Positions 1 to 64,000 of a DNA stretch of 64,000 nucleotides are shown piece by piece. A program made the position numbers and the translations under genes. This stretch comes from Alphaproteobacteria bacterium (lineage in GTDB: Bacteria; Pseudomonadota; Alphaproteobacteria; JABAAW01; JAHZMA01). The notes beneath the pieces were generated by a model. The model did not search any database. It was not told where the DNA came from and saw only the letters and a list, made by a program, of their open reading frames with translations. Every line of letters begins with the position of its first letter. Positions within the stretch are counted from its first letter, which is position 1. The DNA lies in contig CBDBHZ010000012.1 of the NCBI GenBank assembly GCA_965205905.1, forward strand, positions 316,445 to 380,444. The letters run 5' to 3'.

Positions 1-288
1 TTTATCCGCAACCATGCCGAATCTGCCTATCACCCTTGCGGCACTGCCAAGATGGGCGATAAAAACGATAAAATGGCGGTGGTGGATAATGAATGCCGTG
101 TGATTGGGGTGCAAAATTTACGGGTGGCGGATAGTTCTATTTTTCCGCGAATCACCAATGGCAATTTGAATGCGCCGTCTATCATGGTGGGCGATAAGGC
201 ATCTGACCATATTTTAGGCAAGCCGTTACTGCCTGCTGAAAATCTTGAGGCGTTCACTCATCCAAATTGGCAAAAAAGCCAAAGATGA
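1..288 (+). CDS. GMC-family oxidoreductase (choline dehydrogenase-like), C-terminal fragment; 5' end lies outside the window
   Basis: Frame 1 is open from position 1 ([19 protein letters not shown]...[31 protein letters not shown]), which is typical of a GMC oxidoreductase C-terminus. Stop at 286-288. Confidence 0.6.
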
Positions 289-1193
289 CGCCAGTGAAAA
301 ATCAGGTGAAAAATCAGGTGTTGCATGGCGATTGTATCAATTTGATGCGTGATGTTCCCGATAATAGTGCCGCATTATGTATTGCTGACCCGCCTTATAA
401 TATTGGCAAAGATTTTGGCACTACCCATGATGATGCGATGCCCTTGCCTGATTATCTTGAATGGACAAATCAATGGTTGCAGCAGGCGATTCGAATCGTG
501 AGGCCCGATGGGTTGGTTTATATCTACGGTTATGCTGAAATTCTTGCCCATATTGCGGTTAAATATCCGATTGAGAGGCAACATTGGCTGGTATGGCACT
601 ATAAGAATAAAGCCACACCATCATCAAAATTTTGGCAACGAAGTTCGGAAATGATATTATGCCTATGGCAAACCGCAAATCGCCCAAATCTCAATATTGA
701 TGCGATTCGTGAACCCTATAGCGAGTCATTTTTGAATAATGCGGCGGGCAAAACCCGCGCAGGCACCAAAGGCAGGTTTGGCAAATCGGGTGATGCAACC
801 ACTTACCATGCCCATCAAAATGGCGCATTACCACGTGATGTATTGGAAGTGCCAGCATTGGCAGGCGGCGCGGGCAGAGCGCAAAGATGGTTTTATTGTC
901 GCGATTGCTTTGAGGCATATCCACCTGATTCGGCAAAAAATCACGAAAACCATGATATTTTCAAGCACCCGACTCAAAAGCCGATTCGTTTAACGGAACG
1001 TTTGCTTAATTCTTGCATGCAAAAAGGGGATAAGTTACTTATCCCCTTTGCTGGTTCTGGTTCAGAATGTGTGGTAGCGCGCAATAAAGGGCTAGATTTT
1101 ATCGCTTTTGAGGCGAATAAAGATTACACATTACTTGCTAATTCATGGCTTAACAAAAGCCAATCATCAACAAAATCAGTTAGAAACACCTGA
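285..1193 (+). CDS. beta-class DNA amino-methyltransferase (N6-adenine/N4-cytosine, PF01555-like), apparently orphan
   Basis: N-terminal HGDCINLM and CIADPPYN (motif IV); HPTQKP; C-terminal FAGSGSE (motif I). The motif order IV...I means beta class. The ATG at 285 overlaps the upstream stop (ATGA); an alternative TTG lies at 267. Confidence 0.75.
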
Positions 1194-1784
1194 AACCATA
1201 CTGTTTAATGTGCTTAAGAAGCCATCAATCCCTTGCGATGCAATCACTGCCGAAAATTCAGCGCGTTGTGCCTGCACCATAGAAATATCTTCTACCACCA
1301 CATCAATCACTTTGATACCATCTTTGAATTTACGCATATGCCATTGAATGGTAATCACGCTCTCGCCATTATCGGCTTGGGTTGCAATCACTGATGTGTT
1401 TTTTGACTGATACGCATTGGTAATGGTGATTTTGGTAGGTTTAGAAAAATTTAGGCTTGCAAAACGTGTTGCCATGCTATGCCTAATCCAATTTTTAAAT
1501 AATGTTTCATATTTTGTTTGTTGCTCAGGGCTCATTTGACGCCAATAGCTACCAACCGCAAGCCGTGCAACCGCAGGATAAGACACAAATTGGTCTATCA
1601 AAGTAATTGCAAGCGCTTTACGTTGTTCGGTGCTGATATTTGGGTCAGCGATTTCTTGATATTTATCAATCACATTATCCTGTATCACTGCCCGTGCATT
1701 CGCCAAATCATCGGCAAATGCTGGTAAAGCCACTGATAGTGTAAAACATACCATTATTAATTTAATTATTTTTTGCATTGTCAC
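1176..1784 (-). CDS. mlaC: MlaC/Ttg2D-family phospholipid-binding periplasmic protein
   Basis: Signal peptide (MQKIIKLIMVCFTLSVALPAFA) and overall MlaC-like sequence (IDKYQEIADPNIS...FKNW). The 3' end overlaps the MTase 3' end in convergent orientation. Confidence 0.6.
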   Translation of the reverse strand: MTMQKIIKLIMVCFTLSVALPAFADDLANARAVIQDNVIDKYQEIADPNISTEQRKALAITLIDQFVSYPAVARLAVGSYWRQMSPEQQTKYETLFKNWIRHSMATRFASLNFSKPTKITITNAYQSKNTSVIATQADNGESVITIQWHMRKFKDGIKVIDVVVEDISMVQAQRAEFSAVIASQGIDGFLSTLNSMVSGVSN

Positions 1785-1794
1785 GCTCCTTCAA

Positions 1795-2172
1795 TTAACT
1801 GACAGAAAAAACCATAGTAATCCCTACTGACTGTGTGCTTTTGATAGCATCAGGCTTTTGGGCATTGATTTTAATTTTTAACACTTTTTCATCCTCAAAT
1901 GCAATTGTTGCAATATCACGCGCTAAATTTTCAAGCAGACCTATCTGATGCGTAGCACTGATATATTTCTCAATCTTATTTATAAAGCTGTGATAGCAAA
2001 ATACATTATCATAGTCAATATCTGTGTCAAGATAATTACATAAATTTTTTACAGTAATGTCAAAATTGAGGATTAACTTTTGTGATTGATGCTTCTCATG
2101 CTCGTAAATGCCAACTTTTGTATCAAAACAGAGTTGATTAATATTGACGATGTAAGATTCGGTGTTTGTCAT
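1795..2172 (-). CDS. folB: dihydroneopterin aldolase
   Basis: 125 aa, FolB-like (VGIYEHEKHQSQKLILNFDI). Confidence 0.7.
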   Translation of the reverse strand: MTNTESYIVNINQLCFDTKVGIYEHEKHQSQKLILNFDITVKNLCNYLDTDIDYDNVFCYHSFINKIEKYISATHQIGLLENLARDIATIAFEDEKVLKIKINAQKPDAIKSTQSVGITMVFSVS

Positions 2173-2261
2173 GATTGCGAGTGTTTTTCAGTTGATATTA
2201 AGGTTAATTCTTTTAATGTAAAACCATTGCTTATGCAAGCATAATAGGCTAGAAAGCTAGA

Positions 2262-3146
2262 ATGTTACGTAATATTTTACATCATAAAATGCGCCATAAG
2301 CACCCAAACACGCCCCATAATGACTGTTTGCTGATGGGGATATTGAATATGACTGATGATAGTTTCTCAAATGATGGGCTAGCAAAGCAAAGCGATTCTA
2401 AAGTTTTACAAAGGGCAGAAAATTTTCTACAAGCAGGCGCGGATATTCTTGATATTGGTGGCGAAAGCACACGCCCTAATGCCACTATTATTAGCGCAGA
2501 ACAAGAATATCAGCGCGTTATTCCTGTTATTAAATTGATTCATCAGCATTTTCCTGAGGCGATATTATCTGTGGATACAATGAAAGCAATGGTTGCTGAT
2601 GCGGCGGTGCAAGCGGGCGCAGATATTGTTAACGATGTTACCGCAGGCGCGCATGACCCTGATATGGCGAAAATTGTTGCGGATAAAAACTGTATGATGG
2701 TGCTGATGCATCATAATGCGCGAATTGATTCGGTGGAAAAAGATGCAAAGCGAGGTGATTCTTATCGGGCAAGCGCACAAACTGATATTATGGCTTTGGT
2801 GATTCAGCAATTACAGATAAGAATCGATGCCGTTTGTAATGCAGGAGTAAAGCGCGAGCAAATAATTCTAGATCCCGGTATTGGCTTTGGTAAAACAGTC
2901 AATGATAATTTGCGAATCATCAATCAGCTAGATAAGCTACAAATATTTGGATTGCCGATATTATTGGGCGCAAGCCGCAAATCTTTCATTGGTAAAACAT
3001 TGGACAATGCGATAGATGACCGCTTAATTGGCTCGGTGGTGGCGGCTTTGGTAGGGCGTATGCGCGGTGCTGATATTATCCGCGTGCATGATGTGACTGA
3101 AACCAAGCAAGCATTAACCATTCTAAACGCGCTTACCGATTCGTAA
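2262..3146 (+). CDS. folP: dihydropteroate synthase
   Basis: LLMGILNMTDDSFSNDG and DILDIGGESTRPNA are DHPS signatures. The true start may be an internal Met. Confidence 0.85.
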   Translation: MLRNILHHKMRHKHPNTPHNDCLLMGILNMTDDSFSNDGLAKQSDSKVLQRAENFLQAGADILDIGGESTRPNATIISAEQEYQRVIPVIKLIHQHFPEAILSVDTMKAMVADAAVQAGADIVNDVTAGAHDPDMAKIVADKNCMMVLMHHNARIDSVEKDAKRGDSYRASAQTDIMALVIQQLQIRIDAVCNAGVKREQIILDPGIGFGKTVNDNLRIINQLDKLQIFGLPILLGASRKSFIGKTLDNAIDDRLIGSVVAALVGRMRGADIIRVHDVTETKQALTILNALTDS

Positions 3147-3177
3147 ATAATATTTGGCAGTGAAAAACACCTAAAGA

Positions 3178-3210
3178 AAAAGCCGAAACAATAATGTTTC
3201 GGCTTTAGTT
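3178..3210. terminator. bidirectional rho-independent terminator between convergent folP and ccrM
   Basis: Perfect 10-bp stem agccgaaaca/tgtttcggct with a 4-nt loop, flanked by A-run and T-run. Confidence 0.5.
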
Positions 3211-3228
3211 TGCTACTATGGTGTATTC

Positions 3229-4551
3229 TTATCGCATCATGTTGATGATATTCATGGCATCAGCATTGGCATTCAAAGGCGGTTTTTTATGCAATTTCTT
3301 ATGCGATTCTTGTTTTAATGATAATGTTTTTATATCCGATTCTTGCCACATTTCTACCGACATATTATTATTTGGCATATGACTGTTGAAAACATTTTCA
3401 TCCTCAGCTTCTGCCCTGAAATCGGGCGGTGCTGCCAATAGCGGATTGCGTGGCGGTAATCCAACAGGTGCTTTTGCAGGATATAATTTTGCGCGCAAAT
3501 CGTTGATGGATATGCTTTCGCCATCACGTTCAACATGCCAATAAGTCCAGCCATTGCAACTGGGCAGGCCTTGCAAAGTTGCGCCAATCTTATGAATCGA
3601 GCCACGATGCGCCCCCGATTCGATACTGGCATCAGCATAAATTTTGGCAACAAAGCGTCTATCATTGCTAAATAAATCCTCACCCGCTTGTAGCAAGCCA
3701 CTTTCTAATAGATTACCAAAAGGAATGCGAATTTGATTGTTACGCGCAACACCTTTCATATAATGCTTCATTTTCGGTTCTAACTGCTTAATATCAGCGA
3801 GCCGTTGCGTGGCGACATCAATATAATCTTTTCGTTGCTCAACACCGATATAATTACGCCCTAATTTTTTGGCAACCGCAAGCGATGTGCCAGTGCCAGC
3901 AAAGGGGTCAAACACAATATGTCCGGGTTCGGTGCAGGCATTGATGATGCGGTAAAGCAAGGATTCAGGCTTTTGCGTGGGATGCGCTTTTTTGCCCGCC
4001 TCATCTTTCATACGCTCGCCACCCGTGCAAATCGGCAGATACCAATCCGAACGCATTTGCGTATCATCATTCATGCTTTTCAGCGATTGATAATTAAAGT
4101 GATATTTTGCCTTTGGCGATTTTACCGCCCATAGCAAAATTTCGTGAGCGTTGGTAAAACGTGTGCCACGAAAATTAGGCATCGGGTTAGATTTCACCCA
4201 AATCACATCATTGATAAGCCAGAAACCGTTATCCTGCAAAATTTTACCGATGCGGTAAATATTATGATAACTGCCAATCACCCATAATGACGCATCATCT
4301 TTCATGATACGTTTTGCGCCTGATAGCCATTGTTCGGTGAATGAATCATAATGGGCAAAATCGTCAAATTCGTCCCATTTTTCATTGACGCCATCAACCA
4401 TTGATTGGTCGGGGCGCGTTAAGTCGCTGTTGAGTTGTAAGAAGTAGGGGGGGTCTGCAAATACTAAATCTACAGATTCCGATGGCATATCCTGCATCAC
4501 TGATACAGAATCGCCCGCCACTACCCGATTTAGGGGTAAGTCGTTGAACAT
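3229..4551 (-). CDS. ccrM: cell-cycle-regulated DNA adenine methyltransferase CcrM (GANTC family) with ~75-aa low-complexity C-terminal extension
   Basis: Near-colinear match to CcrM: SVDLVFADPPYFLQL, GSYHNIYRIGKILQDNGFWLINDVIWVKSNPMPNFRGTRFTNAHE, HPTQKPESLLYRII, GSIHKIGA...CNGWTYWH. Conserved ccrM-rnhB synteny. Confidence 0.85.
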   Translation of the reverse strand: MFNDLPLNRVVAGDSVSVMQDMPSESVDLVFADPPYFLQLNSDLTRPDQSMVDGVNEKWDEFDDFAHYDSFTEQWLSGAKRIMKDDASLWVIGSYHNIYRIGKILQDNGFWLINDVIWVKSNPMPNFRGTRFTNAHEILLWAVKSPKAKYHFNYQSLKSMNDDTQMRSDWYLPICTGGERMKDEAGKKAHPTQKPESLLYRIINACTEPGHIVFDPFAGTGTSLAVAKKLGRNYIGVEQRKDYIDVATQRLADIKQLEPKMKHYMKGVARNNQIRIPFGNLLESGLLQAGEDLFSNDRRFVAKIYADASIESGAHRGSIHKIGATLQGLPSCNGWTYWHVERDGESISINDLRAKLYPAKAPVGLPPRNPLLAAPPDFRAEAEDENVFNSHMPNNNMSVEMWQESDIKTLSLKQESHKKLHKKPPLNANADAMNIINMMR

Positions 4552-4694
4552 TGTTATTGCCTCATATCCAAATGTTTTCTACATTATAATTGCTATGCTT
4601 CTGCATTTAGCAATATACGGTTTTCTACCATATTTTGTTATTGTAACCGAAACTGGCAGTCAAAATCAAGCCTATTCCCCATGCGGAATAAATT

Positions 4695-5294
4695 TCATTT
4701 TTGCAACAAGCTTTTAACAGGCTGATAGCTGGTGCGGTGATGGGGCGTGATATGGTGCTGTATCAGCGCGTTTACGTGGTTTTTGGTGCCATAACCCATA
4801 TTTTTCTGCCAATCATAATGCGGATAGCGTTGATGCAGACATCGCATTAATTTATCACGCAATGTTTTCGCCAAGATAGATGCGGCGGCAATCGCAAGAT
4901 GGCTATTATCGCCTTTCACGATGGCGATACTGGGTTCGTGCATATTATCGGGGGTTTTATTGCCATCAATCAAAAACTGCTTCACATTGATATGCGGATA
5001 GGCAAGCATCATATTATCGGCGGCGCGTTTCATGGCATTCATACTGGCGTTTAAGATATTGATGCGGTCGATTTCCCTCACCGATGCCGCGCCATAGCCA
5101 TAGGCGGTAAATTGGGTGATAGCAGTCGCTAATTGCTCGCGCTTGGTGGCGCTTAGTTTTTTACTATCGTTAATATCGGCGCAAAATGATGGCAATGTTT
5201 TATCGGGGAAGCAAACGCAAGCGCTGATAACAGGTCCTGCTAACGGACCTCTGCCTGCTTCGTCAATACCAGCATGAAAGGGCAGATGAATCAA
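4695..5294 (-). CDS. rnhB: ribonuclease HII
   Basis: GIDEAGRGPLAGPVISACV N-terminal motif; 199 aa. Confidence 0.85.
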   Translation of the reverse strand: MIHLPFHAGIDEAGRGPLAGPVISACVCFPDKTLPSFCADINDSKKLSATKREQLATAITQFTAYGYGAASVREIDRINILNASMNAMKRAADNMMLAYPHINVKQFLIDGNKTPDNMHEPSIAIVKGDNSHLAIAAASILAKTLRDKLMRCLHQRYPHYDWQKNMGYGTKNHVNALIQHHITPHHRTSYQPVKSLLQK

Positions 5295-6724
5295 GTCGAT
5301 TCTTTCTTATCCTTCTCACCATTTTTCATTGGCTTTTTTGATGCCGTCTTTTTTGGGGCATCACCAAATGCTGCATCGATTTCGTCTTGCAAGGGGTTTT
5401 TCTTGGTATTAAAACCACTCAACAGTAAAAACGGTTGCGCTAGCACGACCACCAGCGGGAACGCGAAAATCCGCGCCATGATTGTTTTCTTCTGCCCTGT
5501 TTGATTGAGATACATAGATGCAATCAAATCGGTAAGTGAGCCACCTGATGACAAGCCAGTTTTCTGCACGCGCCGTGCCGCATCAACACAAATCGGGCTG
5601 ATAATAAGCGACATAACGGTAACTGCTACCAAGAAACGTTGTAATTCGGGGTCGATAATGCCGATTGAAAGCGCAACTGTGCCAAACACAAACGAGAATT
5701 CACCCATTTGCCCTAACAACATGCCCCCCATAATTGCAAATGACCAACTTTCACGTAACATTCGCAAGGCAAGCACATTTAGCAATATCTTAAACACTGT
5801 CGCCACCAATAGCAACCCTAGCACCAGAAGGAAATTTTCAGCTAAGAAAGTCAAATCAATCAGCAAGCCGACCGATAAGAAAAACGCCATCATCAGAATC
5901 ACTTTAATGGGCTCAGTATTATGCATTGCAAAATCATGCTGTGCCGAATTGCCGATAATCAAGCCCGCCAAAAACGCGCCAAATGCAGGTGATAAGCCCA
6001 TCACGCCCGTTACAAGCGCAAAACCAAAACACCATGAGACCGCCGCTAACGGCGCTAAATCGGGTTTTGTGGTCAGCAAATCAGAGAATGGGAGATTAAT
6101 GTTCCCCTTTCGAATCAACAGCAAGATAACACCTACCAGTAAAGCGATAGAAAGCATCACTTCGGAACCAATGGTGACAACGCTAGAAAGCGTAGAGCGG
6201 TTATGCGATGAGGTGAAGCCGTTAAGAATCAGCAACATCGGCGCAACTGCCAAATCTTGGGCAATCAACACGCCCACCACTAACTGACCGATACGCGAAT
6301 TGCCCTCGCCAATCTCTTGAATGATGGTAACGGCAACCGCTGTGGAGGAAATAGCCAGACAGAATGAAAACAACACGGCTTGCGCTGTGGTAAGATAAAA
6401 CAGGCTTTTCAAGCCCCATACAATGCCCATAGAGCCGATGATTTGCAAAATAACAATCAGCACGGCCTTATGCCAGATTTTACGGAAAGATTGTAAGGAT
6501 AGCTCGATACCAATGAAATATAGCAGCAGAATAATGCCTAATTCTGCCAATAAAGCGATGGTTTTTTCTTCGGTTACAAATTCTAATCCGCTAGGGCCAA
6601 GAATAACACCTGCAAAAATATAGCCGATAATGGGCGGTTGCCGAAATTGCACCATCGTCATGCCACAAAAAGCACAACAAATGGCAATAATGCCAATCCC
6701 TAATAATTCACCGATACCATGCAT
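5291..6724 (-). CDS. cation:proton antiporter (CPA2/Kef-like membrane domain, no obvious KTN domain)
   Basis: About 12 predicted TM helices; Na+/H+-exchanger-family N-terminus (GYIFAGVILGPSGL). Confidence 0.65.
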   Translation of the reverse strand: MHGIGELLGIGIIAICCAFCGMTMVQFRQPPIIGYIFAGVILGPSGLEFVTEEKTIALLAELGIILLLYFIGIELSLQSFRKIWHKAVLIVILQIIGSMGIVWGLKSLFYLTTAQAVLFSFCLAISSTAVAVTIIQEIGEGNSRIGQLVVGVLIAQDLAVAPMLLILNGFTSSHNRSTLSSVVTIGSEVMLSIALLVGVILLLIRKGNINLPFSDLLTTKPDLAPLAAVSWCFGFALVTGVMGLSPAFGAFLAGLIIGNSAQHDFAMHNTEPIKVILMMAFFLSVGLLIDLTFLAENFLLVLGLLLVATVFKILLNVLALRMLRESWSFAIMGGMLLGQMGEFSFVFGTVALSIGIIDPELQRFLVAVTVMSLIISPICVDAARRVQKTGLSSGGSLTDLIASMYLNQTGQKKTIMARIFAFPLVVVLAQPFLLLSGFNTKKNPLQDEIDAAFGDAPKKTASKKPMKNGEKDKKEST

Positions 6725-6814
6725 GGAATTTTCATATCTCCGTCAAAAATTTCGCTATAGTAGCTTTTTTTGAGAGTAATTTAAACTGTTAAAATATTTT
6801 TTACTGAAAAAGGA

Positions 6815-7264
6815 TTAGATAAAAGGATTCGGTGGCATATTTTTTGGCAAATAGAGTGAATTTTGAAATTGTTCCACCCATTCCAAATAGCCATCAATAT
6901 CATCGGTTTTATAGCCAAGCAACTGCCCGATTCTACGTTCAATATCAGGTGTGATTTTACCATCAGGTTGATAGCATGATTCCAGCAACTGATATAATCT
7001 CTTGGCATCTTGTGTTTTATCGGCGGTAAAGAAAATCTTGAAAATCAGTTTTTTTGAACCACGTCGTCTCTGTTTTGCAGGATTTTGGGGTGCTATAGTC
7101 TCTAATGTAAGCGAAGAGAATGTTTCTTGATTGGCAAATTCAGCGGGCAGGGATTCGTTATGCAGTGCAAAAAGCGCAACATGTTTTTCACCTTTTTGCA
7201 TTAACTGCCATTCTAGCCCTTGATGCGGATTAACCGCTTGCGGTATATAAATATCATCTGGCAT
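6815..7264 (-). CDS. hypothetical protein
   Basis: ORF only; no family recognised. Start chosen at an internal Met. Confidence 0.3.
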   Translation of the reverse strand: MPDDIYIPQAVNPHQGLEWQLMQKGEKHVALFALHNESLPAEFANQETFSSLTLETIAPQNPAKQRRRGSKKLIFKIFFTADKTQDAKRLYQLLESCYQPDGKITPDIERRIGQLLGYKTDDIDGYLEWVEQFQNSLYLPKNMPPNPFI

Positions 7265-7328
7265 GATTGAACCCAATGTTGAATTTTGCAATGTAATACA
7301 TAATTTATGCGTTTGATACAAGAATATA

Positions 7329-8399
7329 ATGACAAATTTTCAACCCCACCGTTTTACTGTTGCCCCGATGATGGGCTATAGCCATCGCCACTTTCTTGCT
7401 TTTATGCGAATTATCAGCAAACATTGTCTGTTATTTACCGAAATGTTGCCGATAGCGGCGGTGGTTGCCAATCAGCAAAAATTATGCGATTGGCGGCATG
7501 ATAACGCGCCATTGATTGTGCAATTAGGTGGGTCTGATACCGCATTACTGGCGCAATCATGCAAAATTATCAGCGATTACGGTGGGGCAACTGGTGGGGC
7601 TGTGGGCATTAATCTTAATATGGGATGTCCGTCATCACGGGTGGAAAAGGGCGCGTTTGGCGCATGTTTGATGCTAGAACCAGAAAAAAGCGCATCATTG
7701 GTTGCGGCGATGAAACAAGCAACCTCTTTGCCTATCAGCGTTAAACTCCGCATTGGTGTGGATAGGGGAGGCGTTAATAAAAGCGGTGAGTATAGCGAGG
7801 AAGATGCCGAGAAACTCTATCATTTGATTGGTTTGCTGGTATCTGCGGGTGCCAGTGAGATTTATCTTCATGCCCGCAAAGCGATATTAAAGAAACTGAA
7901 CCCAAAACAGAATCGCAACATTCCGCCATTGCGTTATGATATTGCACAGGCTTGCAAGCAGAACTTTCCTGATGTGCCGATTATCGTTAATGGCGGTATC
8001 GATTCGATGGCGCAAGCAAAAACATTGTTGCAAGATTATGATGGGGTGATGATAGGGCGCGGCTGTATCAATCATCCGCTTCAATTTATGGGCATCGATA
8101 AGGAAATTTTTGGCGATGATGCTGATATGCCAAGCATCGATTCGATATTTCAGCAATATTTAGACTATATGTATCAAGAGTTGGCACGGGTTAAACAGGG
8201 CAATCATTCGGAACGCTATCAGCAAAAATCGGTGTATCATTTTATGTTGCAACCATTACTCACCTTTCTATATGGCATGAAAGGCGCGAAACAATGGCGG
8301 ATAATGGTCAATAATCTGTTCCAAAACCCTGAATTGCTACATGATAAAGCTTATATGCGGGATATGCGTGAAGTCTTACTGAATTTTTATGTTGAGTAG
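7329..8399 (+). CDS. dus: tRNA-dihydrouridine synthase (DusA-like)
   Basis: NLNMGCPSSRVEKGAFGACLM catalytic-Cys motif and TIM-barrel Dus layout. Confidence 0.8.
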   Translation: MTNFQPHRFTVAPMMGYSHRHFLAFMRIISKHCLLFTEMLPIAAVVANQQKLCDWRHDNAPLIVQLGGSDTALLAQSCKIISDYGGATGGAVGINLNMGCPSSRVEKGAFGACLMLEPEKSASLVAAMKQATSLPISVKLRIGVDRGGVNKSGEYSEEDAEKLYHLIGLLVSAGASEIYLHARKAILKKLNPKQNRNIPPLRYDIAQACKQNFPDVPIIVNGGIDSMAQAKTLLQDYDGVMIGRGCINHPLQFMGIDKEIFGDDADMPSIDSIFQQYLDYMYQELARVKQGNHSERYQQKSVYHFMLQPLLTFLYGMKGAKQWRIMVNNLFQNPELLHDKAYMRDMREVLLNFYVE

Positions 8400-8431
8400 T
8401 AGCAACACGGAACACCGCTAATATTGAGTAT

Positions 8432-8558
8432 GGCGGGGGGATTATCAAGGGTGAGGTTTGCCCGCCATTGGTACAAGGGCAAACCGAACTTGCATAGGTT
8501 TGTAGGGGTGCCGCCGCACCCCCCTTGATACATAAAACAACCTCGCAAAGCCCCCCAT
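8432..8558. repeat. GC-rich nested palindromic element (stacked hairpins) in the dusA / MTase-HNH convergent intergenic region
   Basis: Perfect 9-bp stem ggtttgccc(8456-8464)/gggcaaacc(8477-8485). Perfect 7-bp stem ggggtgc(8505-8511)-cgcc-gcacccc(8516-8522). Outer arms tatcaaggg(8443-8451)/cccttgata(8522-8530) and ggcgggggg/gccccccat. Confidence 0.5.
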
Positions 8559-8566
8559 ATATAGAC

Positions 8567-9808
8567 TCAACTATAATTAATCACTTCTCTCGCTTCTTTA
8601 ATTTTCTTCACCTTTGCAAGCAAATATTCCATTGGGCGATTGCCTTTTACGCGGTTACAATTGCCACATAAAAGCTGATAATTTTCGTAATAATCACCGC
8701 CTCCTTTTGACTTGGGAATCACATGGTCAATCTCAAGATTGCGCTGTTCAAATTCATTAAAGCAACCGTTACATTTTCCTGTTTGCGCTTTATGTAAACG
8801 TGTTTTAATTGGCTCTGCTGGTGCGATTCTCTCAACATCTGTTCGTTGCGGCGGAATGGTTGTATTGATAAAATCTGAAAACATGCCTGCATCACCTGAT
8901 AGACGTTCCACCAATATATCAGCGGCTTTTTCTTCAATATCACAGCCAATCCATTTGCGATTTAATTGTTGTGATGCCACGCAAGCAGTGGCACAGCCAC
9001 AAAACGGGTCGAATACCACATCGCCTTTGTTACTTGATGCTTTAATGATGCGATGCAGTAACGCAAGCGGTTTTTGTGTTGGGTATCCTGTGCGTTCTTT
9101 TGGTGAAATATGCCCACCAGCTGGTATATCAGTCCAGTAATCCGCGGGCAATCTACCCCTTGCGATATATTCTGCCTGAACATCCTTGTCTTGCAATTTG
9201 CCACCGCCATCACCCCATATAGCGGGTTTTTTGCCCTTATCTGAATTTAGTCTTTTATACGGAATTCTAACATCATCATCATTGAAAACCCAATCATCAC
9301 TTTTGCTATATCGTAATATAGTGTCATGCTTTTTTGGAAAATTATTGCGCGACCCACTAGGACCACTATAACACCATATAATTTCATTACGAAAATTATT
9401 CTTGCCAAAAATGCCATCCATAATGATTTTTAGATAATGGCTTGCGGTTGGGTCAATATGCACATAGATACTGCCTGTTACTTTTAATATTCTGTTCATC
9501 TCAAGCAATCTCTGTGTCATATAGGCAATATACGAAGCCATCGCTGTTGAATGCAGGCGATAGATGCTATCAATAAAATCAGCAATATCAGGGTGGGTTT
9601 CATAAAGCCTCTCAAGGTAAGCGATATTAACATCGTCCCAACGCCACATATCCTTAAATGATGCCCCTGCTGATTTACTACCTACTGGCGCAGAATAAGT
9701 GCGCTTGCTATTAAAAGGTGGGTCAAGATAGATGAGGTCAACTGATTCGCTATCCATGCCATTAAGCAGAAATAGATTATCCAATGTATAAAGGGTGTTA
9801 CTACTCAT
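8567..9808 (-). CDS. beta-class DNA amino-methyltransferase fused to C-terminal HNH endonuclease domain
   Basis: MTase part: SVDLIYLDPPFNSK (motif IV), NEIIW, GYPTQKPLALLHRII, DPFCGCATA (motif I). Tail: CNGCFN...IDHVIPKSKGG...N...CGNCNRVKGN, a canonical HNH. The start overlaps the fliN stop. Confidence 0.8.
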   Translation of the reverse strand: MSSNTLYTLDNLFLLNGMDSESVDLIYLDPPFNSKRTYSAPVGSKSAGASFKDMWRWDDVNIAYLERLYETHPDIADFIDSIYRLHSTAMASYIAYMTQRLLEMNRILKVTGSIYVHIDPTASHYLKIIMDGIFGKNNFRNEIIWCYSGPSGSRNNFPKKHDTILRYSKSDDWVFNDDDVRIPYKRLNSDKGKKPAIWGDGGGKLQDKDVQAEYIARGRLPADYWTDIPAGGHISPKERTGYPTQKPLALLHRIIKASSNKGDVVFDPFCGCATACVASQQLNRKWIGCDIEEKAADILVERLSGDAGMFSDFINTTIPPQRTDVERIAPAEPIKTRLHKAQTGKCNGCFNEFEQRNLEIDHVIPKSKGGGDYYENYQLLCGNCNRVKGNRPMEYLLAKVKKIKEAREVINYS

Positions 9809-10481
9809 TACTGGCATAAAACAGCGTATGATGCTCATCAATATCGGCAATCATATTCACCACGCGTATTTGAAAATACTCACCATCAGATTCCAAATGC
9901 CCTTGCCCGATAAGGTGATGCCCGATTTTCAATTCCAGACTGCTTTCAATATCTTTATCAATCTCAATAATCGCACCGCGCCCGATTTTCATTAATTGCT
10001 CAATGCGTAACTCGGTATTGCCGATTTCGGCAACAATTTGCAATGGCACACTCGCCATAGCGGTGGTCTCAATATCAAATCCCGGCACAGTTACAACGGT
10101 TGGCTCTACTTTTTGCACCGAAGCATGTTCACCTTCAGGGTCGATATTATATTTATGGTCTGTATGAGGAATATCTTGTTGCGTATTGCCATGATAAATA
10201 TCTTCTTCTTTTAAGATATCAGCAGTTTTTTCAGGGGATACCGCCTGTGCGGTTTGGTTGAGTAATGTGTCTATATCAAAATTATCGCCTAAAGTTTCAC
10301 CTTGCACACCATCGCGCGGTATATGCACAGCGCCTATAGTTTCTGGATTGGTGTTTGCTGGCATTATATTTTCTGGCATTATATTTTCTGGATTGGCATC
10401 ATTCAGAATCTGCGTTAAATCATCGGGCAACTGCCCATTATTAGCATTATTAAACTCATCAGCCATATTATCATCCTTCAT
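9801..10481 (-). CDS. fliN: flagellar motor switch FliN-like protein (SpoA domain) with acidic repetitive N-terminus
   Basis: C-terminus VPLQIVAEIGNTELRIEQLMKIGRGAIIEIDK...LIGQGHLESDGEYFQIRV is a FliN/SpoA domain. The N-terminus is low-complexity, D/E/N/P-rich. Confidence 0.6.
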   Translation of the reverse strand: MKDDNMADEFNNANNGQLPDDLTQILNDANPENIMPENIMPANTNPETIGAVHIPRDGVQGETLGDNFDIDTLLNQTAQAVSPEKTADILKEEDIYHGNTQQDIPHTDHKYNIDPEGEHASVQKVEPTVVTVPGFDIETTAMASVPLQIVAEIGNTELRIEQLMKIGRGAIIEIDKDIESSLELKIGHHLIGQGHLESDGEYFQIRVVNMIADIDEHHTLFYASNE

Positions 10482-10536
10482 ATAAGAATATCATCATATT
10501 TCGCACTATAGCATAATCACAGTGAAACAGTCAAAA

Positions 10537-11544
10537 TCAAACTTTTGCCATGATTCTAGCAACATCAATCATGCGGAGCGAGAATGCCCATTCATTATCA
10601 TACCATGCGCCAACACGGATAAAATCATCGGCAATAATTTGCGTCTGCCCCATATCAAAGATACAGCTTGCGGGGTGATGCGTGAAATCAATCGATACCA
10701 GTGGCTCATCACTATAGGCAAGCACATTTTTTAGTTCATTTTCGCTTGCCTTGATAATCGCCTGATGAATCGTATCAACACTCACTTTTTTGCGCGCTGA
10801 GAATGTTAAATCAACAAAGGATACATTGGCGGTTGGCACGCGCATAGAACAGCCATCTAATCGCCCTTCAAGTTCTGGAATAACCTGACTGACCGAGCTT
10901 GCCGCACCCGTTGTGGTTGGCACAATAGAAAGCCCCGCAGCCCGCGCACGGCGGAAATCCTTATGGCTGGCATCAACCAGATTTTGGTCGCCCGTATAAG
11001 CATGAATCGTCGTCATGTAACCTTTTTCTATGCCCGCAACCTCATTCATGATTTTGGCAAGGGGGGCAATGCAGTTGGTGGTGCAAGAAGCGTTAGAAAT
11101 AACTTTATGGTCAGGCTTAATAGCGTGATGGTTAATGCCATAAACCACCATTAAATCAGCTTGCTTGCAAGGCGCTGATACCAATATTTTTTTGGCACCG
11201 CCAATGGTAATATGTTGCTCTGCCGCTTTTTTATCGTTAAATTTACCACTACATTCTAGCACAATATCAACATTATGTGCGCGCCAATCTATCGTCTGTA
11301 AATCGCGGCTGTTCATTAAAGCCACTTTGCCATGTGGGGTGATAAGAGTGTCGCCCTCAATGCTAACAGGCACATTGCAAACGCCATGCACAGAATCATA
11401 TTTCAGCAAATGTTGGGCAAGTTCGGGCTTGCTGATGGCATTGAGTGCGCTGATATGATAATCGGGGTTGGGGTCTTCTAACCATGCGCGGAATATTAAC
11501 CTACCGATGCGTCCAAATCCGTTGATAGCCCATTGTTGTAACAT
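10537..11544 (-). CDS. gap: glyceraldehyde-3-phosphate dehydrogenase
   Basis: INGFGRIGR and SCTTNC motifs; 335 aa. Confidence 0.9.
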   Translation of the reverse strand: MLQQWAINGFGRIGRLIFRAWLEDPNPDYHISALNAISKPELAQHLLKYDSVHGVCNVPVSIEGDTLITPHGKVALMNSRDLQTIDWRAHNVDIVLECSGKFNDKKAAEQHITIGGAKKILVSAPCKQADLMVVYGINHHAIKPDHKVISNASCTTNCIAPLAKIMNEVAGIEKGYMTTIHAYTGDQNLVDASHKDFRRARAAGLSIVPTTTGAASSVSQVIPELEGRLDGCSMRVPTANVSFVDLTFSARKKVSVDTIHQAIIKASENELKNVLAYSDEPLVSIDFTHHPASCIFDMGQTQIIADDFIRVGAWYDNEWAFSLRMIDVARIMAKV

Positions 11545-11637
11545 TTTATTCTCCTTATATCAGCAATATGCAAGTAATTTAACGATAATTATGTTTAAAA
11601 TCAAGTTGGTGATTAAAATTTGTTATCAAACTGAGAG

Positions 11638-12456
11638 TTATTTTTCATTATATTTAGGGTCGCTATATGGAATATCTTCAGGGTTAGCTAGACTGATATT
11701 GCTATATAAATCTTCAGACCGCTTTAAGAATAGCATCAAAATATCAGCGGCATTTGAGGTAAAGTTAAAAATTGTATGTTCAAAAACAAGATTTTCACCG
11801 GGTTTTATCGGCTTGGGTGGCATTTTGACACGGGTAACATATTCCTCAGTCCCATAGATATTGACAAGCGAAAGACGCAATGTTGGCACAACAGCCTCTT
11901 GCCCACTCACATTGGTAATGGTGCTTCTAATATTTAAGATTCTCTCTAAATTTCTAAATTGCACTGAAAACTGGGTGTCGGTAATAACAAAACCCTTCAC
12001 ATTGGTTTTTTCATCTACATCCAGATTAACAGTGTTATAAATTTTTGAGAGGGCAGGGAATTGTGCCACTAATATATCGCGGTAAAATACCGAATAGGTT
12101 ACCATAGAAAAAGTAACCACAATCAGAATAAGCCATGCGGTGAAAATAAGACTTTGCCGAACGCGTCTGCTTTGATAATCCGAAACATAAGCCGATTTCA
12201 GCAGTGATGGCATGTTATCACCGGGTAGCCTATCAATCGCAATCGCATCATGTCCGCCATAAGAAATAGAGGGCGCTGCACCATCATCAAGAAACACATC
12301 AACCGAAACATCTGTTTCGGGAATATCAGCATAGATGGCGGGGTCTACAAACCATTCATGGTTGCAAATACCACATTGCACCTGTTTGCCAACACTCTCT
12401 AATGCGCTTTTTCTTACATCAAAAATCGATGTGCAATAGGGGCAGGAAATATGCAT
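11638..12456 (-). CDS. MJ0042-type zinc-ribbon / DUF3426-like membrane protein
   Basis: MHISCPYCTS...VQCGICNHEW zinc ribbon, one TM segment, C-terminal DUF3426-like region. An upstream in-frame Met at 12528 is possible. Confidence 0.45.
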   Translation of the reverse strand: MHISCPYCTSIFDVRKSALESVGKQVQCGICNHEWFVDPAIYADIPETDVSVDVFLDDGAAPSISYGGHDAIAIDRLPGDNMPSLLKSAYVSDYQSRRVRQSLIFTAWLILIVVTFSMVTYSVFYRDILVAQFPALSKIYNTVNLDVDEKTNVKGFVITDTQFSVQFRNLERILNIRSTITNVSGQEAVVPTLRLSLVNIYGTEEYVTRVKMPPKPIKPGENLVFEHTIFNFTSNAADILMLFLKRSEDLYSNISLANPEDIPYSDPKYNEK

Positions 12457-12656
12457 ATATTTGTCTCTATTATCAGTAGCATGGTTGCTATTACGATATA
12501 ACATAAACAGTCTAAGGCTAGCAAGCAATCAGTTTATGATAAAATATTATAATTGCACTGTATAAATATGCCTTGCTGTGTTAATATTGCAAAAAGTAAC
12601 GACATATAATATTACCAGCGATGTCGCTTACATATTGAGGGGATGATTGCTTTAAG

Positions 12657-13922
12657 ATGCAGGAAAATATAACAAACAGAACGATTTTCTGCCGTGATAA
12701 TCTTGATATTATGCGGGGGATGGATACAGAATCTATCGACCTCATCTATCTTGACCCACCTTTTAACACAAAAAAAACATTTACTGCCCCGATTGGCAGC
12801 AGTGCAGAGGGGGCTTCGTTTTCTGATATTTTCCGTGAAGAAGATGTGAAAGATGAGTGGTTGCTAGATATTAAAGAAGATTTTTTTTCTATCCATGAAT
12901 TTCTAAATTCTGTCAAAAATATAGAAGGGCGCACATCTTATAATTTTTGTTATCTTGCTTATATGGCGATTCGATTGATAGAATGCCATCGTATCTTAAA
13001 AGATACGGGTAGCCTATATTTACATTGCGACCCAACCATGAGCCATTATTTAAAAATTCTGCTAGATTGTATTTTTGGTGAGAAGAAATTTAGGAATGAA
13101 ATTATATGGAGTTACCAACGGTGGACGGGCGCAACAAAGAATTTTCAAAAAATGCACGATATTATTTTATTTTATGCCAAAAACAACAATAACTTTACCA
13201 TGATTAGCGAGCCCTATAGCGATAAATCAAAACATAAGGGGCGGCGATTTACAACCACGCAAAAGGGCGCCATCACAGGTCAAGAATATATCAATGCGAA
13301 CCGCGAAAAAGCAATGCGTGACGTTTGGGAAATATCAATATTGAATAGCCAAGCCAAAGAGCGCACGGGCTATCCCACTCAAAAACCTCTTGCTTTGCTA
13401 GAACGCATTATCAAAGCCTCTTGCCCCGAAAATGGTATCGTGCTTGACCCCTTTTGCGGTTGCGCCACCACATGTATTGCGGCTGAACGATTGGGCAAAA
13501 AATGGATAGGCATTGATATATCAGTAAAAGCTTACGAATTGGTGCGTGAGAGGCTGGCAAAAGAAGTGGAGTGGGAAGATAGCCTGTTCCATGAAGAGTT
13601 GGTGAATTTTCAAACAAATCCGCCTAACCGCACTGATATTGGGCAAGATACGCAAGTAAAAAAATATGTCTATATTATATCGCATCAGCAATATCAGGGC
13701 GAATATAAAGTCGGGATTGCGTCTGATGTAAAATCAAGGCTGAATAGCTATCAAACGGGCGATCCTAACCGTGCCTATCACTTAGAATATTCATTTCATA
13801 CGCCATATTTTCGGGCGATAGAAAACTATATTCATGAAAAATATGATAATAAACATGAATGGGTGAGTGGTGAATTAAAGGATATTATTAAAGATATTGA
13901 AAATTATCAATCAAACGGGTAA
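12657..13922 (+). CDS. beta-class DNA amino-methyltransferase fused to C-terminal T5orf172/GIY-YIG-like domain (paralogue of 8567-9808)
   Basis: SIDLIYLDPPFNTK, NEIIW, GYPTQKPLALLERII, DPFCGCATT, colinear with the HNH-fused paralogue. Tail YVYIISHQ...YKVGIASDVKSRLNSYQTGDP...EKY...HEWV fits the T5orf172 (PF10544-like) pattern. Confidence 0.75.
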   Translation: MQENITNRTIFCRDNLDIMRGMDTESIDLIYLDPPFNTKKTFTAPIGSSAEGASFSDIFREEDVKDEWLLDIKEDFFSIHEFLNSVKNIEGRTSYNFCYLAYMAIRLIECHRILKDTGSLYLHCDPTMSHYLKILLDCIFGEKKFRNEIIWSYQRWTGATKNFQKMHDIILFYAKNNNNFTMISEPYSDKSKHKGRRFTTTQKGAITGQEYINANREKAMRDVWEISILNSQAKERTGYPTQKPLALLERIIKASCPENGIVLDPFCGCATTCIAAERLGKKWIGIDISVKAYELVRERLAKEVEWEDSLFHEELVNFQTNPPNRTDIGQDTQVKKYVYIISHQQYQGEYKVGIASDVKSRLNSYQTGDPNRAYHLEYSFHTPYFRAIENYIHEKYDNKHEWVSGELKDIIKDIENYQSNG

Positions 13923-13966
13923 TATCATATATAACTATAAAAATGGTTCGGAGGTAAAAGATAAGA

Positions 13967-14554
13967 GTGATGACTGATAAGCAAATAATCTATATTGGTA
14001 TGGGGAGCAATGTCGGTGATAGGAATCAGCATTTTAATAGAGCGATTGCTGTTTTATCGCAAAATATAGAGATACAACAATTATCGCATCGCTTTGTTAG
14101 CAAGGCAATGTATAACACCCAACAAGATGATTTCTTAAATATGGTGATACGTGGCGCAAGCTTTATGTCGGCACGCCAGATACTCACCTTCTTTAAGCAG
14201 ATTGAACAAAGTTTTGGACGTGATTTACAGGCGGCGCGCTATGGCCCACGTCCGCTTGATATAGATTTGCTATTTTATGGCAACCATATCATTGATGAGG
14301 CTGACTTAAAAGTGCCGCACCCCTTATTGTATGAGCGCAATTTCGTGCTAGAGCCGTTAGTGCAAGTGGCTGATAATGATTTTTACGACCCTCATTCAGG
14401 CAAACGTGCAACGCAACTATTGACAGATTTGTTTCGCAATCAGGGCAGAACAATTCCTTTTGCTACCAAGCATGAGCCAGCATCGCGTGTTGTGAAGCCG
14501 CTTTATCAAAAAGCATCGCAAGCCCAACCGACCATCCGAAAGCTTGTCTTGTGA
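13967..14554 (+). CDS. folK: 2-amino-4-hydroxy-6-hydroxymethyldihydropteridine pyrophosphokinase
   Basis: IYIGMGSNVGDR...LDIDLLFYG...HPLLYERNFVLEPL are HPPK signatures. Confidence 0.8.
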   Translation: MMTDKQIIYIGMGSNVGDRNQHFNRAIAVLSQNIEIQQLSHRFVSKAMYNTQQDDFLNMVIRGASFMSARQILTFFKQIEQSFGRDLQAARYGPRPLDIDLLFYGNHIIDEADLKVPHPLLYERNFVLEPLVQVADNDFYDPHSGKRATQLLTDLFRNQGRTIPFATKHEPASRVVKPLYQKASQAQPTIRKLVL

Positions 14555-16395
14555 TTGCTGATTATCTTAATGACTTTCACATGTGGGCAGTATTTGCGAT
14601 TGTTGTGGGGAGTTTTTATCTTTATGCCAGTCAAAAATTACCGATGGAGGTAACGGCATTTGGTATTATTGTCGCCCTTATTTTATTATTTTATATCGCG
14701 CCATATCAAAAACAGGTTTTGGATTATCAAGATTTACTGTTTGGTTTTGCCAACCCCGCGCTTATCACATTGCTATGTTTGCTGGTGTTGGGCGAGGCTG
14801 TAAATCGCACAGGCATGTTAGATAGGCTAACTGAAAAAATCATTAAAATTGCTGCGGGCTATCGCATGATAGCGATTATTTTCTCGTTCACGATTGTGCT
14901 GGTGATTAGCGGTTTTCTTAATAATATTCCGGTGGTGATGCTGTTTATTCCAGTGATTTTCAAAATCTGTCGACGTTTCCGCGTGCCGCCCGGTCGCTAT
15001 ATGATGTCGCTCAGTTTCTTTTCAATATTAGGCGGGATGACGACGTTAATCGGCTCTTCTACAAATCTTTTGGTGTCGTCGGCATTGATTGCGATGGGCA
15101 GAGAGGGTTTTGACTTTTTCACTTTTACCGCGCCCGGTATCATCATGGTGATTAGTGGTGGTTTTTATGTGTTCTTTATCATGCCGTTTATTATGAAGCA
15201 TTTAGGCGAGCAGAAAACGCCCGCCGAAAGCCATGAACGCGATATTTTCTTTATGCAATTTACCCTTAATGATGAGTTGAAATTGGTGGGTAAAAGCGCG
15301 GATGGTGAGGGAAAATTTGAAGAGTTGCCTGATACAGTTCAGTTGCAATTTGTGAAACGCGGTAAGAAAATATTTCATCCGCCTTTTCAATCGGTAACCT
15401 TAAATAAAGGCGATGTGATGGTGGTGGCGGCAACCCAAGAAGAATTTGAAAAAATGAGCCAAAATCAAAGCCTTGAAGTGTTTTCTGGCAATGTTGACAA
15501 TGATGATGAGCATAAAGCAGAAGTAAAGCCAGAGGTAAAATCATTGGGACGTGCCGAAGTGGTGGTGGTGCCAAATTCATCAATGGTGAATCGCACCATC
15601 AGCTCCATCCGCTTTTTTGACCGCTATGATTGTGCAGTGCTAGGCATTAAGCGCAAGCGGGCAAAGATTACCCAACAGATTGATGATGTTAAACTTGAGG
15701 GTGGTGATGTTTTATTATTGCAAGGCGACCGTGAGAGTCTGTTGCAATTAAAGCGCAGCCGCAATATGATTCTGATGGAGCACTCGCTCAGCGAAGTGAG
15801 TTCAGTCAATTTTCTCAAACGTTCGGTATTGATTTTTAGCTTGGTGATGCTGTTTGCTGCCACTGGCACTGTGCCGATTTTGTTAGCGACCTTAGTGGGC
15901 GTGTTGGCGATGTTTGTCTTAAAAATTATCAGTGTACCTAATGCGTTAGGGGTAATGGATGGTAAAATCATTCTGGTGATTAGCGCGTCATTGGCGTTGG
16001 GATTGGCGTTAGAGGTAACTGGCGGTGCCAGCCTTATCGCGATATTATTTGTGCAATTAATGGGCAACAGCTCACCTGCCATCGTGCTATCGCTGTTTTT
16101 CCTCATCACGGCTTTATTATCTAATATGCTTTCTACCAAAGCGACAGCGGTTTTATTCACGCCGATTGCGGTTGGCATTGCGAATCATTTGGGCGTTGAT
16201 GCTTTGCCATTTGTGATTGCGGTTGTGTTTGCTTCTAATTGTTCATTTGCATCACCGATTGGTTATCAAACCAATCTGCTGGTGATGGGACCGGGTGGCT
16301 ATGAGTTTAAAGATTTCTTGAAAGCAGGCTTGCCTTTGATTATGGTATGCTGGCTAACATTTACTGTGTTGGCATTTACTTTCTTTAATTTATAA
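14551..16395 (+). CDS. SLC13/DASS-superfamily permease with two internal TrkA-C domains
   Basis: Two multi-TM halves flank two TrkA-C-like segments (VVVPNSSMVNRTISSI..., LQFVKRGKKIFHP...). Confidence 0.6.
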   Translation: MIADYLNDFHMWAVFAIVVGSFYLYASQKLPMEVTAFGIIVALILLFYIAPYQKQVLDYQDLLFGFANPALITLLCLLVLGEAVNRTGMLDRLTEKIIKIAAGYRMIAIIFSFTIVLVISGFLNNIPVVMLFIPVIFKICRRFRVPPGRYMMSLSFFSILGGMTTLIGSSTNLLVSSALIAMGREGFDFFTFTAPGIIMVISGGFYVFFIMPFIMKHLGEQKTPAESHERDIFFMQFTLNDELKLVGKSADGEGKFEELPDTVQLQFVKRGKKIFHPPFQSVTLNKGDVMVVAATQEEFEKMSQNQSLEVFSGNVDNDDEHKAEVKPEVKSLGRAEVVVVPNSSMVNRTISSIRFFDRYDCAVLGIKRKRAKITQQIDDVKLEGGDVLLLQGDRESLLQLKRSRNMILMEHSLSEVSSVNFLKRSVLIFSLVMLFAATGTVPILLATLVGVLAMFVLKIISVPNALGVMDGKIILVISASLALGLALEVTGGASLIAILFVQLMGNSSPAIVLSLFFLITALLSNMLSTKATAVLFTPIAVGIANHLGVDALPFVIAVVFASNCSFASPIGYQTNLLVMGPGGYEFKDFLKAGLPLIMVCWLTFTVLAFTFFNL

Positions 16396-16421
16396 TATTA
16401 TTTTTTGAAAAGGATTGATAG

Positions 16422-18215
16422 ATGCATGATTATCGGACGCATCATTGTTACGAATTGACTCTGAAACAAGCGGGGAACTCTGTTAAATTATCGGGTTGGG
16501 TAGATAGAAAACGCGACCATGGCGGTTTATTATTTATTGATTTGCGCGATATGTATGGTATCACGCAATGTGTGGTGGAAGAAAATTCACCCTTATTTGC
16601 TGAGCTCACCAATGTACCACTAGAATCAGTACTTTGTGTTGATGGTGAGGTGCAACCGCGCACTGCCGAAACCATCAATAAAGATTTAGGCACAGGCGAG
16701 ATTGAAGTCCGCGTGAGGCAAGTTGAAATGTTATCGGAAGCGGCGGCATTGCCGATGCCCGTTAATCAGGAAAGCAGTGATTATCCTGAAGATATAAGGT
16801 TGCGCTATCGTTATCTGGATTTACGAAAGCGTGATATGATGAATAATATTATATTGCGTAACCGTGTGGTGAAACTATTGCGGGAAAAAATGCACGCCCG
16901 TGGTTTTCAAGAGTTTCACACGCCGATTCTAACGGCAAGCTCGCCCGAAGGTGCGCGTGATTTTTTGGTGCCTAGCCGTTTGCATCCGGGTAAATTTTAC
17001 GCATTGCCACAAGCACCGCAACAATTTAAGCAATTATTGATGGTGGCAGGGTTTGATAAATATTTCCAAATCGCGCCATGTTTTCGCGATGAAGATGCGC
17101 GCCGAGACCGCTCGCCCGGTGAGTTTTATCAGCTGGATTTTGAAATGGCATTCGCCACCCAACAAGATGTGTTTGATGTGATTGAACCCGTGCTTCACGA
17201 ATTATTTACCGAATGTTCCGATAAAACAGTTAGTCCCTATCCGTTTCAGCAAATCACCTATCATGATGCGATGAATAAATATGGCTCGGATAAGCCCGAT
17301 TTGCGTAATCCGTTATTGATACAAGAAGTTACCGAAATTTTTGAAGGCTCTGATTTTAAGATTTTTGCAAAATTGATTGCTGAAAAAGACTTTATCGTTC
17401 GTGGTATTATCGTGCCAGATGCGGCAGCACAGCCACGTTCATTCTTTGACAAGCTCAATGATTGGGCGCGGTCGGCAGGGCAGGCAGGGCTTGGCTATAT
17501 CAGCTTTAAAATGGAAGGTAGCGAGGGCGGTGAAGGCCCTATTGCGAAAAATCTTGACGATGCACGGATTGCTCAATTAAAACAACTCACCAATATTAAG
17601 CAGGGCGATGCGGTGTTTTTTGCATGTGGTAAGCCGCATGAATCAGCGCAATTTGCAGGGCAGGCGCGGACTAAAATTGCCGAAACGCTGGATTTGATTA
17701 AGAATGATTCATTCCAATTTTGTTGGATTACTGATTTTCCATTTTATGAGCTTGATGAAAAAACAGGCAAAGTGATTTTCTCGCATAATCCTTTTTCTAT
17801 GCCACAAGGCGGGTTAGATGCGCTTAATAATAGTGACCCACTCGCGATTAAAGCATGGCAATATGATATTGTGTGTAATGGGATTGAGCTTTCATCAGGG
17901 GCGATTCGAAATCATCGCACTGATATAATGCTGAGAGCGTTTGAAATTGCGGGCTATTCTAAAGAGCAAGTGGAACAAGAATTTGGCGGTATGCTAACCG
18001 CATTTTCGTATGGTGCGCCACCACATGGCGGGGCGGCACCAGGTCTTGAGCGCATTGTGATGTTATTGGCTGATACGCCGAATATTCGCGAGATTGTGCC
18101 ATTCCCAATGACGCAAACCGCGCAAGATTTAATGACGGGCGCACCGCTTGCGATTGATGAGAAGCTGTTAGAAGAGGTGCATATTCGCGTGAAAATGCCG
18201 ATTTTACCTGAATAA
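16422..18215 (+). CDS. aspS: aspartate--tRNA ligase
   Basis: 597 aa; class II AspRS motifs ([19 protein letters not shown]). Confidence 0.9.
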
Positions 18216-18239
18216 CTGCCTTGATTAATGAGATAAAAT

Positions 18240-21200
18240 TTAAACGTCGTTAAAATAACGGGCACGGTAATCGCTTAAAAAGCTTTCGGTTGTTGCTTCT
18301 TGTGATAAAAGCCGTATCACCTCGCTGGCTTCAGCGGTTGAAAAATTATCACTGGAGGTGGCTTTGATATAGTCAAAGGCACGCTTTAATGGTGAGTTCC
18401 GCATACTCGGCTCAAAACGTTGTGCGACTTGCCGAAGCGTATCATATTGCTGTGATAATTGCAGTGACAACAGCCAGTTAATCAGATAATTGGCTTTTTG
18501 GTTGCCTAAAAACACATCTTCAGCTGGTGGCTCACCAGTAAGCCGCTGCATGGTAATGGCAGCACGATACCAATCTTGATTGTTCCAAAAAATATCGCGA
18601 CGCAGTAAATCGGCATTCAGTGATAAATCACCAGCGATTAAATCAAGTGCCGATTCTGGCTGTTCTAAATCAATCAATGCTTTGGCGTATAATCTTCTGG
18701 CATCAACGCTTTCTTGTGATGATTCAATGCCCAAATCGCTCCGATAGGTTTCAAACACATTAATCGTGCCTTCAGGGTTGCCCATCGTAATATGCAATAG
18801 TCCAACTTTTACGATAAGCGACCGCTTTTGCTTTGCCGTTAGCAACCTTTCAGCTATCAGTGGTTCTAACAATTCATTGGCGTTTTGATAAAATTGTTCC
18901 TCTATCAGATTATCGGCGATATTAGAAATAATCCGCACGCGTTCATTGCCAATGGGAAGCAATTCACGGAAATTGCGTAATAATTTGAGAGATGTTTGGG
19001 CATCAATATTAATATTTTCGTTTTCTTCTAAAAAGATTGAACGGAACACAGAAATCATTTCTTGGGTGAGTAATAAAGCAGAGGGGTTTTCAGGAAAGTA
19101 AGCAGCGGCATCACGTAAAATATTAAGCCCTAGCTCTACCTCACCAATGTCTAAATATAATTCACCTAAGCGCCCTAATAATTGTAATTCCAAATTATCA
19201 CCACGCCAAATATAGCGTAGATGCTCTAATTTTTGCGCCGATTCTTCAGGTAAGTTATCTCCCCTATTAAGGTCATAATTGATTTTTTCTAATTCAGCGA
19301 GAACCACCCATTTATTATTGGGGTCTAACTCAATCATTTCTTGCCAAACACCATAGGCATAATTGCTATCATTTTTGCGTAAGGCGAATAAGCCATCATA
19401 ATATAAAAAACGCTGATATTCATATTTAGCCATTTGGTTAATAAAATTACGCAATGTTTCTAACCATGTTTGCACCACAACCAAATCATTCGTGGCAAAA
19501 CCAGTTTCAATCTGCCAGTTGGCAATCCAATTTCTTAAATAGACAGGATAACGCCGTGCAAAATCGCTTGAACGTTCAAAGCGTAATTGGGCAGCTTCCC
19601 ACTCACCTTTTTGGGCGGCCGCAATACCTTGCCATAAGATTGCCTCGCCATAAGAAGAAAACACATCATCCGCTAGAATTTCAATGGCATCGTCGGTGCG
19701 CTCCATCAGCAGTAAAACCGCAGCTTTTAAGAGGCGGTAATTGATAGAATCGGTGGGATTATCAAAAACATCTTCATAAAGTTCTATATAGCCATATGCT
19801 TCACTGTTTAATTTTTGCCCTAAATAAAAAGTAGCCGCAGAAAGGTGATAAGCCCCACGTTCATTGCTAGGTAGGGTATAGTCTAAACTGTTATGAAGCT
19901 GTTGACGCGCTTCTAAAAATGGTAAAGCGCTATAAGAAATTGGTGGGAAATTAAGCAACGCATCATTCGAGGTATCATTTGCGCCGTCACCGTCATTTTC
20001 TAGTTTTTGCTGTGCAATATTTAAACCTGTTTCTTTATTAACGATGTAACCAGTTTCAGTATCAAAAATACTGATTCCTTCAATATGCGGCACAATCGCA
20101 ACACCTTGCTGTGCAGAAAGAAGCGAAAATTCTACAAAATCTCGCTGTTGTGTATTGGCAATGCCTAATGATTTAAATGTGCCAACCAGCAACTCACCAC
20201 CATAGATGGGGTCGGTAAATGTTACTGCTTTGCCAATATTGCTTGATGATAAAAGTAAATATTTATTGTTTTTGGCATCACGCTGTATATGCCCTGATAC
20301 TGTTTGCGTGGGGGTATAGGGTTCATCATGGAAACGCAAAATATAATTGAAGCCTTTTTGTGTAATAGATGCATTAATCTCGCGTGTTGGTAAAAACCTT
20401 AAAACAGTTGCCTCAGGCACCTCAACCCTTGCCACCTCCAGTAATAAGGGCAATAATCTGGTTCGCAATTTGCTTAAATTCACAGGCAAGTCACGGTCGG
20501 CGATAAACCAGTAATAGCCACCATATCTGAAAAATGCTGTGCCAATATTCTCAGTAAGTGGGATTGTAACGGTTTGTTGAGCATCAGGTAATGTTAGAAT
20601 TGAGCTTCCTAAATTGCGATTGATATTGGTTTTTGGGGGCGTGAAGGGGATTGTGCTAAAACGCTGAGAATCACCCCTAATCGTAGCTTTGGGAAAATCA
20701 TTGCGCTGCACCACTTCTTGTTGTTTTGGCAGTAAATCAATGACAATTTTTGTGCCTGAGCGAAAATGCCTGATATTGTAGCTATCGGGGACTTCCATTG
20801 CGAACACACTGGTGCTATCAATTTGCAAAATACGTGCATTACCAAATGGTTCGTTAGCATTAAACTCAACTTGGCTGATATCAATGGCTTCATTTTGCCC
20901 AAATGTAATTTGCATCTCTTCACTATCATACTCAATCAGATATTGCACTTCGGTTGTAAAATCAAAAATTATTCTTAAATATTCGGGCGTCCGTCCGATA
21001 CGCACAATATTTCTATTATCATTGCCGAATTGGTCATCATCGCTTAATGCTTCTAAATCAACACCTTGTGAAGAAAATACATTATTTGATTGCGTGTTGT
21101 TACTGGCTTCTTCCACAGAAGGTAAATCCTGATAACCCGCAATGATATTGTCACTATCGCCATTGAAACTGTTATCATCAATAATCGCTTCAGCAGCTGT

Positions 21201-22208
21201 ATCATTTTGTAAAAGCTGACTGGTTTGGTCTCTTGGCAGCATATCCACAATCACACGGCTGCCAATTCTTCTATGGGCAATCGCGAGCTGTTCGCTGGTT
21301 GGTAGAATAAAGACGCGCCCATTGCCAGTGATTCTGGCAGGGCCTGATGCTAATTCAAGCGAAGGTTCAATTTCTGAAAGTGTTTCCGATGTAAAAGGGC
21401 GGTCAAAAATAATACTGACATTGGTGGCACTGGCGGTTGCTTGATATTGCGGCTGGTCCGAGAAGATAAACTCTAATCTACCGCCACCATCATTTAATGA
21501 GTAGGTATTAATGGTGATAATTTCTATATCTGGCTCGCTTGCCTCTGCTTGTGGTGTTGCATTTGGTGTTGATTCGTCAGTGACGCTTAAATCCCCATCT
21601 AAATCCCCATCTAAATTTGGGGCATTTTGTGAATCCACTTCATCAGCATCTAGCGTAATAATTTGTGGCTGTGTAGAAGGGATTAAATCAGATTCCGATA
21701 TTTCTTGTTCATTAATCTCTGTTTGTGGCTGAGGCGTTATCAGGGCTTGCGATTCTTGCAAATATTGGTAAGTTTCCACCGCTTCGGTGAAATTACCCTG
21801 CCCAATATCAAACACAATGGAATTGTTAAAGCGAAACGGACGGAATGCCATACCATCTTGCAACTGAATCCTTATTTGAGTATCAGATAAACGGGTAATG
21901 TTATCCACATAATTTCTCATCACATCATTAATAGGTGGGATGGTAAAATTCGTCGAATCAGCAAATGTAATAACCACATTATTATTATCAGTGTTAGGTT
22001 CAATCGTATAGGCGGTGATTTCGGGCCAATCAAACGCGATACGCAAAAATTGCCCGTCATCATGTGGCGCAATACGTAGCGATTGTGCCTGTGCATGATG
22101 CACGGTGAACATAAATACAAACCCCACGACTGCCAGTAGGGCGGTGTTGATTAATAAACGGGTATGGTTACTTAATATCATATATGACAATTTCAATCCG
22201 GTTGACAA
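18240..22208 (-). CDS. large secreted protein with N-terminal repeated ~60-aa beta-domain repeats (AMIN-like pattern) and C-terminal TPR-like region
   Basis: Signal/TM segment; repeated LRIAFDW / LEFIFSD / LRIIFDF modules; D/E/N-rich linkers; TPR-like helical repeats in the C-terminal ~500 aa. Confidence 0.5.
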   Translation of the reverse strand: MSTGLKLSYMILSNHTRLLINTALLAVVGFVFMFTVHHAQAQSLRIAPHDDGQFLRIAFDWPEITAYTIEPNTDNNNVVITFADSTNFTIPPINDVMRNYVDNITRLSDTQIRIQLQDGMAFRPFRFNNSIVFDIGQGNFTEAVETYQYLQESQALITPQPQTEINEQEISESDLIPSTQPQIITLDADEVDSQNAPNLDGDLDGDLSVTDESTPNATPQAEASEPDIEIITINTYSLNDGGGRLEFIFSDQPQYQATASATNVSIIFDRPFTSETLSEIEPSLELASGPARITGNGRVFILPTSEQLAIAHRRIGSRVIVDMLPRDQTSQLLQNDTAAEAIIDDNSFNGDSDNIIAGYQDLPSVEEASNNTQSNNVFSSQGVDLEALSDDDQFGNDNRNIVRIGRTPEYLRIIFDFTTEVQYLIEYDSEEMQITFGQNEAIDISQVEFNANEPFGNARILQIDSTSVFAMEVPDSYNIRHFRSGTKIVIDLLPKQQEVVQRNDFPKATIRGDSQRFSTIPFTPPKTNINRNLGSSILTLPDAQQTVTIPLTENIGTAFFRYGGYYWFIADRDLPVNLSKLRTRLLPLLLEVARVEVPEATVLRFLPTREINASITQKGFNYILRFHDEPYTPTQTVSGHIQRDAKNNKYLLLSSSNIGKAVTFTDPIYGGELLVGTFKSLGIANTQQRDFVEFSLLSAQQGVAIVPHIEGISIFDTETGYIVNKETGLNIAQQKLENDGDGANDTSNDALLNFPPISYSALPFLEARQQLHNSLDYTLPSNERGAYHLSAATFYLGQKLNSEAYGYIELYEDVFDNPTDSINYRLLKAAVLLLMERTDDAIEILADDVFSSYGEAILWQGIAAAQKGEWEAAQLRFERSSDFARRYPVYLRNWIANWQIETGFATNDLVVVQTWLETLRNFINQMAKYEYQRFLYYDGLFALRKNDSNYAYGVWQEMIELDPNNKWVVLAELEKINYDLNRGDNLPEESAQKLEHLRYIWRGDNLELQLLGRLGELYLDIGEVELGLNILRDAAAYFPENPSALLLTQEMISVFRSIFLEENENINIDAQTSLKLLRNFRELLPIGNERVRIISNIADNLIEEQFYQNANELLEPLIAERLLTAKQKRSLIVKVGLLHITMGNPEGTINVFETYRSDLGIESSQESVDARRLYAKALIDLEQPESALDLIAGDLSLNADLLRRDIFWNNQDWYRAAITMQRLTGEPPAEDVFLGNQKANYLINWLLSLQLSQQYDTLRQVAQRFEPSMRNSPLKRAFDYIKATSSDNFSTAEASEVIRLLSQEATTESFLSDYRARYFNDV

Positions 22209-22863
22209 GCTTCTCTCTTTCCTCCGGTGAAAATGTCAGGCTAACCTGATCTTCTATTGGCCATGTACGTGCACTGATAGCGACACTACGCGTAATGCCA
22301 TTATCAAAAAAATACTGCCTTACTGTATTAGCATAAGCCAGCCCTAAAATCCACCTCGAACTTATATTTTCTAATAAAGTGCTATTTGGGCTGACATTTG
22401 CGATAATTTCCATGCGATTTTTATAGATATTCAGCAAATCCATCAAATCGAGCAATAATATTTTACCTGCTGGTGTCAAACGGTCACCCTCTTGATGGAA
22501 CAGTAAATCATTATAAATGCTGATATTTATCCAACCCTTGCCAAGCGTTATATTAATATTCTCAAAGCCCGGTATTGTTTTGGTGTGTTGAAAAAGTATC
22601 TTATAAATATAGCGCGTCGGCTGTTCGATAGGGTCTTTCTTAAAATTAATAGCAAGGGAATAGTCGTATTGATTGGCAACTTTACGCAATTCATCAATAT
22701 CCGCTATTGTTTTCGAAGAAATAAAATCCTGATTCACAAGGTTACTAACAGAAAATAGAAGCACAAAAAAAGTAAGTAATAATGCCAGCATATCGCCCAT
22801 GCTGGTTAGCCAACCCGCAGCTTTTCGTGGTTCACGTTTAAGAACGCGCGGTTTAAATGACAT
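22168..22863 (-). CDS. MotB-like protein (N-terminal TM with conserved Asp; degenerate OmpA-like C-terminus)
   Basis: WLTSMGDMLALLLTFFVLLF aligns to the MotB plug/TM (W..D....AFF). The C-terminus NISSRWILGLAYANTVRQYF is OmpA-like. Confidence 0.5.
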   Translation of the reverse strand: MSFKPRVLKREPRKAAGWLTSMGDMLALLLTFFVLLFSVSNLVNQDFISSKTIADIDELRKVANQYDYSLAINFKKDPIEQPTRYIYKILFQHTKTIPGFENINITLGKGWINISIYNDLLFHQEGDRLTPAGKILLLDLMDLLNIYKNRMEIIANVSPNSTLLENISSRWILGLAYANTVRQYFFDNGITRSVAISARTWPIEDQVSLTFSPEEREKLVNRIEIVIYDIK

Positions 22864-23574
22864 TTATTGCTGTCCCGATATTGTTGTATTATTCGTTGTT
22901 GCATCACCCGATATAATCTGAATATTGGGCAGTTCTTCTATATTTGTATAAAAACGAAATTCTACAAACTCATCTTCCTCGGTGCTGATACTACCTTGCA
23001 GGTAATAAGATGGCACCCCCTCATATATCAGCAAATCAATCAAATGTTCTAGCCGTTCTGCCGCTTGTGGCGGACCATAAGAAAAACTATTGCCAAGTTC
23101 TAATACAGGTGTATTAATAGTAACCACAACATAAATAGGTGTGGAAGCTTGTGAAATTGAATGCGCTATCCGACGAATAACGATTAATTGTTCCGCGCGA
23201 ATGGTAGAAGAATCTGAATGAAAAATATCATTAAGAGAGAATCTAACAAAAATGCGATTGGCGTTATTTTCAATGATTGTGGGGTCAATCACCTTTATTT
23301 CATTTTCAATCAAAGTGCGGATAACTTGCAAAATATGATTGTTAGAAATGCCACTGGCACGATTTTGCGGGGTGTTAACCGTTTCTTCAGTCGCATCAAC
23401 AGTAATAGAAAAAACTTCAGCAATCGATTCGATGGCTTGGTCGCTACGTTCATCAACAACTTCGGAAAGTGCAACCAATACCACAAAGAAAGCCAGTAAT
23501 AGAATAAAGAGATTGACGAAAATGGTCGCACCCGCATTCGGGTCAGATTCATAACTAGTTTTGCTCATATACAA
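22864..23574 (-). CDS. MotB-like paralogue (Asn replaces the conserved TM Asp; degenerate OmpA-like C-terminus)
   Basis: GATIFVNLFILLLAFFVVL is a MotB-like TM segment. Confidence 0.4.
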   Translation of the reverse strand: MYMSKTSYESDPNAGATIFVNLFILLLAFFVVLVALSEVVDERSDQAIESIAEVFSITVDATEETVNTPQNRASGISNNHILQVIRTLIENEIKVIDPTIIENNANRIFVRFSLNDIFHSDSSTIRAEQLIVIRRIAHSISQASTPIYVVVTINTPVLELGNSFSYGPPQAAERLEHLIDLLIYEGVPSYYLQGSISTEEDEFVEFRFYTNIEELPNIQIISGDATTNNTTISGQQ

Positions 23575-23591
23575 CCATCACCAATAAGAGA

Positions 23592-24236
23592 TTACTGAAA
23601 CATTTCATCAATCATCTGCTGTTTATCAGGTGATTGATGCAAATCTGGACCTTCAAGCATCTCCCCTGGATCTTTGATAATCTCTTGCTTGCTGACACGT
23701 TCTTTATAGCGATTTCTAGCATCTTCATCGCCAAGCAATGATAAGATACCGTCAAGAGTCATTTCAATCTGCTCTAATGTTCTAATCACTTTACCCATTC
23801 TTTGACCCGTAATATCTTGAAAGCTAGACGCTTCCAAAATACGCGTGGTGTATTTTTGTATCGCATCGCGAGTTTCTTCAGGAATATTTTCGGTGATAAC
23901 ATCCATATGCTCGGCACATTCTAAAATTGCCGAGGTGGCAGTTTCAGTGGAAGAGCGAATAGCAACCAACTCATTGATAATGTTCGGAATATATTTATCA
24001 CGAATATCTTCAGGGTGTAATCCTTTAATTTTTTCAGTGAAAGTGGAGCGAACATTATTTAATATTTTCTTTTCTAAATCACCCACAGTCATGCGGTTGC
24101 TGAGTTGTCCAATTTTTAAGTTTGTGCCACCCTCATGTCCCGGAATGTGCGAATAAAGAATCGAATCAACAAAATCCTCCACCTCTTTGCGTGAAGCAAA
24201 AACTTGATTACTTACTTTCTTGGTGTTTTCTACCAT
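23592..24236 (-). CDS. cheZ: CheY-P phosphatase CheZ
   Basis: 214 aa. SFQDITGQRMGKVIRTLEQIE aligns with E. coli CheZ [20 protein letters not shown] (catalytic Asp/Gln conserved). C-terminal acidic CheY-binding peptide. Confidence 0.7.
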   Translation of the reverse strand: MVENTKKVSNQVFASRKEVEDFVDSILYSHIPGHEGGTNLKIGQLSNRMTVGDLEKKILNNVRSTFTEKIKGLHPEDIRDKYIPNIINELVAIRSSTETATSAILECAEHMDVITENIPEETRDAIQKYTTRILEASSFQDITGQRMGKVIRTLEQIEMTLDGILSLLGDEDARNRYKERVSKQEIIKDPGEMLEGPDLHQSPDKQQMIDEMFQ

Positions 24237-24524
24237 TTTACCTAAATCCCAAAATTATATTTATTATTATCATACATTGTAGCCACTTACTTCTAAACGA
24301 GTAATGATAAAAAATTATTCTTGTATAATTATTATAGCATAAAATCTTAAAAATTCATAGAAAATTCTGATAATGAAATGAAATTATTGATATTCAACTC
24401 ATCGCTCACTGCATAACACAATGATAACACATAAATTTTTGATAATTAGCTCTATTAAATCAAGTTTGGTAAATCAGTTTTGGCAATTTAAAATTTGCAA
24501 ATCTGTTTTTCTGCTGATAGCAAT

Positions 24525-24905
24525 CTAAGTCAATACGCTTTCAACTTTAGAGCGCAATGTCTCAGCATTAAATGGCTTAACAATATAATTATTAACGCCT
24601 GCATTTTTTGCTGCCAAAACATTTTCAGTTTTGCTTTCTGCCGTTACCATGATAAAAGGTATATCTTTATGCTCTGGTGTGTTTCTGACACTTTTTAAGA
24701 AATCAAAACCATTCATCGGCTGCATATTCCAATCAGAAATAATCAAACTATATTTCTTGGTCGCAAGCTTTTTAAGTGCATCAGTGCCATCATAGGCTTC
24801 GTCAACATCTTCAAAGCCAATTTGCTTTAATAGATTTCGAATGATTCGCAACATCGTTTTGTAATCATCAACAATAAGGACAGATATCTTAGTATCAAAA
24901 GGCAT
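24525..24905 (-). CDS. cheY: chemotaxis response regulator CheY (single REC domain)
   Basis: VLIVDDYKTM, ISDWNMQPMNG, FIMVTAE..NVLAAKNAGVNNYIVKP. GGAG RBS before the internal ATG. Confidence 0.8.
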   Translation of the reverse strand: MPFDTKISVLIVDDYKTMLRIIRNLLKQIGFEDVDEAYDGTDALKKLATKKYSLIISDWNMQPMNGFDFLKSVRNTPEHKDIPFIMVTAESKTENVLAAKNAGVNNYIVKPFNAETLRSKVESVLT

Positions 24906-25035
24906 TGCATAAAGCTCCACTTTAACTGCTCTTTAAACGATAAAGAAAACAGTTTGTTAAACATAAAAACAACTGCATTATACAACCCAATTGCCTCGCT
25001 GTCAATCACACAATCACATAAAAATAATAATTTTT

Positions 25036-26085
25036 CTAATTCTTTAAATTTGTGGTGATATTTTGTGCAATTTTTGTGAAAATCGCCTGTATTGTCGCAT
25101 GTGTCTTGGTATTGTTATCCACATCTGCCATAAAAGGAATTTGTTTATCCGCCGAACCACGCAAATCTTGCATCAGCGGTATCTTGCCTAACAATTCAGT
25201 GCCATGTTGCTTTGCCTGTTGTTGCATATCTAGCGCATCAAAAATATGACTTACCTCGCCACAATGCGGGCATGTGAAGCCTGCCATATTCTCAACCATG
25301 CCAATCAGCGGGATATTCAGCTTTTCAAACATTTTCATTGCGCGTGATGCATCAATCAACGATAAATCATGCCCTGTGGTGATAATCACCGCGCCATCAG
25401 CCTTTGTTTGCTGGGCAATAGAAAGCGGAATATCACCCGTGCCGGGCGGCAAATCTATCACCAGATAATCAAGCATTTCACCTTCATTGTCAGCCCAATT
25501 CACATCAAACAAAAATTGCTTCAACGCTTTGACTACCATAGGTGCACGCCATATAATTGCATCTTGTGGAGTGGTTAAATAGCCCATAGAAATGCTTTTG
25601 ATACCAAATTTTTCAATCGGCATCGCACGGTTATTTTCAATGAGAGGCTTTTCAGTTATCCCCAATAATTGTGCCATCGATGGTCCGTAAATATCGGCAT
25701 CAAGCAAACCGATTCGATAATTGCCGATTTGTGAAAGCGCGACTGCCAAATTTAAGCTGATGGTTGATTTACCAACCCCGCCCTTACCACTGCCCACCAG
25801 AATAATCTTTTTGGCAGGTGATGGGTTGCTAGATTCTTGCATTTTATCGCGTTCGGCAGTCAGGGCGATATTCACAAGCCTTGTCTCCCCAGCTTCCATC
25901 AGCGCAGAAACATATTCTTGTTGTAATTTATTTGCCTCACCAGCAATCAATGCTTGGGGGAGGGTTATCACGATTTGCAATTTTTTCTGGTCAGGCATCA
26001 GCGAAATAGCGGCCGCGCTTAATGTTTCACCATTGCTCATTGCTATATTGCATAAGATATCGATAATTTTTTGATTGTTAAGCAT
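25036..26085 (-). CDS. apbC: Mrp/ApbC/NBP35 Fe-S cluster carrier ATPase
   Basis: Walker A VGSGKGGVGKSTISLNLA and conserved CPHCGE motif. Confidence 0.8.
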   Translation of the reverse strand: MLNNQKIIDILCNIAMSNGETLSAAAISLMPDQKKLQIVITLPQALIAGEANKLQQEYVSALMEAGETRLVNIALTAERDKMQESSNPSPAKKIILVGSGKGGVGKSTISLNLAVALSQIGNYRIGLLDADIYGPSMAQLLGITEKPLIENNRAMPIEKFGIKSISMGYLTTPQDAIIWRAPMVVKALKQFLFDVNWADNEGEMLDYLVIDLPPGTGDIPLSIAQQTKADGAVIITTGHDLSLIDASRAMKMFEKLNIPLIGMVENMAGFTCPHCGEVSHIFDALDMQQQAKQHGTELLGKIPLMQDLRGSADKQIPFMADVDNNTKTHATIQAIFTKIAQNITTNLKN

Positions 26086-26234
26086 AATATTAGTTCCAAA
26101 TATTGTTTGTCGTAAGCCATTATAATAGCATATCAGCATGATAATCGATAAAGCATAAAAAATATACCTTGCAATAAGATAATAGGGTAACTATATATAG
26201 GGTGAATTACTTAATAAATGAAAAAGAGGTAGGC

Positions 26235-27365
26235 ATGTCTTACGATGGTGGCCCTTGGGGGCAAAATACTGGTAAAAAAACGTCAAGCAATGGTGCAGGC
26301 AAAGGTCCGCGTGCAACGGGCACTGGCGGTGGTAGGGGCAAAAAACCTGCTAATGGCGGTGGCGGTAGCAATGTGCCTCCCGAATTTGAAACGATTCTAA
26401 GCGATATTCAAAACAGAATGCGCGGTGCAGTTGGCGGTGGTAATAATAGTCGTAAAATTTTCCTTGTGATTGGTGCGCTGTTTTTGCTATGGATTGCCAG
26501 CGGTTTTTATCGCGTAGAACAAGGTAAATTGGGCTTGAAATTAGTGTTTGGTGAATATACTGGCGCGCCCACATTACCGGGTCTTAACTATAATTTCCCA
26601 ACCCCAATCGGCAGTGTTGAAATTGTTGATGTGGCACGGGCAAGGCGCATTGATATTGGCTATCGTGGTAATAGCAGCACACAGTTGCGTGATATTCCTG
26701 AAGAAAGCTTAATGCTAACGGGCGACCAAAATATTGTGGATATTGATTTTGCAGTGTTCTGGAAAGTGCGTGAGCCTGAGAAATATTTGTTCAATATCCG
26801 CGCACAAGAAGATACTGTTAAGTTAGCTGCCGAAAGCGCGATGCGCGAAGTGGTAGGGCAAACCGTATTTGATCAAGCCGTTACTGATGGCAGGGCAAGC
26901 ATTGAAACCCGCACTTTGCAAGTGTTACAATCTATTTTGGATAGTTACGATGCAGGGATTTTGGTGGAAAAAGTGGATATGCAAAAATCCGACCCACCGG
27001 GGCAGGTGCTTGATGCCTTTAACGATGTGCAACGGGCAAGACAAGATTTAGATAGGTTGCGTAATCAGGCAGATGCCTATGCCAATACAGTTGTGCCAGA
27101 AGCGCGTGGTGAGGCAGAGAAAGTATTACTAGATGCTGAAGGCAGACGTGAGCAATTAATCACCGAAGCTGATGGTGAAGCCAAACGGTTTATTGATGTC
27201 TATAACAGTTACAGGCGTTCGCCTGAAGTAACGCAAAGACGGATGTATTTGGAAACAATGGGCAAGGTTTTAGGCACTGCTGAAATTGTGATTATTGATA
27301 AGGAAAGCGGTGGCGTATTGCCTTATCTGCCTTTGCCTCAATTAAAATCACGTACACAGCAATAG
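26235..27365 (+). CDS. hflK: FtsH protease modulator HflK
   Basis: Gly-rich N-terminus, TM segment, SPFH domain. AAGAGGT RBS. Followed directly by hflC. Confidence 0.8.
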   Translation: MSYDGGPWGQNTGKKTSSNGAGKGPRATGTGGGRGKKPANGGGGSNVPPEFETILSDIQNRMRGAVGGGNNSRKIFLVIGALFLLWIASGFYRVEQGKLGLKLVFGEYTGAPTLPGLNYNFPTPIGSVEIVDVARARRIDIGYRGNSSTQLRDIPEESLMLTGDQNIVDIDFAVFWKVREPEKYLFNIRAQEDTVKLAAESAMREVVGQTVFDQAVTDGRASIETRTLQVLQSILDSYDAGILVEKVDMQKSDPPGQVLDAFNDVQRARQDLDRLRNQADAYANTVVPEARGEAEKVLLDAEGRREQLITEADGEAKRFIDVYNSYRRSPEVTQRRMYLETMGKVLGTAEIVIIDKESGGVLPYLPLPQLKSRTQQ

Positions 27366-27386
27366 TGGAAATTAAAGGATAGTAAA

Positions 27387-28241
27387 ATGATAAAATTTTT
27401 AGCAGGTATTATTGGCGTTGTAACGATTGTCGTTGGTATGGGCGCATTGTTCACGGTAAAAGAAACTGAACAGGTGTTGGTACTACAATTTGGTGAGGTG
27501 CGCCGTGTGATTACCGAGCCGGGGCTTAATATTAAAATCCCAATGGTTCAAAACCTTATCCGTTATGATAATCGGATATTGCCGATTGACCCACCGCAAT
27601 TTGAAGTGTTGCTGACTGATAAGAAGCGCGTGAATGTAGATGCTTATGCGCGTTATCGAATCATTGATGCCAGTGAATTTTATCAAAGGGTGCGAACTGA
27701 AACATTGCTTACCGATAGATTCGGCAAAAATGCCAATGCTGCATTGCAACGGGTGCTTGCAACGGTATCGCTGACCGATATGCTATCTGAAAATCGTGAT
27801 AATGTGATGCAACAGATTGAAGAAGAATTGCAATCGCAAGCCAAAACATTTGGTATTGAATTGATTGATATTCGAATCGGTCGCACCGATTTGCCATCGC
27901 AAACCAGTGAAGCGGTGTTTAACCGTATGCGTACCGAACGTGAGCGCGAAGCCCGTGAATTGCGCGCACAAGGTGAGGAAGCATCGCGTAAGATTCGCGC
28001 ACAGGCTGATAAAGAGCGGACAATTATTCTGGCTGATGCCAAGAGCCGTAGCAATATTTTAGTCGGTGATGGCGAAGCACAGCGTAATGTGATTTTAGGT
28101 AATGCCTATGGGCGCGACCCACGTTTCTTTGCATTTTATAAAAGCCTTGAGCAATATGAACAAGCGCTTGCAAAAGAAGATAATACTTTTGTGATTTCAC
28201 CTGATAGCGAGTTCTTCCAATTCTTCGGTAAATCCAGATAA
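27387..28241 (+). CDS. hflC: FtsH protease modulator HflC
   Basis: SPFH/band-7 domain directly downstream of hflK. Confidence 0.8.
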   Translation: MIKFLAGIIGVVTIVVGMGALFTVKETEQVLVLQFGEVRRVITEPGLNIKIPMVQNLIRYDNRILPIDPPQFEVLLTDKKRVNVDAYARYRIIDASEFYQRVRTETLLTDRFGKNANAALQRVLATVSLTDMLSENRDNVMQQIEEELQSQAKTFGIELIDIRIGRTDLPSQTSEAVFNRMRTEREREARELRAQGEEASRKIRAQADKERTIILADAKSRSNILVGDGEAQRNVILGNAYGRDPRFFAFYKSLEQYEQALAKEDNTFVISPDSEFFQFFGKSR

Positions 28242-28271
28242 AGACCAAAGAAAACAGACCAAATAAATAAA

Positions 28272-28307
28272 CCCCGATAGAGTTTCTACTCTATCGGGGT
28301 TTTTCTT
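28272..28307. terminator. rho-independent terminator after hflC (bidirectional with convergent ABC-2 permease)
   Basis: 12-bp perfect stem ccccgatagagt/actctatcgggg, 4-nt loop, then TTTTTCTT; an A-run precedes the stem. Confidence 0.6.
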
Positions 28308-28317
28308 AATCATTATA

Positions 28318-29145
28318 TCAGTTCCGTAATTTAACACCGCGTGCAATTAACTGGCAGGCAACGATAAACAGCACAATATTCAGCGCGATGATATATAATA
28401 TCCCGTGCCATAGGCTCGCCTCGTGATTGCCGGTAAAGCTGTAGCGCAAGCCATCTATCAGGTAGAAAAACGGGTTAAACAATGTTAATTGTTGAAAGAA
28501 TGTGGGCAAACGGTCAATCGCGTAAAATGTCCCCGATAGGAATGATAGCGGGATGAGAATATATTCGGTATAGATTGATAATTTTTCCCATGATGGCGAT
28601 ATAATACCGCAAATCAAGCCAATCAGTGCCATCAGGCTTGCCGAAAAAACCACATAAAATATAGCAGTCAGCGGCGAAGTGATGCTAATGCTTGGCACAA
28701 AAGGCAGACATGCCAGAAAAGTGATCAGCCCCAGAATCATCCCGCGCGTTACGCCAGAGCCAATTTGCGCGACCGTAAATTCCATCGCATTGATGGGGGT
28801 GAGCAATATCTCGTTCAGCGAGCCAAACATCCGCCTGCCAACCAGCGAAAAAGACGGTTGAGCAAAGGCATTTTGGGTGATATTCATCATCACCAAACCG
28901 GGGGTGATAAATATCAAAAACGGAACCCCATTCAAGCTATAATCCAAACCATCAGGCAGAATCAGCTTAAAAACCATAATCATCAGGGTAGAATTGATAA
29001 TCGGTGCAATCACTGTGAAGCTTAAAAACCCCATCATCATCTTTAATTCTGTGGTAAACATGGCATAGCAAATACGCCATGAAAATAGTGGCAGGGGTTT
29101 GCGTTGGGCTAGAAATTCATCAAGATTCATGTGCGGATTTTCCAA
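28318..29145 (-). CDS. ABC-2 type transporter permease
   Basis: 6-TM ABC-2 permease-like; paralogue of the next gene (shared LTLFNPFFYLIDGLR). Confidence 0.55.
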   Translation of the reverse strand: MENPHMNLDEFLAQRKPLPLFSWRICYAMFTTELKMMMGFLSFTVIAPIINSTLMIMVFKLILPDGLDYSLNGVPFLIFITPGLVMMNITQNAFAQPSFSLVGRRMFGSLNEILLTPINAMEFTVAQIGSGVTRGMILGLITFLACLPFVPSISITSPLTAIFYVVFSASLMALIGLICGIISPSWEKLSIYTEYILIPLSFLSGTFYAIDRLPTFFQQLTLFNPFFYLIDGLRYSFTGNHEASLWHGILYIIALNIVLFIVACQLIARGVKLRN

Positions 29146-29912
29146 CCTTTGGCAACAATATACCAGCTTATCCCGAATAGAAAAATGTTAAAGCAGGCAA
29201 TCGTGGTCATCGCAATCGGCAAAGATGCCTCGCTATTATTCAAGAATCCCGCACGAAACCCATCAATTAAATAAAAGAATGGGTTAAATAGAGTGATTTG
29301 TTGAAAAAGTTCGGGCAGTCGGTTGATGGAATAAAATGTGCCAGATAGAAACGATAATGGCACCACAATAAAATTGGTGAAAGCTGATATTTGGTCAAAT
29401 TTTTCGCAAATGATACCGCCTAAAAAGCCTAGCAAGCCCATCATCATTGAGCCACCAATGCCAAAAAATATCACTATCCCGATTGAATGAAGCGGTAAAG
29501 GCACAAATAATTGCGCGACAATAAAAGTGAGCGTGCCAACCATCACCCCACGTGTGATTGCCCCCATCGTGAACGCGAGCACAAATTCGAACGCGGTAAT
29601 TGGCGACATTAGCACATCAACCAGATTGCGCTGCATTTTAGAAATCATCAAAGATGATGATGCGTTGGCAAAAGAGTTTTGCAACATGCCCATAATGATG
29701 AGACCCGGCATGATGAAAGTAGAAAAATCATAATCGCCAACCTGTTGCACCGAACGCCCCAAAGCCAGTGAAAACACTGCAAAAAACAGCATTGAGGTAA
29801 TCATGGGCGCCACCACAGTTTGCGTTGGCACTGCCATAAAGCGTCTGACTTCTTTGGTAAAAAGCGCGTAAAAAATGATGGGTGAAAAAGCGGGATAATG
29901 GCGTATGGTCAT
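29127..29912 (-). CDS. ABC-2 type transporter permease (paralogue)
   Basis: ITLFNPFFYLIDGFR and multi-TM profile. Confidence 0.55.
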   Translation of the reverse strand: MTIRHYPAFSPIIFYALFTKEVRRFMAVPTQTVVAPMITSMLFFAVFSLALGRSVQQVGDYDFSTFIMPGLIIMGMLQNSFANASSSLMISKMQRNLVDVLMSPITAFEFVLAFTMGAITRGVMVGTLTFIVAQLFVPLPLHSIGIVIFFGIGGSMMMGLLGFLGGIICEKFDQISAFTNFIVVPLSFLSGTFYSINRLPELFQQITLFNPFFYLIDGFRAGFLNNSEASLPIAMTTIACFNIFLFGISWYIVAKGWKIRT

Positions 29913-29930
29913 GGTCTGTTAATTGCTCCG

Positions 29931-30428
29931 TTATTTTGCGAATTTTTTGGTGATGGCTTGCTTGACTGATGGCGTTACAAATGGGCTAACATCGCCCGCC
30001 AATGAAGCAATTTCGCGCACCATGCTAGAAGAAACAAAATGGAATTTATCATCAGCAGGCAGAAAAATAGTATCAATATCGGCTTGTAATTGGCGGTTAA
30101 TGCTTGCCATTTGGAATTCATATTCAAAATCGGTGGTGGCGCGCAAACCGCGAAAGATGGTATCGCATTGTTGTTGCGTCATAAAATCAACCAGCAAACC
30201 ATCAAATTTCATCACCACCATTTTTTTTGCCAATTCAGGGTTATATTCAGCCAAAGCCTCGATGGTGAGCCCAACGCGTTCATCGGCTGAAAACAGACTG
30301 CTTTTTTTCATATGAACCGAGACGGCAATGATTAATTTATCCACCAATTTTGCAGCACGGCAGGCAATATCGCAATGTCCGTATGTGAATGGGTTAAACG
30401 AGCCCGGATAAACGGCAATCACACTCAT
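29931..30428 (-). CDS. coaD: phosphopantetheine adenylyltransferase
   Basis: [17 protein letters not shown] motif. Confidence 0.85.
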
Positions 30429-33160
30429 GCTTGTTCCGCATCGGTGCTGTTATCACCACTATCAGCATCATTATTCTCATCATTTTCATTCTCATCTTCG
30501 GCGATTTTTGCCACTGATACCACATATTCGTCAGATGCAGTCTTAAACAAAGTAACGCCTTGCGTACGCCTGCCGATAATATTAATATCGCGCACGGGGC
30601 AGCGAATCAGTTGCCCTTTATTGGTTACCATCATAATATGGTCGCTATTGCTGGCAGGGAACGATGCCACCACATTGCCATTACGCGCTGAAACATTGAT
30701 ATTGGTGATGCCTTTACCGCCACGTCCCGTGATTCGATAATCAAAACCCGTGCTTCTTTTGCCAAAGCCATTTTCGGTAACGGTGAGTAAAAACTCATCT
30801 TGCTCCCACATCTGTACCATATCAGGATTTTGCTGTAATTTTTGCAAAAGTTCTTGGTCTTCTGCCGATAATGCTTCGGCATCACGCCTGCATAAAGTGC
30901 TATAACGGCTATAATTATCGCGTGTTTCGCCATCATAATCATGATGCGCCAGAACCGACATACTCACCAATTTATCATCATCACCTAATCTAATGCCACG
31001 TACACCCACCGCATTACGCCCTGCAAACAGCCTAATATCATTTGCCTTAAAGCGAATCGCATTGCCAGTAGCCGAACTCAACACAATATCATCATCATTG
31101 CTACAAATCACGGTGCTGATAAGCATACCGCTTTCTTCGGTCAGCTTCATGGCAATCAGCCCACTACGGCGGATATTTTCAAAATCTTTCAGACTGTTAC
31201 GGCGCACATGCCCGCTACTGGTGGCAAACATGATAGAGAGCGAATCATCACTCTCTTCAGGCAGTGCCATGATTGAGGTAATGGTTTCATCAGTATCAAG
31301 CGGGATTGTGTTAATCAGTGGTTTGCCGCGATGTTGAGGCTCGCCCTGTGGCAGACGCCATACTTTTTCTTGATAGACAATGCCTTTATTTGTGAAGAAT
31401 AATAGGCTGGTATGGGTGCTGGCTTGCAGCACTTGATACACGAAATCCTCATCACGCAGGCTCATACCCGCACGCCCACGCCCACCGCGTTTTTGCGCCC
31501 TATATACCGCCAATGGCACACGCTTAATATAGCCTTTATGGGTAACGGTAATCACCATATCTTCGCGTTGAATCAAATCTTCAATATCAGTATCATCATC
31601 TAGCATTTCATCGCTTATTTCAGTGCGGCGGGGGTCAGAAAATTCTTCTCTGACTTGCTCTAATTCTTCACGCATTACTGTTTTGCGCCGTGATGCTGTT
31701 TGCAGAATATCGATATAATCTTCAATCGCAACCGCTAACTTCTCTGCCTCTTCCATCAATTTATTGCGCTCCATGCCAGTCAGGCGATGCAGACGTAAAT
31801 CAAGGATAGCTTTGGCTTGGTCTTCGGAGAGTTTGTAATATTCTAAAGGCTCTAAATCGGGTAAATCCGAACTAACAATGCGGTCAATCCGCGCTAAAAA
31901 TAGCCCAATTTCGCTGATTTCCCATTTTTCCTCCATCAGGCTGATACGCGCACTTTGCGGGTCGGTCGCGGTCTTAACCATCTCAATCACGCGGTCGAGA
32001 TGATGCAATGCCACCAGCAAGCCCGCCAGATGATGCGCCCGAATCCGCGCTTTTTGTAAATGCCAACGCGTACGTCTGATAATCACTTGCTCGCGAAACG
32101 CCAAAAATGCTTGCAAAACTTTACGCAAACTCAGTAATTCTGGCTTATTATCGTAAAGTGCTAGCATATTGATAGAAAAACGCTGTTCCATCGGGGTGAA
32201 TTTTAATAATTGCGCCAGAATAACATTTTCCTGCTGATTGGCTTTCAACTCAATCACCACGCGTACACCGCTACGGTCGGATTCATCACGCAATTCGCTG
32301 ATACCCTCAATCACTTTATCACGCACCAATTCGGCAATTTTTTCCAACATACGCGATTTATTCAGCTGAAACGGAATTTCGGTAACCACAATCGCTTGGC
32401 GCGTCTTGCTGATTGTCTCAAAATGCGTACGCGACCGAATGATAAACCCACCCTTGCCCGTTAAATAGGCACGGCGAATTTGCGATTTGCCGATGATAAT
32501 ACCGCCCGTTGGAAAATCAGGTGCGGGGATAAAATCGCATAAATCACTATCAGAAATATCGGGGTCATCAAGCAAAGCAAGCGTGCCAGAGATAATCTCG
32601 CCTAAATTATGGGGGGGGATATTGGTTGCCATGCCCACCGCAATACCGCCCGTGCCATTCACCAACAGATTCGGAATCCGCGTGGGCAATACCACTGGTT
32701 CGCTCTCAGTCTCATCATAATTGGGCTTGAAATCGACAGTGTCTTTTTCAATATCAAGCAACATGGTTTCAGATGCCAGATTCAGGCGCGCTTCGGTATA
32801 ACGCATGGCGGCGGCCCTATCGCCATCCATCGAGCCAAAATTACCTTGCCCACTCACCAACGGCAGACGCATTGAAAATTCTTGTGCCATTCGCACCATC
32901 GCATCGTAAATTGCGCTATCACCATGCGGATGATATTTACCCATCACATCACCGACAATCCTTGCCGATTTGCGGAACGGCTTATTCGCCTCGTATCCGC
33001 CTTCTTTCATGGCATATAAAATGCGCCGATGCACAGGCTTTAAGCCATCACGCACATCAGGAATCGCACGGCTGATAATAACGCTCATCGCGTAATCCAT
33101 ATAAGCGCGACTCATCTCATCTTCGATGGTGATAAGCGGGTTATTCAGTGGTTCGTTCAT
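30425..33160 (-). CDS. gyrA: DNA gyrase subunit A
   Basis: [28 protein letters not shown]; 911 aa; acidic C-terminal tail. Confidence 0.95.
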
Positions 33161-33291
33161 AGATTTAGTTCCATATTATTTAATATGCACATTCATAACA
33201 TATTAAGCGCGTTGAAACAAGGTAGCATACAGATAAAGCAGACGATTTTACGTGTTTATTTTACGCGATTCTTTGGCAAATTATTTGCCTA

Positions 33292-34290
33292 TTATTTTGC
33301 TAAATTCCCCGCCAGATATTCCGCCGCCCGCATCGCATAATAGGTGATGATACCAGATGCGCCTGCACGTTTGAAACAAAGTAGGCTTTCAAGCATTAAA
33401 TCAGGGTTATTCGCCCCCATCAACATGCTATATTCGCCCGATACCTGATAGGCAATAATTGGCACTGTAAACGCATCAGAAGCACGGGCGATAATATCCA
33501 AATAGGGCATACCGGGTTTCACGATGATAAGGTCAGCACCTTCTTGAATATCAAGCGCAATTTCTTGCAAAGCTTCTTTATGATTGGCAGGGTTCATTTG
33601 GTAGGATTTTTTATCGCCTGTTAGCAGCGCACCTGAGCCGACCGCCTCGCGAAACGGCGCGTAAAAGCCTGACGCATATTTTGCGGCATAGCTCATAATA
33701 CGGATATTGGTGAGTTTTTCAGCCTCTAATGCCATGCGGATTGCGCCCACACGCCCATCCATCATATCAGAGGGGGCAAGAGTATCACAGCCTGCTTTGG
33801 CTTGCATTAATGCCTGTTTTACCAAAATCTCTATGCTGGCATCATTATCCACATCGCCTGAATCATTCAGCACGCCATCATGCCCATGCGTGGTGTAAGG
33901 GTCTAATGCAACATCGCAAATCACCATTAATTCTGGCACAGTTTGTTTCACGGCACGCACCGCACGGCATACCAAATTATCAGGATTCAGTGCTTCACTG
34001 CCTTGCGCGTCTTTTAAGGCAATATCAATTTTAGGAAAAATCGCAATCGCTGGAATCCCCAAATGATAGGTTTGCTTGGCTTGCTCTACCAATAAATCTA
34101 TCGAATAGCGATAGGTTTCGGGCATGGCGGTAATAGATTCTTGCTTGTTATCACCCTCAATCACAAAGAAAGGCTGAATAAAGTCGCTGGCGGATAAATA
34201 ACTCTCTTGGGTAAGGCGACGTACAGCATCGATATCGCGGTTACGGCGCATTCTAGTTGCAGGATACTGTTGATTAAGAAAATTAGGCAT
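33292..34290 (-). CDS. hemB: porphobilinogen synthase (delta-aminolevulinate dehydratase)
   Basis: 332 aa; full-length HemB-like. Confidence 0.9.
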   Translation of the reverse strand: MPNFLNQQYPATRMRRNRDIDAVRRLTQESYLSASDFIQPFFVIEGDNKQESITAMPETYRYSIDLLVEQAKQTYHLGIPAIAIFPKIDIALKDAQGSEALNPDNLVCRAVRAVKQTVPELMVICDVALDPYTTHGHDGVLNDSGDVDNDASIEILVKQALMQAKAGCDTLAPSDMMDGRVGAIRMALEAEKLTNIRIMSYAAKYASGFYAPFREAVGSGALLTGDKKSYQMNPANHKEALQEIALDIQEGADLIIVKPGMPYLDIIARASDAFTVPIIAYQVSGEYSMLMGANNPDLMLESLLCFKRAGASGIITYYAMRAAEYLAGNLAK

Positions 34291-34293
34291 ATC

Positions 34294-34719
34294 TTAATGC
34301 ACCCCACCAATATTACCGAAAATCTCACCAATAACGCCAGTTTTGATGCCTAATGTGGGGGTGATACGCTCATCGGGCTTAATTTGCTTTTGTTTGGTAA
34401 TATCTTGGGTTTGCTTGGTTGCCACCAATTTTTCATCATCAAATTCTATCGTTACCAATGTTCGCTTGTTCAAACGGTAAGGGAAGAATAGGCGACGATG
34501 CCAGACCGTGTGAACATAATACCATTTGCCGTTTTCGTTCTCTTCATAGCCATAAACGCTAGGCGAGCCGATGGCGGTAACCACATCAGCTTGGGTAGAG
34601 CCTGCCTCGATGCTTGAATATTCATCATCATAGATTGAGACACCGCTATGCGTAACACTGGCGCAAGCGGTAAGCATGATGATGCTGAATAGGGGTAATA
34701 TAAAATGTCGATAAATCAT
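34294..34719 (-). CDS. bamE: BamE/SmpA/OmlA-like outer-membrane lipoprotein
   Basis: Lipobox (LTAC) and TQADVVTAIGSP motif; conserved position upstream of the cbp3-like/yceD/rpmF/plsX/fabH block. Confidence 0.5.
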   Translation of the reverse strand: MIYRHFILPLFSIIMLTACASVTHSGVSIYDDEYSSIEAGSTQADVVTAIGSPSVYGYEENENGKWYYVHTVWHRRLFFPYRLNKRTLVTIEFDDEKLVATKQTQDITKQKQIKPDERITPTLGIKTGVIGEIFGNIGGVH

Positions 34720-34777
34720 GATTTCTCTTTCAATAACAAAAAATTAACAGTAAAACAAGAGAGCAATTTTTAAGAAT

Positions 34778-35344
34778 GTGAGAAAAATGTTTCATTTGAT
34801 TAATAGAATCCTAGCACCACGCAAATATCATACCGATATTCTTTATAAAGCGATTGTAACACAAGCGCGTGATAAAAAGATATTTAGTGATTGGGCAGTG
34901 CCCGATACCCCCGATGGCAGATTCGATTCGCTAATCTTGCATATGGTGATGCTGCTGCATAGATTAGCGCATTGCGATGATGCCGCTAAGCATCAACAAT
35001 TCGGCAAAGAGTTGATTGAGGTGATGATTGAAGATTTAGACCATAATTTTCGCGAATTAGGGGTGGGCGATTTGGCGGTGGGCAAGCGCATTAAGGGCAT
35101 GTTAAAAGCGTTTTACGGCAGAATGGAGCATTACAGCCAAGCATTTGATAGTGAGGATAAGGCACTGTTACAACAAGCGGTGATACGCAATATCTATCGT
35201 AAAACTGAGCCGAAACAAGCGCACATTCAACAATTATGCGCTTATATCTGGCAAGAAGTGCAAACCTTACAAAATTATTCGGGCGCGCAAATAACACAAG
35301 GTGAATTTAGCTGGCGTGAATCAGGCGATAATGGTGATGCGTGA
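34778..35344 (+). CDS. ubiquinol-cytochrome c chaperone (Cbp3-like) family protein
   Basis: Conserved alphaproteobacterial position upstream of yceD; sequence resembles the Cbp3 family. Confidence 0.45.
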   Translation: MRKMFHLINRILAPRKYHTDILYKAIVTQARDKKIFSDWAVPDTPDGRFDSLILHMVMLLHRLAHCDDAAKHQQFGKELIEVMIEDLDHNFRELGVGDLAVGKRIKGMLKAFYGRMEHYSQAFDSEDKALLQQAVIRNIYRKTEPKQAHIQQLCAYIWQEVQTLQNYSGAQITQGEFSWRESGDNGDA

Positions 35345-35865
35345 TGAAACAAAACCGCCCAAAAAAACAACTGCAAAAGCCTCAAAAAGAAATTCAAAAG
35401 AAGCCATTGAAAGTCAATTTTGCTTATCAGCTGAAATGGCAAAACCTTGCATTAGGCGCGCATGATTATATCTATAACGCCACCGAAGCCGATTGCGACA
35501 CCATCGCGCAAAGACTGGCATTAAGCAAAATCAACCAATTAACCGGCGATATAGAATTGATTCGCAAAAACAGCAAAACATTTACCCTTAATATTACGGT
35601 TAGCATTGATTATCAGCAATATTCGGCGATAAGTTTTGAGGAAATGCGGGCACAATTTAACTTTGATGCCAGTATTGAGCTGCTTTATCAATCACCAAAA
35701 GCGAGCAATCATAAGGAAGTCGTGCTAGATTTGAGCGAGGCTGAAATCTTTGATGGCGAAACATTACAGCTCACCGATTATCTGGTGCAGGAATTATCTT
35801 TGAACTTGCCATTATCGCCTGAACATCTTGAAAATAGCCATGTTGTTACTGAAAAGAACAGATAA
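35341..35865 (+). CDS. yceD: YceD/DUF177 family protein
   Basis: Position directly upstream of rpmF-plsX-fabH; GTG/ATG start overlaps the upstream stop. Confidence 0.55.
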   Translation: MMKQNRPKKQLQKPQKEIQKKPLKVNFAYQLKWQNLALGAHDYIYNATEADCDTIAQRLALSKINQLTGDIELIRKNSKTFTLNITVSIDYQQYSAISFEEMRAQFNFDASIELLYQSPKASNHKEVVLDLSEAEIFDGETLQLTDYLVQELSLNLPLSPEHLENSHVVTEKNR

Positions 35866-35959
35866 TAAAGGTGAGTAAAATAATAACGCTTGCACTTTTG
35901 TTGTGAATCGGCTAAATATTGCCTCTTAATTTGCAACTAAAATAGGAGAGATTGTAGTA

Positions 35960-36160
35960 ATGGCAGTTCCTAAAAGAAAAGTTAGTCCTTCACGTCGTGA
36001 TAAAAGGCGTGCCAATGATGCGCTGAAAAGCACGGGTTGGCAAGAATGTTCGCAATGTGGCGAGATGAAATTACCGCATAATGTTTGCCGTGAATGCGGT
36101 CATTATAACGGTAAAGAAATCGTTACTGCCAAGCCAGAACTTGAAGAAGACGCAGCTTAA
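35960..36160 (+). CDS. rpmF: 50S ribosomal protein L32
   Basis: MAVPKRKVSPSRRDKRRA; AGGAGAG RBS upstream. Confidence 0.9.
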   Translation: MAVPKRKVSPSRRDKRRANDALKSTGWQECSQCGEMKLPHNVCRECGHYNGKEIVTAKPELEEDAA

Positions 36161-36200
36161 TTGGTGCTTATCTTCAAGGCTTGCCTTATAAAGTGGTATC

Positions 36201-37229
36201 ATGATTAAAGTCGCAATAGATGGCATGGGCGGTGACCGCTCACCCTTAATGGTGATAGGTGGCATTTTACGTGCGGCGCAACGTTATCCCAATGTGCATT
36301 TTATCCTATTTGGTGATAGGAATAAAATTCAGCCTTTATTAGCCAAAAAACATTTTGCACCCATTAACGATAGGGTGGATATTATCCATACTGACGAGGT
36401 TGTTACAATGGATGAATCACCTTCCAATGCGATTAGGCGCGGTAGAAACTCGTCAATGGGGCTAGCATTAAATTCGTTGCGCGAAAAACAAGTTGATTGC
36501 GTTATATCGGCAGGCAATACGGGTGCGCTGATGGGCATGGCTAAGATTATGATTAAAGTGGTGGAAGGGATTGAACGCCCTGCGATGGCGTCACTATGCC
36601 CCACCATACGTGGCGAAACCGTGATGCTTGATTTAGGCGCGAATATTAGCGCAAGCCCGTATCAGCTAGAACAATTCGCCTTGATGGGTAAGATTTTTGC
36701 CACCGCCACATTGGGTATCGAAAAACCAACAATCGGGTTACTCAATATTGGTTCAGAAGCATTAAAAGGTCCTGATGAAGTGCGCGCCGCCGCCGCCTTG
36801 CTTGAGAAAATTCCAGAAACCATCAATTATACAGGCTTTGTGGAAGCCAACGAAATTGTTGCGGGCAAAGTCGATGTGGTGGTGATGGATGGCTATAGCG
36901 GTAATATCGCCTTAAAAGCGATGGAAGGAGTGGCGAACTTCTTAATGCAAGGGCTTAAAAATGTCTATAGCACGAATATTCTAACGAAATTTGCTGTCTT
37001 TTTAATACGCAAACCGATGAAGCATTTTTTCCACAGGGTTGACCCACGTGTCCATAATGGTGCGGTATTTTTAGGGCTTAACGGCATTGTGGTGAAAAGT
37101 CATGGCGGCACAGATTCGCTTGGCTTTGCCCATGCAATTTCGGTGGGGATTGATACTGTTCAACATGGATTTTTGGCAAAAGTGAATGCCGAATTGCCAT
37201 CTTTAATGAGAGATGACAACAATGACTGA
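36201..37229 (+). CDS. plsX: phosphate acyltransferase PlsX
   Basis: IAIDGMGGD N-terminus; 342 aa. Confidence 0.9.
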   Translation: MIKVAIDGMGGDRSPLMVIGGILRAAQRYPNVHFILFGDRNKIQPLLAKKHFAPINDRVDIIHTDEVVTMDESPSNAIRRGRNSSMGLALNSLREKQVDCVISAGNTGALMGMAKIMIKVVEGIERPAMASLCPTIRGETVMLDLGANISASPYQLEQFALMGKIFATATLGIEKPTIGLLNIGSEALKGPDEVRAAAALLEKIPETINYTGFVEANEIVAGKVDVVVMDGYSGNIALKAMEGVANFLMQGLKNVYSTNILTKFAVFLIRKPMKHFFHRVDPRVHNGAVFLGLNGIVVKSHGGTDSLGFAHAISVGIDTVQHGFLAKVNAELPSLMRDDNND

Positions 37230-38214
37230 TTGCGGGCGATATAAAACTGTCATTATGGGGGTGGATTCTTATCTGCCACAAAAGATTGTTGAAAATAAAG
37301 AATTAGAGCAAAAAATTGATACCTCCGATGAATGGATAAGGCAACGCACGGGCATTGCCCGCAGGCATATTGCCGCTGCTGATGAAAACACCTCAACTCT
37401 TGCCATTAAGGCGGCGAAAAATCTTCTTAATCAGTTGCAAATCGATGCTGATGGTATTGATTTGGTGATCGTTGCCACCTCATCGCCCGATAATGTATTC
37501 CCTGCCACTGCCACCCGTGTGCAACAAGCGTTAGGCATTCGCGGTGCGGCTTTTGATGTGCAAGCGGTATGTGCGGGCTTTATTTACGCGATGGTAACTG
37601 CCAATAGTTTGCTGTGTCAGGGGCTTTATAAAAGGGCTTTGATAATCGGTGCTGATTTATATAGCCGTTTTGTGGATTGGGATGATAGGAATACTTGTAT
37701 CTTGTTTGGCGATGGTGCGGGCGCAATGTTGCTTGATGCCGTGCCGCTGAGCGAGCATGAGAAATATGACGGGCGCGGCTATATTCACGGACGCGTATGG
37801 AGCGATGGCGCTTATTACGATTCGCTCTATGTTGATGGCGGGGCAGGTTCTACCGGTAAAACAATTGGCGCGATTCACATGAATGGCAAAGAAGTATTCA
37901 AACATGCGGTCAATTATATGTCAGAATCGATGCAAATCGTGTTGAAAGAATCAGGGCTAACGGTAGAATCGTTAGACTGGCTGGCACCGCATCAGGCAAA
38001 TATCCGCATCATGAAAGCGGTTGCTGAAAAATTAGAAATTCCTGATGAGAAGGTTTTTGTTACCGTGCAAGAACATGCCAATATTGCCGCCGCTACTGTG
38101 CCTGTTGCCTTGCATCATGGCGTTACATCAGGTAAATTAAAGCAAGGTGATATGGTAGGGATGACAGCATTGGGCGGAGGTTTTGCATGGGGTGCGGCAG
38201 TTGTAAAATGGTGA
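37213..38214 (+). CDS. fabH: 3-oxoacyl-ACP synthase III
   Basis: Active-site Cys context (DVQAVCAGF), HQAN, GGGF(A)WG. Confidence 0.9.
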   Translation: MTTMTDCGRYKTVIMGVDSYLPQKIVENKELEQKIDTSDEWIRQRTGIARRHIAAADENTSTLAIKAAKNLLNQLQIDADGIDLVIVATSSPDNVFPATATRVQQALGIRGAAFDVQAVCAGFIYAMVTANSLLCQGLYKRALIIGADLYSRFVDWDDRNTCILFGDGAGAMLLDAVPLSEHEKYDGRGYIHGRVWSDGAYYDSLYVDGGAGSTGKTIGAIHMNGKEVFKHAVNYMSESMQIVLKESGLTVESLDWLAPHQANIRIMKAVAEKLEIPDEKVFVTVQEHANIAAATVPVALHHGVTSGKLKQGDMVGMTALGGGFAWGAAVVKW

Positions 38215-39242
38215 AATCCATCATGGCGTTCACTATGATGGTGGTCAGCATCATGGTGCTGTTCTCGTCGGTTAGCTTTGCCGCCGACCGTATGGCAATT
38301 ATTTTTCAGTATGATAGCAATGCAGATTTTCGCGATACCATCTATTCAGGTGCAGCAGAAGCCGCCGCGCTTTATGGTTACGAACTTGATGCCTATCATG
38401 TGGTGTTGAGCCCCAGAAGCAGCCCCAAAAGATGGTTTGATAGCAATGTTATGCAAAAGCGCCCCAAAGCAATTATTGTGGTTGATTCGGCATTATCGAA
38501 TCATACGCAAGATTTGATAGATTCGGCTTTAAGGCAAAGAATTTCAGTAGGTGTGATTAATGGCAATTTAGAACAATCCTATCAGGGCGCGGCTTTTAAG
38601 GTTGGTAGTGTGCAAGCAGATGAGGGGCAGTTGGCAGGTAGATATTTAAGTCAATTCAGCACTCAGCCTCCTCTATGTATCACTCATGTTATCGCCATAA
38701 ATAACGATAAATTGCGGTGTCAAGGGCTTGCCAATGGCATGGGCACATCGATTTATCAGCTGAGTGCCGATGCACAATATGATGAAATTTATAAGGGTGT
38801 AGAAAGTTTTTTAAGCGCGGTTGATGGCGAGATGCCCTATGTGGTGATTACCAACCAAGCAATGATAGCACCGTTGTTAAAAGCGCGTGATGCTATTAAA
38901 AAAGCAGGCTTAGGCGATTTTAATATTGGCTTTGTGGGGCAAGCGGGCAGTCAGGTGATTGATGATATTGTGAGACAAAAAATTGTGTTTGCCGTGCATG
39001 ACCAGCCTTTCTTTCAGGGCTATTGGGCAATCAGCGCGATGGCATTAAGGTTAACATTCAAACTAGAGCCACAAAAATTTGTCTCGTCAGGGCCGATGGT
39101 GGTTGATAGAAAAATCGCGCAAACCATCAAGCAAGGGCAAAAGATTGTTACTCTCAATATTAAAACAGATAAACGGATTCCCACTCATTCTGGCGCGAAT
39201 AAGAGTTACCCTGCGATTCAACCGTTACGGCTTAATCCGTAA
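38208..39242 (+). CDS. periplasmic binding protein (type-1 PBP/LacI-like sugar-binding fold), signal-anchored
   Basis: N-terminal signal peptide; alternating alpha/beta PBP-like sequence. Confidence 0.4.
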   Translation: MVKSIMAFTMMVVSIMVLFSSVSFAADRMAIIFQYDSNADFRDTIYSGAAEAAALYGYELDAYHVVLSPRSSPKRWFDSNVMQKRPKAIIVVDSALSNHTQDLIDSALRQRISVGVINGNLEQSYQGAAFKVGSVQADEGQLAGRYLSQFSTQPPLCITHVIAINNDKLRCQGLANGMGTSIYQLSADAQYDEIYKGVESFLSAVDGEMPYVVITNQAMIAPLLKARDAIKKAGLGDFNIGFVGQAGSQVIDDIVRQKIVFAVHDQPFFQGYWAISAMALRLTFKLEPQKFVSSGPMVVDRKIAQTIKQGQKIVTLNIKTDKRIPTHSGANKSYPAIQPLRLNP

Positions 39243-39256
39243 ATTTCGCTCGTCTA

Positions 39257-40816
39257 TTACGCATCTTTCACTTGGCAATGGAATAGTCTAATTTCTTCGC
39301 CCAATTCATCAGCTAATTTCTTTAAGGCTTCGGTATCAGCGCGCACCATATCGGCAACATTATTGGTGCTTTTGGCAGATTCGCTAACGGTCTCAACCCC
39401 TTGATTGATACGCTGTGTGCCTGCTTTGCCTTGCTCGGCACTTTCCACAATTTTACCCACCGCCATATTTTGCAAATCGATAGATTCAGAAATCTCACTG
39501 GATAATTTGTTGATATTATCCACAACAGCGGTAACTTGAGTGATCGCACCCACAGCACCATCAGTCTCGCTTTGAATGGTGGCAATTTGCGCCGAAATAT
39601 CTTCGGTGGCTTTTGCGGTTTGATTGGCAAGATTTTTAACCTCGCCCGCCACCACAGCAAAGCCTTTGCCTGCCTCGCCCGCACGTGCCGCTTCAATCGT
39701 TGCATTCAGTGCCAGTAAATTGGTTTGATTGGCAATATCGTTGATTAATTGCACCACCTCACCAATACGGTCGGCTGAAACCGCTAACCCTTGAATTTTC
39801 TCGTTTGCACCATCGGTCTGGATTGTGGCATTTTCGGCAATGTTGCGCGATTGCGTCATTTGTTCATAAACAGTCTTGATTGATGATGATAAATTATCGC
39901 CCGATTGCGTTACCAATGCGGTATTCTCATTCATCTGGATACTGGCATCTGAAATCACATTGATATTATCGATGGTGGCATGGGCATTTTGCGATAATGT
40001 CTCACCAGTGGCTGAAATTTTTGTAATCGCAGTTTCTATATCGTGAAACGTCTTGCTGATTTTACTATCAAACTCATCAAAAATGCCTTGCAGTTTTTCC
40101 AATCGTTTCTCTTCTTCGCCCTGATGCTCATCTTCAATCGCTTGTATTTTGGTTTGATGCTCGTGTTGCAATAATTCTGTTATTTTTTGGTCACTATAAT
40201 AAGCGTGCATTCTCTCCATCTCGGCTTTTCTTTGGGCAAATGCCAATATTAGCCCAAGAATGATGGCAGTAAATAATGTGCCCGTCCGCAATTCCATGTA
40301 GAATGTGTCGGTAAATTGCAATGCAGGTGCCTCATAATAGGCGTAATAAAGCATAAATAATAATGACGGGAACGCAATCAAATAGCTTAACCGTTGGAAT
40401 GTTTTTTCGTGGGCAGCCGTAATAAAATAAGGCAGTGCCATCACCACCACACCCACGATAATATCAATATCGGTGCGGTTGGCGAATAAGAATAGCATGG
40501 TATAGCAGGCGCCAATCACCAGAAAAAACAATAAGATACGTGGCAGTAAAATTTTGTTCAGCCATAGCATAGCAACGATAACAAGCGCAGTGAATAGAAA
40601 GCCAGATTGCACCAAAAGCATCAGGCTAACGATTTCATTTAACTCTTCGGGATAGGGATAAAACAGTAAATCGCTAATATTGCTGATAGCCAATAACACC
40701 ATAATCAGCGTAATCGCATAAGACATGCTGAGCGGACGCCGATAGCGAGCGTCTTCGGACATGTTAGGGGTAACATATTGTAAGATTTTAGTTACGAATA
40801 TTGGTGATTCCGCCAT
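39257..40816 (-). CDS. methyl-accepting chemotaxis protein with multi-TM N-terminal sensor/membrane domain
   Basis: Highly conserved MCP signalling domain LALNATIEAARAGEAGKGFAVVAGEVKNLA; about 6 TM helices at the N-terminus. Confidence 0.8.
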   Translation of the reverse strand: MAESPIFVTKILQYVTPNMSEDARYRRPLSMSYAITLIMVLLAISNISDLLFYPYPEELNEIVSLMLLVQSGFLFTALVIVAMLWLNKILLPRILLFFLVIGACYTMLFLFANRTDIDIIVGVVVMALPYFITAAHEKTFQRLSYLIAFPSLLFMLYYAYYEAPALQFTDTFYMELRTGTLFTAIILGLILAFAQRKAEMERMHAYYSDQKITELLQHEHQTKIQAIEDEHQGEEEKRLEKLQGIFDEFDSKISKTFHDIETAITKISATGETLSQNAHATIDNINVISDASIQMNENTALVTQSGDNLSSSIKTVYEQMTQSRNIAENATIQTDGANEKIQGLAVSADRIGEVVQLINDIANQTNLLALNATIEAARAGEAGKGFAVVAGEVKNLANQTAKATEDISAQIATIQSETDGAVGAITQVTAVVDNINKLSSEISESIDLQNMAVGKIVESAEQGKAGTQRINQGVETVSESAKSTNNVADMVRADTEALKKLADELGEEIRLFHCQVKDA

Positions 40817-41019
40817 TTAATTTACTCTGTATAGAATTTTCTTATTATGGCATTATGCCTTTCATTAAGGCTTTTTGCAACCATTATGTTGAGTGTTTTA
40901 TAAAATTTGTGCAATAAGAATATTTGGGAGTATTTGGAAAAACCCACTTGTTATTTACTCAAAATAAAGCTAATATCACCCATCTTAAACAGATTCACAT
41001 TTCAGGAGGGAAATGCACT

Positions 41020-41628
41020 ATGTCTATTGCTCATTTTAACCGTATTAAAAATATATCTATGCTGATAATTGGCATCGTTTTTTGTGCCAACATTATCGCC
41101 AGCACCGCTTATGCTCAGCAGGTGGATAAGAATCAATTGCTTGTCGGTCAACCAGATGCGAAACTTACCATCATAGAATATGCGTCTTTATCCTGTCCGC
41201 ATTGCGCCAATTTTCACCGCACTGTTTATCCGCAAATCAAAAAAGAGTTTCTTGATACGGGCATTGCCAAACTTTATATCCGCGACTTTCCGCATAATGA
41301 TGCTGGCACGGTGGCAACTGTGGTAAAACGTTGTGCGCCCGAAAATGTGCAGTTAGCACTTTACGATAAAATGCTGAAAGAACAATCAAATTGGCTGAGT
41401 GCTGATGATGTGCGGGTGCCGCTTAAAAAATATGGCGCATTGGCAGGCATTAATTCGCAACAAATTGAGGCATGTTTTCAAGATAAAGAGTTGGTCTCAA
41501 CCCTTTTTGACGATATTAAGCAAGCGCAAAAAGATGGCGTTAGGGGTGTGCCTTCGGTGTTTATCAATGGCAAACAAATTGATGCCACCTACAAAGCCAT
41601 TGCCAAAGCCATTAAGGCAGCACAATAA
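41020..41628 (+). CDS. DsbA-like thiol:disulfide oxidoreductase
   Basis: Signal peptide; CPHC active site (SCPHCANFH); AGGAGGG RBS. Confidence 0.6.
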   Translation: MSIAHFNRIKNISMLIIGIVFCANIIASTAYAQQVDKNQLLVGQPDAKLTIIEYASLSCPHCANFHRTVYPQIKKEFLDTGIAKLYIRDFPHNDAGTVATVVKRCAPENVQLALYDKMLKEQSNWLSADDVRVPLKKYGALAGINSQQIEACFQDKELVSTLFDDIKQAQKDGVRGVPSVFINGKQIDATYKAIAKAIKAAQ

Positions 41629-41631
41629 AAA

Positions 41632-44600
41632 GTGCAGTTCAAACGCTTAGAAATTAACGGGTTCAAATCATTTGCTGAAACAAGCCGTTTGGAATTTTAC
41701 GAAGGCCTTACGGGCATTGTAGGACCGAATGGGTGCGGGAAATCCAACATTGTTGAAGCGATTCGTTGGGTGATGGGCGAAAATTCAGCACGCAAAATGC
41801 GCTCATCAGAAATGAATGATGTTATTTTCAATGGCACTCAAACCCGCGCCAAAAGGCAGTTTGCTGAAATCTCGCTGGTGCTAGATAATCAGGCGTTCGA
41901 AGCACCAACGCAATATAACCACCATGATGAGCTGGTGATTACCCGCCGTATTGATAGAGGAGAAGGCTCGCTTTATTCCATCAATGGCAACAAAGTCCGC
42001 GCATCAGATGTGCAGCTTTTATTTGCTGATTTATCGCTAGGGGCAGGCGGTTCGGCGCAAATATCGCAAGGCATGGTCAGCGAAATTATCCATCAACGTA
42101 GCTCTGAACGGCGTAAATTGTTGGAAGAAGCGGCAGGCATTCGGGGCTTGCGGGTGAGGCGTGAGGCGGCAGAAAGAAAACTTGATAAGACTGAAGAAAA
42201 CCTTGTCCGCATCGGCGATACCATCATTTTGCTGAATGAACAATATAAAGAATTGCAATTAGCAGCCGAACAAGCAAGGCAATATAAAACAATATCAACG
42301 CAAATACAAACCCTGCAAAGCAAGCGGTCTTACTTGCAATATCAATCATGCTTCAATACGCTGAATCGCCAGAAGCAACAATTTATCAAGGCGGAGGCTG
42401 ATAGTGTAAAAGCCGAAACTGAAAAAAATATTATCGCTGAACAAGCGGCAGAGCATCGCCAAAAATTGCAAACAACCCAAGAAAAATTTTACGAAATACA
42501 AGCAAAGCACAAAAGATTTGAGATTGAGTTAGAAAATTTTGATAAGGAAAGTCAGGCACGCAAGCAGGCACGCGCCCAAATGCAAACCCGTAAACAAAGC
42601 ATCAAGACCGAAATAGAAACCGCGCAATCGCGGCTAGAAAATGCTGATACAAGGCAAAAACAGCTCGCAGCTGAAATGGCTGAATTGCAAAACCAAGCTG
42701 ATAATCCGCAAACAGAAATCGATGGTTTAAGCAAAGAATATCAGCAAATGCAAGATGATTATCGGCAATTACAGCAACGGCTGAATAAGCTGAATCAAGA
42801 CCATGCCAACGCGCAAGCGGTGCATCAGGCATTATGCAAAGAAAAAGAAGATATGCAGGCAAGGCATCAACGGTTAGGGCAAACGCAAGCAACATATCAG
42901 CAACAGCTTGCTGCGATGAAAACTGAAACGCCCGAAACCGATAATCAAGACCTCACACAATCGCGTGATATTGTGAGTCAAGCACAACAAAAAGCCGATA
43001 AATTATTGCAAGAAAAATTACCGCAAGCCGAAACAGAATTTGCAACCGCACGGGCGGATATTGAAAAAATCAATCGCCAGATACAAGAAAAACTGCGCCC
43101 GATGCAAGAAAAACAAACTCAGCTTTCTGCTGAAATTGATACATTATCACGCGTGTTTCAACGGCAAAATAGCGAATTCACCATGATTTTAGATAAGATT
43201 GAGGTGGCAGAGGGGTTTGAAACCGCGCTTTCTGCGGTGCTAGCCGATGATTTAGAAGCATCTTTAGAACAAGACGCGCCTATCTATTGGCAAAAACCGC
43301 AAATTAATACGCCATTGCCAGCATTGCCAGAGGGCGTTCGAAGCATGGCGGAGTTTGTAAAAGCACCCGAAGCATTAACAGCGCGGTTATCGCAAATCGG
43401 GGTGGTGTTTGATAATGAAAATACCGAACAATTAATTGAAAAATTGGCGCAAGGGCAGAGATTAGTGAATCAAAAAGGCGCGGTATGGCGGTGGGATGGT
43501 TTTAGAATCACGCAAGGTGCGCTTGCCCCATCTGCGACCAAATTAGAGGAGCGCAATCGGCTGGCTTCTTTGGTAGCAGAACGTGGTGCGCTAGAAGAAA
43601 CTCTGTTCGTTATCAAAAAACAGTTGGAAACTGAACAAGAAGCAGCAAGGGAGATTGTCAGCAAAACGGAACAGGATTTGCAAAAATTGCAACATGATAA
43701 TCGGCAGGCAGTTGAACAGTTGCAAGCCGCACAAAAAACCTTAAATAAGGCAGAGAATGATGAGCGACAACGGCAGAATCAGCAACAGCAATTACAGTTG
43801 AAAAAAACGCAATTACAAGAAAAAATCACCGAAACTGAGACTGAGAAGGCGGAGGTTCAAAAAGGCATCGGTAATCTAGAAACTCAAATCGCCAATGTTG
43901 CCCAGCAAGATGATATTATTGCCAAAGTGAATATATTGGCGCGTGAGCGTGAAGAGCGCGATATGGCATTGCGCGCCAAACATAGCGTGATTGAACAGCT
44001 GAAAAATAATATCAAATCCAAGCAAAAGCAGTTGCAGGATTTACTGCAGAGGCTTGATGAATGGCAAGCGCATCATATATCGGCGCAAGAGGTGATAACA
44101 AGGCTTAATGAGGAATTGCAACAAATATTGCAAACCCCCAATATTGATGAGGAATCGGAACAGCAAAATCGGCAAAAAATATTAGATTTAATCAATGATA
44201 CCCAAAAACATATCACCGATATTCAAACCGAATTATCACAGCTTAATCAGCAAAATCACGATTATACCGAAAAAATTACCACGCTTGATATGCAAATTAG
44301 AAAAATGGAAGAAGTAAAAATTCGTTCCGATGAAGGGCAGAAAATCAATCAGGAACAGCTTGATGAGATTACCCAAAAAATCAGTGAAGAATTTGGCGTA
44401 TCAGCTGATAAATTACCCGAAATTGGCGAATTCTCACCGAACGAAAAATTACCATCGGCTGATAAATTATCCGAACAATTACGGCAAACCCAAGAAAAGC
44501 GTGATGCGCTAGGGGCGGTGAATCTGCGTGCCGAAATTGAACAAGAAGAATTACGCATAAGGCTAGATGATATTACCGAACAAAGTGATGATTTGCAAAA

Positions 44601-45123
44601 GGCGGTGATTGAGTTGAAAAATGGCATCACGCGTCTTAATAGCGAAGCGCGTAAAGAGTTGTTGCTGGCATTTGATAAGGTAAATAAGCATTTCTCTGAA
44701 ATTTTCTTAAAATTATTCGGCGGCGGCAAGGCGATGATTAGGCTTGATAATGATGAGGAGCCTCTTCATGCGGGGCTAGAAATTTTGGCATCGCCACCCG
44801 GTAAAAAATTGCATAATCTCAGCCTGCTTTCAGGTGGCGAACAAGCGATGACCTCGCTGGCATTGGTGATGGCAATCTTTATGACAAAGCCCATGCCATT
44901 ATGTGTGCTTGATGAGGTGGACGCACCACTTGATGACGAGAATGTGCGCCGTCTTTACGATTTGATTGAAGAGCTGAATGCCACGATGCAGACGCGCTTT
45001 ATTTTGGTAACCCATCACCGTATGGGCATGAGCCGTTGCCAATATCTCTATGGCGTTACGATGGCAGAAAAAGGCGTCAGCAGGCTGGTGAGCGTTAATC
45101 TAAGTGAGGCAACAGCCGCTTAA
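41632..45123 (+). CDS. smc: chromosome segregation protein SMC
   Basis: GTG start. N-terminal Walker A GPNGCGKSN; long coiled coils; C-terminal LSGGE signature and Walker B (LCVLDEVDAPLD). Confidence 0.85.
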   Translation: MQFKRLEINGFKSFAETSRLEFYEGLTGIVGPNGCGKSNIVEAIRWVMGENSARKMRSSEMNDVIFNGTQTRAKRQFAEISLVLDNQAFEAPTQYNHHDELVITRRIDRGEGSLYSINGNKVRASDVQLLFADLSLGAGGSAQISQGMVSEIIHQRSSERRKLLEEAAGIRGLRVRREAAERKLDKTEENLVRIGDTIILLNEQYKELQLAAEQARQYKTISTQIQTLQSKRSYLQYQSCFNTLNRQKQQFIKAEADSVKAETEKNIIAEQAAEHRQKLQTTQEKFYEIQAKHKRFEIELENFDKESQARKQARAQMQTRKQSIKTEIETAQSRLENADTRQKQLAAEMAELQNQADNPQTEIDGLSKEYQQMQDDYRQLQQRLNKLNQDHANAQAVHQALCKEKEDMQARHQRLGQTQATYQQQLAAMKTETPETDNQDLTQSRDIVSQAQQKADKLLQEKLPQAETEFATARADIEKINRQIQEKLRPMQEKQTQLSAEIDTLSRVFQRQNSEFTMILDKIEVAEGFETALSAVLADDLEASLEQDAPIYWQKPQINTPLPALPEGVRSMAEFVKAPEALTARLSQIGVVFDNENTEQLIEKLAQGQRLVNQKGAVWRWDGFRITQGALAPSATKLEERNRLASLVAERGALEETLFVIKKQLETEQEAAREIVSKTEQDLQKLQHDNRQAVEQLQAAQKTLNKAENDERQRQNQQQQLQLKKTQLQEKITETETEKAEVQKGIGNLETQIANVAQQDDIIAKVNILAREREERDMALRAKHSVIEQLKNNIKSKQKQLQDLLQRLDEWQAHHISAQEVITRLNEELQQILQTPNIDEESEQQNRQKILDLINDTQKHITDIQTELSQLNQQNHDYTEKITTLDMQIRKMEEVKIRSDEGQKINQEQLDEITQKISEEFGVSADKLPEIGEFSPNEKLPSADKLSEQLRQTQEKRDALGAVNLRAEIEQEELRIRLDDITEQSDDLQKAVIELKNGITRLNSEARKELLLAFDKVNKHFSEIFLKLFGGGKAMIRLDNDEEPLHAGLEILASPPGKKLHNLSLLSGGEQAMTSLALVMAIFMTKPMPLCVLDEVDAPLDDENVRRLYDLIEELNATMQTRFILVTHHRMGMSRCQYLYGVTMAEKGVSRLVSVNLSEATAA

Positions 45124-45232
45124 TTGACTCTTATCGGCAAATATTAGGCAATATTTAACTTGATTTTAATGATGATTTTTCTATATGGTATAAATATTAT
45201 GACTGAACAGCATTATTTTTCAAGAGGTTATT

Positions 45233-45538
45233 GTGGCGCCAATAGATAACACGCAAACCATCACACGTGGTGATTTGGTAGAAGAGCTTTACAATCAGCT
45301 AGGGCTGTCGCGCCGTGAATGTAAAGCATTGGTGGAGCAAATTTTAGACGGAATGTCAGATTCATTGATTGCGGGCGATAGTGTTAAAATCTCATCATTT
45401 GGCAGTTTTTTGGTGCGGGATAAAAAACAGCGCATCGGGCGTAACCCACGCACAGGCGAGCTTGCCACCATAACGCCCCGAAGGGTGCTTTCTTTTCGTG
45501 CCAGTGCCATGCTGAAGCAAAAGATGAATCATGAGTAA
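45233..45538 (+). CDS. ihfA: integration host factor subunit alpha
   Basis: [11 protein letters not shown]...FGSF.VR....R.GRNPRTGE motif; GTG start. Confidence 0.85.
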
Positions 45539-45998
45539 TAAAACCGCCACCGCTTACCGCACCATTTCAGAAGTGGCTGATATGGTTGGGGTCAAGCCTC
45601 ATGTTTTGCGCTTTTGGGAGAAGAAATTCACGCAAATTAAGCCAATGAAACGTCCATCGGGCAGACGCTATTATCGCCCCGAAGATGTGAAAGTGATTGA
45701 GCAAATCCGCGATTTACTACATCGGCAAGGTTATACAGTGCGTGGTGTTCAGCAATTATTCAAGCAAAAAGGCGTCAAAGTATTTCAACTGCGTGATGAA
45801 TCGCTAGAATTTGGCACGATGACTGTCAATCAGCAAAATGATTTAATGGCGCAAGATGATATGAGCCATGAGGGGTTCGCGCAAGAAAGCAGCACGTATC
45901 AAGCCGAAGCGGGCATCATTCTCACCCCCGAAATGCAAGCAAAATTACAACGCCTATATGATGATATTGGGCAATCTTTGCAAAAATATCCGAGTTGA
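45531..45998 (+). CDS. MerR-family transcriptional regulator
   Basis: N-terminal HTH ([22 protein letters not shown]); conserved position after ihfA. Confidence 0.6.
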
Positions 45999-46487
45999 GT
46001 GATGACAGCGCAACACCATATTGCCAAAAATATTGCCCGCAATATCGCTATTGCTTGCGACCATGCGGGCTTTGCCTTAAAGCAACATTTATGTAAGCAT
46101 CTTAAAACGCATCAATCATGCGCTAACCTTACTGATTTTGGCACTGATAGTGAGCAATCGGTTGATTATCCTGATATTGCCCACCGATTATGCGAAACCA
46201 TAACAAAGGCTGATGCTGATATGGGTATCCTGATTTGTGGCAGTGGCACGGGCATGGTGATCACCGCCAATCGTTACCCTCATATTCGTGCGGCTTTATG
46301 CTATAATACCGAGATTGCCCGCCTTGCGCGCCTGCATAATAACGCCAATATCATTGTGCTTGGTGCGCGTTTTACCACTGAGGCTGAGGCTTGTGAGATG
46401 CTAGATGTGTTCTTAACAACCGATTTTGAAGGTGGCAGGCACGAACAGCGCATTAATAAAATTACTAAAACAAACCCCCTTATTTAA
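45999..46487 (+). CDS. rpiB: ribose-5-phosphate isomerase B
   Basis: IACDHAGF...ILICGSGTGM...ANR.PH.RAAL motifs. Confidence 0.8.
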   Translation: MMTAQHHIAKNIARNIAIACDHAGFALKQHLCKHLKTHQSCANLTDFGTDSEQSVDYPDIAHRLCETITKADADMGILICGSGTGMVITANRYPHIRAALCYNTEIARLARLHNNANIIVLGARFTTEAEACEMLDVFLTTDFEGGRHEQRINKITKTNPLI

Positions 46488-46502
46488 TAGAAAGAAACAA
46501 TC

Positions 46503-47795
46503 ATGACAAATTACGGCTTTACTGATTTATTCACCGCCCCCCTACAACAAAGCGATACAGATGTGTTCGCGGCGATTACCCACGAATATAATCGTCAGCG
46601 CGATGGTATCGAACTGATTGCCTCAGAAAATATCGTCAGCCGTGCCGTGTTGCAAGCAACGGGGTCGGTGCTTACCAATAAATATGCGGAAGGCTATCCG
46701 GGCAGACGCTATTATGGCGGTTGCGAACATGTGGATACTGTGGAAGATATTGCCCGTACCCGTGCGAAAAAGCTGTTTAATTGCAAATTTGCCAATGTGC
46801 AGCCGCATTCGGGCGCGCAAGCCAATCAAGAGACTTTTATGGCGGTGATGCAACCGGGCGATTGCTTTATGGCAATGTCGTTAGAAGAAGGCGGGCATTT
46901 ATCGCATGGCGCATCGGTTAATCTTTCTGGCAAATGGTTTAAGCCCGTGCATTACGGCATCACCAAAGATACCCAAACCATTGATTACGACCAAGCGATG
47001 CAGGTGGCAAAACAACATAAGCCGAAGCTGATTATTGCCGGCGGTTCTGCCTATTCGCGCATCATTGATTTTTCTAAATTCCGCGCGATTGCTGACGAGG
47101 TGGGCGCGTTATTTATGGTTGATATGGCGCATTTTGCAGGATTGGTTGCAGCAGGTCTGCATCCGAATCCGCTTGAATATGCTGATATTGCCACCACCAC
47201 CACACATAAAACTTTACGTGCGACACGTGGCGGTATGATTCTCACCAATAATCCCGATTTGGCGAAGAAAATTAATTCAGCCGTGTTTCCCGGCACGCAA
47301 GGTGGACCACTGATGCATTCGATTGCGGGTAAAGCGGTTGGGCTTGGCGAGGCATTGCGCCCCGAATTTAAAATCTATAGCCAAGCGGTGCTAGATAACG
47401 CGCAAATATTAGCGCAAGAGATGTTAAAAGGTGGCTTTGATTTGGTTTCAGGTGGCACGGATACGCATCTGTTATTGGTGGATTTGCGTCAAAAAGGCAT
47501 TAGCGGTAAAGAAAGTGAGGCGGCACTTGAACGCGCTGCCATTACTTGCAATAAAAATTCTGTGCTGAACGACCCATTGCCGCCATTAGAAACATCAGGC
47601 ATCAGGCTAGGCACACCAGCGGCAACATCGCGCGGGCTTGATGGTGATGATTTCCGTTTGGTGGGCGAATCAATCGTGAAAGTGCTTGATGCATTAAGTC
47701 AGAAAAAAGGCGGTGATGACGCGGTGGAACAAACGGTGAAGCAAGATATTTTGGCATTATGCGAAAGACGCCCGATTTACCCAGATGTGTATTAA
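46503..47795 (+). CDS. glyA: serine hydroxymethyltransferase
   Basis: 430 aa; PLP-site [13 protein letters not shown]-like ([14 protein letters not shown]). Confidence 0.95.
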
Positions 47796-47821
47796 CAACA
47801 TTGAACTTATAGGGGCTTGCA

Positions 47822-48301
47822 ATGCGTTGTCCGTTTTGCGCTGATGATAACACGCAAGTGCGCGATTCACGCCCTGTGGAAATGGCGGACGCGATTCGCC
47901 GTAAGCGTTTTTGTCCAAAATGTGAGGGCAAGTTTCTCACATTCGAACGCGTGCAAATCAACCCTATCATTATCATCAAGCGTGATGGGCGCAAACAACC
48001 CTATGACCGTTCTAAGCTAATGGCATCGTTACGGTTGGCGTTACGCAAGCGACCAGTCGATGAAGCAAAATTAGAATTGGCGTTGAGTCATCTCACAAGA
48101 CGGTTAGAAAATGATTCTGATGAGGTGGATAATGAAGCAAATGCCATCAGCAGTGAGAAATTAGGCTTGATGGCAATGGAAATGTTACGGCAATTTGATG
48201 AGGTCGCCTATGTACGCTTTGCATCGGTCTATCATAATTTTCATCAGGCGAAGAGTTTTGCAGATTTTATCAGCACAGAAGAGGGTTTTGATGAATCATA
48301 A
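47822..48301 (+). CDS. nrdR: transcriptional repressor NrdR
   Basis: MRCPFCADDNTQVRDSRP zinc ribbon plus ATP-cone. Confidence 0.9.
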   Translation: MRCPFCADDNTQVRDSRPVEMADAIRRKRFCPKCEGKFLTFERVQINPIIIIKRDGRKQPYDRSKLMASLRLALRKRPVDEAKLELALSHLTRRLENDSDEVDNEANAISSEKLGLMAMEMLRQFDEVAYVRFASVYHNFHQAKSFADFISTEEGFDES

Positions 48302-49415
48302 GAAATTTATGCAAATCGCGCTACAATTAGCACAAAGCGGTAAAGGGCAAACATTCCCGAATCCATCGGTGGGGGCAGTGTTGGTTAAAAACAATATTAT
48401 CATTGCATCGGCGCGTACCGCTAATACGGGCAGACCCCATGCCGAGACACTCTGCTTGCAAAAAGCAGAGCATGACGAGATTGATGAGAGTTGCGTGTTA
48501 TATATCACATTAGAGCCTTGCGCGCATCGCGGTGAGACACCGCCTTGTGTTGATGCGATTATCGCGAGCCGTATCAAACATGTGGTGATCGGCGTGCAAG
48601 ATAGTGATGAACAAACCAGCGGCAAGGGCATTGACGCCTTAAAGCAAGCGGGCATCAAAGTAGAATATGAAAATTTAGATGCTTCTATAGATGAATTTTA
48701 CAAGGGGTATCTACGGCAAAGGGCTGGTGAAAAGCCGTTTGTTTCGGTAAAAATTGCCGCATCATTAGATGGTAAAATCGCGCTTAATAATGGTGATAGC
48801 AAATGGATTACGGGCGAGAATGCACGAAAATATGGGCATTTGCTCCGCGCCCATGCTGATTGTGTGCTAACGGGCGCAGGCACGGTTTTAGCCGATAATC
48901 CGCGCCTAAATATCAGGCTTGATGGTTTTGATACCTATCAGACTATGCGGGTTGTGCTAACAGGTGCAAGGGCTTTGCCTGATACTGCCGATATTTTTAA
49001 TGTGGATGATGGTGATGTGATGATTGTGGCTGATAAAGATTCCGAGCATTTTGAGGGTTATCAACGCATGGCAACATTATCACCGCAAAAAATGATGGTG
49101 TTAGATGTGAGCGCAGAGAATGGTAAAATTGATTTACCGCTATTATTGCAATATTTAGGGAAGTTTGGCATTGCTGATATTTTACTAGAGGCAGGGTCAA
49201 TATTGGTTACCGAATTTTTAACGCAAGATTTGATAGATAGGATTTACTATTTCCATAATCAGCAGTTTTTGGGGGCGGATAGTCAAAACGCCATTGCCTC
49301 GTTAGGGCTTGAGACATTAGCAGATGCACCCAAATTTCATCTATATGCCGAAAAGCAGTTTCCTCGTGATGATACGATGGCTGATAAATTGCTGATATTA
49401 GATAGGGCGGAATAA
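48291..49415 (+). CDS. ribD: bifunctional riboflavin biosynthesis deaminase/reductase RibD
   Basis: CMP/dCMP deaminase motif (HAE...PCAHRGETPPC) and C-terminal reductase domain. The start overlaps the nrdR end. Confidence 0.85.
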   Translation: MNHKKFMQIALQLAQSGKGQTFPNPSVGAVLVKNNIIIASARTANTGRPHAETLCLQKAEHDEIDESCVLYITLEPCAHRGETPPCVDAIIASRIKHVVIGVQDSDEQTSGKGIDALKQAGIKVEYENLDASIDEFYKGYLRQRAGEKPFVSVKIAASLDGKIALNNGDSKWITGENARKYGHLLRAHADCVLTGAGTVLADNPRLNIRLDGFDTYQTMRVVLTGARALPDTADIFNVDDGDVMIVADKDSEHFEGYQRMATLSPQKMMVLDVSAENGKIDLPLLLQYLGKFGIADILLEAGSILVTEFLTQDLIDRIYYFHNQQFLGADSQNAIASLGLETLADAPKFHLYAEKQFPRDDTMADKLLILDRAE

Positions 49416-50050
49416 TGTTTTCAGGGATTGTTAAAGATTTAGGCAGAATTGAAAAATTCACCATGCCACAGCCAAAAATCGCACAAGATGCCATCATGCA
49501 GATAAGCACCAAATTACCGATGGCAAAGCTGATATTAGGCGCATCGGTCGCATGTGATGGCGTTTGCTTAACGGTAACAGAATCTAGCACAAAAGACGGC
49601 GTTAATTTCTTTACCGTGCAATTATCGCAAGAAAGCCTGAAAGTGATTAAACCCTATATAGCAGGTAAAGCAATCAATTTAGAAGCTGCCCTTACCCTTG
49701 CCGATGGGCTTGACGGGCATCTGGTTTCGGGGCATGTTGATGGCATCGCCGAATTGTTAGATGTTCAGCATGATGCAGGCAGTCGGCAAATGGTTTTTAC
49801 CGCGCCGCAACAATTTTCAGCTTTCATTATGCGTAAAGGTTCGGTATGCTTAAATGGTGTCTCGCTCACTGTGAATGATGTTAGCGAACCCAATGCTAGC
49901 AAGCTAATATTCGGTTGCAATATTATCAGCCATACGGCAAATGTTACCAATTTAGGCGATTTACAGGTGGGCGATAGTCTGAATATAGAGATTGATTTAT
50001 TGGCACGTTATATGGAACGTTTTTTAAGCGTGAATAGGAGTAAAATATGA
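49415..50050 (+). CDS. ribE: riboflavin synthase alpha subunit
   Basis: MFSGIV N-terminus; duplicated lumazine-binding repeats. Confidence 0.85.
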   Translation: MFSGIVKDLGRIEKFTMPQPKIAQDAIMQISTKLPMAKLILGASVACDGVCLTVTESSTKDGVNFFTVQLSQESLKVIKPYIAGKAINLEAALTLADGLDGHLVSGHVDGIAELLDVQHDAGSRQMVFTAPQQFSAFIMRKGSVCLNGVSLTVNDVSEPNASKLIFGCNIISHTANVTNLGDLQVGDSLNIEIDLLARYMERFLSVNRSKI

Positions 50051-50460
50051 AATTCTTAATTGTGGAAGCCTGTTTCTATCAGCATATTGCTGATTTATTG
50101 CGGAAGGGGGCGACAGAATTTTTAGCAAATGCAGGGCATGAATACGATATTGTGCAAGTGCCGGGCGCGCTTGAAATCCCTGCCGCGATTGCCATTCAAA
50201 ATGCACGTTACATTAGCTATGATGGCTATGTTGCGCTTGGCACAGTGATAAGGGGCGAGACTTCGCATTACGATATTGTGGCAGGCGAATCGGCTGCTGC
50301 TTTACAGCAATTAGCGATTCAGCAACAATTATGTATCGGCAATGGCATTCTGACATGCGATAATGAAGCCCAAGCATTATATCGTGCTGACCAAAAAAAC
50401 AAAGGCGCAGATGCAGCACAAGCGGCATTGGTGTTGGCAGAATTGGCATCAGCACAATGA
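50047..50460 (+). CDS. ribH: 6,7-dimethyl-8-ribityllumazine synthase
   Basis: 137 aa; ribH position within the rib operon. Confidence 0.8.
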   Translation: MKFLIVEACFYQHIADLLRKGATEFLANAGHEYDIVQVPGALEIPAAIAIQNARYISYDGYVALGTVIRGETSHYDIVAGESAAALQQLAIQQQLCIGNGILTCDNEAQALYRADQKNKGADAAQAALVLAELASAQ

Positions 50461-50909
50461 CCGAAACTGACCAAAAAAAGCAGACAAAAGGCGAGCAATT
50501 ACTCCGCACAAGGCTGGCGGTGGTGCAAACTCTCTATTCCGAACAGCTGAGTGATAAACCGCATACTCAAAATTACGCATGGCTAGATGAAGAGCAACAT
50601 TATGCGGTAGATGAGGATTTTTATCAAAAACTATTAAGCGAAGTGCATTATCACGATGTAACGATTGTGCCGATGGTGCAAATCGCGCTGGCGAATCGCA
50701 AATGGCAGAATATGGATATTACCTATCAATGTTTGTTACGCGCCGCCTGTGCCGAATTGATAACGGGCATCAATGATAAGGCACTTGTGATTAGTCTGTA
50801 TTGCCGTATTTGCGATTCATTTTATGATGATAAGATGGGAAAGTTTACCAATGCGGTGCTAGAAAATTGCGCGACACAAATTGCGTCACAGATTAGCAAA
50901 AATGACTGA
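50457..50909 (+). CDS. nusB: transcription antitermination factor NusB
   Basis: ribH-nusB-thiL synteny; NusB-like N-terminus (RTRLAVVQTLY). Confidence 0.8.
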   Translation: MTETDQKKQTKGEQLLRTRLAVVQTLYSEQLSDKPHTQNYAWLDEEQHYAVDEDFYQKLLSEVHYHDVTIVPMVQIALANRKWQNMDITYQCLLRAACAELITGINDKALVISLYCRICDSFYDDKMGKFTNAVLENCATQIASQISKND

Positions 50910-51918
50910 AGATGAATTAATCACTGAATTTTTACGCCCGCTTGTGCCAAAAGAAGCGTTCGACTTACAAGATGATGGTGCCGTGTTACCACCCTTGCCA
51001 CAAGGCAGGGAATGGGTGATTAGCACCGATTGCATGATGGCAGATGTGCATTTGCCCCTTGATACCGATTTAGAGATGGTGGCGGAACATTTATTACGCG
51101 TTAATTTATCCGATATGGCGGCGATGGCGGCAATTCCACGCTATATATTGGTGCAGTTGGGACTATCTAAACAACAGGTAAAACAGGGGTTTCAGCAATT
51201 TTCGAAGGGCTTAAAACTCACCATGCAAAATTATAGGCTGGAGTTATTAGGCGGTGATACCATTTCGTTACCACCCTTGATGAATGAAAAAGCATGGATG
51301 GCAGGCGCGACCATTATCGGGGAGCGTGATGTTAATAAACGGGTGTTGCGAATGGCTTCAAAAGCGGGCGATATTTTGGCGGTAACGGGCACTTTAGGCG
51401 ATGCGGTGTTGGGCTTGAAAATCTTGCAAAATAATCAAATCTCATCCGAATTTCAGCAACAATATCCGCAACATCACGATGCGTTATTGCAAGCCTATTA
51501 TCGCCCAACGCCACAGATTGAAGCAGGCTTGCTGATGGGCAAATATGTCAATGCGCTGATGGATATATCAGATGGGGTGTTTCAAGATGCAGGGCGCATG
51601 TTACGGGCAAGCAGGCAGACACAGGATAATTTAGGTTTACGAATTGATGATGCCAACCTACCAATCAGTGACGCGGCGAGAGTTTTCCTAGAATTTTTCC
51701 CAGAATATAGTGAAGATTTCCGCAATGTTTGGCTTGGGGGCGGTGGTGATTATCAGCTATTATGCGCCGTGCCAGAAGCAAATTTTGAACGATTACAGCA
51801 AGCATTACAAAAATTACAAAAGCCCGTTGCCTTATCCGTTATCGGCGAGTTTAATGATTCTGGTGATTCGTTTTTCGAACGTGAGGATTTACCCAAAAGC
51901 TGGGACCATTTCGCTTAA
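50902..51918 (+). CDS. thiL: thiamine-monophosphate kinase
   Basis: AIR-synthase-related fold; GGDYQLL motif; ATGA overlap with nusB. Confidence 0.75.
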   Translation: MTEDELITEFLRPLVPKEAFDLQDDGAVLPPLPQGREWVISTDCMMADVHLPLDTDLEMVAEHLLRVNLSDMAAMAAIPRYILVQLGLSKQQVKQGFQQFSKGLKLTMQNYRLELLGGDTISLPPLMNEKAWMAGATIIGERDVNKRVLRMASKAGDILAVTGTLGDAVLGLKILQNNQISSEFQQQYPQHHDALLQAYYRPTPQIEAGLLMGKYVNALMDISDGVFQDAGRMLRASRQTQDNLGLRIDDANLPISDAARVFLEFFPEYSEDFRNVWLGGGGDYQLLCAVPEANFERLQQALQKLQKPVALSVIGEFNDSGDSFFEREDLPKSWDHFA

Positions 51919-51920
51919 TA

Positions 51921-52298
51921 TCACTTCTTGCCATGCTCATCTTCGTAATCTTCCAATAAAGACCGATAGCGCGAGGTGAGTAGTTTCAGCAAAGAAATCA
52001 CAAAAGCATCACTTTCATTGAGTTTTTCATCTAGCAAATTGCGATTCATCAGCTGGCAAGTGGTTTCGGTGGTGGCAATCGCGTAAATATGATGCGGTTC
52101 GTCATCAATCAGCACCATTTCGCCCACCGCTTGATTCGGTCCAATATAGGACACATGGCGGTAACGCCCGGTTTTATCGCTGATAAATACTTCCGCCTCG
52201 CCCGTTAGAATCATATAAGCATCGCCTGTATGGGTGCCTTGCTTGATGATATAATCGCCCTTGCGAAATAATATCGGTTTATCTTTTACGTTTGCCAT
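51921..52298 (-). CDS. stand-alone cyclic-nucleotide-binding (CAP-effector-like) domain protein
   Basis: FRKGDYIIKQG...GEMVLI pattern of a cNMP-binding beta-roll; 125 aa. Confidence 0.5.
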   Translation of the reverse strand: MANVKDKPILFRKGDYIIKQGTHTGDAYMILTGEAEVFISDKTGRYRHVSYIGPNQAVGEMVLIDDEPHHIYAIATTETTCQLMNRNLLDEKLNESDAFVISLLKLLTSRYRSLLEDYEDEHGKK

Positions 52299-52308
52299 GA
52301 TTTTTATC

Positions 52309-52866
52309 TTATAAGTCGCGCAAATATTGTTCTAAATATTTTGAGGCATGCTCCAATGCCATTTGCACAGTCTGATAGCGTATATCGGCACGGTTGCCCT
52401 GAAAATGATGCGGGTGAATCATGGTTTGCTCACCATCATAAAGCGCGATAAACACCAAACCAGTTTCTTTATCAGTATCATTCGCTTCCATTTGCGTTAA
52501 GGAATCACCCGCAATGCCCGTGATGGCAATCGCTAACAATCTTTTATGCTGATGGGTTTCAGGCAGATTGCTTTTCGCCTGTTGCCATGCACCTATCGCC
52601 ATCTGTGCCGCACATTTTTCCGATACCGCACCATCATCATTCAAAATCTGCTCACTCACCCCTAAATATAAAATCTTAGCGTTATTATGATAGGTAACAA
52701 AGCCTTGCATAAAAATATCAGATGCGCCCGGTATTTCGGTAAGGCAAGCCGATAGTAAACCACCCGTGCAGGATTCTGCAGTGGTGATGATAAAATTGCG
52801 CGCCTTTGCTTGCTGTAATAGCTCACGGCTAAATTGACGCATATGTGTAATATTGTTAAGTGGCAT
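52309..52866 (-). CDS. CinA C-terminal domain protein (NMN amidohydrolase PncC-like)
   Basis: CinA_C-like sequence (ITTAESCTGGLLSACLTEIPGAS). Confidence 0.65.
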   Translation of the reverse strand: MPLNNITHMRQFSRELLQQAKARNFIITTAESCTGGLLSACLTEIPGASDIFMQGFVTYHNNAKILYLGVSEQILNDDGAVSEKCAAQMAIGAWQQAKSNLPETHQHKRLLAIAITGIAGDSLTQMEANDTDKETGLVFIALYDGEQTMIHPHHFQGNRADIRYQTVQMALEHASKYLEQYLRDL

Positions 52867-53362
52867 TAACTCCCCACACCATAAATTGCCATACGATAAT
52901 TTTGAGGGCTATTATACTATAAATTGCTGCTAAAATGTCATCAAACATCACGCCAAACGCATTTTTTAGCTTTTTATCAGCATAACCAATCGGCGGTGGC
53001 TTGGTAATATCAAAAATCCTGAATAAAATAAACGCCAAACATGCAAAAATCGGCAGACTTAATTCGGGAAACATATTGCGACAACCGAAAATCAACATAA
53101 TTGCCACAGCTTCATCAATCACGATTTTACCATTATCGATAATGCCAGTTATCTCGCCATAATATTTGGTAGCAGGCAGACCGATGATAAATAAGATAAC
53201 TGCCACATGAATCAGCATGATAGGCGATATAAACATCAGCAATAGAAGCGATACAATAACGCCCGCCAAACTGCCCCATGTGCCGGGAGCCGGGCGGATT
53301 AAGCCACTATAAAAAAATGTGGCAATCAGCACGAAACAATGATGCTTTAATTTTTCGGTCAT
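52856..53362 (-). CDS. pgpA: phosphatidylglycerophosphatase A
   Basis: FYSGLIRPAPGTWGSLAG motif; start chosen at MTEKL with ATGA overlap to ispF. Confidence 0.7.
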   Translation of the reverse strand: MTEKLKHHCFVLIATFFYSGLIRPAPGTWGSLAGVIVSLLLLMFISPIMLIHVAVILFIIGLPATKYYGEITGIIDNGKIVIDEAVAIMLIFGCRNMFPELSLPIFACLAFILFRIFDITKPPPIGYADKKLKNAFGVMFDDILAAIYSIIALKIIVWQFMVWGVNAT

Positions 53363-53856
53363 GTTGGTATCCTTATTGTTACATGGGCGAGTGCCGCCAT
53401 GCCTTCTTCGCGTCCCGTAAAGCCCAATTTTTCGGTGGTGGTTGCTTTTAGGCTGATGCGCGTTTCGGGCAGTGATAAATAGCGCGCCAGATTCTGCTTT
53501 AATTTTGGATATATCGGGCGCAATTTTGGCTTCTCGCAAATCAGAGTAACATCGCAAAAAGTGAGCGTGGCACGATGTTGTTTCAGCAAATCAAGCGCAT
53601 GGTCAAGAAAAATTTTAGAATCGGCATTGCGCCATTGTTCATCGCTGGGCGGAAAATGCAAGCCAATATCACCTTGTGCAACCGATGCCAATAAGGCATC
53701 AGTGATGGCATGTAAGGCAACATCAGCATCGGAATGCCCTTTTAAGCTACGGTTAAAATCAAAGGTTACACCGCACAAAGTGATGCTCTCACCATCGCAA
53801 AATTGATGCACATCAAAGCCAGTCGCGCTCCTATATTCGGGGAGATTATCACTCAC
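53359..53856 (-). CDS. ispF: 2-C-methyl-D-erythritol 2,4-cyclodiphosphate synthase
   Basis: GFDVHQF...GHSDADV motifs. Confidence 0.9.
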   Translation of the reverse strand: MSDNLPEYRSATGFDVHQFCDGESITLCGVTFDFNRSLKGHSDADVALHAITDALLASVAQGDIGLHFPPSDEQWRNADSKIFLDHALDLLKQHRATLTFCDVTLICEKPKLRPIYPKLKQNLARYLSLPETRISLKATTTEKLGFTGREEGMAALAHVTIRIPT

Positions 53857-54563
53857 TATATTTGTTCCTTTATTGGTAAATCTTGCGGATAGGTAATCTT
53901 AATATTGCTTGCTTCGCCTTGAATGGCAATGATTTTTTTATCTGCCTGCTCAAAAAGCGCAGAATCATCAGTGAAATCTTGCTTGATATATTGCTGATGC
54001 AACTGATGCAAAATCTGAAACGGAAAAATCTGTGGCGTTTGAATATTCAGTAATTGGTGGCGAGGCAGGGTGCTAATCGTGCCATCATCAGCAACATGTT
54101 TGACGGTATCGCGTGGCTGTATCCCTGCGATAATTGCCGCATCTGGGGCGGCTTTGCTCTGCGTGATAAGGCGATTCAACAAATCTGGCGTAACAAATGG
54201 ACGGGCGGCATCGTGAATCAGCACATGGGTTATTTTTTGTTTTTTCTGGGCTGACGGGCAATGCTGGCTGATATGGTCAAGCCCCGCTCTCACCGAATCT
54301 TGCCTGCGCTTGCCACCATCACAAATGTTGATTGTCATATTATCCTGCTTTATGTCAGGCATCAAATGCCGATGATGAGGGTTTACCACAATCACGAAAT
54401 CATTCAGCAAAGGTGCTTGCGCCAATGCTGATAGGGTGCAAGCCAGTATCGACTTGGTATCGCTGTTATCGCTGGTGAGGGGCAAAAAAGCTTTGGGAGT
54501 GGTGTTTTGCATTCTGGTGCCACTGCCTGCGGCAACAATGATGCTGATAAGTGAATAATTCAT
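53856..54563 (-). CDS. ispD: 2-C-methyl-D-erythritol 4-phosphate cytidylyltransferase
   Basis: IIVAAGSGTRM motif; adjacent to ispF (not fused). Confidence 0.8.
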   Translation of the reverse strand: MNYSLISIIVAAGSGTRMQNTTPKAFLPLTSDNSDTKSILACTLSALAQAPLLNDFVIVVNPHHRHLMPDIKQDNMTINICDGGKRRQDSVRAGLDHISQHCPSAQKKQKITHVLIHDAARPFVTPDLLNRLITQSKAAPDAAIIAGIQPRDTVKHVADDGTISTLPRHQLLNIQTPQIFPFQILHQLHQQYIKQDFTDDSALFEQADKKIIAIQGEASNIKITYPQDLPIKEQI

Positions 54564-54689
54564 GCTACGATTATAGCTTACTTATTGGTAAACCACAATT
54601 ATTGTGTCACAATTACTGTGGTCAAAATGTTACAGTGCTTGTTTGTTTTACCAAAAAAAATTATAAAGATAGCTTATGAAAGGGCGATA

Positions 54690-56087
54690 ATGAGTTTTGA
54701 TATTTTAATCATCAATGATAGTAAAAACGGTTTATTGGCAAAGAAATTAAGCGATTTTAACCTAAAATTTTGTCACAATGCTGATGAATGTTTGCGGGTG
54801 ATGAATGAATTTATGCCAACAATTTTTATTTTTCGCTATCAACATGATAGTGCAGATTTATTGCAAGAAATTAAGCGAAACGTTCAACAATTCTCATTGG
54901 TAAAAGAGAGAATGATTTTAGCGTTTGATGCTGATGTGCCACTCAATGATGCTTTGGGGTATGGTGATGATTACGCGCTTTATGCCATTAATGATGAGGC
55001 TGATAATTTACCTAAGCTGATTCAAAAAATCATGGCTGATACCCAGCAAAATATATTTCCAAATTTTGCTAATATCATCAATAATAGTTACGAGCATTAT
55101 TTGATGGGTGGCTCGCTTGCGGTGCAGGAATTGCAACAAAATCTTAAACAGGCGGCCACCAGCAATAGCCGTGTTTTGTTAAGCGGTGCAGTTGGCACTG
55201 GCAAATGGGCACTGGCAAATTATATCCATATGCATTCAGCGCGTCAAAATTCACCGATTGGCTTGCTATCATGCGGGGCAATAGGTGGTGCCATGCGTGA
55301 TGCCATGCGTGCTGATAGGCTTGAAACACAGCTTTTTGGCAAAGAGGATGGCAGCGGCAATATTATCAGCATTGGTTTGTTAGAACAAGCCCATAGCGGC
55401 ACGTTAATATTAGATAAAATAGAATTATTGCCACTGGCGTTACAGCAAAAGATGGCACGGCTATTGCAACAAAATAGCTTACAGCGCATTGCTGGCAAGC
55501 ACAATATTCGCATTGATACCAGAATTATTGCAACAATTGGTACCGATAGCGAACAAGCGATACAGGATAAGCAATTGGATAGAGATTTTTATCAACGCGT
55601 CAGCCTATTAGAAATTATGTTACCGTCATTAGCAGAGCGGAGGGTTGATATTATTGAGATTGTGCATTATCTTAACTCAAAATGGGCAAAAATTTACGCG
55701 ATGCAACCGATTAAATTTATCATTTCAGCATTGAATATTATCGAAGGGCATAATTGGCAGGGGAATTTCTTTGCGCTCAATAATTTTATCGAACGGTTTT
55801 ATTTGCGTGATACGCAATATATAATGCAAACTGTTGATGATAAAATGGTCAATGCGTTATTATATCCTGATGAGCCAAATAACTCTCAGCAATTAGAAGA
55901 TATGATGCGGCTTACCTATAAGCAGGCAAAAGAAAAATTTGAAAAACAGTATTTACGCTATCAACTGCAACATTATGGTGGTAATATCTCGCAAACGGCA
56001 AAATTTATTGGCGTCAATCGCGTATCGCTTCATCGGAAAATCAAAATGCTAAATTTACCATCACAATATGAAAAGAAACAGGATTAG
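54690..56087 (+). CDS. ntrX: NtrX-like degenerate sigma54-activator-family regulator (REC-like N-terminus, AAA+ core lacking GAFTGA, C-terminal Fis-type HTH)
   Basis: AAA+ core with degenerate Walker A (GAVGTGKW) and no GAFTGA motif. C-terminal HTH GGNISQTAKFIGVNRVSLHRKIK. Immediately upstream of trkA, as ntrX is in alphaproteobacteria. Confidence 0.55.
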   Translation: MSFDILIINDSKNGLLAKKLSDFNLKFCHNADECLRVMNEFMPTIFIFRYQHDSADLLQEIKRNVQQFSLVKERMILAFDADVPLNDALGYGDDYALYAINDEADNLPKLIQKIMADTQQNIFPNFANIINNSYEHYLMGGSLAVQELQQNLKQAATSNSRVLLSGAVGTGKWALANYIHMHSARQNSPIGLLSCGAIGGAMRDAMRADRLETQLFGKEDGSGNIISIGLLEQAHSGTLILDKIELLPLALQQKMARLLQQNSLQRIAGKHNIRIDTRIIATIGTDSEQAIQDKQLDRDFYQRVSLLEIMLPSLAERRVDIIEIVHYLNSKWAKIYAMQPIKFIISALNIIEGHNWQGNFFALNNFIERFYLRDTQYIMQTVDDKMVNALLYPDEPNNSQQLEDMMRLTYKQAKEKFEKQYLRYQLQHYGGNISQTAKFIGVNRVSLHRKIKMLNLPSQYEKKQD

Positions 56088-56090
56088 AAT

Positions 56091-57470
56091 ATGCGTGTTA
56101 TTGTTTGTGGTGCAGGCAGAGTAGGCAATGCGATTGCCGAATATCTGGTAGCAGAAAAGCATGATGTGGTGATGATTGATAATTCGCCTGAAACGGTTGC
56201 CAGAATAGGCGATACTTTAGATGTGCAAGCCTTTGTTGGCAATTCTGCCGAACCTTCTATGCTAGAATTGGCAGGTGCTGCCGATGCTGATATGCTGATT
56301 GCCTCAACCGAAAGTGATGAGGTGAATATGACGAGCTGTCAGGTTGCCAATGCTTTGTTTAAGGTGCCGTTGAAGCTTGCAAGGATTCGCAATTCTGATT
56401 ATTTATTACCGCGTTGGGAAAAATTATTTAACCGCGAGAATATCCCGATTGATGCATTGGTTTCCACCGAAGATGCGATTGCCCGCACCATCACCAGAAG
56501 GGTGAATGCCTTTAATGCCTTTGATGTTATACCGCTTGCCAACGATTCCATGCGCGCCATCGGGATTAAAGTGCCAGATAATTGCCCGTTATTACGCACG
56601 CCATTACGGCAATTAACAACCCTATTTCCTGATTTGCAATGCACCATATTATGTATTGTGCGCAACGAACAATTTATCGTGCCAAAATCACGTGATTATT
56701 TACTGGCAGGCGATCAAGTCTATCTGTGTGCGGCAACCTCGCATATTGAGCGGGCGATTACTATTTTTGGCTTTACCGATAGCGGGCAGACACAGCGCGT
56801 GTTGATTATCGGCGCTAGCCATTTGGGGATGGCATTGCTAGAACAATTATTAAAAACCAGTGATAATATTTCAATCACTGTGATTGAAAAAGACCGCGAC
56901 CGTGCTTATAGGGTGGCCGAAACCATGCCGAAAGTTTCGGTGCTTGCAGGCGATGTGATGGATAATGCTTTGTTAGAAGAAGTGGATGTTGAAACATTCG
57001 ATACCTCAGTTGCCATCACCAAAGATGATGAGTTAAACACGCTTGCCACTTTAATGCTTAAAAAAATGGGAATTAAGCGCGGGATTGCGATTGTTGATAA
57101 ATCTGGCTATTCTAGCCTTGTCTCTAATTTAGGGGTTGATGTGGTGATTAGCCCACGTTTGATTACGGTATCATCAATCATTCAGCATATCAGGCGCGGG
57201 CGGATTCATTCTGCCTATGCTTTATTTGATGGGCGTGCAGAATTATTTGAAATATCGGCACTTTCCACCTCGTCGGTGGTGGGCAAAACAATCGGGTCTC
57301 TTAATTTACCAAAAGGCGTGATTTTTGGCGGTATCATCCGCGATAATAAAGTCATCATGCCGCATCCTGATGTAACAATTTATGAAGATGAGCGCGTGAT
57401 TGTATTTGCGCGCCAAGAAGCAGTGCGCGCTGTGGAAAAACTATTCTCAGTAACATTAGAATATTTTTGA
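56091..57470 (+). CDS. trkA: Trk system potassium uptake protein TrkA
   Basis: Two Rossmann folds (MRVIVCGAGRVGNAIAEYL; VLIIGASHLG), each with a TrkA-C domain. Confidence 0.85.
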   Translation: MRVIVCGAGRVGNAIAEYLVAEKHDVVMIDNSPETVARIGDTLDVQAFVGNSAEPSMLELAGAADADMLIASTESDEVNMTSCQVANALFKVPLKLARIRNSDYLLPRWEKLFNRENIPIDALVSTEDAIARTITRRVNAFNAFDVIPLANDSMRAIGIKVPDNCPLLRTPLRQLTTLFPDLQCTILCIVRNEQFIVPKSRDYLLAGDQVYLCAATSHIERAITIFGFTDSGQTQRVLIIGASHLGMALLEQLLKTSDNISITVIEKDRDRAYRVAETMPKVSVLAGDVMDNALLEEVDVETFDTSVAITKDDELNTLATLMLKKMGIKRGIAIVDKSGYSSLVSNLGVDVVISPRLITVSSIIQHIRRGRIHSAYALFDGRAELFEISALSTSSVVGKTIGSLNLPKGVIFGGIIRDNKVIMPHPDVTIYEDERVIVFARQEAVRAVEKLFSVTLEYF

Positions 57471-57490
57471 TATGCGTATAGGTTAAAATC

Positions 57491-58360
57491 ATGCCAGAAC
57501 AAATTTACTTAAACGGAAAGTTCTTGAACCGTCAATATGCGATGCAACATGCTGAAGACCGCAGCAATCAATTTGCTGATGCAATTTACGAGGTGGTTGG
57601 CGTGTATAAAGGCAGGCTGATTGATGAGGCGGCACATTTGGAACGGATGCAATTCTCGCTTGGTGAGTTAGGCATTGAATTTTTTATGACGATGCCGACA
57701 TTAAAATTGCTGATACGCGATTTATTAAAGCGCAACCGCATTATGAATGGCTATCTTTATCTGCAGGTGAGTCGCGGGGTGCAACGGCGCGACCATGCAA
57801 TCCCGATTCCGCAACCCAAAGCAGGGCTGTATATGGCAACAAAAAACATTGATTTTGATAATAATCCCAAAAGTAAAAACGGTATCAAGGTGATGACAAC
57901 AAGCGATGACAGATGGGCGCGCCCTGATATTAAATCGGTTGGTTTATTGCCCAATGTGTTGGCAAAAAGCGAGGCGATAACACAAGGCTATGATGATGCG
58001 GTGTTTGTTGATGAGGCGGGCAAATTGCGCGAGGGGACATCAAATAATTTTTACGCCATTATGGGCAGTAAAATCTATCAATATCCTACCAATGGCAGTA
58101 TCCTTGCGGGTATTACGCGTATGGGACTATCAAGCCTATTGCCACAATCGGGGCTAGAGATTATCAATGATGGCGTGCCTATCGGTGCGTTAGACCAGAT
58201 TGACGAGGCTTTTATCACATCTTCTGGCATTTTTATTATGCCGATTGTGCAAATCAACCAAACCATTATCGGCGATGGCAAAGTGGGCAAACATACCAAA
58301 AATTTGCAGGCGAGCTATCATAGTTATGTGATGGGTTTCACCCAAGAAATTGCGGTATAA
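57491..58360 (+). CDS. class IV aminotransferase (D-amino-acid / branched-chain aminotransferase family)
   Basis: Fold-type IV PLP enzyme pattern (FGDGV.E-like, E..G.SNNF...G); 289 aa. Confidence 0.6.
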   Translation: MPEQIYLNGKFLNRQYAMQHAEDRSNQFADAIYEVVGVYKGRLIDEAAHLERMQFSLGELGIEFFMTMPTLKLLIRDLLKRNRIMNGYLYLQVSRGVQRRDHAIPIPQPKAGLYMATKNIDFDNNPKSKNGIKVMTTSDDRWARPDIKSVGLLPNVLAKSEAITQGYDDAVFVDEAGKLREGTSNNFYAIMGSKIYQYPTNGSILAGITRMGLSSLLPQSGLEIINDGVPIGALDQIDEAFITSSGIFIMPIVQINQTIIGDGKVGKHTKNLQASYHSYVMGFTQEIAV

Positions 58361-58361
58361 A

Positions 58362-59036
58362 ATGAGCGAACTTCCTAAAATTATTCTGTTCGATTGGGAC
58401 AATACCATCGTGCAAAGTGCCAAAGCGTTAAAAGATGCGATGGAAACAGTGCTTGATATGGGTTTCCCCTTGCCCGATACAGATGTGCGCGAGCAATATT
58501 TTGGCACCAGTTTTCGCAGTGGTTTTCCGCATTTATTTGGGACAAAATGGCTAGAAGCAAAAGAAATCTATCATCAAAAATTCCAATCATGCCGTGATGC
58601 TTACCCTAATCAGCTGTTTCCTTATGTGGCTGATGCTGAACAAATTTTACATCATTGCAAAGAGCAAAATTATCAGATGGCGGTGGTGAGTAATCGGTTG
58701 CATGAAGATTTGGTGTATGAGGTTCATAAAACAGGGTTGCAAGATTTGTTCTTTTGCATTTGTGGCTCAGGTCCATCAGAGGCTGATAAACCCGATACCA
58801 GCCATGCACGATATGCGTTGCAAATGGGTGGCTACGAGAAGATGCTCGATGATGCTTCAATGCGGCAAAATATCGTGATGATAGGTGATTCTAAAGTGGA
58901 TATGCTGTTGGCAAAGAATCTTGATGTTGCGGGTATCTTGTTAATCGATGACGGACAGCACATTAAGCAAGCGACAGATTGCCATATCATCAATCATTTG
59001 CGTGAATTGCCGAATTTGTTAAATAAGTTATGGTAA
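58362..59036 (+). CDS. HAD-superfamily hydrolase (phosphoglycolate phosphatase-like)
   Basis: ILFDWDNTIV motif I, and later HAD motifs (VSN....; GDSKVDM). Confidence 0.55.
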   Translation: MSELPKIILFDWDNTIVQSAKALKDAMETVLDMGFPLPDTDVREQYFGTSFRSGFPHLFGTKWLEAKEIYHQKFQSCRDAYPNQLFPYVADAEQILHHCKEQNYQMAVVSNRLHEDLVYEVHKTGLQDLFFCICGSGPSEADKPDTSHARYALQMGGYEKMLDDASMRQNIVMIGDSKVDMLLAKNLDVAGILLIDDGQHIKQATDCHIINHLRELPNLLNKLW

Positions 59037-59095
59037 ATATTTCATCACCATGCTATAATAAGAATGTTAAATTCCAAATATAAAGGAAATGATAA

Positions 59096-59656
59096 ATGGT
59101 TAGTGCCATACAAGCCCATTCAACTGAAAATAATTTATTTGCCGATTTAGATGGCGAAATTGAACAGCTGGTAACATTGGTTGTTGATAATCAAATTTTC
59201 GGTATTCCTATCTTGCAAGTTCAAGATATTGTTGAGCCTAAAAATATTACCTCCGTGCCGCGCGCGCCTTCCTTTGTCTGCGGTGTGTTAAATTTACGCG
59301 GACGGATAGTAACTGTGATTGATTTGCAAGTTTGCATGGGCAAGCGTGACAAATATGAATATCATGAAGGGCAAATGAGTGTAACCGTTGAATATGAGGG
59401 TGATTTATACACATTGCTGATAGATGATATTGGCGATGTTCTCAATATTCATAACAGTCAAGTCGGCAAAGTGCCAAAAAACCTTGATGATGCGTTGCGT
59501 GATGTTTCGAGTGGTATTGTGCAATTAGATGAGGAATTATTATCTATTTTATCTGTGCCAATGCTATTCAAACGGCTTGAATATCTCAGTAGAAATAGCA
59601 ATGAAAGAGAAGGCGAGATTGCAACTGCTGGTGGCAGACGCGAAGATGAAGAATAG
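59096..59656 (+). CDS. cheW: chemotaxis coupling protein CheW
   Basis: FGIPILQVQDIVEP...GVLNLRGRIVTVIDL is a CheW domain. Confidence 0.8.
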   Translation: MVSAIQAHSTENNLFADLDGEIEQLVTLVVDNQIFGIPILQVQDIVEPKNITSVPRAPSFVCGVLNLRGRIVTVIDLQVCMGKRDKYEYHEGQMSVTVEYEGDLYTLLIDDIGDVLNIHNSQVGKVPKNLDDALRDVSSGIVQLDEELLSILSVPMLFKRLEYLSRNSNEREGEIATAGGRREDEE

Positions 59657-59685
59657 GGGATGAATAATAGGGCTGATTTTTAGCT

Positions 59686-60510
59686 TTATTTCTTTGCCTG
59701 ATTTTTTGCCTGATTGTAAGATAAGGCATCAACCATAAAATTATGTAAATCAACATTGCTTGCTAATATCTGTTTTTGCGTGGCAGCCTCCCAATGATTG
59801 ATTCTTTTGCCTGATAAATCGCTGACCATACCACCTGCTTCACGCATAATGATAACGCCCGCAGCAATATCCCATATATGCAAACCTTCTTCCCAAAAAC
59901 CATCGTAACGCCCACATGCCACATAGGCTAAATCCAATGCCGCCGCACCAAAACGGCGCACCCCTGCAGTGTGGGGCATGATGCCACTGACTTGGTTAAT
60001 GAAATTTTGATAGCGCACCATTGATTTACCGATAAAAGGAATGCCTGTGGCAAAAATTGATTCCGCTGGTTTAGTGCGTTTTGATGGGTGAATCAGCCTA
60101 TCGTTCAGATACGCACCTTTTTTATCTTCAGCAAAGAAACACTCATCTTTAATCGGGTCGTAAATCATGCCTGCAACCAGCCGATTGCCTTCGGAAAGCG
60201 CGATAGAAATTGCAAAATGGGGAAGCCCATGCAAAAAATTGGTTGTGCCATCTAGCGGGTCAATAATCCAAAGCGGTCGCATGGTATCACCATCAAATTC
60301 GCTTTCTTCGGCTAAGAATCCAATATCAGGTCTGGCATTTTCTAGCACCGAGATAATAATATCTTCGGCTTTGGTATCGGCTTTGGTAACAAAATCACCG
60401 GGACCTTTGATGGATACTTGCAGATTTTCAACTTCGTTAAAATCGCGTACCAAACTACGTCCAGCTTTTTCAGCAGCCTCGCGCATAATGTAATAAAGTG
60501 CAGTTTTCAT
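59686..60510 (-). CDS. suhB: inositol monophosphatase family protein
   Basis: WIIDPLDGTTNF and adjacent IMPase motifs. Confidence 0.8.
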   Translation of the reverse strand: MKTALYYIMREAAEKAGRSLVRDFNEVENLQVSIKGPGDFVTKADTKAEDIIISVLENARPDIGFLAEESEFDGDTMRPLWIIDPLDGTTNFLHGLPHFAISIALSEGNRLVAGMIYDPIKDECFFAEDKKGAYLNDRLIHPSKRTKPAESIFATGIPFIGKSMVRYQNFINQVSGIMPHTAGVRRFGAAALDLAYVACGRYDGFWEEGLHIWDIAAGVIIMREAGGMVSDLSGKRINHWEAATQKQILASNVDLHNFMVDALSYNQAKNQAKK

Positions 60511-60513
60511 GGA

Positions 60514-61083
60514 TTAAATCTTCGCCCGTTCTACAAAACTATTATCAGTGCTATTCACCACAATCGCGGTGCCAGATTCAATATATTGTGGCACCATCAC
60601 GCGCAAGCCATTATCGCAAATCGCAGGCTTGAACGACCCTGATTGCGTCTGCCCCTTTACCACACTATCGGCTTCAGCCACTTGCAATGTGATATGTTCT
60701 GGCAGGGTAACGCCGATAATTTCCTGTTCATACATCTCAACCTCTACCTCGATGCCTTCTTGCAAATAAATGCTGGCATCTTCGCCAATAATATCGTGGG
60801 CAATCGCGATTTGGGTATAGTCGCTATTATCCATGAAATGATAATCCGAACCATCAGCATATAAAAACTGACATTTTTTCTGGTCTAGCCTTACTTTTTC
60901 CACAGTTTCTGATGAGCGAAAACGTTCATTCAGCTTGGTGTTATCGCGGATATTTTTAAGCTCCACCTGTAAAAAAGCACCGCCTTTACCGGGTTTAACA
61001 TGTTGCGTTTTCACAACTTTCCATAAGCCTGATTTATGCTCTATCACATTGCCATGGCGTAAATTATTGCCGTCAACTTTCAT
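60514..61083 (-). CDS. efp: elongation factor P
   Basis: 189 aa; KPGKGGAF motif. Confidence 0.9.
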   Translation of the reverse strand: MKVDGNNLRHGNVIEHKSGLWKVVKTQHVKPGKGGAFLQVELKNIRDNTKLNERFRSSETVEKVRLDQKKCQFLYADGSDYHFMDNSDYTQIAIAHDIIGEDASIYLQEGIEVEVEMYEQEIIGVTLPEHITLQVAEADSVVKGQTQSGSFKPAICDNGLRVMVPQYIESGTAIVVNSTDNSFVERAKI

Positions 61084-61956
61084 CTATTCATTCTCCAAAT
61101 CTAGTAATTCATATAATTCGCGTAATTCGCCTGCTGATATTTTCTGTTTAATTGCATCTTCAGCGGCGGTATCACCGCGCAAGCGGGCTTGCACCAATGC
61201 CAAACCATTTGCTGATAATTTAGCGCCATCTAGCACATAATCGGCAAATGCTTCATAGGCGAGTGGCACCCATTTTTTGACAATATCAGCCAAAATTTCG
61301 GCATAAACGCGGATTTCATATTGGGCGTGAGGGTCTTTCCGCAGTGCGATAAAATGTAGCAAATTATGCAAATCAATCTTCCAATACCATTGCGTATAAA
61401 TATTAACAGGCAGGCTTGCCCGCGCCATTTCACGCGCTAACCCCATCTCGTTAATCATCCATTGATAATCCTGATAGCTCTCTTGATTGTTTTTTTCAAT
61501 CACGCTAATAATTTTATCATTCTTTTCGCTCTCTAATTGCGTGCCACGCGCTTGCTTTTTATGCTGATGTTGCACACCAAGCTGTTCAGAATCTGGCACA
61601 TAAAATTCATTATCTAGCACCGAATAGCGTGCTGAATATTCGTTGATATTGGCGGTGCGATGCCTTACCCATTGCCGTGCGACAAAAATTGGCAATTTAA
61701 TATGAAATTTTATCTCGCACATTTCAAACGGAGTGGTATGGCGGTGGCGCATCAGATAACGGATAAGCCCGCGGTCTTCATTGACTTCTTTCGTGCCTTT
61801 ACCATACGAAACCCTTGCCGCCTGCACAATTGCGCTATCTGACCCCATATAGTCAATCAGCCTGATAAAACCTTTATCTAGCACCTTAAAAGGATTGCCC
61901 AATAAAGCATCAAGCTCTGCATTATGCGCGCGCGTGATATGAAATTCGTCTGTCAT
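61084..61956 (-). CDS. thyX: FAD-dependent thymidylate synthase ThyX
   Basis: RHRH...ARQWVRHR ThyX motif. Confidence 0.85.
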
Positions 61957-61974
61957 AATTTAATGATATGCCAT

Positions 61975-63384
61975 TTACAGGTGATTCGCCCGAATCGCCG
62001 CAATATATTTGCGGTAACGCAGCCAATCCTTGAAATTAAACCCATAGACATCACTCTCATCTTCAAATTTACTGATATGGTCAAGATACAGACTCGATTC
62101 CAAAAATCGCGTATATTCAACGTCTTTCAGCTGTGCTGATGGCTTAAAATCTTGGGTGAGTGGATTAATTTGCCGATTATTGCGCCTGATTTCATAATGC
62201 AAATGCGGTCCTGTGGAAAGCCCAGTTGAACCAACCCTGCCAATCACATCGCCTTGCTTCACCGTTTTACCCTCGCGAATTCGCCTATCGCCATCGGCAC
62301 GGTTTCTGCCAAAGCCATACATATGGCCATACATGGTGCTGTAACTGCCAGCATGGCGAATGATAAGATAGCGCCCATAGCCTCTGGCATTAAATCCACG
62401 TGCAACGATTCTGCCATCACCTGCCGCTTTAATGAATGTGCCTTCAGGGGCGGCAAAATCAATGCCCTTATGCTGCCGTGTATAGCCTAAAATCGGGTGT
62501 CGCCTTGCGCCAAAACCTGAGCTAATACGGCGGTTACTAACTGGCGTTTTAAGCAATGATTTACGGGCAGTTTTGCCATCACGCGCATAATAATCTGCCT
62601 CACCATCTTGATTCTGATAGCGGTAATAGGTGAATTCACGGTCATCATATAGTTTTAATGTTGCCATCCAAATATCGCCATAATCAACAAGATTGCCCTT
62701 ATTATCGTATAATTCTTCAAATAAAATGGCGAATTCAGTGCCAACCCGAATATCTTGTTGAAAGCTAATATCAAAGCTCATCAGCTCTAAAAATTCATAA
62801 TGGATGTTGGTAGGAATATCAAATTCCTTCGCCGCTTCGGAAAAATTGGTATTGATAATACCGTCAACATGTTTGATTTTTGTTACCAGACTTTTGGTGC
62901 GCTTTTGCGGTTCAAAATCATTTTCAGCTTCTAATAATAGATATTCGGTACTATCAATCGGGATATTGATGGCGACCAATTTTCGTGAATCTTCATTGGA
63001 ATTTTCATCGGCATCAATATTTTCATTGGCATCAGCATCATTATTGTTCCATAAAACCGTGATTTTCTGTCCCACGCGAATCTTATTGAGTGGAAATACA
63101 GGATTAAGTTTGCTGATAATCAGATTCTGCGTCTCATTATCAATATTGGCATCGCTTAATTTCTGCGCCATAAACTCATCTTCCAGCACTGTCATTGTCT
63201 CGGCAGTCAGCAATTCTTTATAAACGAAACGGTCACGGGTTTGCTCTAAAATGCTGAGCCCCTGCCCAAAATAGACTGAATGCGTTACTTTGGTTGGTTC
63301 GGTGTTTCTAAACCCCGCCACTGCAAAACATAGCAATATAACAAATCCCAAAAATAATAATTTCTGCATCCAATTTTGTATCAT
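61975..63384 (-). CDS. M23-family metallopeptidase (membrane-anchored)
   Basis: HKGIDFAAPEGT...GPHLHYEIR M23 motifs; N-terminal TM segment. Confidence 0.7.
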   Translation of the reverse strand: MIQNWMQKLLFLGFVILLCFAVAGFRNTEPTKVTHSVYFGQGLSILEQTRDRFVYKELLTAETMTVLEDEFMAQKLSDANIDNETQNLIISKLNPVFPLNKIRVGQKITVLWNNNDADANENIDADENSNEDSRKLVAINIPIDSTEYLLLEAENDFEPQKRTKSLVTKIKHVDGIINTNFSEAAKEFDIPTNIHYEFLELMSFDISFQQDIRVGTEFAILFEELYDNKGNLVDYGDIWMATLKLYDDREFTYYRYQNQDGEADYYARDGKTARKSLLKTPVSNRRISSGFGARRHPILGYTRQHKGIDFAAPEGTFIKAAGDGRIVARGFNARGYGRYLIIRHAGSYSTMYGHMYGFGRNRADGDRRIREGKTVKQGDVIGRVGSTGLSTGPHLHYEIRRNNRQINPLTQDFKPSAQLKDVEYTRFLESSLYLDHISKFEDESDVYGFNFKDWLRYRKYIAAIRANHL

Positions 63385-64000
63385 GATTCTACCTTACCTA
63401 TCATTCGTGACAAATATATAACGGGAAACAGCCCTGCACATATAATCATTAACGCGCCGGGTGCCGCCTGCTCAATCCTTTCATCGCTGGCATATTCAAA
63501 CACATTGATTGCCAATGTATCAAAATTAAACGGACGTAAAATAAGACTTGCTGGCAATTCTTTTAATACATCCACCATTACCAATAAGAAAATAGCCTGC
63601 ATTCCCTTATCAAGCAAGGGTAAATGAATGTTTTTCAGGATATTTGTTTTTTTTCGCCCTAATGTGGCGGCGGCATCATCGAGACGCGGCGATAATTTCT
63701 GCATATTGCTATCAAGAGTGGCAACTGCAATATGGTTGAAACGGCAGATATAGGCAATCAGCATCAGCAAAATACTGCCCGAAAGCAAAACGGCACTATC
63801 AAACAGATAATTGAGCAAATTCGCTAATTGCGACATGCCAAGCAGTAACCCAATCGCCAGTAAAATACCGGGTATCGCGTAACCAAACTGCATCACACGC
63901 ACCATCATGCCACTTTGGTAGCGGTTGCGTAAAATATGCGTCGCCACAATGCCCAATAAAACACAGATAAAAGCGGTGCTAATCCCCAGTAAAATACTAT
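63381..64000 (-). CDS. ABC transporter permease (FbpB/ThiP-like binding-protein-dependent type), C-terminal part; N-terminus lies beyond the window end
   Basis: Multi-TM with an EAA-like loop (DDAAATLGRKKTNILKNIHLPLL). The reading frame stays open through position 64000. Confidence 0.45.
   Translation of the reverse strand, partial: SILLGISTAFICVLLGIVATHILRNRYQSGMMVRVMQFGYAIPGILLAIGLLLGMSQLANLLNYLFDSAVLLSGSILLMLIAYICRFNHIAVATLDSNMQKLSPRLDDAAATLGRKKTNILKNIHLPLLDKGMQAIFLLVMVDVLKELPASLILRPFNFDTLAINVFEYASDERIEQAAPGALMIICAGLFPVIYLSRMIGKVES

Follow-up and report, generated by a model that had tools for sequence, protein, structure and literature searches.

Combined restriction-modification (R-M) enzymes use a single specificity module for modification and cleavage alike, which leaves specificity free to diverge; the described Type IIC/IIG enzymes are built from an N-terminal PD-(D/E)XK nuclease, a gamma-class (NPPY/F/W) methylase and a C-terminal specificity domain, and BtgZI, which pairs a methylase of the alpha class with a PD-QXK nuclease, is the characterised precedent for an N-terminal methylase followed by a C-terminal nuclease (Pingoud et al. 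2014, PMC4081073). The protein analysed here, which we call MT-HNH, is encoded in a window of DNA (the whole stretch of 64,000 nt that was analysed) and shares with MmeI, BpuSI and Eco57I the presence of nuclease and methylase in one polypeptide, presumably with one specificity module for both activities and with members that differ mainly in their recognition module. It also resembles those Type IIC/IIG enzymes that need no separate methylase and can occur as several paralogues per genome: no obligatory separate restriction endonuclease or specificity subunit is encoded beside MT-HNH, its neighbours in the window being dusA and fliN, and no such subunit recurs beside its relatives in 82 loci. 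However, it differs from them in its beta-class (Mod-like) methylase, its internal target-recognition region (TRD), its C-terminal HNH nuclease (T5orf172 or Mrr_cat in sister proteins) and its much smaller size (413 aa). Membership of the MmeI/BpuSI lineage was rejected, since MT-HNH does not have the canonical build, and 'Type IIC' applies to it only in an operational sense.

The Mod proteins of Type III systems (EcoP15I Mod, Mbo45V Mod) share with MT-HNH the features of a beta-class methylase of the m6A type, namely DPPF/Y followed by an F-x-D-x-W region, and a central TRD; searches with MT-HNH hit the MTase_III models of PADLOC and, in the PDB, chains 4zcf and 7dsu. The alleles of mod genes typically exchange TRDs. 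Unlike Type III systems, MT-HNH comes with neither a res gene nor a helicase/ATPase motor, and its nuclease is fused to the Mod-like part and differs in fold from the PD-(D/E)XK domain of Res. A Type III assignment was rejected, there being no res-like ORF beside either of the two genes of this kind in the window; a large ORF shared downstream of four distant relatives (L073, L076, L077 and L080) is, read by eye, presumably a Res-like gene. The stand-alone beta-class methylases M.RsrI, M.MboIIA, M.BceJIV and CcrM have the same fold and motif order and are the best structural matches (TM-score to the target 0.74-0.82), but carry no nuclease domain. As for the nuclease, the CxxC...DH...N...CxxC-N beta-beta-alpha-metal core of MT-HNH is that of the HNH domains of Cas9, IscB, group II intron maturases and McrA, and of KpnI, MnlI and Hpy99I. 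In Cas9, IscB and intron proteins the HNH domain is an unspecific cutter of one strand that is placed by another module, whereas in MT-HNH this placing would fall to a DNA methylase. The HNH Type II restriction enzymes (KpnI, MnlI, Hpy99I), in contrast to MT-HNH, are separate proteins that work with a separate methylase.

Results

A methylase and an HNH nuclease in one reading frame

The reading frame at 8567-9850 (minus strand) that an earlier note on this DNA had described is present in the window, but the start implied at 9850 had to be corrected: the program-made ORF reaches TTG 9850, an unlikely start, and we prefer ATG 9808, from which the gene (8567..9808, minus strand; stop codon 8567-8569) encodes a 413-aa product identical to the database protein P0001. 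A further in-frame ATG lies at 9817. The methyltransferase domain, of the beta-class and N6-adenine type (residues 23-300; 8909..9742, minus strand), matches PF01555 (N6_N4_Mtase) with E 2e-48 over profile positions 1-220 of 221, and the HNH (beta-beta-alpha-metal) nuclease domain (residues 346-391; 8636..8773, minus strand) matches PF01844 (E 2e-12) and HNH_5 (E 9e-12) in Pfam, and thus both domains read by eye in the earlier note are recovered by profile search. The motifs quoted there were likewise all located in the 413-aa protein: DPPF (29-32), NEIIW (141-145), PTQKP (243-247), DPFCGCAT (267-274) and the HNH motif. Motif IV precedes motif I, the permuted order being DPPF, then the TRD (176-236) and then the AdoMet motif I (FxGxG; FDPFCGCAT, 266-274). 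We take DPPF, in place of SPPY/F, to suggest adenine N6 as the target.

Between the domains lies a conserved linker (residues 301-345; 8774..8908, minus strand; ERLS..AG.F..F....PQRTD), whose PxRTD motif is common to MT-HNH and a T5orf172 paralogue described below. The key residues of the HNH domain, which follow the pattern CxxC...DH...N...CxxCN, are C346-x2-C349, D361-H362, N376, C381-x2-C384 and N385. In an alignment of 65 sequences D361, H362, N376 and the four cysteines are invariant and N385 is at least 90% conserved, and 120 sequences agree; the earlier note had asked whether the catalytic His and Asn might be lacking, and H362, N376 and N385 are all retained. Across these 65 to 120 homologues the motif residues of the methylase and of the HNH domain alike are invariant or at least 90% conserved, and both predicted catalytic centres are, to judge from the alignments, intact and under purifying selection. 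Structure prediction also supports both domains. The AlphaFold model of MT-HNH has a pTM of 0.82, and Foldseek matches its methylase part to M.RsrI, M.BceJIV, CcrM, M.MboIIA and EcoP15I Mod; by DSSP, the HNH part of the model shows a predicted beta-beta-alpha fold (strands 358-362 and 377-381, helix 382-390), and its sequence matches in NCBIfam and the PDB are the HNH modules of Cas9, IscB and group II introns. Profile searches detected no modification-reader domain (SRA, EVE/PUA, winged-helix DpnI-like or RAMA) in MT-HNH, and PADLOC matches it with nothing but its generic methylase models for Type II and Type III.

MT-HNH was also considered as the CcrM of this genome and rejected: it scores 77 bits against NF050803 over 71 residues only, and the CcrM orthologue lies at 3229-4551, with 555 bits to NF050803, a RAMA domain and conservation in L085-L087 and L089; GANTC would be its expected motif. 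CcrM and a 308-aa enzyme are two vertically inherited orphan methylases in the window.

Diversification in the target-recognition region

The TRD (residues ~176-236; 9101..9283, minus strand) was delimited by column conservation, which among 120 homologues falls to 0.30-0.37 there, versus 0.8-0.95 in the flanks. Identity in this region ranges from 10 to 57% among family members and is decoupled from that of the scaffold. Compared with L001, MT-HNH gives no nucleotide alignment across 9103-9301, with flanks that are 80% identical. The same concentration of variation in the TRD is found in the T5orf172 clade. Family members often stand in tandem arrays; in those of Poribacteria (L007, four copies) and Ca. 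Symbiothrix (L081, two copies) the methylase core and HNH are 90-100% identical and the TRDs 15-45%. In these arrays diversification is confined to the TRD.

A single-gene insertion between dusA and fliN

The genes dusA and fliN converge, and between their stop codons lies an insertion (8400..9800), made up of the MT-HNH ORF and a 3' tail of 167 nt, that is absent from the syntenic relatives. Related loci were reached through DusA homologues and close homologues of the T5orf172 paralogue. In five syntenic loci among them dusA directly abuts fliN with the whole gene order kept, and the block is missing also from the outgroup L089 (60% DusA); blastn collinearity with L085-L088 breaks at 8367-8379 and at 9802-9803. 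GCA_022599575.1 and GCA_022605385.1 are among the relatives whose site is empty. Since dusA abuts fliN in all five relatives, outgroup included, MT-HNH is a derived single-gene insertion, and its acquisition by horizontal transfer is supported. The earlier note had suggested such an acquisition and proposed the neighbourhood comparison that now speaks for it; its other argument, an AT-rich composition judged by eye, holds marginally as an observation and is weak as an argument. The GC content of MT-HNH is 0.403 against 0.428 ± 0.025 for 57 ORFs of the window (about 1 SD), its GC3 0.333 against 0.412 ± 0.047 (1.7 SD), and several host genes of the window are equally AT-rich; base composition by itself gives only weak support for the insertion. 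A 72%-identical copy of MT-HNH occurs in L001, downstream of a 459-aa ORF that, read by eye, we take to be dnaA; the MAG in question (JAHZMA01) is one whose dusA/fliN site is empty. MT-HNH is evidently mobile as well as acquired.

At the junction with the host fliN-like gene (9801..9817, minus strand) the fliN stop codon TAG (9803-9801) and the MT-HNH start overlap by 8 nt (A ATG AGT AG), confirming the overlap described previously. Both candidate start codons, ATG 9808-9806 and ATG 9817-9815, lie in the last codons of fliN. No 5' UTR came with the insert, and its start codon stands in host-derived codons, which makes the translational coupling suggested in the earlier note plausible and strengthens it. 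The label 'end of a fliN-gap operon' fares less well: the overlap with fliN stands, but the operon is uncertain, as the best promoter-like site in a consensus promoter scan, whose sites are no more than expected by chance, lies between gap and fliN. Going by the 8-nt overlap and these promoter scans, fliN and MT-HNH may be co-transcribed.

The tail downstream of MT-HNH (8400..8566) is an imperfect, G6/C6-rich palindrome with a minimum free energy of -63 kcal/mol (z -2.0). It shares an exact 20-nt match with a tandem repeat in L083 and has no match in Rfam, and it is probably a lineage-specific REP/MITE-like repeat that is not part of MT-HNH. The long hairpin into which it folds, at a z of only -2, resembles such a small repeat and neither an attC site nor a terminator. 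The only possible end-repeat of the insertion is a split match of 8 nt. Apart from the paralogy of the two methylase genes, the window holds no flanking direct or inverted repeats, and neither tRNA genes nor Rfam families were found in it. No integrase, transposase, phage gene, target duplication or attC-like site was found at the insertions, whose flanks are collinear housekeeping genes; an integron cassette, a transposon and prophage cargo were therefore rejected. MT-HNH sits among housekeeping genes, outside any recognisable defence island.

A second insertion in the same window

A sister element that the earlier note had overlooked lies 2.8 kb from MT-HNH: a 421-aa paralogue (12657..13922, plus strand), 42% identical to it, in which the same scaffold carries a T5orf172/MUG113 (GIY-YIG-like) domain at residues 337-405. 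It occupies a second inserted block (12588..13945) between a DUF3426/zinc-ribbon gene and folK. The block is absent from the four relatives that cover the site (L085, L086, L087 and L089); L084, the closest relative, has it in the same position. Another T5orf172 copy follows an ABC ATPase gene in L083, and its homology to the window is limited to 12654-13935, that is, from 3 nt before the ORF to 13 nt after it. The element at 12657-13922 is evidently a second, independent insertion of the same kind.

A large family of fusions with exchangeable nucleases

The single-polypeptide fusion described in the earlier note holds: no stop separates the domains, and all 120 best database homologues, which are 58-76% identical and come from many phyla, have the same fused architecture, uninterrupted and ~400-430 aa long, in many assemblies. 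Of the 150 top-ranking representatives of clusters at 50% identity, at least ~90 match through the HNH motif. That two genes were joined here by a frameshift or a sequencing error is a general possibility in metagenome-assembled genomes, with nothing further in its favour, and it is countered by the identical architecture and length of these homologues and of many cluster representatives, by the conserved linker and by the confidence of the AlphaFold model; because the 120 best homologues are all fused, such an artefact can in practice be ruled out, and we give it a negligible chance. Nor is MT-HNH a one-off: it belongs to a family with thousands of sequences. This very large family has been little studied, and its members are probably one-protein R-M enzymes; we found no study of the methylase-HNH or N6_N4_Mtase-Mrr_cat architecture in the literature, nor activity data for any member.

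On one and the same scaffold the C-terminal position is taken by Mrr_cat in 39 of 72 cases, by HNH in 13 and by T5orf172 in 2, the clade with the Mrr-type nuclease being a third sister. The exchange of three nuclease folds fits a generic cutting module rather than a fold-specific structural role. No non-methylase neighbour recurs beside family members (82 loci; all-against-all clustering of 804 neighbouring ORFs), and without a conserved partner gene the protein would therefore have to provide its own recognition and self-protection. Insertion contexts vary: dusA and fliN in the window, other housekeeping genes elsewhere. An orientation bias was considered and dismissed, as the 56 of 77 upstream neighbours on the same strand are ordinary for bacteria. 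Some genomes hold several copies of the family. Many carrier MAGs, with several copies each, bear the names of sponge and termite-gut symbionts. Some distant fused homologues are present on predicted viral contigs; in annotated phage and plasmid collections the methylase part alone was matched (at most 48% identity), with no record through the HNH motif. Phages commonly encode this methylase scaffold by itself, as a stand-alone enzyme (PHROG 67).

Discussion

Our preferred reading, to which we assign a probability of roughly 0.55, is that MT-HNH is a self-contained single-chain R-M enzyme, Type IIC-like in REBASE terms and of unusual build. The N-terminal Mod-like beta-class m6A methylase would recognise a short site through its TRD and methylate the copies in the host; the C-terminal, sequence-unspecific HNH domain, on its 45-residue linker, would cut the DNA in or close to those unmethylated sites to which the protein itself is bound. 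Cleavage would depend on the TRD, and the enzyme would have a defence role. An HNH site cuts a single strand and beta-class methylases function as dimers, so a double-strand break would take either a dimer or a pair of enzymes on two sites. The bare ORF would have arrived by horizontal transfer, landed where dusA and fliN converge, between their stop codons, and would now share a transcript with fliN and be translated from a start codon in the last codons of that gene. Of the options that the earlier note had listed (single-chain R-M, a methylation-linked nuclease, a selfish element), rightly chosen as a set, the comparative data favour the first, and the mobility is real. Diversification of the TRD alone, next to a constant nuclease, lends indirect support to a Type IIC-like cleavage of unmodified sites. 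Several points weigh against R-M. A fusion of both activities cannot easily give the methylase much of a head start in a new cell and would give weak post-segregational killing; MT-HNH lies among housekeeping genes and not in a defence island that could be recognised; HNH and GIY-YIG-like domains are classic homing endonuclease folds; and the ORF-precise insertions look homing-like.

These last points lead to a selfish 'homing' gene, whose nuclease would break loci that lack it, repair then copying the ORF in, with a methylase that merely immunises carriers and a defence that is incidental. As in free-standing homing endonuclease genes of phages, a lone ORF stands between conserved genes, present in some close relatives and absent from others; copies sit at different loci of related genomes and number several in one genome; homology between copies ends within a few nucleotides of the ORF; integrase, transposase or other recombinase, target duplication and attC-like site are all missing; and the HNH and GIY-YIG-like folds are typical of such endonucleases (PMC4081073). 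Site-specific homing would nevertheless reuse one site, and there is neither a recurrent site nor a conserved neighbour in the 82 loci. Moreover, near-identical HNH domains are joined to very different TRDs, which makes a long homing-site specificity in the HNH domain unlikely; MT-HNH, in contrast to free-standing homing endonuclease genes, has its nuclease fused to a complete, conserved methylase with a hypervariable TRD; and the commonest sister clade carries an Mrr-type PD-(D/E)XK, not a usual homing fold. We consider homing unlikely as the main explanation, and it overlaps with the R-M reading, as R-M genes are known to act selfishly. A bolder version, which we regard as a speculative outsider, would make the HNH, T5orf172 and Mrr fusions a separate class of mobile elements, each autonomous and one gene long: the nuclease would itself catalyse or set off ORF-precise insertion beside host stop codons (palindromic convergent-terminator junctions such as GAGTGA-TT-TCACTC, the empty dusA/fliN junction of L086, could be an example of the target), the methylase would mark 'self' and TRD shuffling would create incompatibility types. 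If true, this would explain why the boundaries coincide with the bare ORF, why the start codon is borrowed, and why there are tandem arrays and so many copies in MAGs that bear the names of sponge and termite-gut symbionts.

The nuclease might instead have no cutting role in defence at all. MT-HNH would then be an orphan methylase, regulatory or anti-restriction, with a C-terminal domain for DNA binding, nicking or repair, for example a protective methylase of phage origin turned chromosomal passenger. The scaffold is indeed common in phages without a nuclease (PHROG 67), no restriction partner is present, this lineage uses solitary, vertically inherited methylases (CcrM and the 308-aa enzyme in the window), and CcrM itself has a non-catalytic C-terminal DNA-binding domain (RAMA). 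However, all the catalytic and zinc residues of the HNH domain are conserved across phyla, although DNA binding needs no D-H, N, N set; the finding that two other nuclease folds stand in for HNH at this position points to selection for nuclease chemistry; and TRD diversification in tandem arrays is hard to square with a regulatory role, making an orphan methylase, in our opinion, quite improbable. The remaining candidate, a methylation-dependent or methylation-guided nuclease whose HNH domain cuts DNA marked by itself or by another methylase (Type IV-like or self-nicking), would fit a chain that unites methylase and nuclease, in a region of the genome that encodes several further adenine methylases. 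Yet no modification-reader domain was detected and no homology to Type IV families in PADLOC, and to write and cut one and the same mark would be suicidal; we judge it very improbable.

If active as proposed, the single-chain R-M enzyme would be a very compact one (~410 aa), combining a Mod-like beta-class methylase with an HNH cutter, a build that is not listed in the standard review of Type II enzymes (PMC4081073). No new principle is involved: R-M enzymes of the combined kind are already well known, and so is the mobility of R-M genes. The interest lies in the family and in the locus. With naturally swapped TRDs and three interchangeable nuclease folds, this large family could yield many new specificities and is a possible model for combining recognition and cutting modules. 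The window is an unusually clean before-and-after case: the site is seen both empty and filled, an outgroup is at hand, and another copy occurs elsewhere. The dusA/fliN site bears both on the movement of R-M genes that lack recombinases and on why many of the MAGs with such genes, in several copies each, have the names of sponge or termite-gut symbionts.

Results

The open reading frame that the earlier note had placed at 8567-9850 on the reverse strand is present in the mechanical ORF listing; translation probably begins at the ATG at 9808, giving a 413-aa protein (hereafter MT-HNH) identical to a public protein, P0001, from a 579,725-bp contig. MT-HNH is a member of two Pfam families, with a complete N6_N4 methyltransferase domain (PF01555, residues 23-300, E 2e-48) and an HNH domain (PF01844, residues 346-391, E 2e-12) that HNH_5 also matches. 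All the motifs reported from the first look were found, namely DPPF (29-32), NEIIW (141-145), PTQKP (243-247) and DPFCGCAT (267-274) in the methylase and C346xxC349, D361-H362, N376, C381xxC384 and N385 in the nuclease (413-aa numbering); homologue alignments show the methylase motifs, the catalytic residues of the HNH and its four zinc cysteines to be at least 90% conserved or invariant. Sequence searches of NCBIfam and the PDB group the methylase part with YhdJ, CcrM, M.MboIIA, M.RsrI, M.BceJIV and Type III Mod, and the HNH part with Cas9, IscB and group II intron HNH modules. A strand-strand-helix HNH core is seen at 358-390 in the AlphaFold2 model (alignment of 65 homologues, mean pLDDT 80.6, pTM 0.82); Foldseek against the PDB matched the methylase part only, with no methylase-HNH fusion among the 50 matches listed.

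Both domains lie in one chain, as had been claimed for MT-HNH, in all 120 best homologues (58-76% identical, about 400-430 aa), whose MAG names, where the source supplies one, include Alpha- and Gammaproteobacteria, Ignavibacteria, Bacteroidia, Planctomycetes, Fibrobacteria and Treponematales; judged by these homologues, a merged-gene artefact is ruled out. An exhaustive search covering 1.84 billion cluster representatives gave 3,380 that score below 1e-30, and the match extends through the HNH motif in about 90 of the best 150 (count from the table). One representative of 1598 aa, P0320, has four separate stretches matching the methylase, and is either several methylases truly fused together or a tandem array annotated as a single gene.

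The proposed horizontal acquisition of MT-HNH is borne out by relatives. Five syntenic loci were fetched via DusA homologues: L085 (GCA_022599575.1), L086 (GCA_022605385.1), L087 and L088 (both ENA ERZ23491653), with DusA 83-86% identical, and the outgroup L089, a 1.93-Mb contig with DusA 60% identical. The dusA/fliN site is empty in all five. L085, L086 and L089 share the order methylase (~290 aa)-mlaC-folB-folP-ccrM-rnhB-Na/H exchanger-orf-dusA-fliN-gap-zinc ribbon/DUF3426-folK-CitMHS-aspS-large ORF, one aminotransferase gene being interposed between methylase and mlaC in L089; coverage of L087 stops in the CitMHS gene, and L088 spans the dusA-fliN-gap part only. Aligned with L085-L087, the window is collinear (80-85% nucleotide identity) except for two gaps, at window 8368/8380-9801 and 12588-13940/13969. 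The relatives have convergent dusA and fliN genes whose stop codons overlap or lie 2-5 nt apart, and folK directly follows the zinc-ribbon gene. Since the outgroup is without both blocks, these are insertions in the window lineage and not deletions elsewhere; as read from this alignment, the window carries two independent bare-gene insertions in a conserved housekeeping block.

The same block has a further presence/absence site: a SocA_Panacea-domain gene and an ORF of no assigned function lie between ccrM and rnhB in L086 (5869-6738) and L087 (6239-7108) and are missing from the window (junction about 4700-4714). A 1322-aa ORF (18240-22208, reverse strand) keeps its position in L085, L086 and L089; Pfam gives it no confident domain, its one match being TPR-like and sub-threshold.

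The second block holds a paralogue, MT-T5orf172 (12657-13922, forward strand, 421 aa), 2.8 kb from MT-HNH, 42% identical to it over the methylase scaffold and linker, and ending in a T5orf172/MUG113 (GIY-YIG-like) nuclease. Its family, some members of which NCBI names 'GIY-YIG nuclease family protein', equals the HNH family in size and uniformity, with several copies on single contigs and, as there, a conserved scaffold and a variable target-recognition region (TRD; about residues 176-236 in MT-HNH). Two other methylases, a bare 308-aa PF01555 protein (267-1193, forward strand) and a CcrM orthologue with a RAMA domain (3229-4551, reverse strand; 555 bits on NF050803), keep their positions in L085-L087 and L089 and are therefore vertical, so the first 14 kb of the window contain four beta-class methylases, two vertical and two acquired.

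In the closest relative, L084 (90% nucleotide identity), MT-T5orf172 occupies the same site; the L084 contig breaks off within fliN and does not reach the MT-HNH site. A second MT-T5orf172 copy from the same sample (L083, 85% nucleotide identity) stands in a different context, after an ABC-ATPase gene, and its homology with the window begins 3 nt ahead of the ATG and is lost 13 nt past the stop. Likewise, the MT-HNH gene of L001 (72% identical) follows, at a distance of 51 nt, a 459-aa ORF that by eye is a putative dnaA; the gene's 80% nucleotide homology with the window is confined to the ORF and broken exactly over the TRD, and L001 and the empty site of L085 come from the same MAG (JAHZMA01). 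Homology limited to ORFs in new contexts shows that methylase-nuclease genes move as bare ORFs; neither window insertion gave any sign of an integrase, a transposase, a target duplication, a tRNA or a structured RNA. The L083 contig also encodes an ankyrin-repeat protein and, at 10640-10720 on the opposite strand, about 20 nt from the MT-T5orf172 end, a putative tRNA 3' end recognised by eye (TGGAGGCACGAGCCGGAATCGAACCGGC...).

The AT-richness also cited as a sign of transfer is real but mild (GC 0.403 against 0.428 +/- 0.025, and GC3 0.333 against 0.412 +/- 0.047, in 57 window ORFs), which makes it a weak argument. The reported overlap with the stop of the fliN-like gene measures 8 nt (AAT GAG TAG / ATG AGT AG). 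This gene has a FliMN_C domain and motB-plug, cheZ and MCP genes also lie within the window, so it is probably a genuine flagellar gene. Host-derived fliN codons contain both the MT-HNH ATG and a further in-frame ATG upstream of it, and the family-conserved N-terminus starts only at residue 4 (NTLYT), which points to an incoming ORF without its own 5' UTR. These borrowed start codons favour the suggested translational coupling to fliN, which is probable, and MT-HNH would depend on fliN transcription as well. The best promoter-like site of the region lies between gap and fliN; such matches are no commoner than in shuffled sequence.

At the empty sites both genes end GAG TGA, giving the palindrome GAGTGA-TT-TCACTC (e.g. 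L086 10555-10580); in the window both gene ends read GAG TAG, and the insert ends form a short split inverted match (AGTA..ACAC; 8380-8410 and 9795-9812) that may be an insertion footprint or chance. The 167 nt between the MT-HNH and dusA stops (8400-8566) form a G6/C6-rich imperfect palindrome (MFE -63 kcal/mol, z -2.0) that is missing from the empty sites and contains 20 nt (TCGCAAAGCCCCCCATATAT) that recur unchanged in a tandem ~90-nt repeat at L083 19100-19300; it is probably a separate, small, lineage-specific REP/MITE-like element.

Clustering of 804 neighbouring ORFs from 82 loci (a one-genome-per-species scan plus further look-ups) gave no recurrent partner gene, and what most often lies alongside is a further member of the methylase family itself (16 loci). 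The C-terminal nuclease of full-length relatives is Mrr_cat PD-(D/E)XK in 39, HNH in 13 and T5orf172 in 2 of 72. Same-strand arrays comprise four MT-HNH genes 12-374 nt apart in a Poribacteria locus (L007, 7430-12852), four methylase-nuclease genes in Caldisericota (L013, 1-5418) and two in Ca. Symbiothrix (L081, 1136-3674), with further arrays in other loci. Comparison of the copies within L007 and within L081 gave 90-100% identity in protein and DNA over the HNH, the N-terminal part and the C-terminal part of the methylase, and only 15-45% in the TRD, which suggests enzymes of differing specificity kept uniform by gene conversion.

Across the family, TRD similarity is decoupled from scaffold similarity. 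One group of homologues, whose source-named members (P0008, P0012, P0015) are alphaproteobacterial, matches the window protein at 74-94% identity in the scaffold and 10-26% in the TRD; a second group, with source-named members from Ignavibacteria, Bacteroidia and Thermoguttaceae (P0006, P0007, P0013), is 65-78% identical in the scaffold and 51-57% in the TRD. Many carrier MAGs bear sponge-associated names (Poribacteria, Spongiihabitans, Poriferihabitaceae, Ca. Synechococcus spongiarum, Ca. Halichondribacter), and Ca. Symbiothrix and several others are termite-gut MAGs. Fused methylase-HNH genes (46-48% identical) also occur on predicted viral contigs, beside an integrase in L090 (5818-7209) and a tail-fibre gene in L092 (5998-7206), and such contigs are possible vehicles for inter-phylum transfer; none of the matches in annotated phage and plasmid collections extended through the HNH motif.

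Discussion

The comparative data uphold the original observation and support its interpretation, with corrections such as the weakness of the composition argument. They fit best, with a probability of roughly 55%, a single-chain restriction-modification (R-M) enzyme, because both active sites are kept, no partner is encoded, the nuclease is interchangeable and diversification falls essentially all in the TRD while the nuclease stays constant. That the nuclease fold can be exchanged implies selection for generic cutting. Each HNH site cuts a single strand and beta-class methylases form dimers (M.RsrI, M.MboIIA, CcrM, Mod2), so a double-strand break would need a dimer or two bound MT-HNH enzymes. 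We think it improbable that MT-HNH is instead a selfish mobile gene, a unit spreading itself, an explanation that partly overlaps with the R-M one, R-M genes themselves behaving as mobile selfish units. A constant HNH joined to differing TRDs is unlikely to own a long recognition site, which speaks against a classical homing endonuclease.

As for classification of the presumed R-M enzyme, CcrM identity was rejected (the orthologue is the gene at 3229-4551), as was membership of a Type III system, and MT-HNH falls outside the canonical gamma-class Type IIG lineage. It would fit Type IIC operationally, and its build, a beta-class Mod-like methylase with a C-terminal HNH, appears undescribed. BtgZI, with its methylase N-terminal and its nuclease C-terminal, is a precedent for the same order, and 'functional synchrony', the pattern seen here, has been described for combined R-M enzymes (Pingoud, Wilson and Wende, PMC4081073). 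No experimental work on the methylase-HNH architecture was found in the literature searched, and the family appears uncharacterised.

The principle is already known, and MT-HNH is one among thousands of like database entries; what is striking is the modular swapping of nuclease and TRD, and the window documents with unusual clarity how two bare genes were independently inserted in a conserved housekeeping block.

Follow-up and report, generated by a model that had tools for sequence, protein, structure and literature searches.

At this locus, which lies in 64,000 nt of alphaproteobacterial DNA (the window), two genes that each fuse a DNA methylase to a predicted nuclease tail are found around a short run of minus-strand genes. 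The original prediction had described this fusion pair together with lone fliN-like, gap and DUF3426 genes on the minus strand and a GC-rich palindrome, and all of these features are present at the positions given below. Its picture of a reduced, AT-rich chromosome is only loosely right, with a GC content of 42.5%.

3229..4551, minus strand: CcrM orthologue (PF01555 plus RAMA), identified by a full-length match to NF050803 (555 bits), Pfam and synteny
7329..8399, plus strand: dusA, a flanking host gene whose last ~5 codons and stop are supplied by insertion 1
8384..9800, minus strand: insertion 1, ~1.42 kb, with the methylase-HNH gene and 183 bp of 3′ non-coding DNA including the palindrome
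8393..8401, plus strand: left copy of a 9-bp inverted repeat, TGAGTAGTA, which supplies the new dusA stop codon
About 8425..8560, no strand: GC-rich nested palindrome with predicted folds, a putative REP-like dispersed repeat
8567..9808, minus strand: methylase-HNH fusion gene, 413 aa, beta-class amino-methyltransferase
9103..9366, minus strand: target-recognition domain (TRD) of the HNH-type gene
9799..9807, minus strand: right-hand counterpart of that 9-bp repeat; the methylase-HNH gene starts here (ATGAGTAGTAAC), in overlap with the fliN stop codon
9801..12528, minus strand: ancestral conserved fliN-like/gap/DUF3426 block, with order and orientation kept in L086, L087, L088 and L203
9801-10481, minus strand: fliN-like gene encoding an FliMN_C protein (Pfam, NCBIfam)
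10537-11544, minus strand: gap, encoding GAPDH (Pfam, NCBIfam)
11638-12528, minus strand: Zn-ribbon/DUF3426 gene (Pfam, NCBIfam)
12588..13938, plus strand: insertion 2, ~1.35 kb, made up of a 69 bp leader, the methylase-T5orf172 gene and a 16 bp trailer
12657..13922, plus strand: methylase-T5orf172 fusion gene, 421 aa, a member of the beta-class DNA amino-methyltransferase family
13107-13361, plus strand: TRD of the T5orf172-type gene, about residues 151-235
13617-13919, plus strand: T5orf172 (GIY-YIG-like) tail, residues about 321-421
13967..14554, plus strand: folK, a flanking host gene in the same orientation as the T5orf172-type gene, starting 44 nt beyond it

The minus-strand ORF at 8567-9850 matches PF01555 N6_N4_Mtase (E 2e-48) and PF01844 HNH (E 2e-12) in Pfam, and the plus-strand ORF at 12657-13922 matches PF01555 (E 3e-52) and PF10544 T5orf172 (E 2e-10). 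We place the true start of the HNH gene at the ATG at 9808-9806 because the N-termini in the family alignment read MSSN or MTxN. Because this start overlaps the final fliN codons (AAT GAG TAG), the gene belongs to the minus-strand run DUF3426-gap-fliN as its last member, coupled to it in translation. Thus, the two fusion genes do lie on divergent strands, as the original prediction had it, but the HNH gene is not the separate outward-facing unit it was taken for. The encoded proteins are paralogues (42% identity over 382 aa) with the same scaffold layout, in which motif IV (DPPF) lies near the N-terminus, a variant of motif I (DPFCGCAT) lies in the C-terminal half, and a linker contains PPQRTD in the HNH-type and PPNRTD in the T5orf172-type protein. 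In PADLOC, methylase models of Type II and Type III are the best matches.

The HNH tail (residues about 321-413) carries two CxxC pairs and D-H...N...N residues, resembles the Cas9/IscB/group II intron type, and has D361, H362, N376, C346, C349, C381 and C384 invariant in the family alignment (A7). In the T5orf172 tail, Y339, K351-V352-G353, E389, N398, E401 and W402 are invariant and R361 nearly so (A8). The AF2 model of this tail (pLDDT 84) has a beta-beta-alpha-beta-alpha topology, and the PDB entries that match it best are without exception GIY-YIG proteins, though the matches are weak (Foldseek, E 0.24-2). Together with Pfam and NCBI naming, the topology and these matches weakly suggest that the tail is GIY-YIG-like, and it might instead serve in DNA binding only. 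The dN/dS is 0.07-0.14 for the HNH tail, 0.08 for the T5orf172 tail and 0.03-0.14 for every module, and the nuclease tails are under purifying selection.

The surrounding genes were compared with empty sites in two lineages, one close (L087/L088) and one distant (L203). L087 and L088 are collinear with window positions 4039-22890 at ~85% nucleotide identity, except that they lack 8368/8384-9800 and 12590-13969 and with them both methylase genes. The outgroup L203 (GAPDH 65%) has the identical gene order, again with both fusion genes absent; the order common to all three is aspS-CitMHS-folK/DUF3426-gap-fliN/dusA-...-rnhB-ccrM. Because these genomes keep the order without either gene, the window holds two insertions into an ancestral block. 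Insertion 2, which separates the divergently oriented DUF3426 and folK, is missing in L087, L088 and L203 and found in L086 (90% nucleotide identity), where a T5orf172-type gene occupies the same site as in the window. The L086 copy is 89.4% identical at the nucleotide level with flanks alike at 88-93%, which shows that the gene was in all probability inherited vertically along with them. The L086 and L203 contigs, like that of L004 discussed below, are low-coverage long-read sequences with frameshifts. Both the insertion polymorphism and its polarity are established by this comparison, which supports two separate, derived, gene-sized insertions into a housekeeping block, one of the arrangements the original prediction had offered.

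The other arrangements it had offered, in which the fusion genes bracket a mobile fliN-gap-DUF3426 cassette or arose by local inverted duplication and tail swapping, are scarcely credible in light of these data. They take their appeal from divergently oriented paralogues 2.8 kb apart with inverted similarity at the coding level (I1 and I2; 70%). The supposed cargo is, however, ancestral: L087, L088 and L203 keep the block and its flanks in synteny while lacking both fusion genes, and each methylase type occurs alone in other contexts (L001, L201 and L004). Duplication at the locus is rejected because the paralogues are 42% identical but relatives at other loci are 72-89% identical, and it also runs against the vertical descent of the L086 gene. 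Inverted repeats beyond the coding paralogy do not appear in a self-comparison, which returns only I1 and I2; the one exception is the 9-bp repeat that bounds the HNH insert.

At insertion 1, collinearity with L087 is broken at 8367/8384 and restored at 9801, and ~1 nt in L087 replaces the insertion. In L203, fliN and dusA are separated by 2 nt, and in relatives the 3′ ends of dusA and fliN either overlap or abut. The 9-mer of the inverted repeat occurs twice in 64 kb (0.07 expected), both times at the ends of insertion 1. Its right-hand sequence is native to the methylase-HNH gene, because the L201 copy at another locus also starts ATGAGTAGC. Extended, the left repeat reads ATG TTG AGT AGT AGC AAC ACG and resembles an inverted remnant of the 5′ end of the methylase gene. 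The L087 empty site is GTGAGTAG, which gives 7 nt of microhomology where the insert meets fliN. Neither insertion has a recognisable direct target-site duplication at its junctions.

The intergenic DNA at 8400-8566 folds into nested GC-rich stems, with a GC content of 0.52 that peaks at 0.59 per 100 nt (window, 0.425) and folding z-scores of -2.6 and -2.0, one per strand. The palindrome is single copy within the 64-kb window and has no match in Rfam. Its termini (GGGGGATTATCAAGGG...CCCCCTTGATA and TCGCAAAGCCCCCCATATAT) are found again in L004, in the ribA/polA spacer and as a tandem pair at 19110-19340, and no palindrome lies downstream of the L001 and L201 methylase-HNH copies. By this distribution the palindrome is most likely a dispersed, lineage-specific REP-like repeat and no general part of the methylase unit.

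The HNH-type gene has relatives of 72-76% identity that follow dnaA in L001 and a BCCT transporter gene in L201, and an 89% identical relative of the T5orf172-type gene lies 11 nt past lolD (L004). Nucleotide similarity to the L004 copy is confined to 12654-13935, and that to the L201 copy spans 9808-9367 and 9102-8574. Similarity among copies thus ends within a few bases of the ORF, and the mobile unit is approximately one ORF. No transposase, integrase or tRNA was found for either insertion. Methylase polymorphism is present among relatives, as the original prediction had envisaged, while the compositional deviation it expected is absent: the GC content of the ORFs is 0.40 and 0.385 against 0.39-0.46 in neighbouring genes, and their GC3 is 0.33 and 0.37 against 0.35-0.46. 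Relatives across phyla are 60-76% identical, which suggests that the fusion genes have spread by horizontal transfer.

The scaffolds in the family alignments are near-identical across copies that carry unrelated TRDs. The TRD of the HNH-type gene cannot be aligned at the nucleotide level with its closest relatives, although its flanks are 80-85% identical (blastn against L201 and L001). In protein alignment, alphaproteobacterial relatives of this gene have at least 8 unrelated TRDs, and the TRD in the window matches those of proteins from Ignavibacteria and Bacteroidia (P0006 and P0007). L005 has a tandem array of six genes, in which 5 full copies are nearly identical except for wholly different TRDs. 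The tails vary as well: the nearest 110 scaffold representatives (50%-identity clusters) include 55 with HNH, 9 with Mrr_cat, 7 with NA-iREase1, 6 with T5orf172 and 1 with RE_Alw26IDE tails. TRD replacement is therefore modular and nuclease folds are interchangeable on one scaffold; the swapping of tails did occur, deep in the history of the families and elsewhere than at this locus. Iyer et al. (PMC4738411) include HNH and T5orf172 in their list of nuclease domains from N6A restriction-modification systems. With thousands of members each, both fusion families are very large and apparently uncharacterised.

We favour the reading, at a probability of roughly 0.6, that the two genes are separate ORF-sized insertions encoding putative single-polypeptide restriction-modification-like enzymes that move as units. 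Each unit inserted where one gene meets the next and points the same way as a host gene, on whose transcription it can draw. Each encoded protein has four modules: an N-terminal catalytic part, an exchangeable TRD, a C-terminal AdoMet-binding part and a small nuclease tail. The methylase part would mark the genome at sites that the TRD recognises, and the tethered HNH or GIY-YIG-like nuclease would nick or cut unmarked DNA. TRD shuffling would generate new specificities, and the units may move by a microhomology- or recombination-mediated route.

The mobility of these genes could also be that of homing-type selfish genes, whose tail serves mainly for mobilisation and nicks or cuts the empty allele or other TRD-chosen sites, so that repair copies the ORF in; the methylase would then protect the carrier, and any defence would be incidental. 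Free-standing homing endonuclease genes encode nucleases of the HNH and GIY-YIG families. ORF-sized units between conserved genes, presence or absence at identical sites among close relatives, copies at several unrelated loci with several per contig, and the microhomology and unique inverted repeat at the ends of insertion 1 would all fit such a life cycle. We nevertheless regard it as unlikely, since the same scaffold also bears restriction-type tails (Mrr_cat/PD-(D/E)XK), and the hypervariable TRDs are better explained by diversifying selection for new targets than by homing to one fixed site. Homing also leaves arrival at new loci without homology unaccounted for, and the families are rare in phages, where homing genes thrive: cultured phages and plasmids have essentially no full-length fusions, and IMG/VR yields three full-length matches of the HNH type and zero of the T5orf172 type.

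Invariance of the HNH catalytic D-H and N and of both zinc CxxC pairs across phyla, tail dN/dS values of about 0.1 and the exchange of three unrelated nuclease folds at one position make it improbable that the genes are horizontally acquired, solitary epigenetic methylases with a non-cleaving DNA-binding or regulatory tail. A DNA-binding function was first proposed for T5orf172, CcrM also has a non-catalytic C-terminal domain (RAMA), neither fusion gene adjoins a separate restriction gene and both lie inside host operons, all of which is in line with such a role. However, CcrM and Dam hold one specificity, whereas the TRDs of the fusion genes are freely swapped.

The restriction-modification-like reading invites comparison with known systems. 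Like Type IIC/IIG/IIL enzymes (e.g. MmeI-like), the fusion genes combine methylase and predicted nuclease in one chain with one shared TRD, change specificity by TRD swap or mutation, and are sporadic and horizontally transferred. Known combined enzymes (Type IIG, IIL and most IIC) join a gamma-class methylase to an N-terminal PD-(D/E)XK nuclease, whereas the methylase here is beta-class (PF01555) and the predicted HNH, T5orf172 or Mrr-type tail is C-terminal. The same beta-class PF01555 fold is found in Type III Mod: in AF2 structure comparison the Mod subunits 6k0w, 7dsu and 4zcf are matched, PADLOC MTase_III models match as well, and Mod proteins of phasevarions (modA/modH) likewise have conserved N- and C-terminal parts around a hypervariable, recombination-exchanged recognition domain. 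The fusion genes differ in having no Res helicase-nuclease partner and no phase-variable repeat tract that we noted, and in carrying the nuclease on the methylase rather than as a separate ATP-dependent subunit. The phage T4 homing genes seg (GIY-YIG) and mob (HNH) resemble them in nuclease type, ORF-sized insertion and same-site presence/absence polymorphism, but here a ~90-aa tail sits on a full methylase in cellular chromosomes.

In Helicobacter and others, Kobayashi-type observations reportedly include restriction-modification units inserted with operon-level precision and 'domain movement' of TRDs. Those units are alike in inserting between conserved genes without classical mobility genes and in having recognition domains that move among paralogues, but they are multi-gene systems or Type I, III or IIG enzymes. 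Post-segregational killing would be weaker for a fused methylase-nuclease than for a two-gene system, which speaks against a restriction-modification-like role. The first 14 kb of the window contain four PF01555 genes, including a 308-aa methylase (267-1193) and the CcrM orthologue, which lies 4 kb away and is kept beside rnhB in L087 and L203. The fusion genes share with CcrM the beta-class N6-adenine methylase fold, but they score 77 bits against a CcrM model cutoff of 830, have no RAMA domain and carry variable TRDs, and they are not kept in relatives.

The two methylase-nuclease fusion genes most probably entered this locus separately, as ORF-sized accessory genes inserted at two points of a long-standing block of housekeeping genes, a reading to which we assign a probability of about 0.9. 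The layout itself, which the original prediction described as a methyltransferase fusion pair around a minus-strand fliN-gap-DUF3426 block, is borne out by the ORF listing and Pfam.

Features of the locus, in window coordinates unless a relative's contig is named
7329-8399: dusA, left flank
8393-8401 (plus) and 9799-9807 (minus): 9-bp inverted repeat TGAGTAGTA, unique in the window
8425-8560: GC-rich palindromic intergenic repeat, also at 2902-2975 and 19110-19340 of contig L004; termini GGGGGATTATCAAGGG / CCCCCTTGATA and TCGCAAAGCCCCCCATATAT
8567-9850, minus strand: ORF of the methylase-HNH fusion (PF01555 and HNH; Pfam)
9801-10481, minus strand: FliMN_C protein (ORF listing and Pfam)
10537-11544, minus strand: GAPDH (ORF listing and Pfam)
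11638-12528, minus strand: Zn-ribbon/DUF3426 protein (ORF listing and Pfam)
12657-13922, plus strand: methylase-T5orf172/MUG113 fusion (PF01555 and T5orf172; Pfam)
13967-14554: folK, right flank

According to family alignments, the HNH gene truly starts with the ATG at 9808 and encodes 413 aa. The overlap of this start with the final codons of fliN makes the gene the last member of the minus-strand run, to which it is translationally coupled. The two window methylases share 42% identity over 382 aa and belong to a set of four PF01555 genes in the first 14 kb of the window (267-1193, plus; 3229-4551, minus; 8567-9808, minus; 12657-13922, plus). The CcrM orthologue is the gene at 3229-4551, which has a RAMA domain and matches NF050803 at full length (555 bits). 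The fusions differ from CcrM in that they score 77 bits against a cutoff of 830, contain no RAMA domain and are absent from the relatives L087 and L203.

Comparison with these relatives was decisive for the origin of the locus, for which a cassette, two insertions and an inverted duplication had been proposed. The loci L087/L088 (ENA ERZ23491653 scaffold_612 and GCA_022599655.1 JAHZLX010000082.1), reached via GAPDH homologues with 90% identity, are collinear by blastn with window 4039-22890 at ~85% nucleotide identity, except for two gaps at which window 8368-9800 is represented by 16 nt in L087 and window 12590-13969 by 37 nt. Junction alignments narrow the extra DNA to ~8384-9800 (insertion 1, with the HNH gene) and ~12588-13938 (insertion 2, with the T5orf172 gene), and in L087 the 3′ end of dusA overlaps the stop of fliN. 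A distant relative, L203 (GAPDH 65%), keeps the order aspS-CitMHS-folK, DUF3426-gap-fliN, dusA-hyp-Na/H-rnhB-ccrM and folP, with neither methylase gene and a fliN-dusA distance of 2 nt. Since so distant a relative retains the order without both genes, the empty state is ancestral. Two independent insertions, as one of the proposals had it, are thus supported by collinear relatives that lack both genes. In L086 (~90% nucleotide identity), whose contig ends before the HNH site, a T5orf172-type gene occupies the same site, with 89.4% identity for the gene and 88-93% for its flanks. The contigs L004, L086 and L203 come from long reads at low coverage and contain frameshifts. A GAPDH scan of JGI metagenomes returned 80 loci, of which none was syntenic or more than 55% identical. 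When the interval was compared with itself in a dot-plot, the sole long inverted similarity was the coding paralogy itself (inverted matches I1 and I2, 70%). The compositional deviation for which the original prediction had proposed a check was absent, as both genes have GC and GC3 values within, or slightly under, those of the neighbouring genes.

Both genes have far closer relatives elsewhere than each other in the window. For the HNH type, these relatives are a gene of L001 (72% identity), which lies 51 nt downstream of dnaA on a contig with no other similarity to the window, and P0002 (76% identity), encoded 115 nt downstream of a BCCT transporter gene in L201/L202. The T5orf172 type is 89% identical (85% at the nucleotide level) to an L004 gene located 11 nt after lolD, and the nucleotide similarity to L004 is limited to 12654-13935, from 3 nt before the ATG to 13 nt past the stop. 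All copies seen have the same orientation as the host gene next to them. A protein scan of genome contigs with the HNH protein returned only L001 and two distant methylases, with no direct synteny. Exact look-ups of the window HNH product, GAPDH, P0001, P0003 and P0005 gave no record, and the cluster look-up gave no names.

The insertions do not resemble a transposon, IS or integron cassette, as no transposase or integrase is encoded in the interval 6-17 kb of the window, the junctions of neither insertion show a recognisable direct target duplication, and the only inverted repeat is the one of 9 bp at the HNH insert. There is no tRNA gene near the insertions either. A prophage or plasmid origin was also rejected, because the fusions are nearly absent from phage, plasmid and IMG/VR collections. 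Full-length HNH-type fusions occur there in three records each at <60% identity (46-48% in IMG/VR), full-length T5orf172-type fusions in none, and the matches otherwise cover the methylase domain only, at ≤49% identity.

At the fliN junction of insertion 1, the HNH gene starts ATGAGTAG, a 5′ sequence shared by the L201 copy at another locus, and the empty site of L087 reads GTGAGTAG at the fliN stop; this match defines a 7-nt microhomology across the junction. The window has only two copies of the 9-mer TGAGTAGTA, against an expectation of 0.07, and they lie in inverted orientation at both ends of insertion 1. Its left copy now provides the dusA stop codon and continues ATG TTG AGT AGT AGC AAC ACG (M L S S S N T) to a stop codon at 8419-8421, and thereby looks like an inverted relic of the HNH gene's own 5′ end. 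Terminal inverted repeats were not found by inspection at the L001, L201 or T5orf172 units, and were rejected as a general feature of the unit on this basis.

The spacer between dusA and the methylase contains nested GC-rich stems (GC 0.52 vs 0.425 for the window). This palindrome lies inside insertion 1 and is not part of the unit elsewhere, being absent from the L001 and L201 copies, and its termini recur in L004 in the ribA-polA spacer and in a tandem pair. It is a lineage-specific REP-like repeat, single-copy in the window. An integron cassette, in which the palindrome would serve as an attC site 3′ of the ORF, was rejected because in L004 the repeat occurs away from methylases and an integrase is missing; the lack of the palindrome at the L001 and L201 copies also counters this reading. 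A sensitive Rfam search on the palindrome gave no match, and ARAGORN and Rfam at the gathering threshold found no tRNA genes or RNA families in the 64-kb window, which indicates that the palindrome is neither a known RNA nor an attachment site of the tRNA-like kind.

Both proteins match PF01555 over profile positions 1-220 of 221 (E 2e-48 for the HNH gene, 3e-52 for the T5orf172 gene) and have the permuted beta-class motif order, in which the catalytic motif is followed by a variable region and then by the AdoMet-binding motif. DPPF lies at residues 29-32 of the HNH gene product and 33-36 of the T5orf172 gene product, and DPFCGCAT at residues ~267-274 and ~264-271, respectively. An AF2 model of the T5orf172-type protein matches the solved beta-class methylases M.BceJIV, CcrM, RsrI and MboIIA (E 1e-13 to 4e-15; target-normalised TM up to 0.74). 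Alignments reveal a four-part design: a conserved N-terminal catalytic part of ~150 aa with DPPF; a target-recognition module (TRD) of 70-140 aa that is wholly different between proteins near-identical in their other parts; a conserved AdoMet-binding part, KERTGYPTQKPLALL...DPFCGCAT; and a PPxRTD linker followed by the tail. At the nucleotide level, the window HNH gene aligns with the L201 and L001 genes on either side of 9103-9366 and not across it. Its TRD resembles proteins of Ignavibacteria and Bacteroidia, while its scaffold is alphaproteobacterial.

These families are large and widespread. Each family search returned at least 8000 matches, with 60-76% identical relatives in Ignavibacteria, Bacteroidia, Planctomycetes, Fibrobacteres, Gammaproteobacteria and Alphaproteobacteria, and the fusion architecture is kept in all but one of the 240 matches listed. 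Many contigs contain several copies. At 7262-15485 of contig L005, downstream of an EpsG-like gene, six T5orf172-type genes form a tandem array in which one copy is split or truncated and the five full copies are near-identical outside the TRD and unrelated inside it. This suggests gene conversion of scaffolds while specificities diversify. An exhaustive search with the methylase part alone gave 3298 clusters (50% identity) at E ≤ 1e-30, and the tails among the 110 nearest cluster representatives were HNH (55), Mrr_cat (9), NA-iREase1 (7), T5orf172 (6) and RE_Alw26IDE (1). The same search returned P0361, a 1598-aa protein with four separate stretches that match the methylase scaffold, which may be a fused multi-methylase or a tandem-array read-through.

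The nuclease tails of both window genes are conserved. The HNH tail matches PF01844 (E 2e-12), and across 18 sequences from several phyla D361, H362, N376, C346, C349, C381 and C384 are invariant, including the D-H, the N and both CxxC pairs, with N385 conserved in at least 90%. The T5orf172 tail matches PF10544 (E 2e-10), PF13455 (E 9e-7) and phrog_5032 (E 1e-17). Since Foldseek with the whole protein reported the methylase domain alone, a separate model of the tail was used, and AF2 gave a beta-beta-alpha-beta-alpha fold (pLDDT 84) whose best PDB matches are all GIY-YIG proteins (1zg2, 1ywl, Slx1, HIGLE), albeit weak ones (E 0.24-2, TM 0.3-0.56). The family alignment shows no variation at Y339, K351-V352-G353, E389 and N398 and almost none at R361; these residues correspond to the GIY-YIG Tyr, Lys/Tyr-x-Gly, Arg, Glu and Asn positions. 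Between copies, dN/dS is 0.03-0.14 in every module, tails included.

The functional reading we prefer, to which we give roughly an even chance from sequence, is that the fusions would act as single-chain restriction-modification-like enzymes. This is suggested by the presence of methylase and nuclease domains in one polypeptide, where one recognition module serves both the methylase and the tethered nuclease; by the interchange of unrelated nuclease folds, including the restriction-type Mrr_cat, at one position; by the shuffling of TRDs, as in Type I, Type III and Type IIG systems; and by a patchy, horizontally transferred distribution, with presence or absence among close relatives and 60-76% identity across phyla. 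Iyer et al. list HNH and T5orf172 among the nuclease domains linked to N6A methylases (PMC4738411). A literature search for T5orf172- or HNH-methyltransferase fusions found no experimental characterisation, and as far as searched, these beta-class methylase-nuclease fusion families are uncharacterised.

The main rival is a homing-like role, in which the nuclease would work chiefly for the propagation of its own gene. Boundaries that coincide with the ORF, together with the junction features of insertion 1, fit such a role, for which the pattern seen is presence/absence only (L087 and L203 without the genes, the window with them). The homing-type and restriction-modification readings are not mutually exclusive. 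It is possible, although in our judgement improbable, that the fusions constitute a minimal self-mobilising element of one ORF without a transposase. In that case, a nuclease tail guided by the TRD would make a break, the gene would be inserted or copied at the ends of genes via microhomology or repair, and its own methylase would protect the carrier. The footprints of such a process would be the 7-nt microhomology, the 9-bp inverted repeat with the 5′-end relic, unit boundaries that coincide with the ORF at four loci, and tandem arrays in which the scaffolds are homogenised.

The locus provides a clean filled-versus-empty comparison for two very abundant methylase-nuclease fusion families. 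If the fusions are active one-protein restriction-modification enzymes, they would define a new class of architecture whose recognition domains are modular by nature, useful for methylation-motif prediction in metagenomes and possibly for engineered programmable methylases or nickases. Should their spread be driven by the nuclease, they would rank with the smallest autonomous mobile genes so far known from bacteria. In genome annotation, the fusion genes are to be treated as accessory insertions, outside the host's conserved CcrM-type epigenetic machinery.

Several smaller observations concern the locus and its relatives. At the left junction of the T5orf172 insertion the window, unlike L086, has a 25-nt segment between TAATAT(T) direct repeats (within 12579-12612), and this segment creates a promoter-like TTAATA-18-TATAAT site (12581-12610). 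Promoter and terminator scans gave chance-level results. The L004 contig with the second T5orf172-type copy contains split murJ and tRNA-synthetase (PF00579) genes and an ankyrin-repeat protein (13304-15232, 15262-16245); the split genes may be assembly frameshifts, or pseudogenes that hint at a host-associated lifestyle. The window CcrM orthologue has 440 aa vs 394 aa for the L203 protein, and the 308-aa methylase at 267-1193 (plus) overlaps the mlaC end by 18 nt. In the fliN-like gene, the N-terminal half has a 15-nt tandem repeat at 10335-10399 that encodes PENIM-type repeats, and is by far the most diverged part of the block relative to L087 (74.5% nucleotide identity, 69 gap positions); the L203 gene as called encodes only 93 aa. 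Further along, a 1322-aa protein without a confident domain, conserved in L087, adjoins two MotB_plug paralogues and a CheZ-like gene (18240-22208 and 22168-24236, both minus), so that the FliN-like gene is not the sole flagellar gene of the region.

What the first reader, a model, noticed from the sequence alone, without database searches (positions are those of the whole stretch)
12657..13922. Paralogous MTase fused instead to a T5orf172 (GIY-YIG-superfamily) domain
The first ~300 aa are colinear with the HNH-fused MTase (SIDLIYLDPPFNTK / NEIIW / GYPTQKPLALLERII / DPFCGCATT). The C-terminal ~90 aa instead match the T5orf172/MUG113 pattern (YVYII...YKVGIASDVKSRLNSYQTGDP...EKY...HEWV). So two paralogous methyltransferases carry different nuclease-superfamily tails. 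This is the hallmark of domain shuffling seen in selfish or defence modules. T5orf172 domains often act as DNA-binding rather than catalytic modules, so this copy could be a targeting or regulatory variant of the other.
Basis: partly seen in the sequence, partly recalled or inferred. Interest (0 to 1): 0.65.

Follow-up and report, generated by a model that had tools for sequence, protein, structure and literature searches.

The report
Mobile methyltransferase–nuclease fusion gene
This gene encodes a DNA adenine-type methyltransferase fused to a T5orf172 nuclease domain; it is a horizontally inserted member of a large, uncharacterised family, found mostly in sponge-symbiont-type bacteria, that most likely acts as a one-protein restriction-modification enzyme.

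Summary
ORF 12657-13922 (+) encodes 421 aa: a beta-class N6_N4 DNA methyltransferase (E 2.8e-52) with a C-terminal T5orf172 domain (E 2.1e-10). It is colinear with the HNH-tailed methyltransferase at 8567-9850 up to a shared PPxRTD linker.

The two genes are not local paralogs. Their cores are 54% identical. Each has much closer relatives elsewhere (74% median for the T5orf172 type; 88% best for the HNH type).

Both genes are clean ~1.4-kb single-gene insertions. They are absent from two otherwise colinear related genomes.

The family has a constant scaffold around a hypervariable central target-recognition domain (TRD). Relatives form tandem arrays of up to six copies that are 97-100% identical in DNA except for the TRD. 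Some ride inside IS1595-type transposons. Hosts are MAGs of more than ten phyla, mostly sponge-symbiont lineages.

The tail keeps the residues that are catalytic in the phage nuclease Odn and is under strong purifying selection (dN/dS 0.05).

Best reading: a self-contained, mobile, single-chain restriction-modification enzyme of unusual architecture. Enzymatic activity is untested.

The parts
12657..13922 (+). Whole ORF, 421 aa: methyltransferase fused to a T5orf172 domain
   Evidence: ORF list. Pfam N6_N4_Mtase + T5orf172 + MUG113. More than 120 database clusters have the same architecture at 55-94% identity.
12588..13969 (.). Inserted segment (~1.38 kb) that carries the gene; absent from related genomes
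   Evidence: blastn of window 1-20000 against L162 (82-84% nt identity) and L163 (~70%). The region is colinear except for gaps at 8380-9801 and 12588-13969. L162 has only 36 nt between its Zn-ribbon gene and folK. GC3 is 0.367 against 0.40-0.46 in neighbouring genes.
12753..12764 (+). Catalytic motif IV, DPPF (residues 33-36)
   Evidence: Read from the translation. Invariant in 139 of 139 T5orf172-tailed relatives.
13107..13346 (+). Hypervariable target-recognition domain (TRD), residues ~151-230
   Evidence: Majority-residue frequency falls from 0.8-0.97 in the flanks to 0.11-0.3 at residues 181-220. 148 family proteins fall into 62 TRD types.
13446..13472 (+). AdoMet-binding motif I, DPFCGCATT (residues 264-272)
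   Evidence: Read from the translation. Present in 139 of 139 T5orf172-tailed relatives. The order motif IV - TRD - motif I is the beta-class order.
13545..13661 (+). Linker with the conserved PPxRTD motif (residues 297-335); fusion point shared with the HNH-tailed family
   Evidence: Alignments A1 and A2. A P-x-R-[TSDN]-[DE] motif is found in 125/139 T5orf172-tailed and 58/62 HNH-tailed proteins.
13662..13901 (+). T5orf172 (GIY-YIG-clan) nuclease domain, residues 336-415. Candidate active-site residues: Y339, K351-V-G, R361, E389, H393
   Evidence: Pfam. AlphaFold tail model, pLDDT 88.7, beta-beta-alpha-beta-alpha topology. Top Foldseek hits are GIY-YIG proteins but weak, E 0.28-2.6. Motif match to the Odn nuclease. 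dN/dS 0.052.
8567..9850 (-). Second fusion gene: the same methyltransferase scaffold with a C-terminal HNH nuclease. The true start is probably the Met at about 9808-9817.
   Evidence: Pfam N6_N4_Mtase + HNH. It lies in a separate inserted segment, 8380-9801, absent from L162 and L163. Its TRD is closest (67%) to that of a T5orf172-tailed protein, P0005.

Best explanation
The gene encodes a beta-class DNA methyltransferase, probably N6-adenine. Its C-terminus carries a catalytically competent T5orf172 (GIY-YIG-clan) nuclease.

It belongs to a very large family built as a constant scaffold: an N-terminal catalytic half, a C-terminal AdoMet-binding half, a PPxRTD linker and a nuclease. The scaffold surrounds an exchangeable, hypervariable target-recognition domain (TRD). 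A sister family has the same scaffold and draws on the same TRD pool, but carries an HNH nuclease instead.

I propose that each protein is a self-contained single-chain restriction-modification enzyme. The TRD reads a short DNA motif. The methyltransferase marks that motif in the host genome. The tethered nuclease cuts DNA where the motif is unmethylated. It probably acts as a dimer, or from two sites, as known combined enzymes do.

One TRD would steer both activities. Swapping it would therefore create a new specificity without separating protection from attack. This would explain the tandem arrays of copies that differ only in the TRD.

The gene behaves as a mobile single-gene module. In this window it is a 1.4-kb insertion between a Zn-ribbon gene and folK. 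In some relatives it is a passenger of IS1595-type transposons.

Shown: architecture, family structure, the insertions, conservation of catalytic residues, purifying selection. Inferred: nuclease activity, coupling of cleavage to methylation state, a defence role.
For: - Architecture and motifs. DPPF and motif I are intact in 139/139 T5orf172-tailed relatives.
- Closest solved structures are all beta-class m6A methyltransferases: M.BceJIV, CcrM, RsrI, MboIIA.
- Tail: Y339, K351, E389, E401 and W402 are invariant and R361 is at least 90% conserved in 109 sequences. The segment YVYII / KVG / R361 / E389-NYIHE matches Odn YLYVI / KVG / R148 / E180-QRIHE. Odn is an experimentally active T5orf172 nuclease; its specificity comes from an appended DNA-binding domain and it is killed by E180A (PMC8263062).
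- The tail's dN/dS is 0.052, as low as the methyltransferase core.
- A non-homologous nuclease sits at the same position in the sister family: the full HNH motif is present in 61/62. Nine TRD types are shared between the two families. This argues that the tails do the same job.
- No conserved partner gene: the only recurrent neighbour is an IS1595 transposase, in 16 of 80 loci.
- Arrays: six tandem copies in L003 are 97-100% identical in DNA outside the TRD and 14-50% inside it. Further arrays occur in L004, L009, L021 and L031, and each typed copy has a different TRD type.
- Mobility: empty sites in L162 and L163. The 89%-identical homolog sits in a different gene context. Terminal inverted repeats (TIRs) enclose transposase plus fusion gene in L016, L045 and L011.
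- Combined restriction-modification enzymes that use one specificity module, with many copies per genome, are established for Type IIC/IIG (PMC4081073).
Against: - No member of either fusion family has been tested biochemically, as far as the searched literature shows.
- Structural support for a GIY-YIG fold is weak by Foldseek statistics (best E 0.28). The profile alignment to Odn covers only 29 columns (E 0.062); the Glu match was made by eye.
- In CcrM a C-terminal non-catalytic DNA-binding domain occupies the same position (my own knowledge of PDB 6PBD). A nuclease-fold tail could therefore serve only as a DNA clamp.
- Known Type IIC enzymes have a different layout: an N-terminal PD-(D/E)XK nuclease with a gamma-class methyltransferase.
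- How a 1:1 fusion would avoid cutting the host genome on arrival in a new cell is unexplained.
- PADLOC recognises only the methyltransferase part.
Confidence: 0.55

Rival explanations
1. Solitary (orphan) methyltransferase. The T5orf172 tail is a non-catalytic DNA-binding or targeting domain. The protein only methylates DNA, for example to protect it against foreign restriction enzymes or for epigenetic regulation.
For: T5orf172 was first predicted to be DNA-binding through its association with Bro-N and KilA-N (quoted in 10.1101/2020.11.28.402263). The window's CcrM-type gene carries a C-terminal RAMA domain at the equivalent position. There is no separate restriction gene nearby. Foldseek support for a nuclease fold is weak.
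Against: The residues that match the catalytic Arg and Glu of active Odn are conserved across 109 relatives (Glu invariant, Arg at least 90%). The sister family has an HNH tail with the complete catalytic and zinc motif in 61/62; it is hard to see why two unrelated nuclease folds would both be kept intact merely to bind DNA. The tail's dN/dS is 0.05.
Confidence: 0.2
2. A selfish mobile gene in which the nuclease serves mobility, not restriction. The tail makes breaks that promote copying or insertion of the gene, as in free-standing homing endonuclease genes, or promote gene conversion that shuffles TRD cassettes. The methyltransferase is cargo or self-protection.
For: Both fusion genes in the window are precise single-gene insertions between housekeeping genes, with no transposase. 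The closest homolog lies at another locus. The tail's nearest phage relatives are T5-like phage proteins, some annotated as homing endonucleases. T5orf172 and HNH are the usual free-standing homing-endonuclease folds (PMC10448857 abstract). Array copies are homogenised to 97-100% around unrelated TRDs.
Against: Occupied sites differ between relatives, so there is no sign of site-specific homing. Where a vehicle is visible, it is an IS1595 transposase. The large TRD diversity and the invariant methyltransferase motifs point to selection on sequence-specific methylation. This rival overlaps with the main explanation, because restriction-modification systems are themselves selfish mobile elements.
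Confidence: 0.15
3. A decayed or inactive remnant: a methyltransferase that happens to have kept a dead nuclease domain after horizontal transfer.
For: Broken copies exist among relatives: a frameshifted tail in L004, and tail-less, frameshifted or N-terminal fragments in L023, L034, L062, L032 and L044.
Against: The window ORF is intact with all motifs. dN/dS against the 89%-identical homolog is 0.03-0.10 in every segment at dS 0.6-0.8.
Confidence: 0.05

Closest known systems
Type IIC / IIG combined restriction-modification enzymes (e.g. MmeI, BpuSI, Eco57I; exception BtgZI)
   Same: Nuclease and methyltransferase sit in one polypeptide. One specificity module would steer both activities. No separate partner is required in some (MmeI). 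Many TRD-diverged copies per genome occur in some bacteria (PMC4081073).
   Different: Known members have an N-terminal PD-(D/E)XK nuclease with a gamma-class methyltransferase. BtgZI has an alpha-class methyltransferase with a C-terminal PD-(D/Q)XK domain. Here a beta-class methyltransferase has an internal TRD and a C-terminal T5orf172 or HNH nuclease. Activity here is unproven.
Odn (Gp88) of Vibrio phage ICP1, a T5orf172 nuclease
   Same: The T5orf172 domain has the same motif set (Y-x-Y, KVG, Arg, E-x-x-I-H-E). The nuclease is given its target by a separately acquired DNA-recognition domain on the same chain. Odn is shown to cleave DNA, and E180A kills it (PMC8263062).
   Different: Odn's targeting domain is a RepA-like origin binder with no methyltransferase. 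It is a phage anti-satellite weapon. Sequence similarity to the window tail is low.
Type III Mod and other beta-class methyltransferases with exchangeable central TRDs (M.BceJIV, RsrI, MboIIA, CcrM, EcoP15I Mod)
   Same: Same fold and motif order. Conserved N- and C-terminal parts flank a variable central TRD. To my own knowledge, allelic TRD exchange is established for Type III mod genes.
   Different: Those proteins carry no nuclease; in Type III the nuclease is the separate Res subunit. The true CcrM-type gene of this genome is a different ORF (3229..4551). The window protein scores 77 bits against a cutoff of 830 on the CcrM model.
Shedu-nuclease homologs fused to a PF01555 methylase domain
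   Same: A PF01555 methylase is fused to a nuclease in one protein. The authors proposed it to be functionally equivalent to a Type II restriction-modification system (bioRxiv 10.1101/2023.08.10.552793).
   Different: The nuclease there is the Shedu PD-(D/E)XK-type domain, not T5orf172 or HNH. That proposal is also only a prediction.
IS1595-family insertion sequences with passenger genes
   Same: In 16 of 80 related loci an IS1595 transposase (PF12762 + PF12760) is adjacent. It often abuts the fusion gene within 0-3 nt. Terminal inverted repeats enclose both genes in L016, L045 and L011.
   Different: The window copy has no transposase and no matching inverted repeat.

Membership tests
Beta-class N6/N4 DNA methyltransferase (Pfam PF01555) | HMM score above the curated cutoff | tested here: met
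   178.3 bits against 26.7, residues 27-296.
Beta-class N6/N4 DNA methyltransferase (Pfam PF01555) | Motif order: catalytic motif IV (D/S-P-P-Y/F), then TRD, then AdoMet motif I | tested here: met
   DPPF at residues 33-36, variable region ~151-230, DPFCGCATT at 264-272.
Beta-class N6/N4 DNA methyltransferase (Pfam PF01555) | Target base (N6-adenine versus N4-cytosine) | tested here: inconclusive
   A DPPF motif rather than SPPF/Y, and the best structural matches all being m6A enzymes, favour adenine. No methylome data are available.
T5orf172 / GIY-YIG clan nuclease (Pfam PF10544) | HMM score above the curated cutoff | tested here: met
   41.4 bits against 20, residues 337-405; MUG113 29.8 bits against 22.3.
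T5orf172 / GIY-YIG clan nuclease (Pfam PF10544) | GIY-YIG-type fold (three-stranded sheet with flanking helices) | tested here: inconclusive
T5orf172 / GIY-YIG clan nuclease (Pfam PF10544) | Catalytic Tyr, Arg and Glu present | tested here: met
   Y339, R361 and E389 are conserved in 109 relatives. They line up with Odn Y127, R148 and E180. The second Tyr is Lys (KVG), as in active Odn.
T5orf172 / GIY-YIG clan nuclease (Pfam PF10544) | Endonuclease activity | not testable with these tools
   Needs purified protein.
Type IIC/IIG combined restriction-modification enzyme | Nuclease and methyltransferase domains in one polypeptide | tested here: met
   Domain calls.
Type IIC/IIG combined restriction-modification enzyme | Canonical layout: N-terminal PD-(D/E)XK nuclease plus gamma-class methyltransferase | tested here: not met
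   Here a beta-class methyltransferase carries a C-terminal T5orf172 domain (definition from PMC4081073). It is therefore at most a new architectural variant.
Type IIC/IIG combined restriction-modification enzyme | Sequence-specific cleavage blocked by its own methylation | not testable with these tools
   Requires biochemistry or phage-challenge assays.
Free-standing homing endonuclease gene | Presence/absence polymorphism at one specific site, with homologs at that same site | tested here: not met
   The site is empty in L162 and L163. But the closest homologs occupy other loci.
IS1595-family transposon passenger | Adjacent IS1595 transposase and enclosing terminal inverted repeats | tested here: not met
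   There is no transposase homolog in the window and no GGGAATTATAT-type repeat near the gene. The feature is met for relatives L016, L045 and L011.
CcrM cell-cycle methyltransferase | NCBIfam equivalog score | tested here: not met
   77 bits against a cutoff of 830. The conserved CcrM-type gene is 3229..4551.

The most novel reading that the evidence does not exclude
These beta-class methyltransferase-nuclease fusions (T5orf172- or HNH-tailed) form a previously uncharacterised class of single-chain restriction-modification enzymes. Their specificity is set by a plug-in TRD cassette. They diversify by cassette exchange into tandem multi-specificity arrays. They spread as single genes or IS1595 passengers among bacteria of more than ten phyla, mostly sponge-symbiont lineages. 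They may account for much of the reported enrichment of HNH and PF01555 domains in sponge symbionts. A bolder extension is that the nuclease itself drives the cassette exchange or the gene's insertion.
Probability: 0.4. Interest if true: 0.78.

Novelty: new variant of a known kind. Interest (0 to 1): 0.62.

Why it matters
If the fusions are active single-chain restriction-modification enzymes, they add a new architecture to the combined enzymes: a beta-class methyltransferase with a C-terminal GIY-YIG-like or HNH nuclease. Nature already provides a library of interchangeable recognition cassettes (62 types among 148 proteins sampled here). That would be a source of new restriction and nicking specificities and a simple system for engineering specificity.

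Ecologically, it would give a concrete gene family behind a published domain-level observation: sponge-symbiont metagenomes are enriched in HNH and PF01555 domains (quoted in PMC12284385). It would also show one defence or selfish module crossing more than ten bacterial phyla.

The claim is directly testable with one cloned gene and with long-read methylome data.

Tried and rejected
- Phage origin of the fusion. tblastn against 50,697 phage records found the methyltransferase core in 779 records, but none covers 80% of the protein. An IMG/VR scan found 371 core relatives and none with the tail. The tail alone does match T5-like phage proteins at 35-45% identity.
- PADLOC defence models matched only generic methyltransferases.
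- A search for an IS1595 transposase or its inverted-repeat motif in the window found none beyond chance.
- I looked for target-site duplications at the two insertion junctions and found none convincing. The same holds for L016.
- DNA identity to L001 stops at the ORF ends. I first read this as an 'ORF-only' mobile unit. I rejected that as weak, because dS is 0.6-0.8 and non-coding flanks would be unalignable anyway.
- Cluster-member look-up for organism names returned no names.
- Look-ups of same-contig paralogs P0035 and P0050 returned nothing.
- My first TRD clustering was too permissive, giving one giant cluster. I redid it on the inner TRD only.
- A 30-replicate bootstrap on 209 taxa timed out. 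I redid it on 116 taxa with 20 replicates.
- Literature searches for this fusion found no description of it. The terms tried were T5orf172 + methyltransferase, T5orf172 + sponge, PF01555 + sponge, and N6_N4_Mtase + HNH. The GIY-YIG-methyltransferase fusions in PMC1564403 are a different kind, Slx1-like + COG4123. The ShiLan HNH element in phage methylases is an out-of-frame insertion and not a fusion.
Full report
**1. The observation**

ORF 12657..13922 (+) is intact and encodes 421 aa. Pfam assigns three domains:
- N6_N4_Mtase, residues 27-296, E 2.8e-52
- T5orf172, residues 337-405, E 2.1e-10, 41.4 bits against a cutoff of 20
- MUG113, residues 350-411, E 9.4e-7

The gene at 8567..9850 (-) has the same methyltransferase domain plus an HNH domain, E 2.4e-12. 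The two proteins are 42% identical over 382 aligned columns, E 1e-94. They are colinear up to a shared PPxRTD motif and unrelated after it.

**2. The setting in the window**

The first 14 kb hold four PF01555 methyltransferase genes:
- 267..1193: methyltransferase domain only
- 3229..4551: methyltransferase plus RAMA, next to rnhB, i.e. CcrM-like
- 8567..9850: the HNH-tailed gene
- 12657..13922: the T5orf172-tailed gene

They sit singly among housekeeping genes: mlaC, folB, folP, rnhB, a Na/H exchanger, dus, a FliN-like gene, gap, a Zn-ribbon gene, folK, an SLC13 permease and aspS. The window contains no tRNA genes. No restriction gene sits beside the gene in question.

**3. Both fusion genes are insertions**

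The SLC13 neighbour has a 91%-identical ortholog in MAG GCA_022599575.1 (locus L162) and a 71%-identical one on a 1.93-Mb contig (L163). Both loci are colinear with window 1.9-20 kb, including the CcrM-like gene. DNA identity is 82-84% for L162 and about 70% for L163.

The only gaps are window 8380-9801 (the HNH gene) and 12588-13969 (the T5orf172 gene). L162 has 5 nt and 36 nt at those places. Two outgroups lacking both genes makes gain in the window's lineage the simpler reading.

Other points:
- GC3 of the two genes is 0.37 and 0.34. Most flanking genes are at 0.40-0.46.
- The closest homolog of the T5orf172 gene (P0001, 89% aa) lies in an unrelated gene context (L001).
- The MAG that supplies L162 carries an HNH-tailed homolog on another contig (L049). 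It matches the window gene at 80% DNA identity on both sides of the TRD, but not in the TRD.
- I found no transposase, inverted repeat or convincing target duplication at the window insertions.

**4. A large family with a constant scaffold and a variable centre**

The protein search returned over 120 clusters with the same two-domain architecture. Identity is 55-94% and length mostly about 420 aa. NCBI names them 'GIY-YIG nuclease family protein' or 'DNA methyltransferase'.

Within the family, the majority-residue frequency is 0.8-0.97 for residues 11-150 and mostly 0.7-0.94 for residues 231-300. It drops to 0.11-0.3 around residues 181-220. That is the position of the target-recognition domain (TRD) in beta-class enzymes.

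Among 148 proteins I counted 62 TRD types. Nine types are shared between T5orf172-tailed and HNH-tailed proteins. The window's HNH gene has a TRD closest (67%) to that of a T5orf172-tailed protein.

**5. The two genes are not each other's closest relatives**

| Comparison on core columns | Identity |
|---|---|
| Window T5orf172 gene vs window HNH gene | 54% |
| Window T5orf172 gene vs other T5orf172-tailed proteins | median 74%, best 86% |
| Window HNH gene vs L049 | 88% |

A neighbour-joining tree of core columns separates 54 T5orf172-tailed from 62 HNH-tailed proteins with no exceptions. In 20 bootstrap replicates there were 0-1 exceptions. The tail exchange thus looks like one old event, followed by separate spread of the two families.

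**6. Tandem arrays**

A scan of species-representative genomes found at least 579 relatives. In a Flammeovirgaceae MAG (L003), six T5orf172-tailed genes lie head to tail.
- Their first ~400 nt, their last ~550 nt and the 78/87-nt spacers are 97-100% identical.
- The central ~450 nt are only 14-50% identical.

Smaller arrays occur in L004, L009 and L063 (T5orf172 type) and in L021, L031 and L035 (HNH type). In L003, L004 and L021 every typed copy has a different TRD type. L031 and L063 each hold two copies of the same type.

**7. Vehicles**

The only recurrent neighbour is an IS1595-family transposase (PF12762 + PF12760), in 16 of 80 loci. In 12 of these it lies directly upstream on the same strand. 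The gap is 0-3 nt in five loci. Inverted repeats that share GGGAATTATAT enclose transposase plus fusion gene in L016 (24-nt core), L045 and L011.

**8. Hosts**

The record titles of the 80 best genome loci are nearly all MAGs. They include Poribacteria, Poriferihabitaceae, Porisulfidus, Dehalococcoidia/Chloroflexota, Caldilineaceae, Acidobacteriota, Flammeovirgaceae, Arenicellales, Spirochaetia, Nitrospirales and Alphaproteobacteria.

To my own knowledge these are typical sponge-symbiont lineages. Several isolate codes resemble published sponge MAG series. I could not verify sample metadata with these tools.

Published work reports enrichment of HNH and PF01555 domains in sponge metagenomes, at the domain level (PMC12284385). 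I found no paper that describes the fusion.

No phage record or IMG/VR contig holds the full architecture.

**9. Is the tail a nuclease?**

- Structure. The AlphaFold models are confident: full length pLDDT 85 and pTM 0.83; tail alone pLDDT 88.7. The tail folds as beta-beta-alpha-beta-alpha-beta-beta-alpha. The best Foldseek matches of the tail are GIY-YIG proteins (UPF0213, Slx1, HIGLE), but none is significant, E 0.28-2.6.
- Conserved residues. In 109 relatives Y339, K351, Y365, R372, R386, E389, E401 and W402 are invariant. R361 and H393 are at least 90% conserved.
- Comparison with Odn. Odn (ICP1 Gp88) is a T5orf172 protein shown to cleave DNA. Its specificity comes from an appended DNA-binding domain, and E180A inactivates it (PMC8263062). 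hhalign aligns the window's YVYII...KVG...R361 with Odn's YLYVI...KVG...R148, weakly (E 0.062). By eye, Odn E180-QRIHE matches window E389-NYIHE.
- Selection. Against the 89%-identical homolog, dN/dS is 0.052 for the tail, about 0.10 for the methyltransferase cores and 0.03 for the TRD, at dS 0.6-0.8.
- Sister family. The HNH motif CxxC...DH...N...CxxCNxxK is complete in 61 of 62 HNH-tailed proteins.

Two unrelated nuclease folds, both kept intact at the same position on one scaffold and sharing one TRD pool, argue for a catalytic role.

**10. Mechanism proposed**

The evidence fits a single-chain restriction-modification enzyme. One TRD directs both a beta-class (probably m6A) methyltransferase and a tethered nuclease. 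The closest solved structures are M.BceJIV, CcrM, RsrI and MboIIA.

This logic is established for Type IIC/IIG enzymes (PMC4081073). It would explain three things:
- why TRD swaps are tolerated
- why arrays of TRD variants accumulate
- why no partner gene is needed

The layout differs from known Type IIC enzymes, so I class it as a new variant of a known kind and not as a member. Cleavage, its dependence on methylation state and any defence effect are all inferred.

**11. Rivals**

- The tail is only a DNA clamp on an orphan methyltransferase (0.2).
- The nuclease serves gene mobility or cassette conversion instead of restriction (0.15; partly compatible with the main reading).
- The gene is a decaying remnant (0.05; contradicted by the intact motifs and low dN/dS).

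**12. Verdict**

The gene is one member of a widespread, mobile, uncharacterised family of methyltransferase-nuclease fusions. Its family-level features (TRD cassettes, arrays, cross-phylum spread) are more interesting than the local 'two paralogs' picture.

Noticed in passing
window 267-1193 (+) and 3229-4551 (-): Two further PF01555 methyltransferase genes lie within 14 kb. One has only the methyltransferase domain. The other carries a RAMA domain, sits next to rnhB, is conserved in both related genomes, and is probably the CcrM-type cell-cycle methyltransferase.
   Followed up: partly
window ~8400-8566: G+C-rich hairpin-like sequences (e.g. GGCGGGGGGATT...GCCCGCC, GGGGTGCCGCCGCACCCC) lie inside the HNH-gene insert, just downstream of its stop codon. 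They are absent from the empty site in L162.
   Followed up: no
window 12770-12777 and 12881-12888: An A8 and a T8 homopolymer tract lie inside the T5orf172-methyltransferase ORF. They could be slippage (phase-variation) sites, or simply reflect the A+T-rich sequence.
   Followed up: no
window 12581-12610: The best promoter-like site (TTAATA-18-TATAAT, 10/12) straddles the left insertion boundary, so the insert may bring its own -10 box. The number of such sites in the region is no higher than in shuffled sequence.
   Followed up: partly
L016 4950-7403: An IS1595-type unit carries the transposase, a methyltransferase-HNH gene and a 52-aa ORF (7210-7367). All lie inside 24-nt terminal inverted repeats, GGGGAATTATATCG[A/C]AAAGTAAAC.
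   Followed up: partly
proteins P0247, P0241, P0243: Close relatives of the tail also occur without a methyltransferase. P0247 has two T5orf172 domains followed by an HNH remnant. P0241 and P0243 have two T5orf172 domains within larger repetitive proteins.
   Followed up: partly
L003 439-1857 and 11043-11753: The six-gene array starts 21 nt after an anthranilate-synthase (trpE-like) gene. A truncated serine recombinase gene follows it on the opposite strand.
   Followed up: partly
L004 2607-3865; L023, L034, L062, L032, L044: Some family members are broken: a frameshift within the tail, tail-less or frameshifted ORFs, or N-terminal fragments. They may be decaying copies or assembly errors.
   Followed up: no
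window 18240-24236 (-): A 1322-aa ORF with weak TPR-like similarity is followed by ORFs that correspond, by colinearity with L162 and L163, to genes annotated there as MotB-plug, CheZ and response regulator. The whole block is conserved in both related genomes.
   Followed up: no
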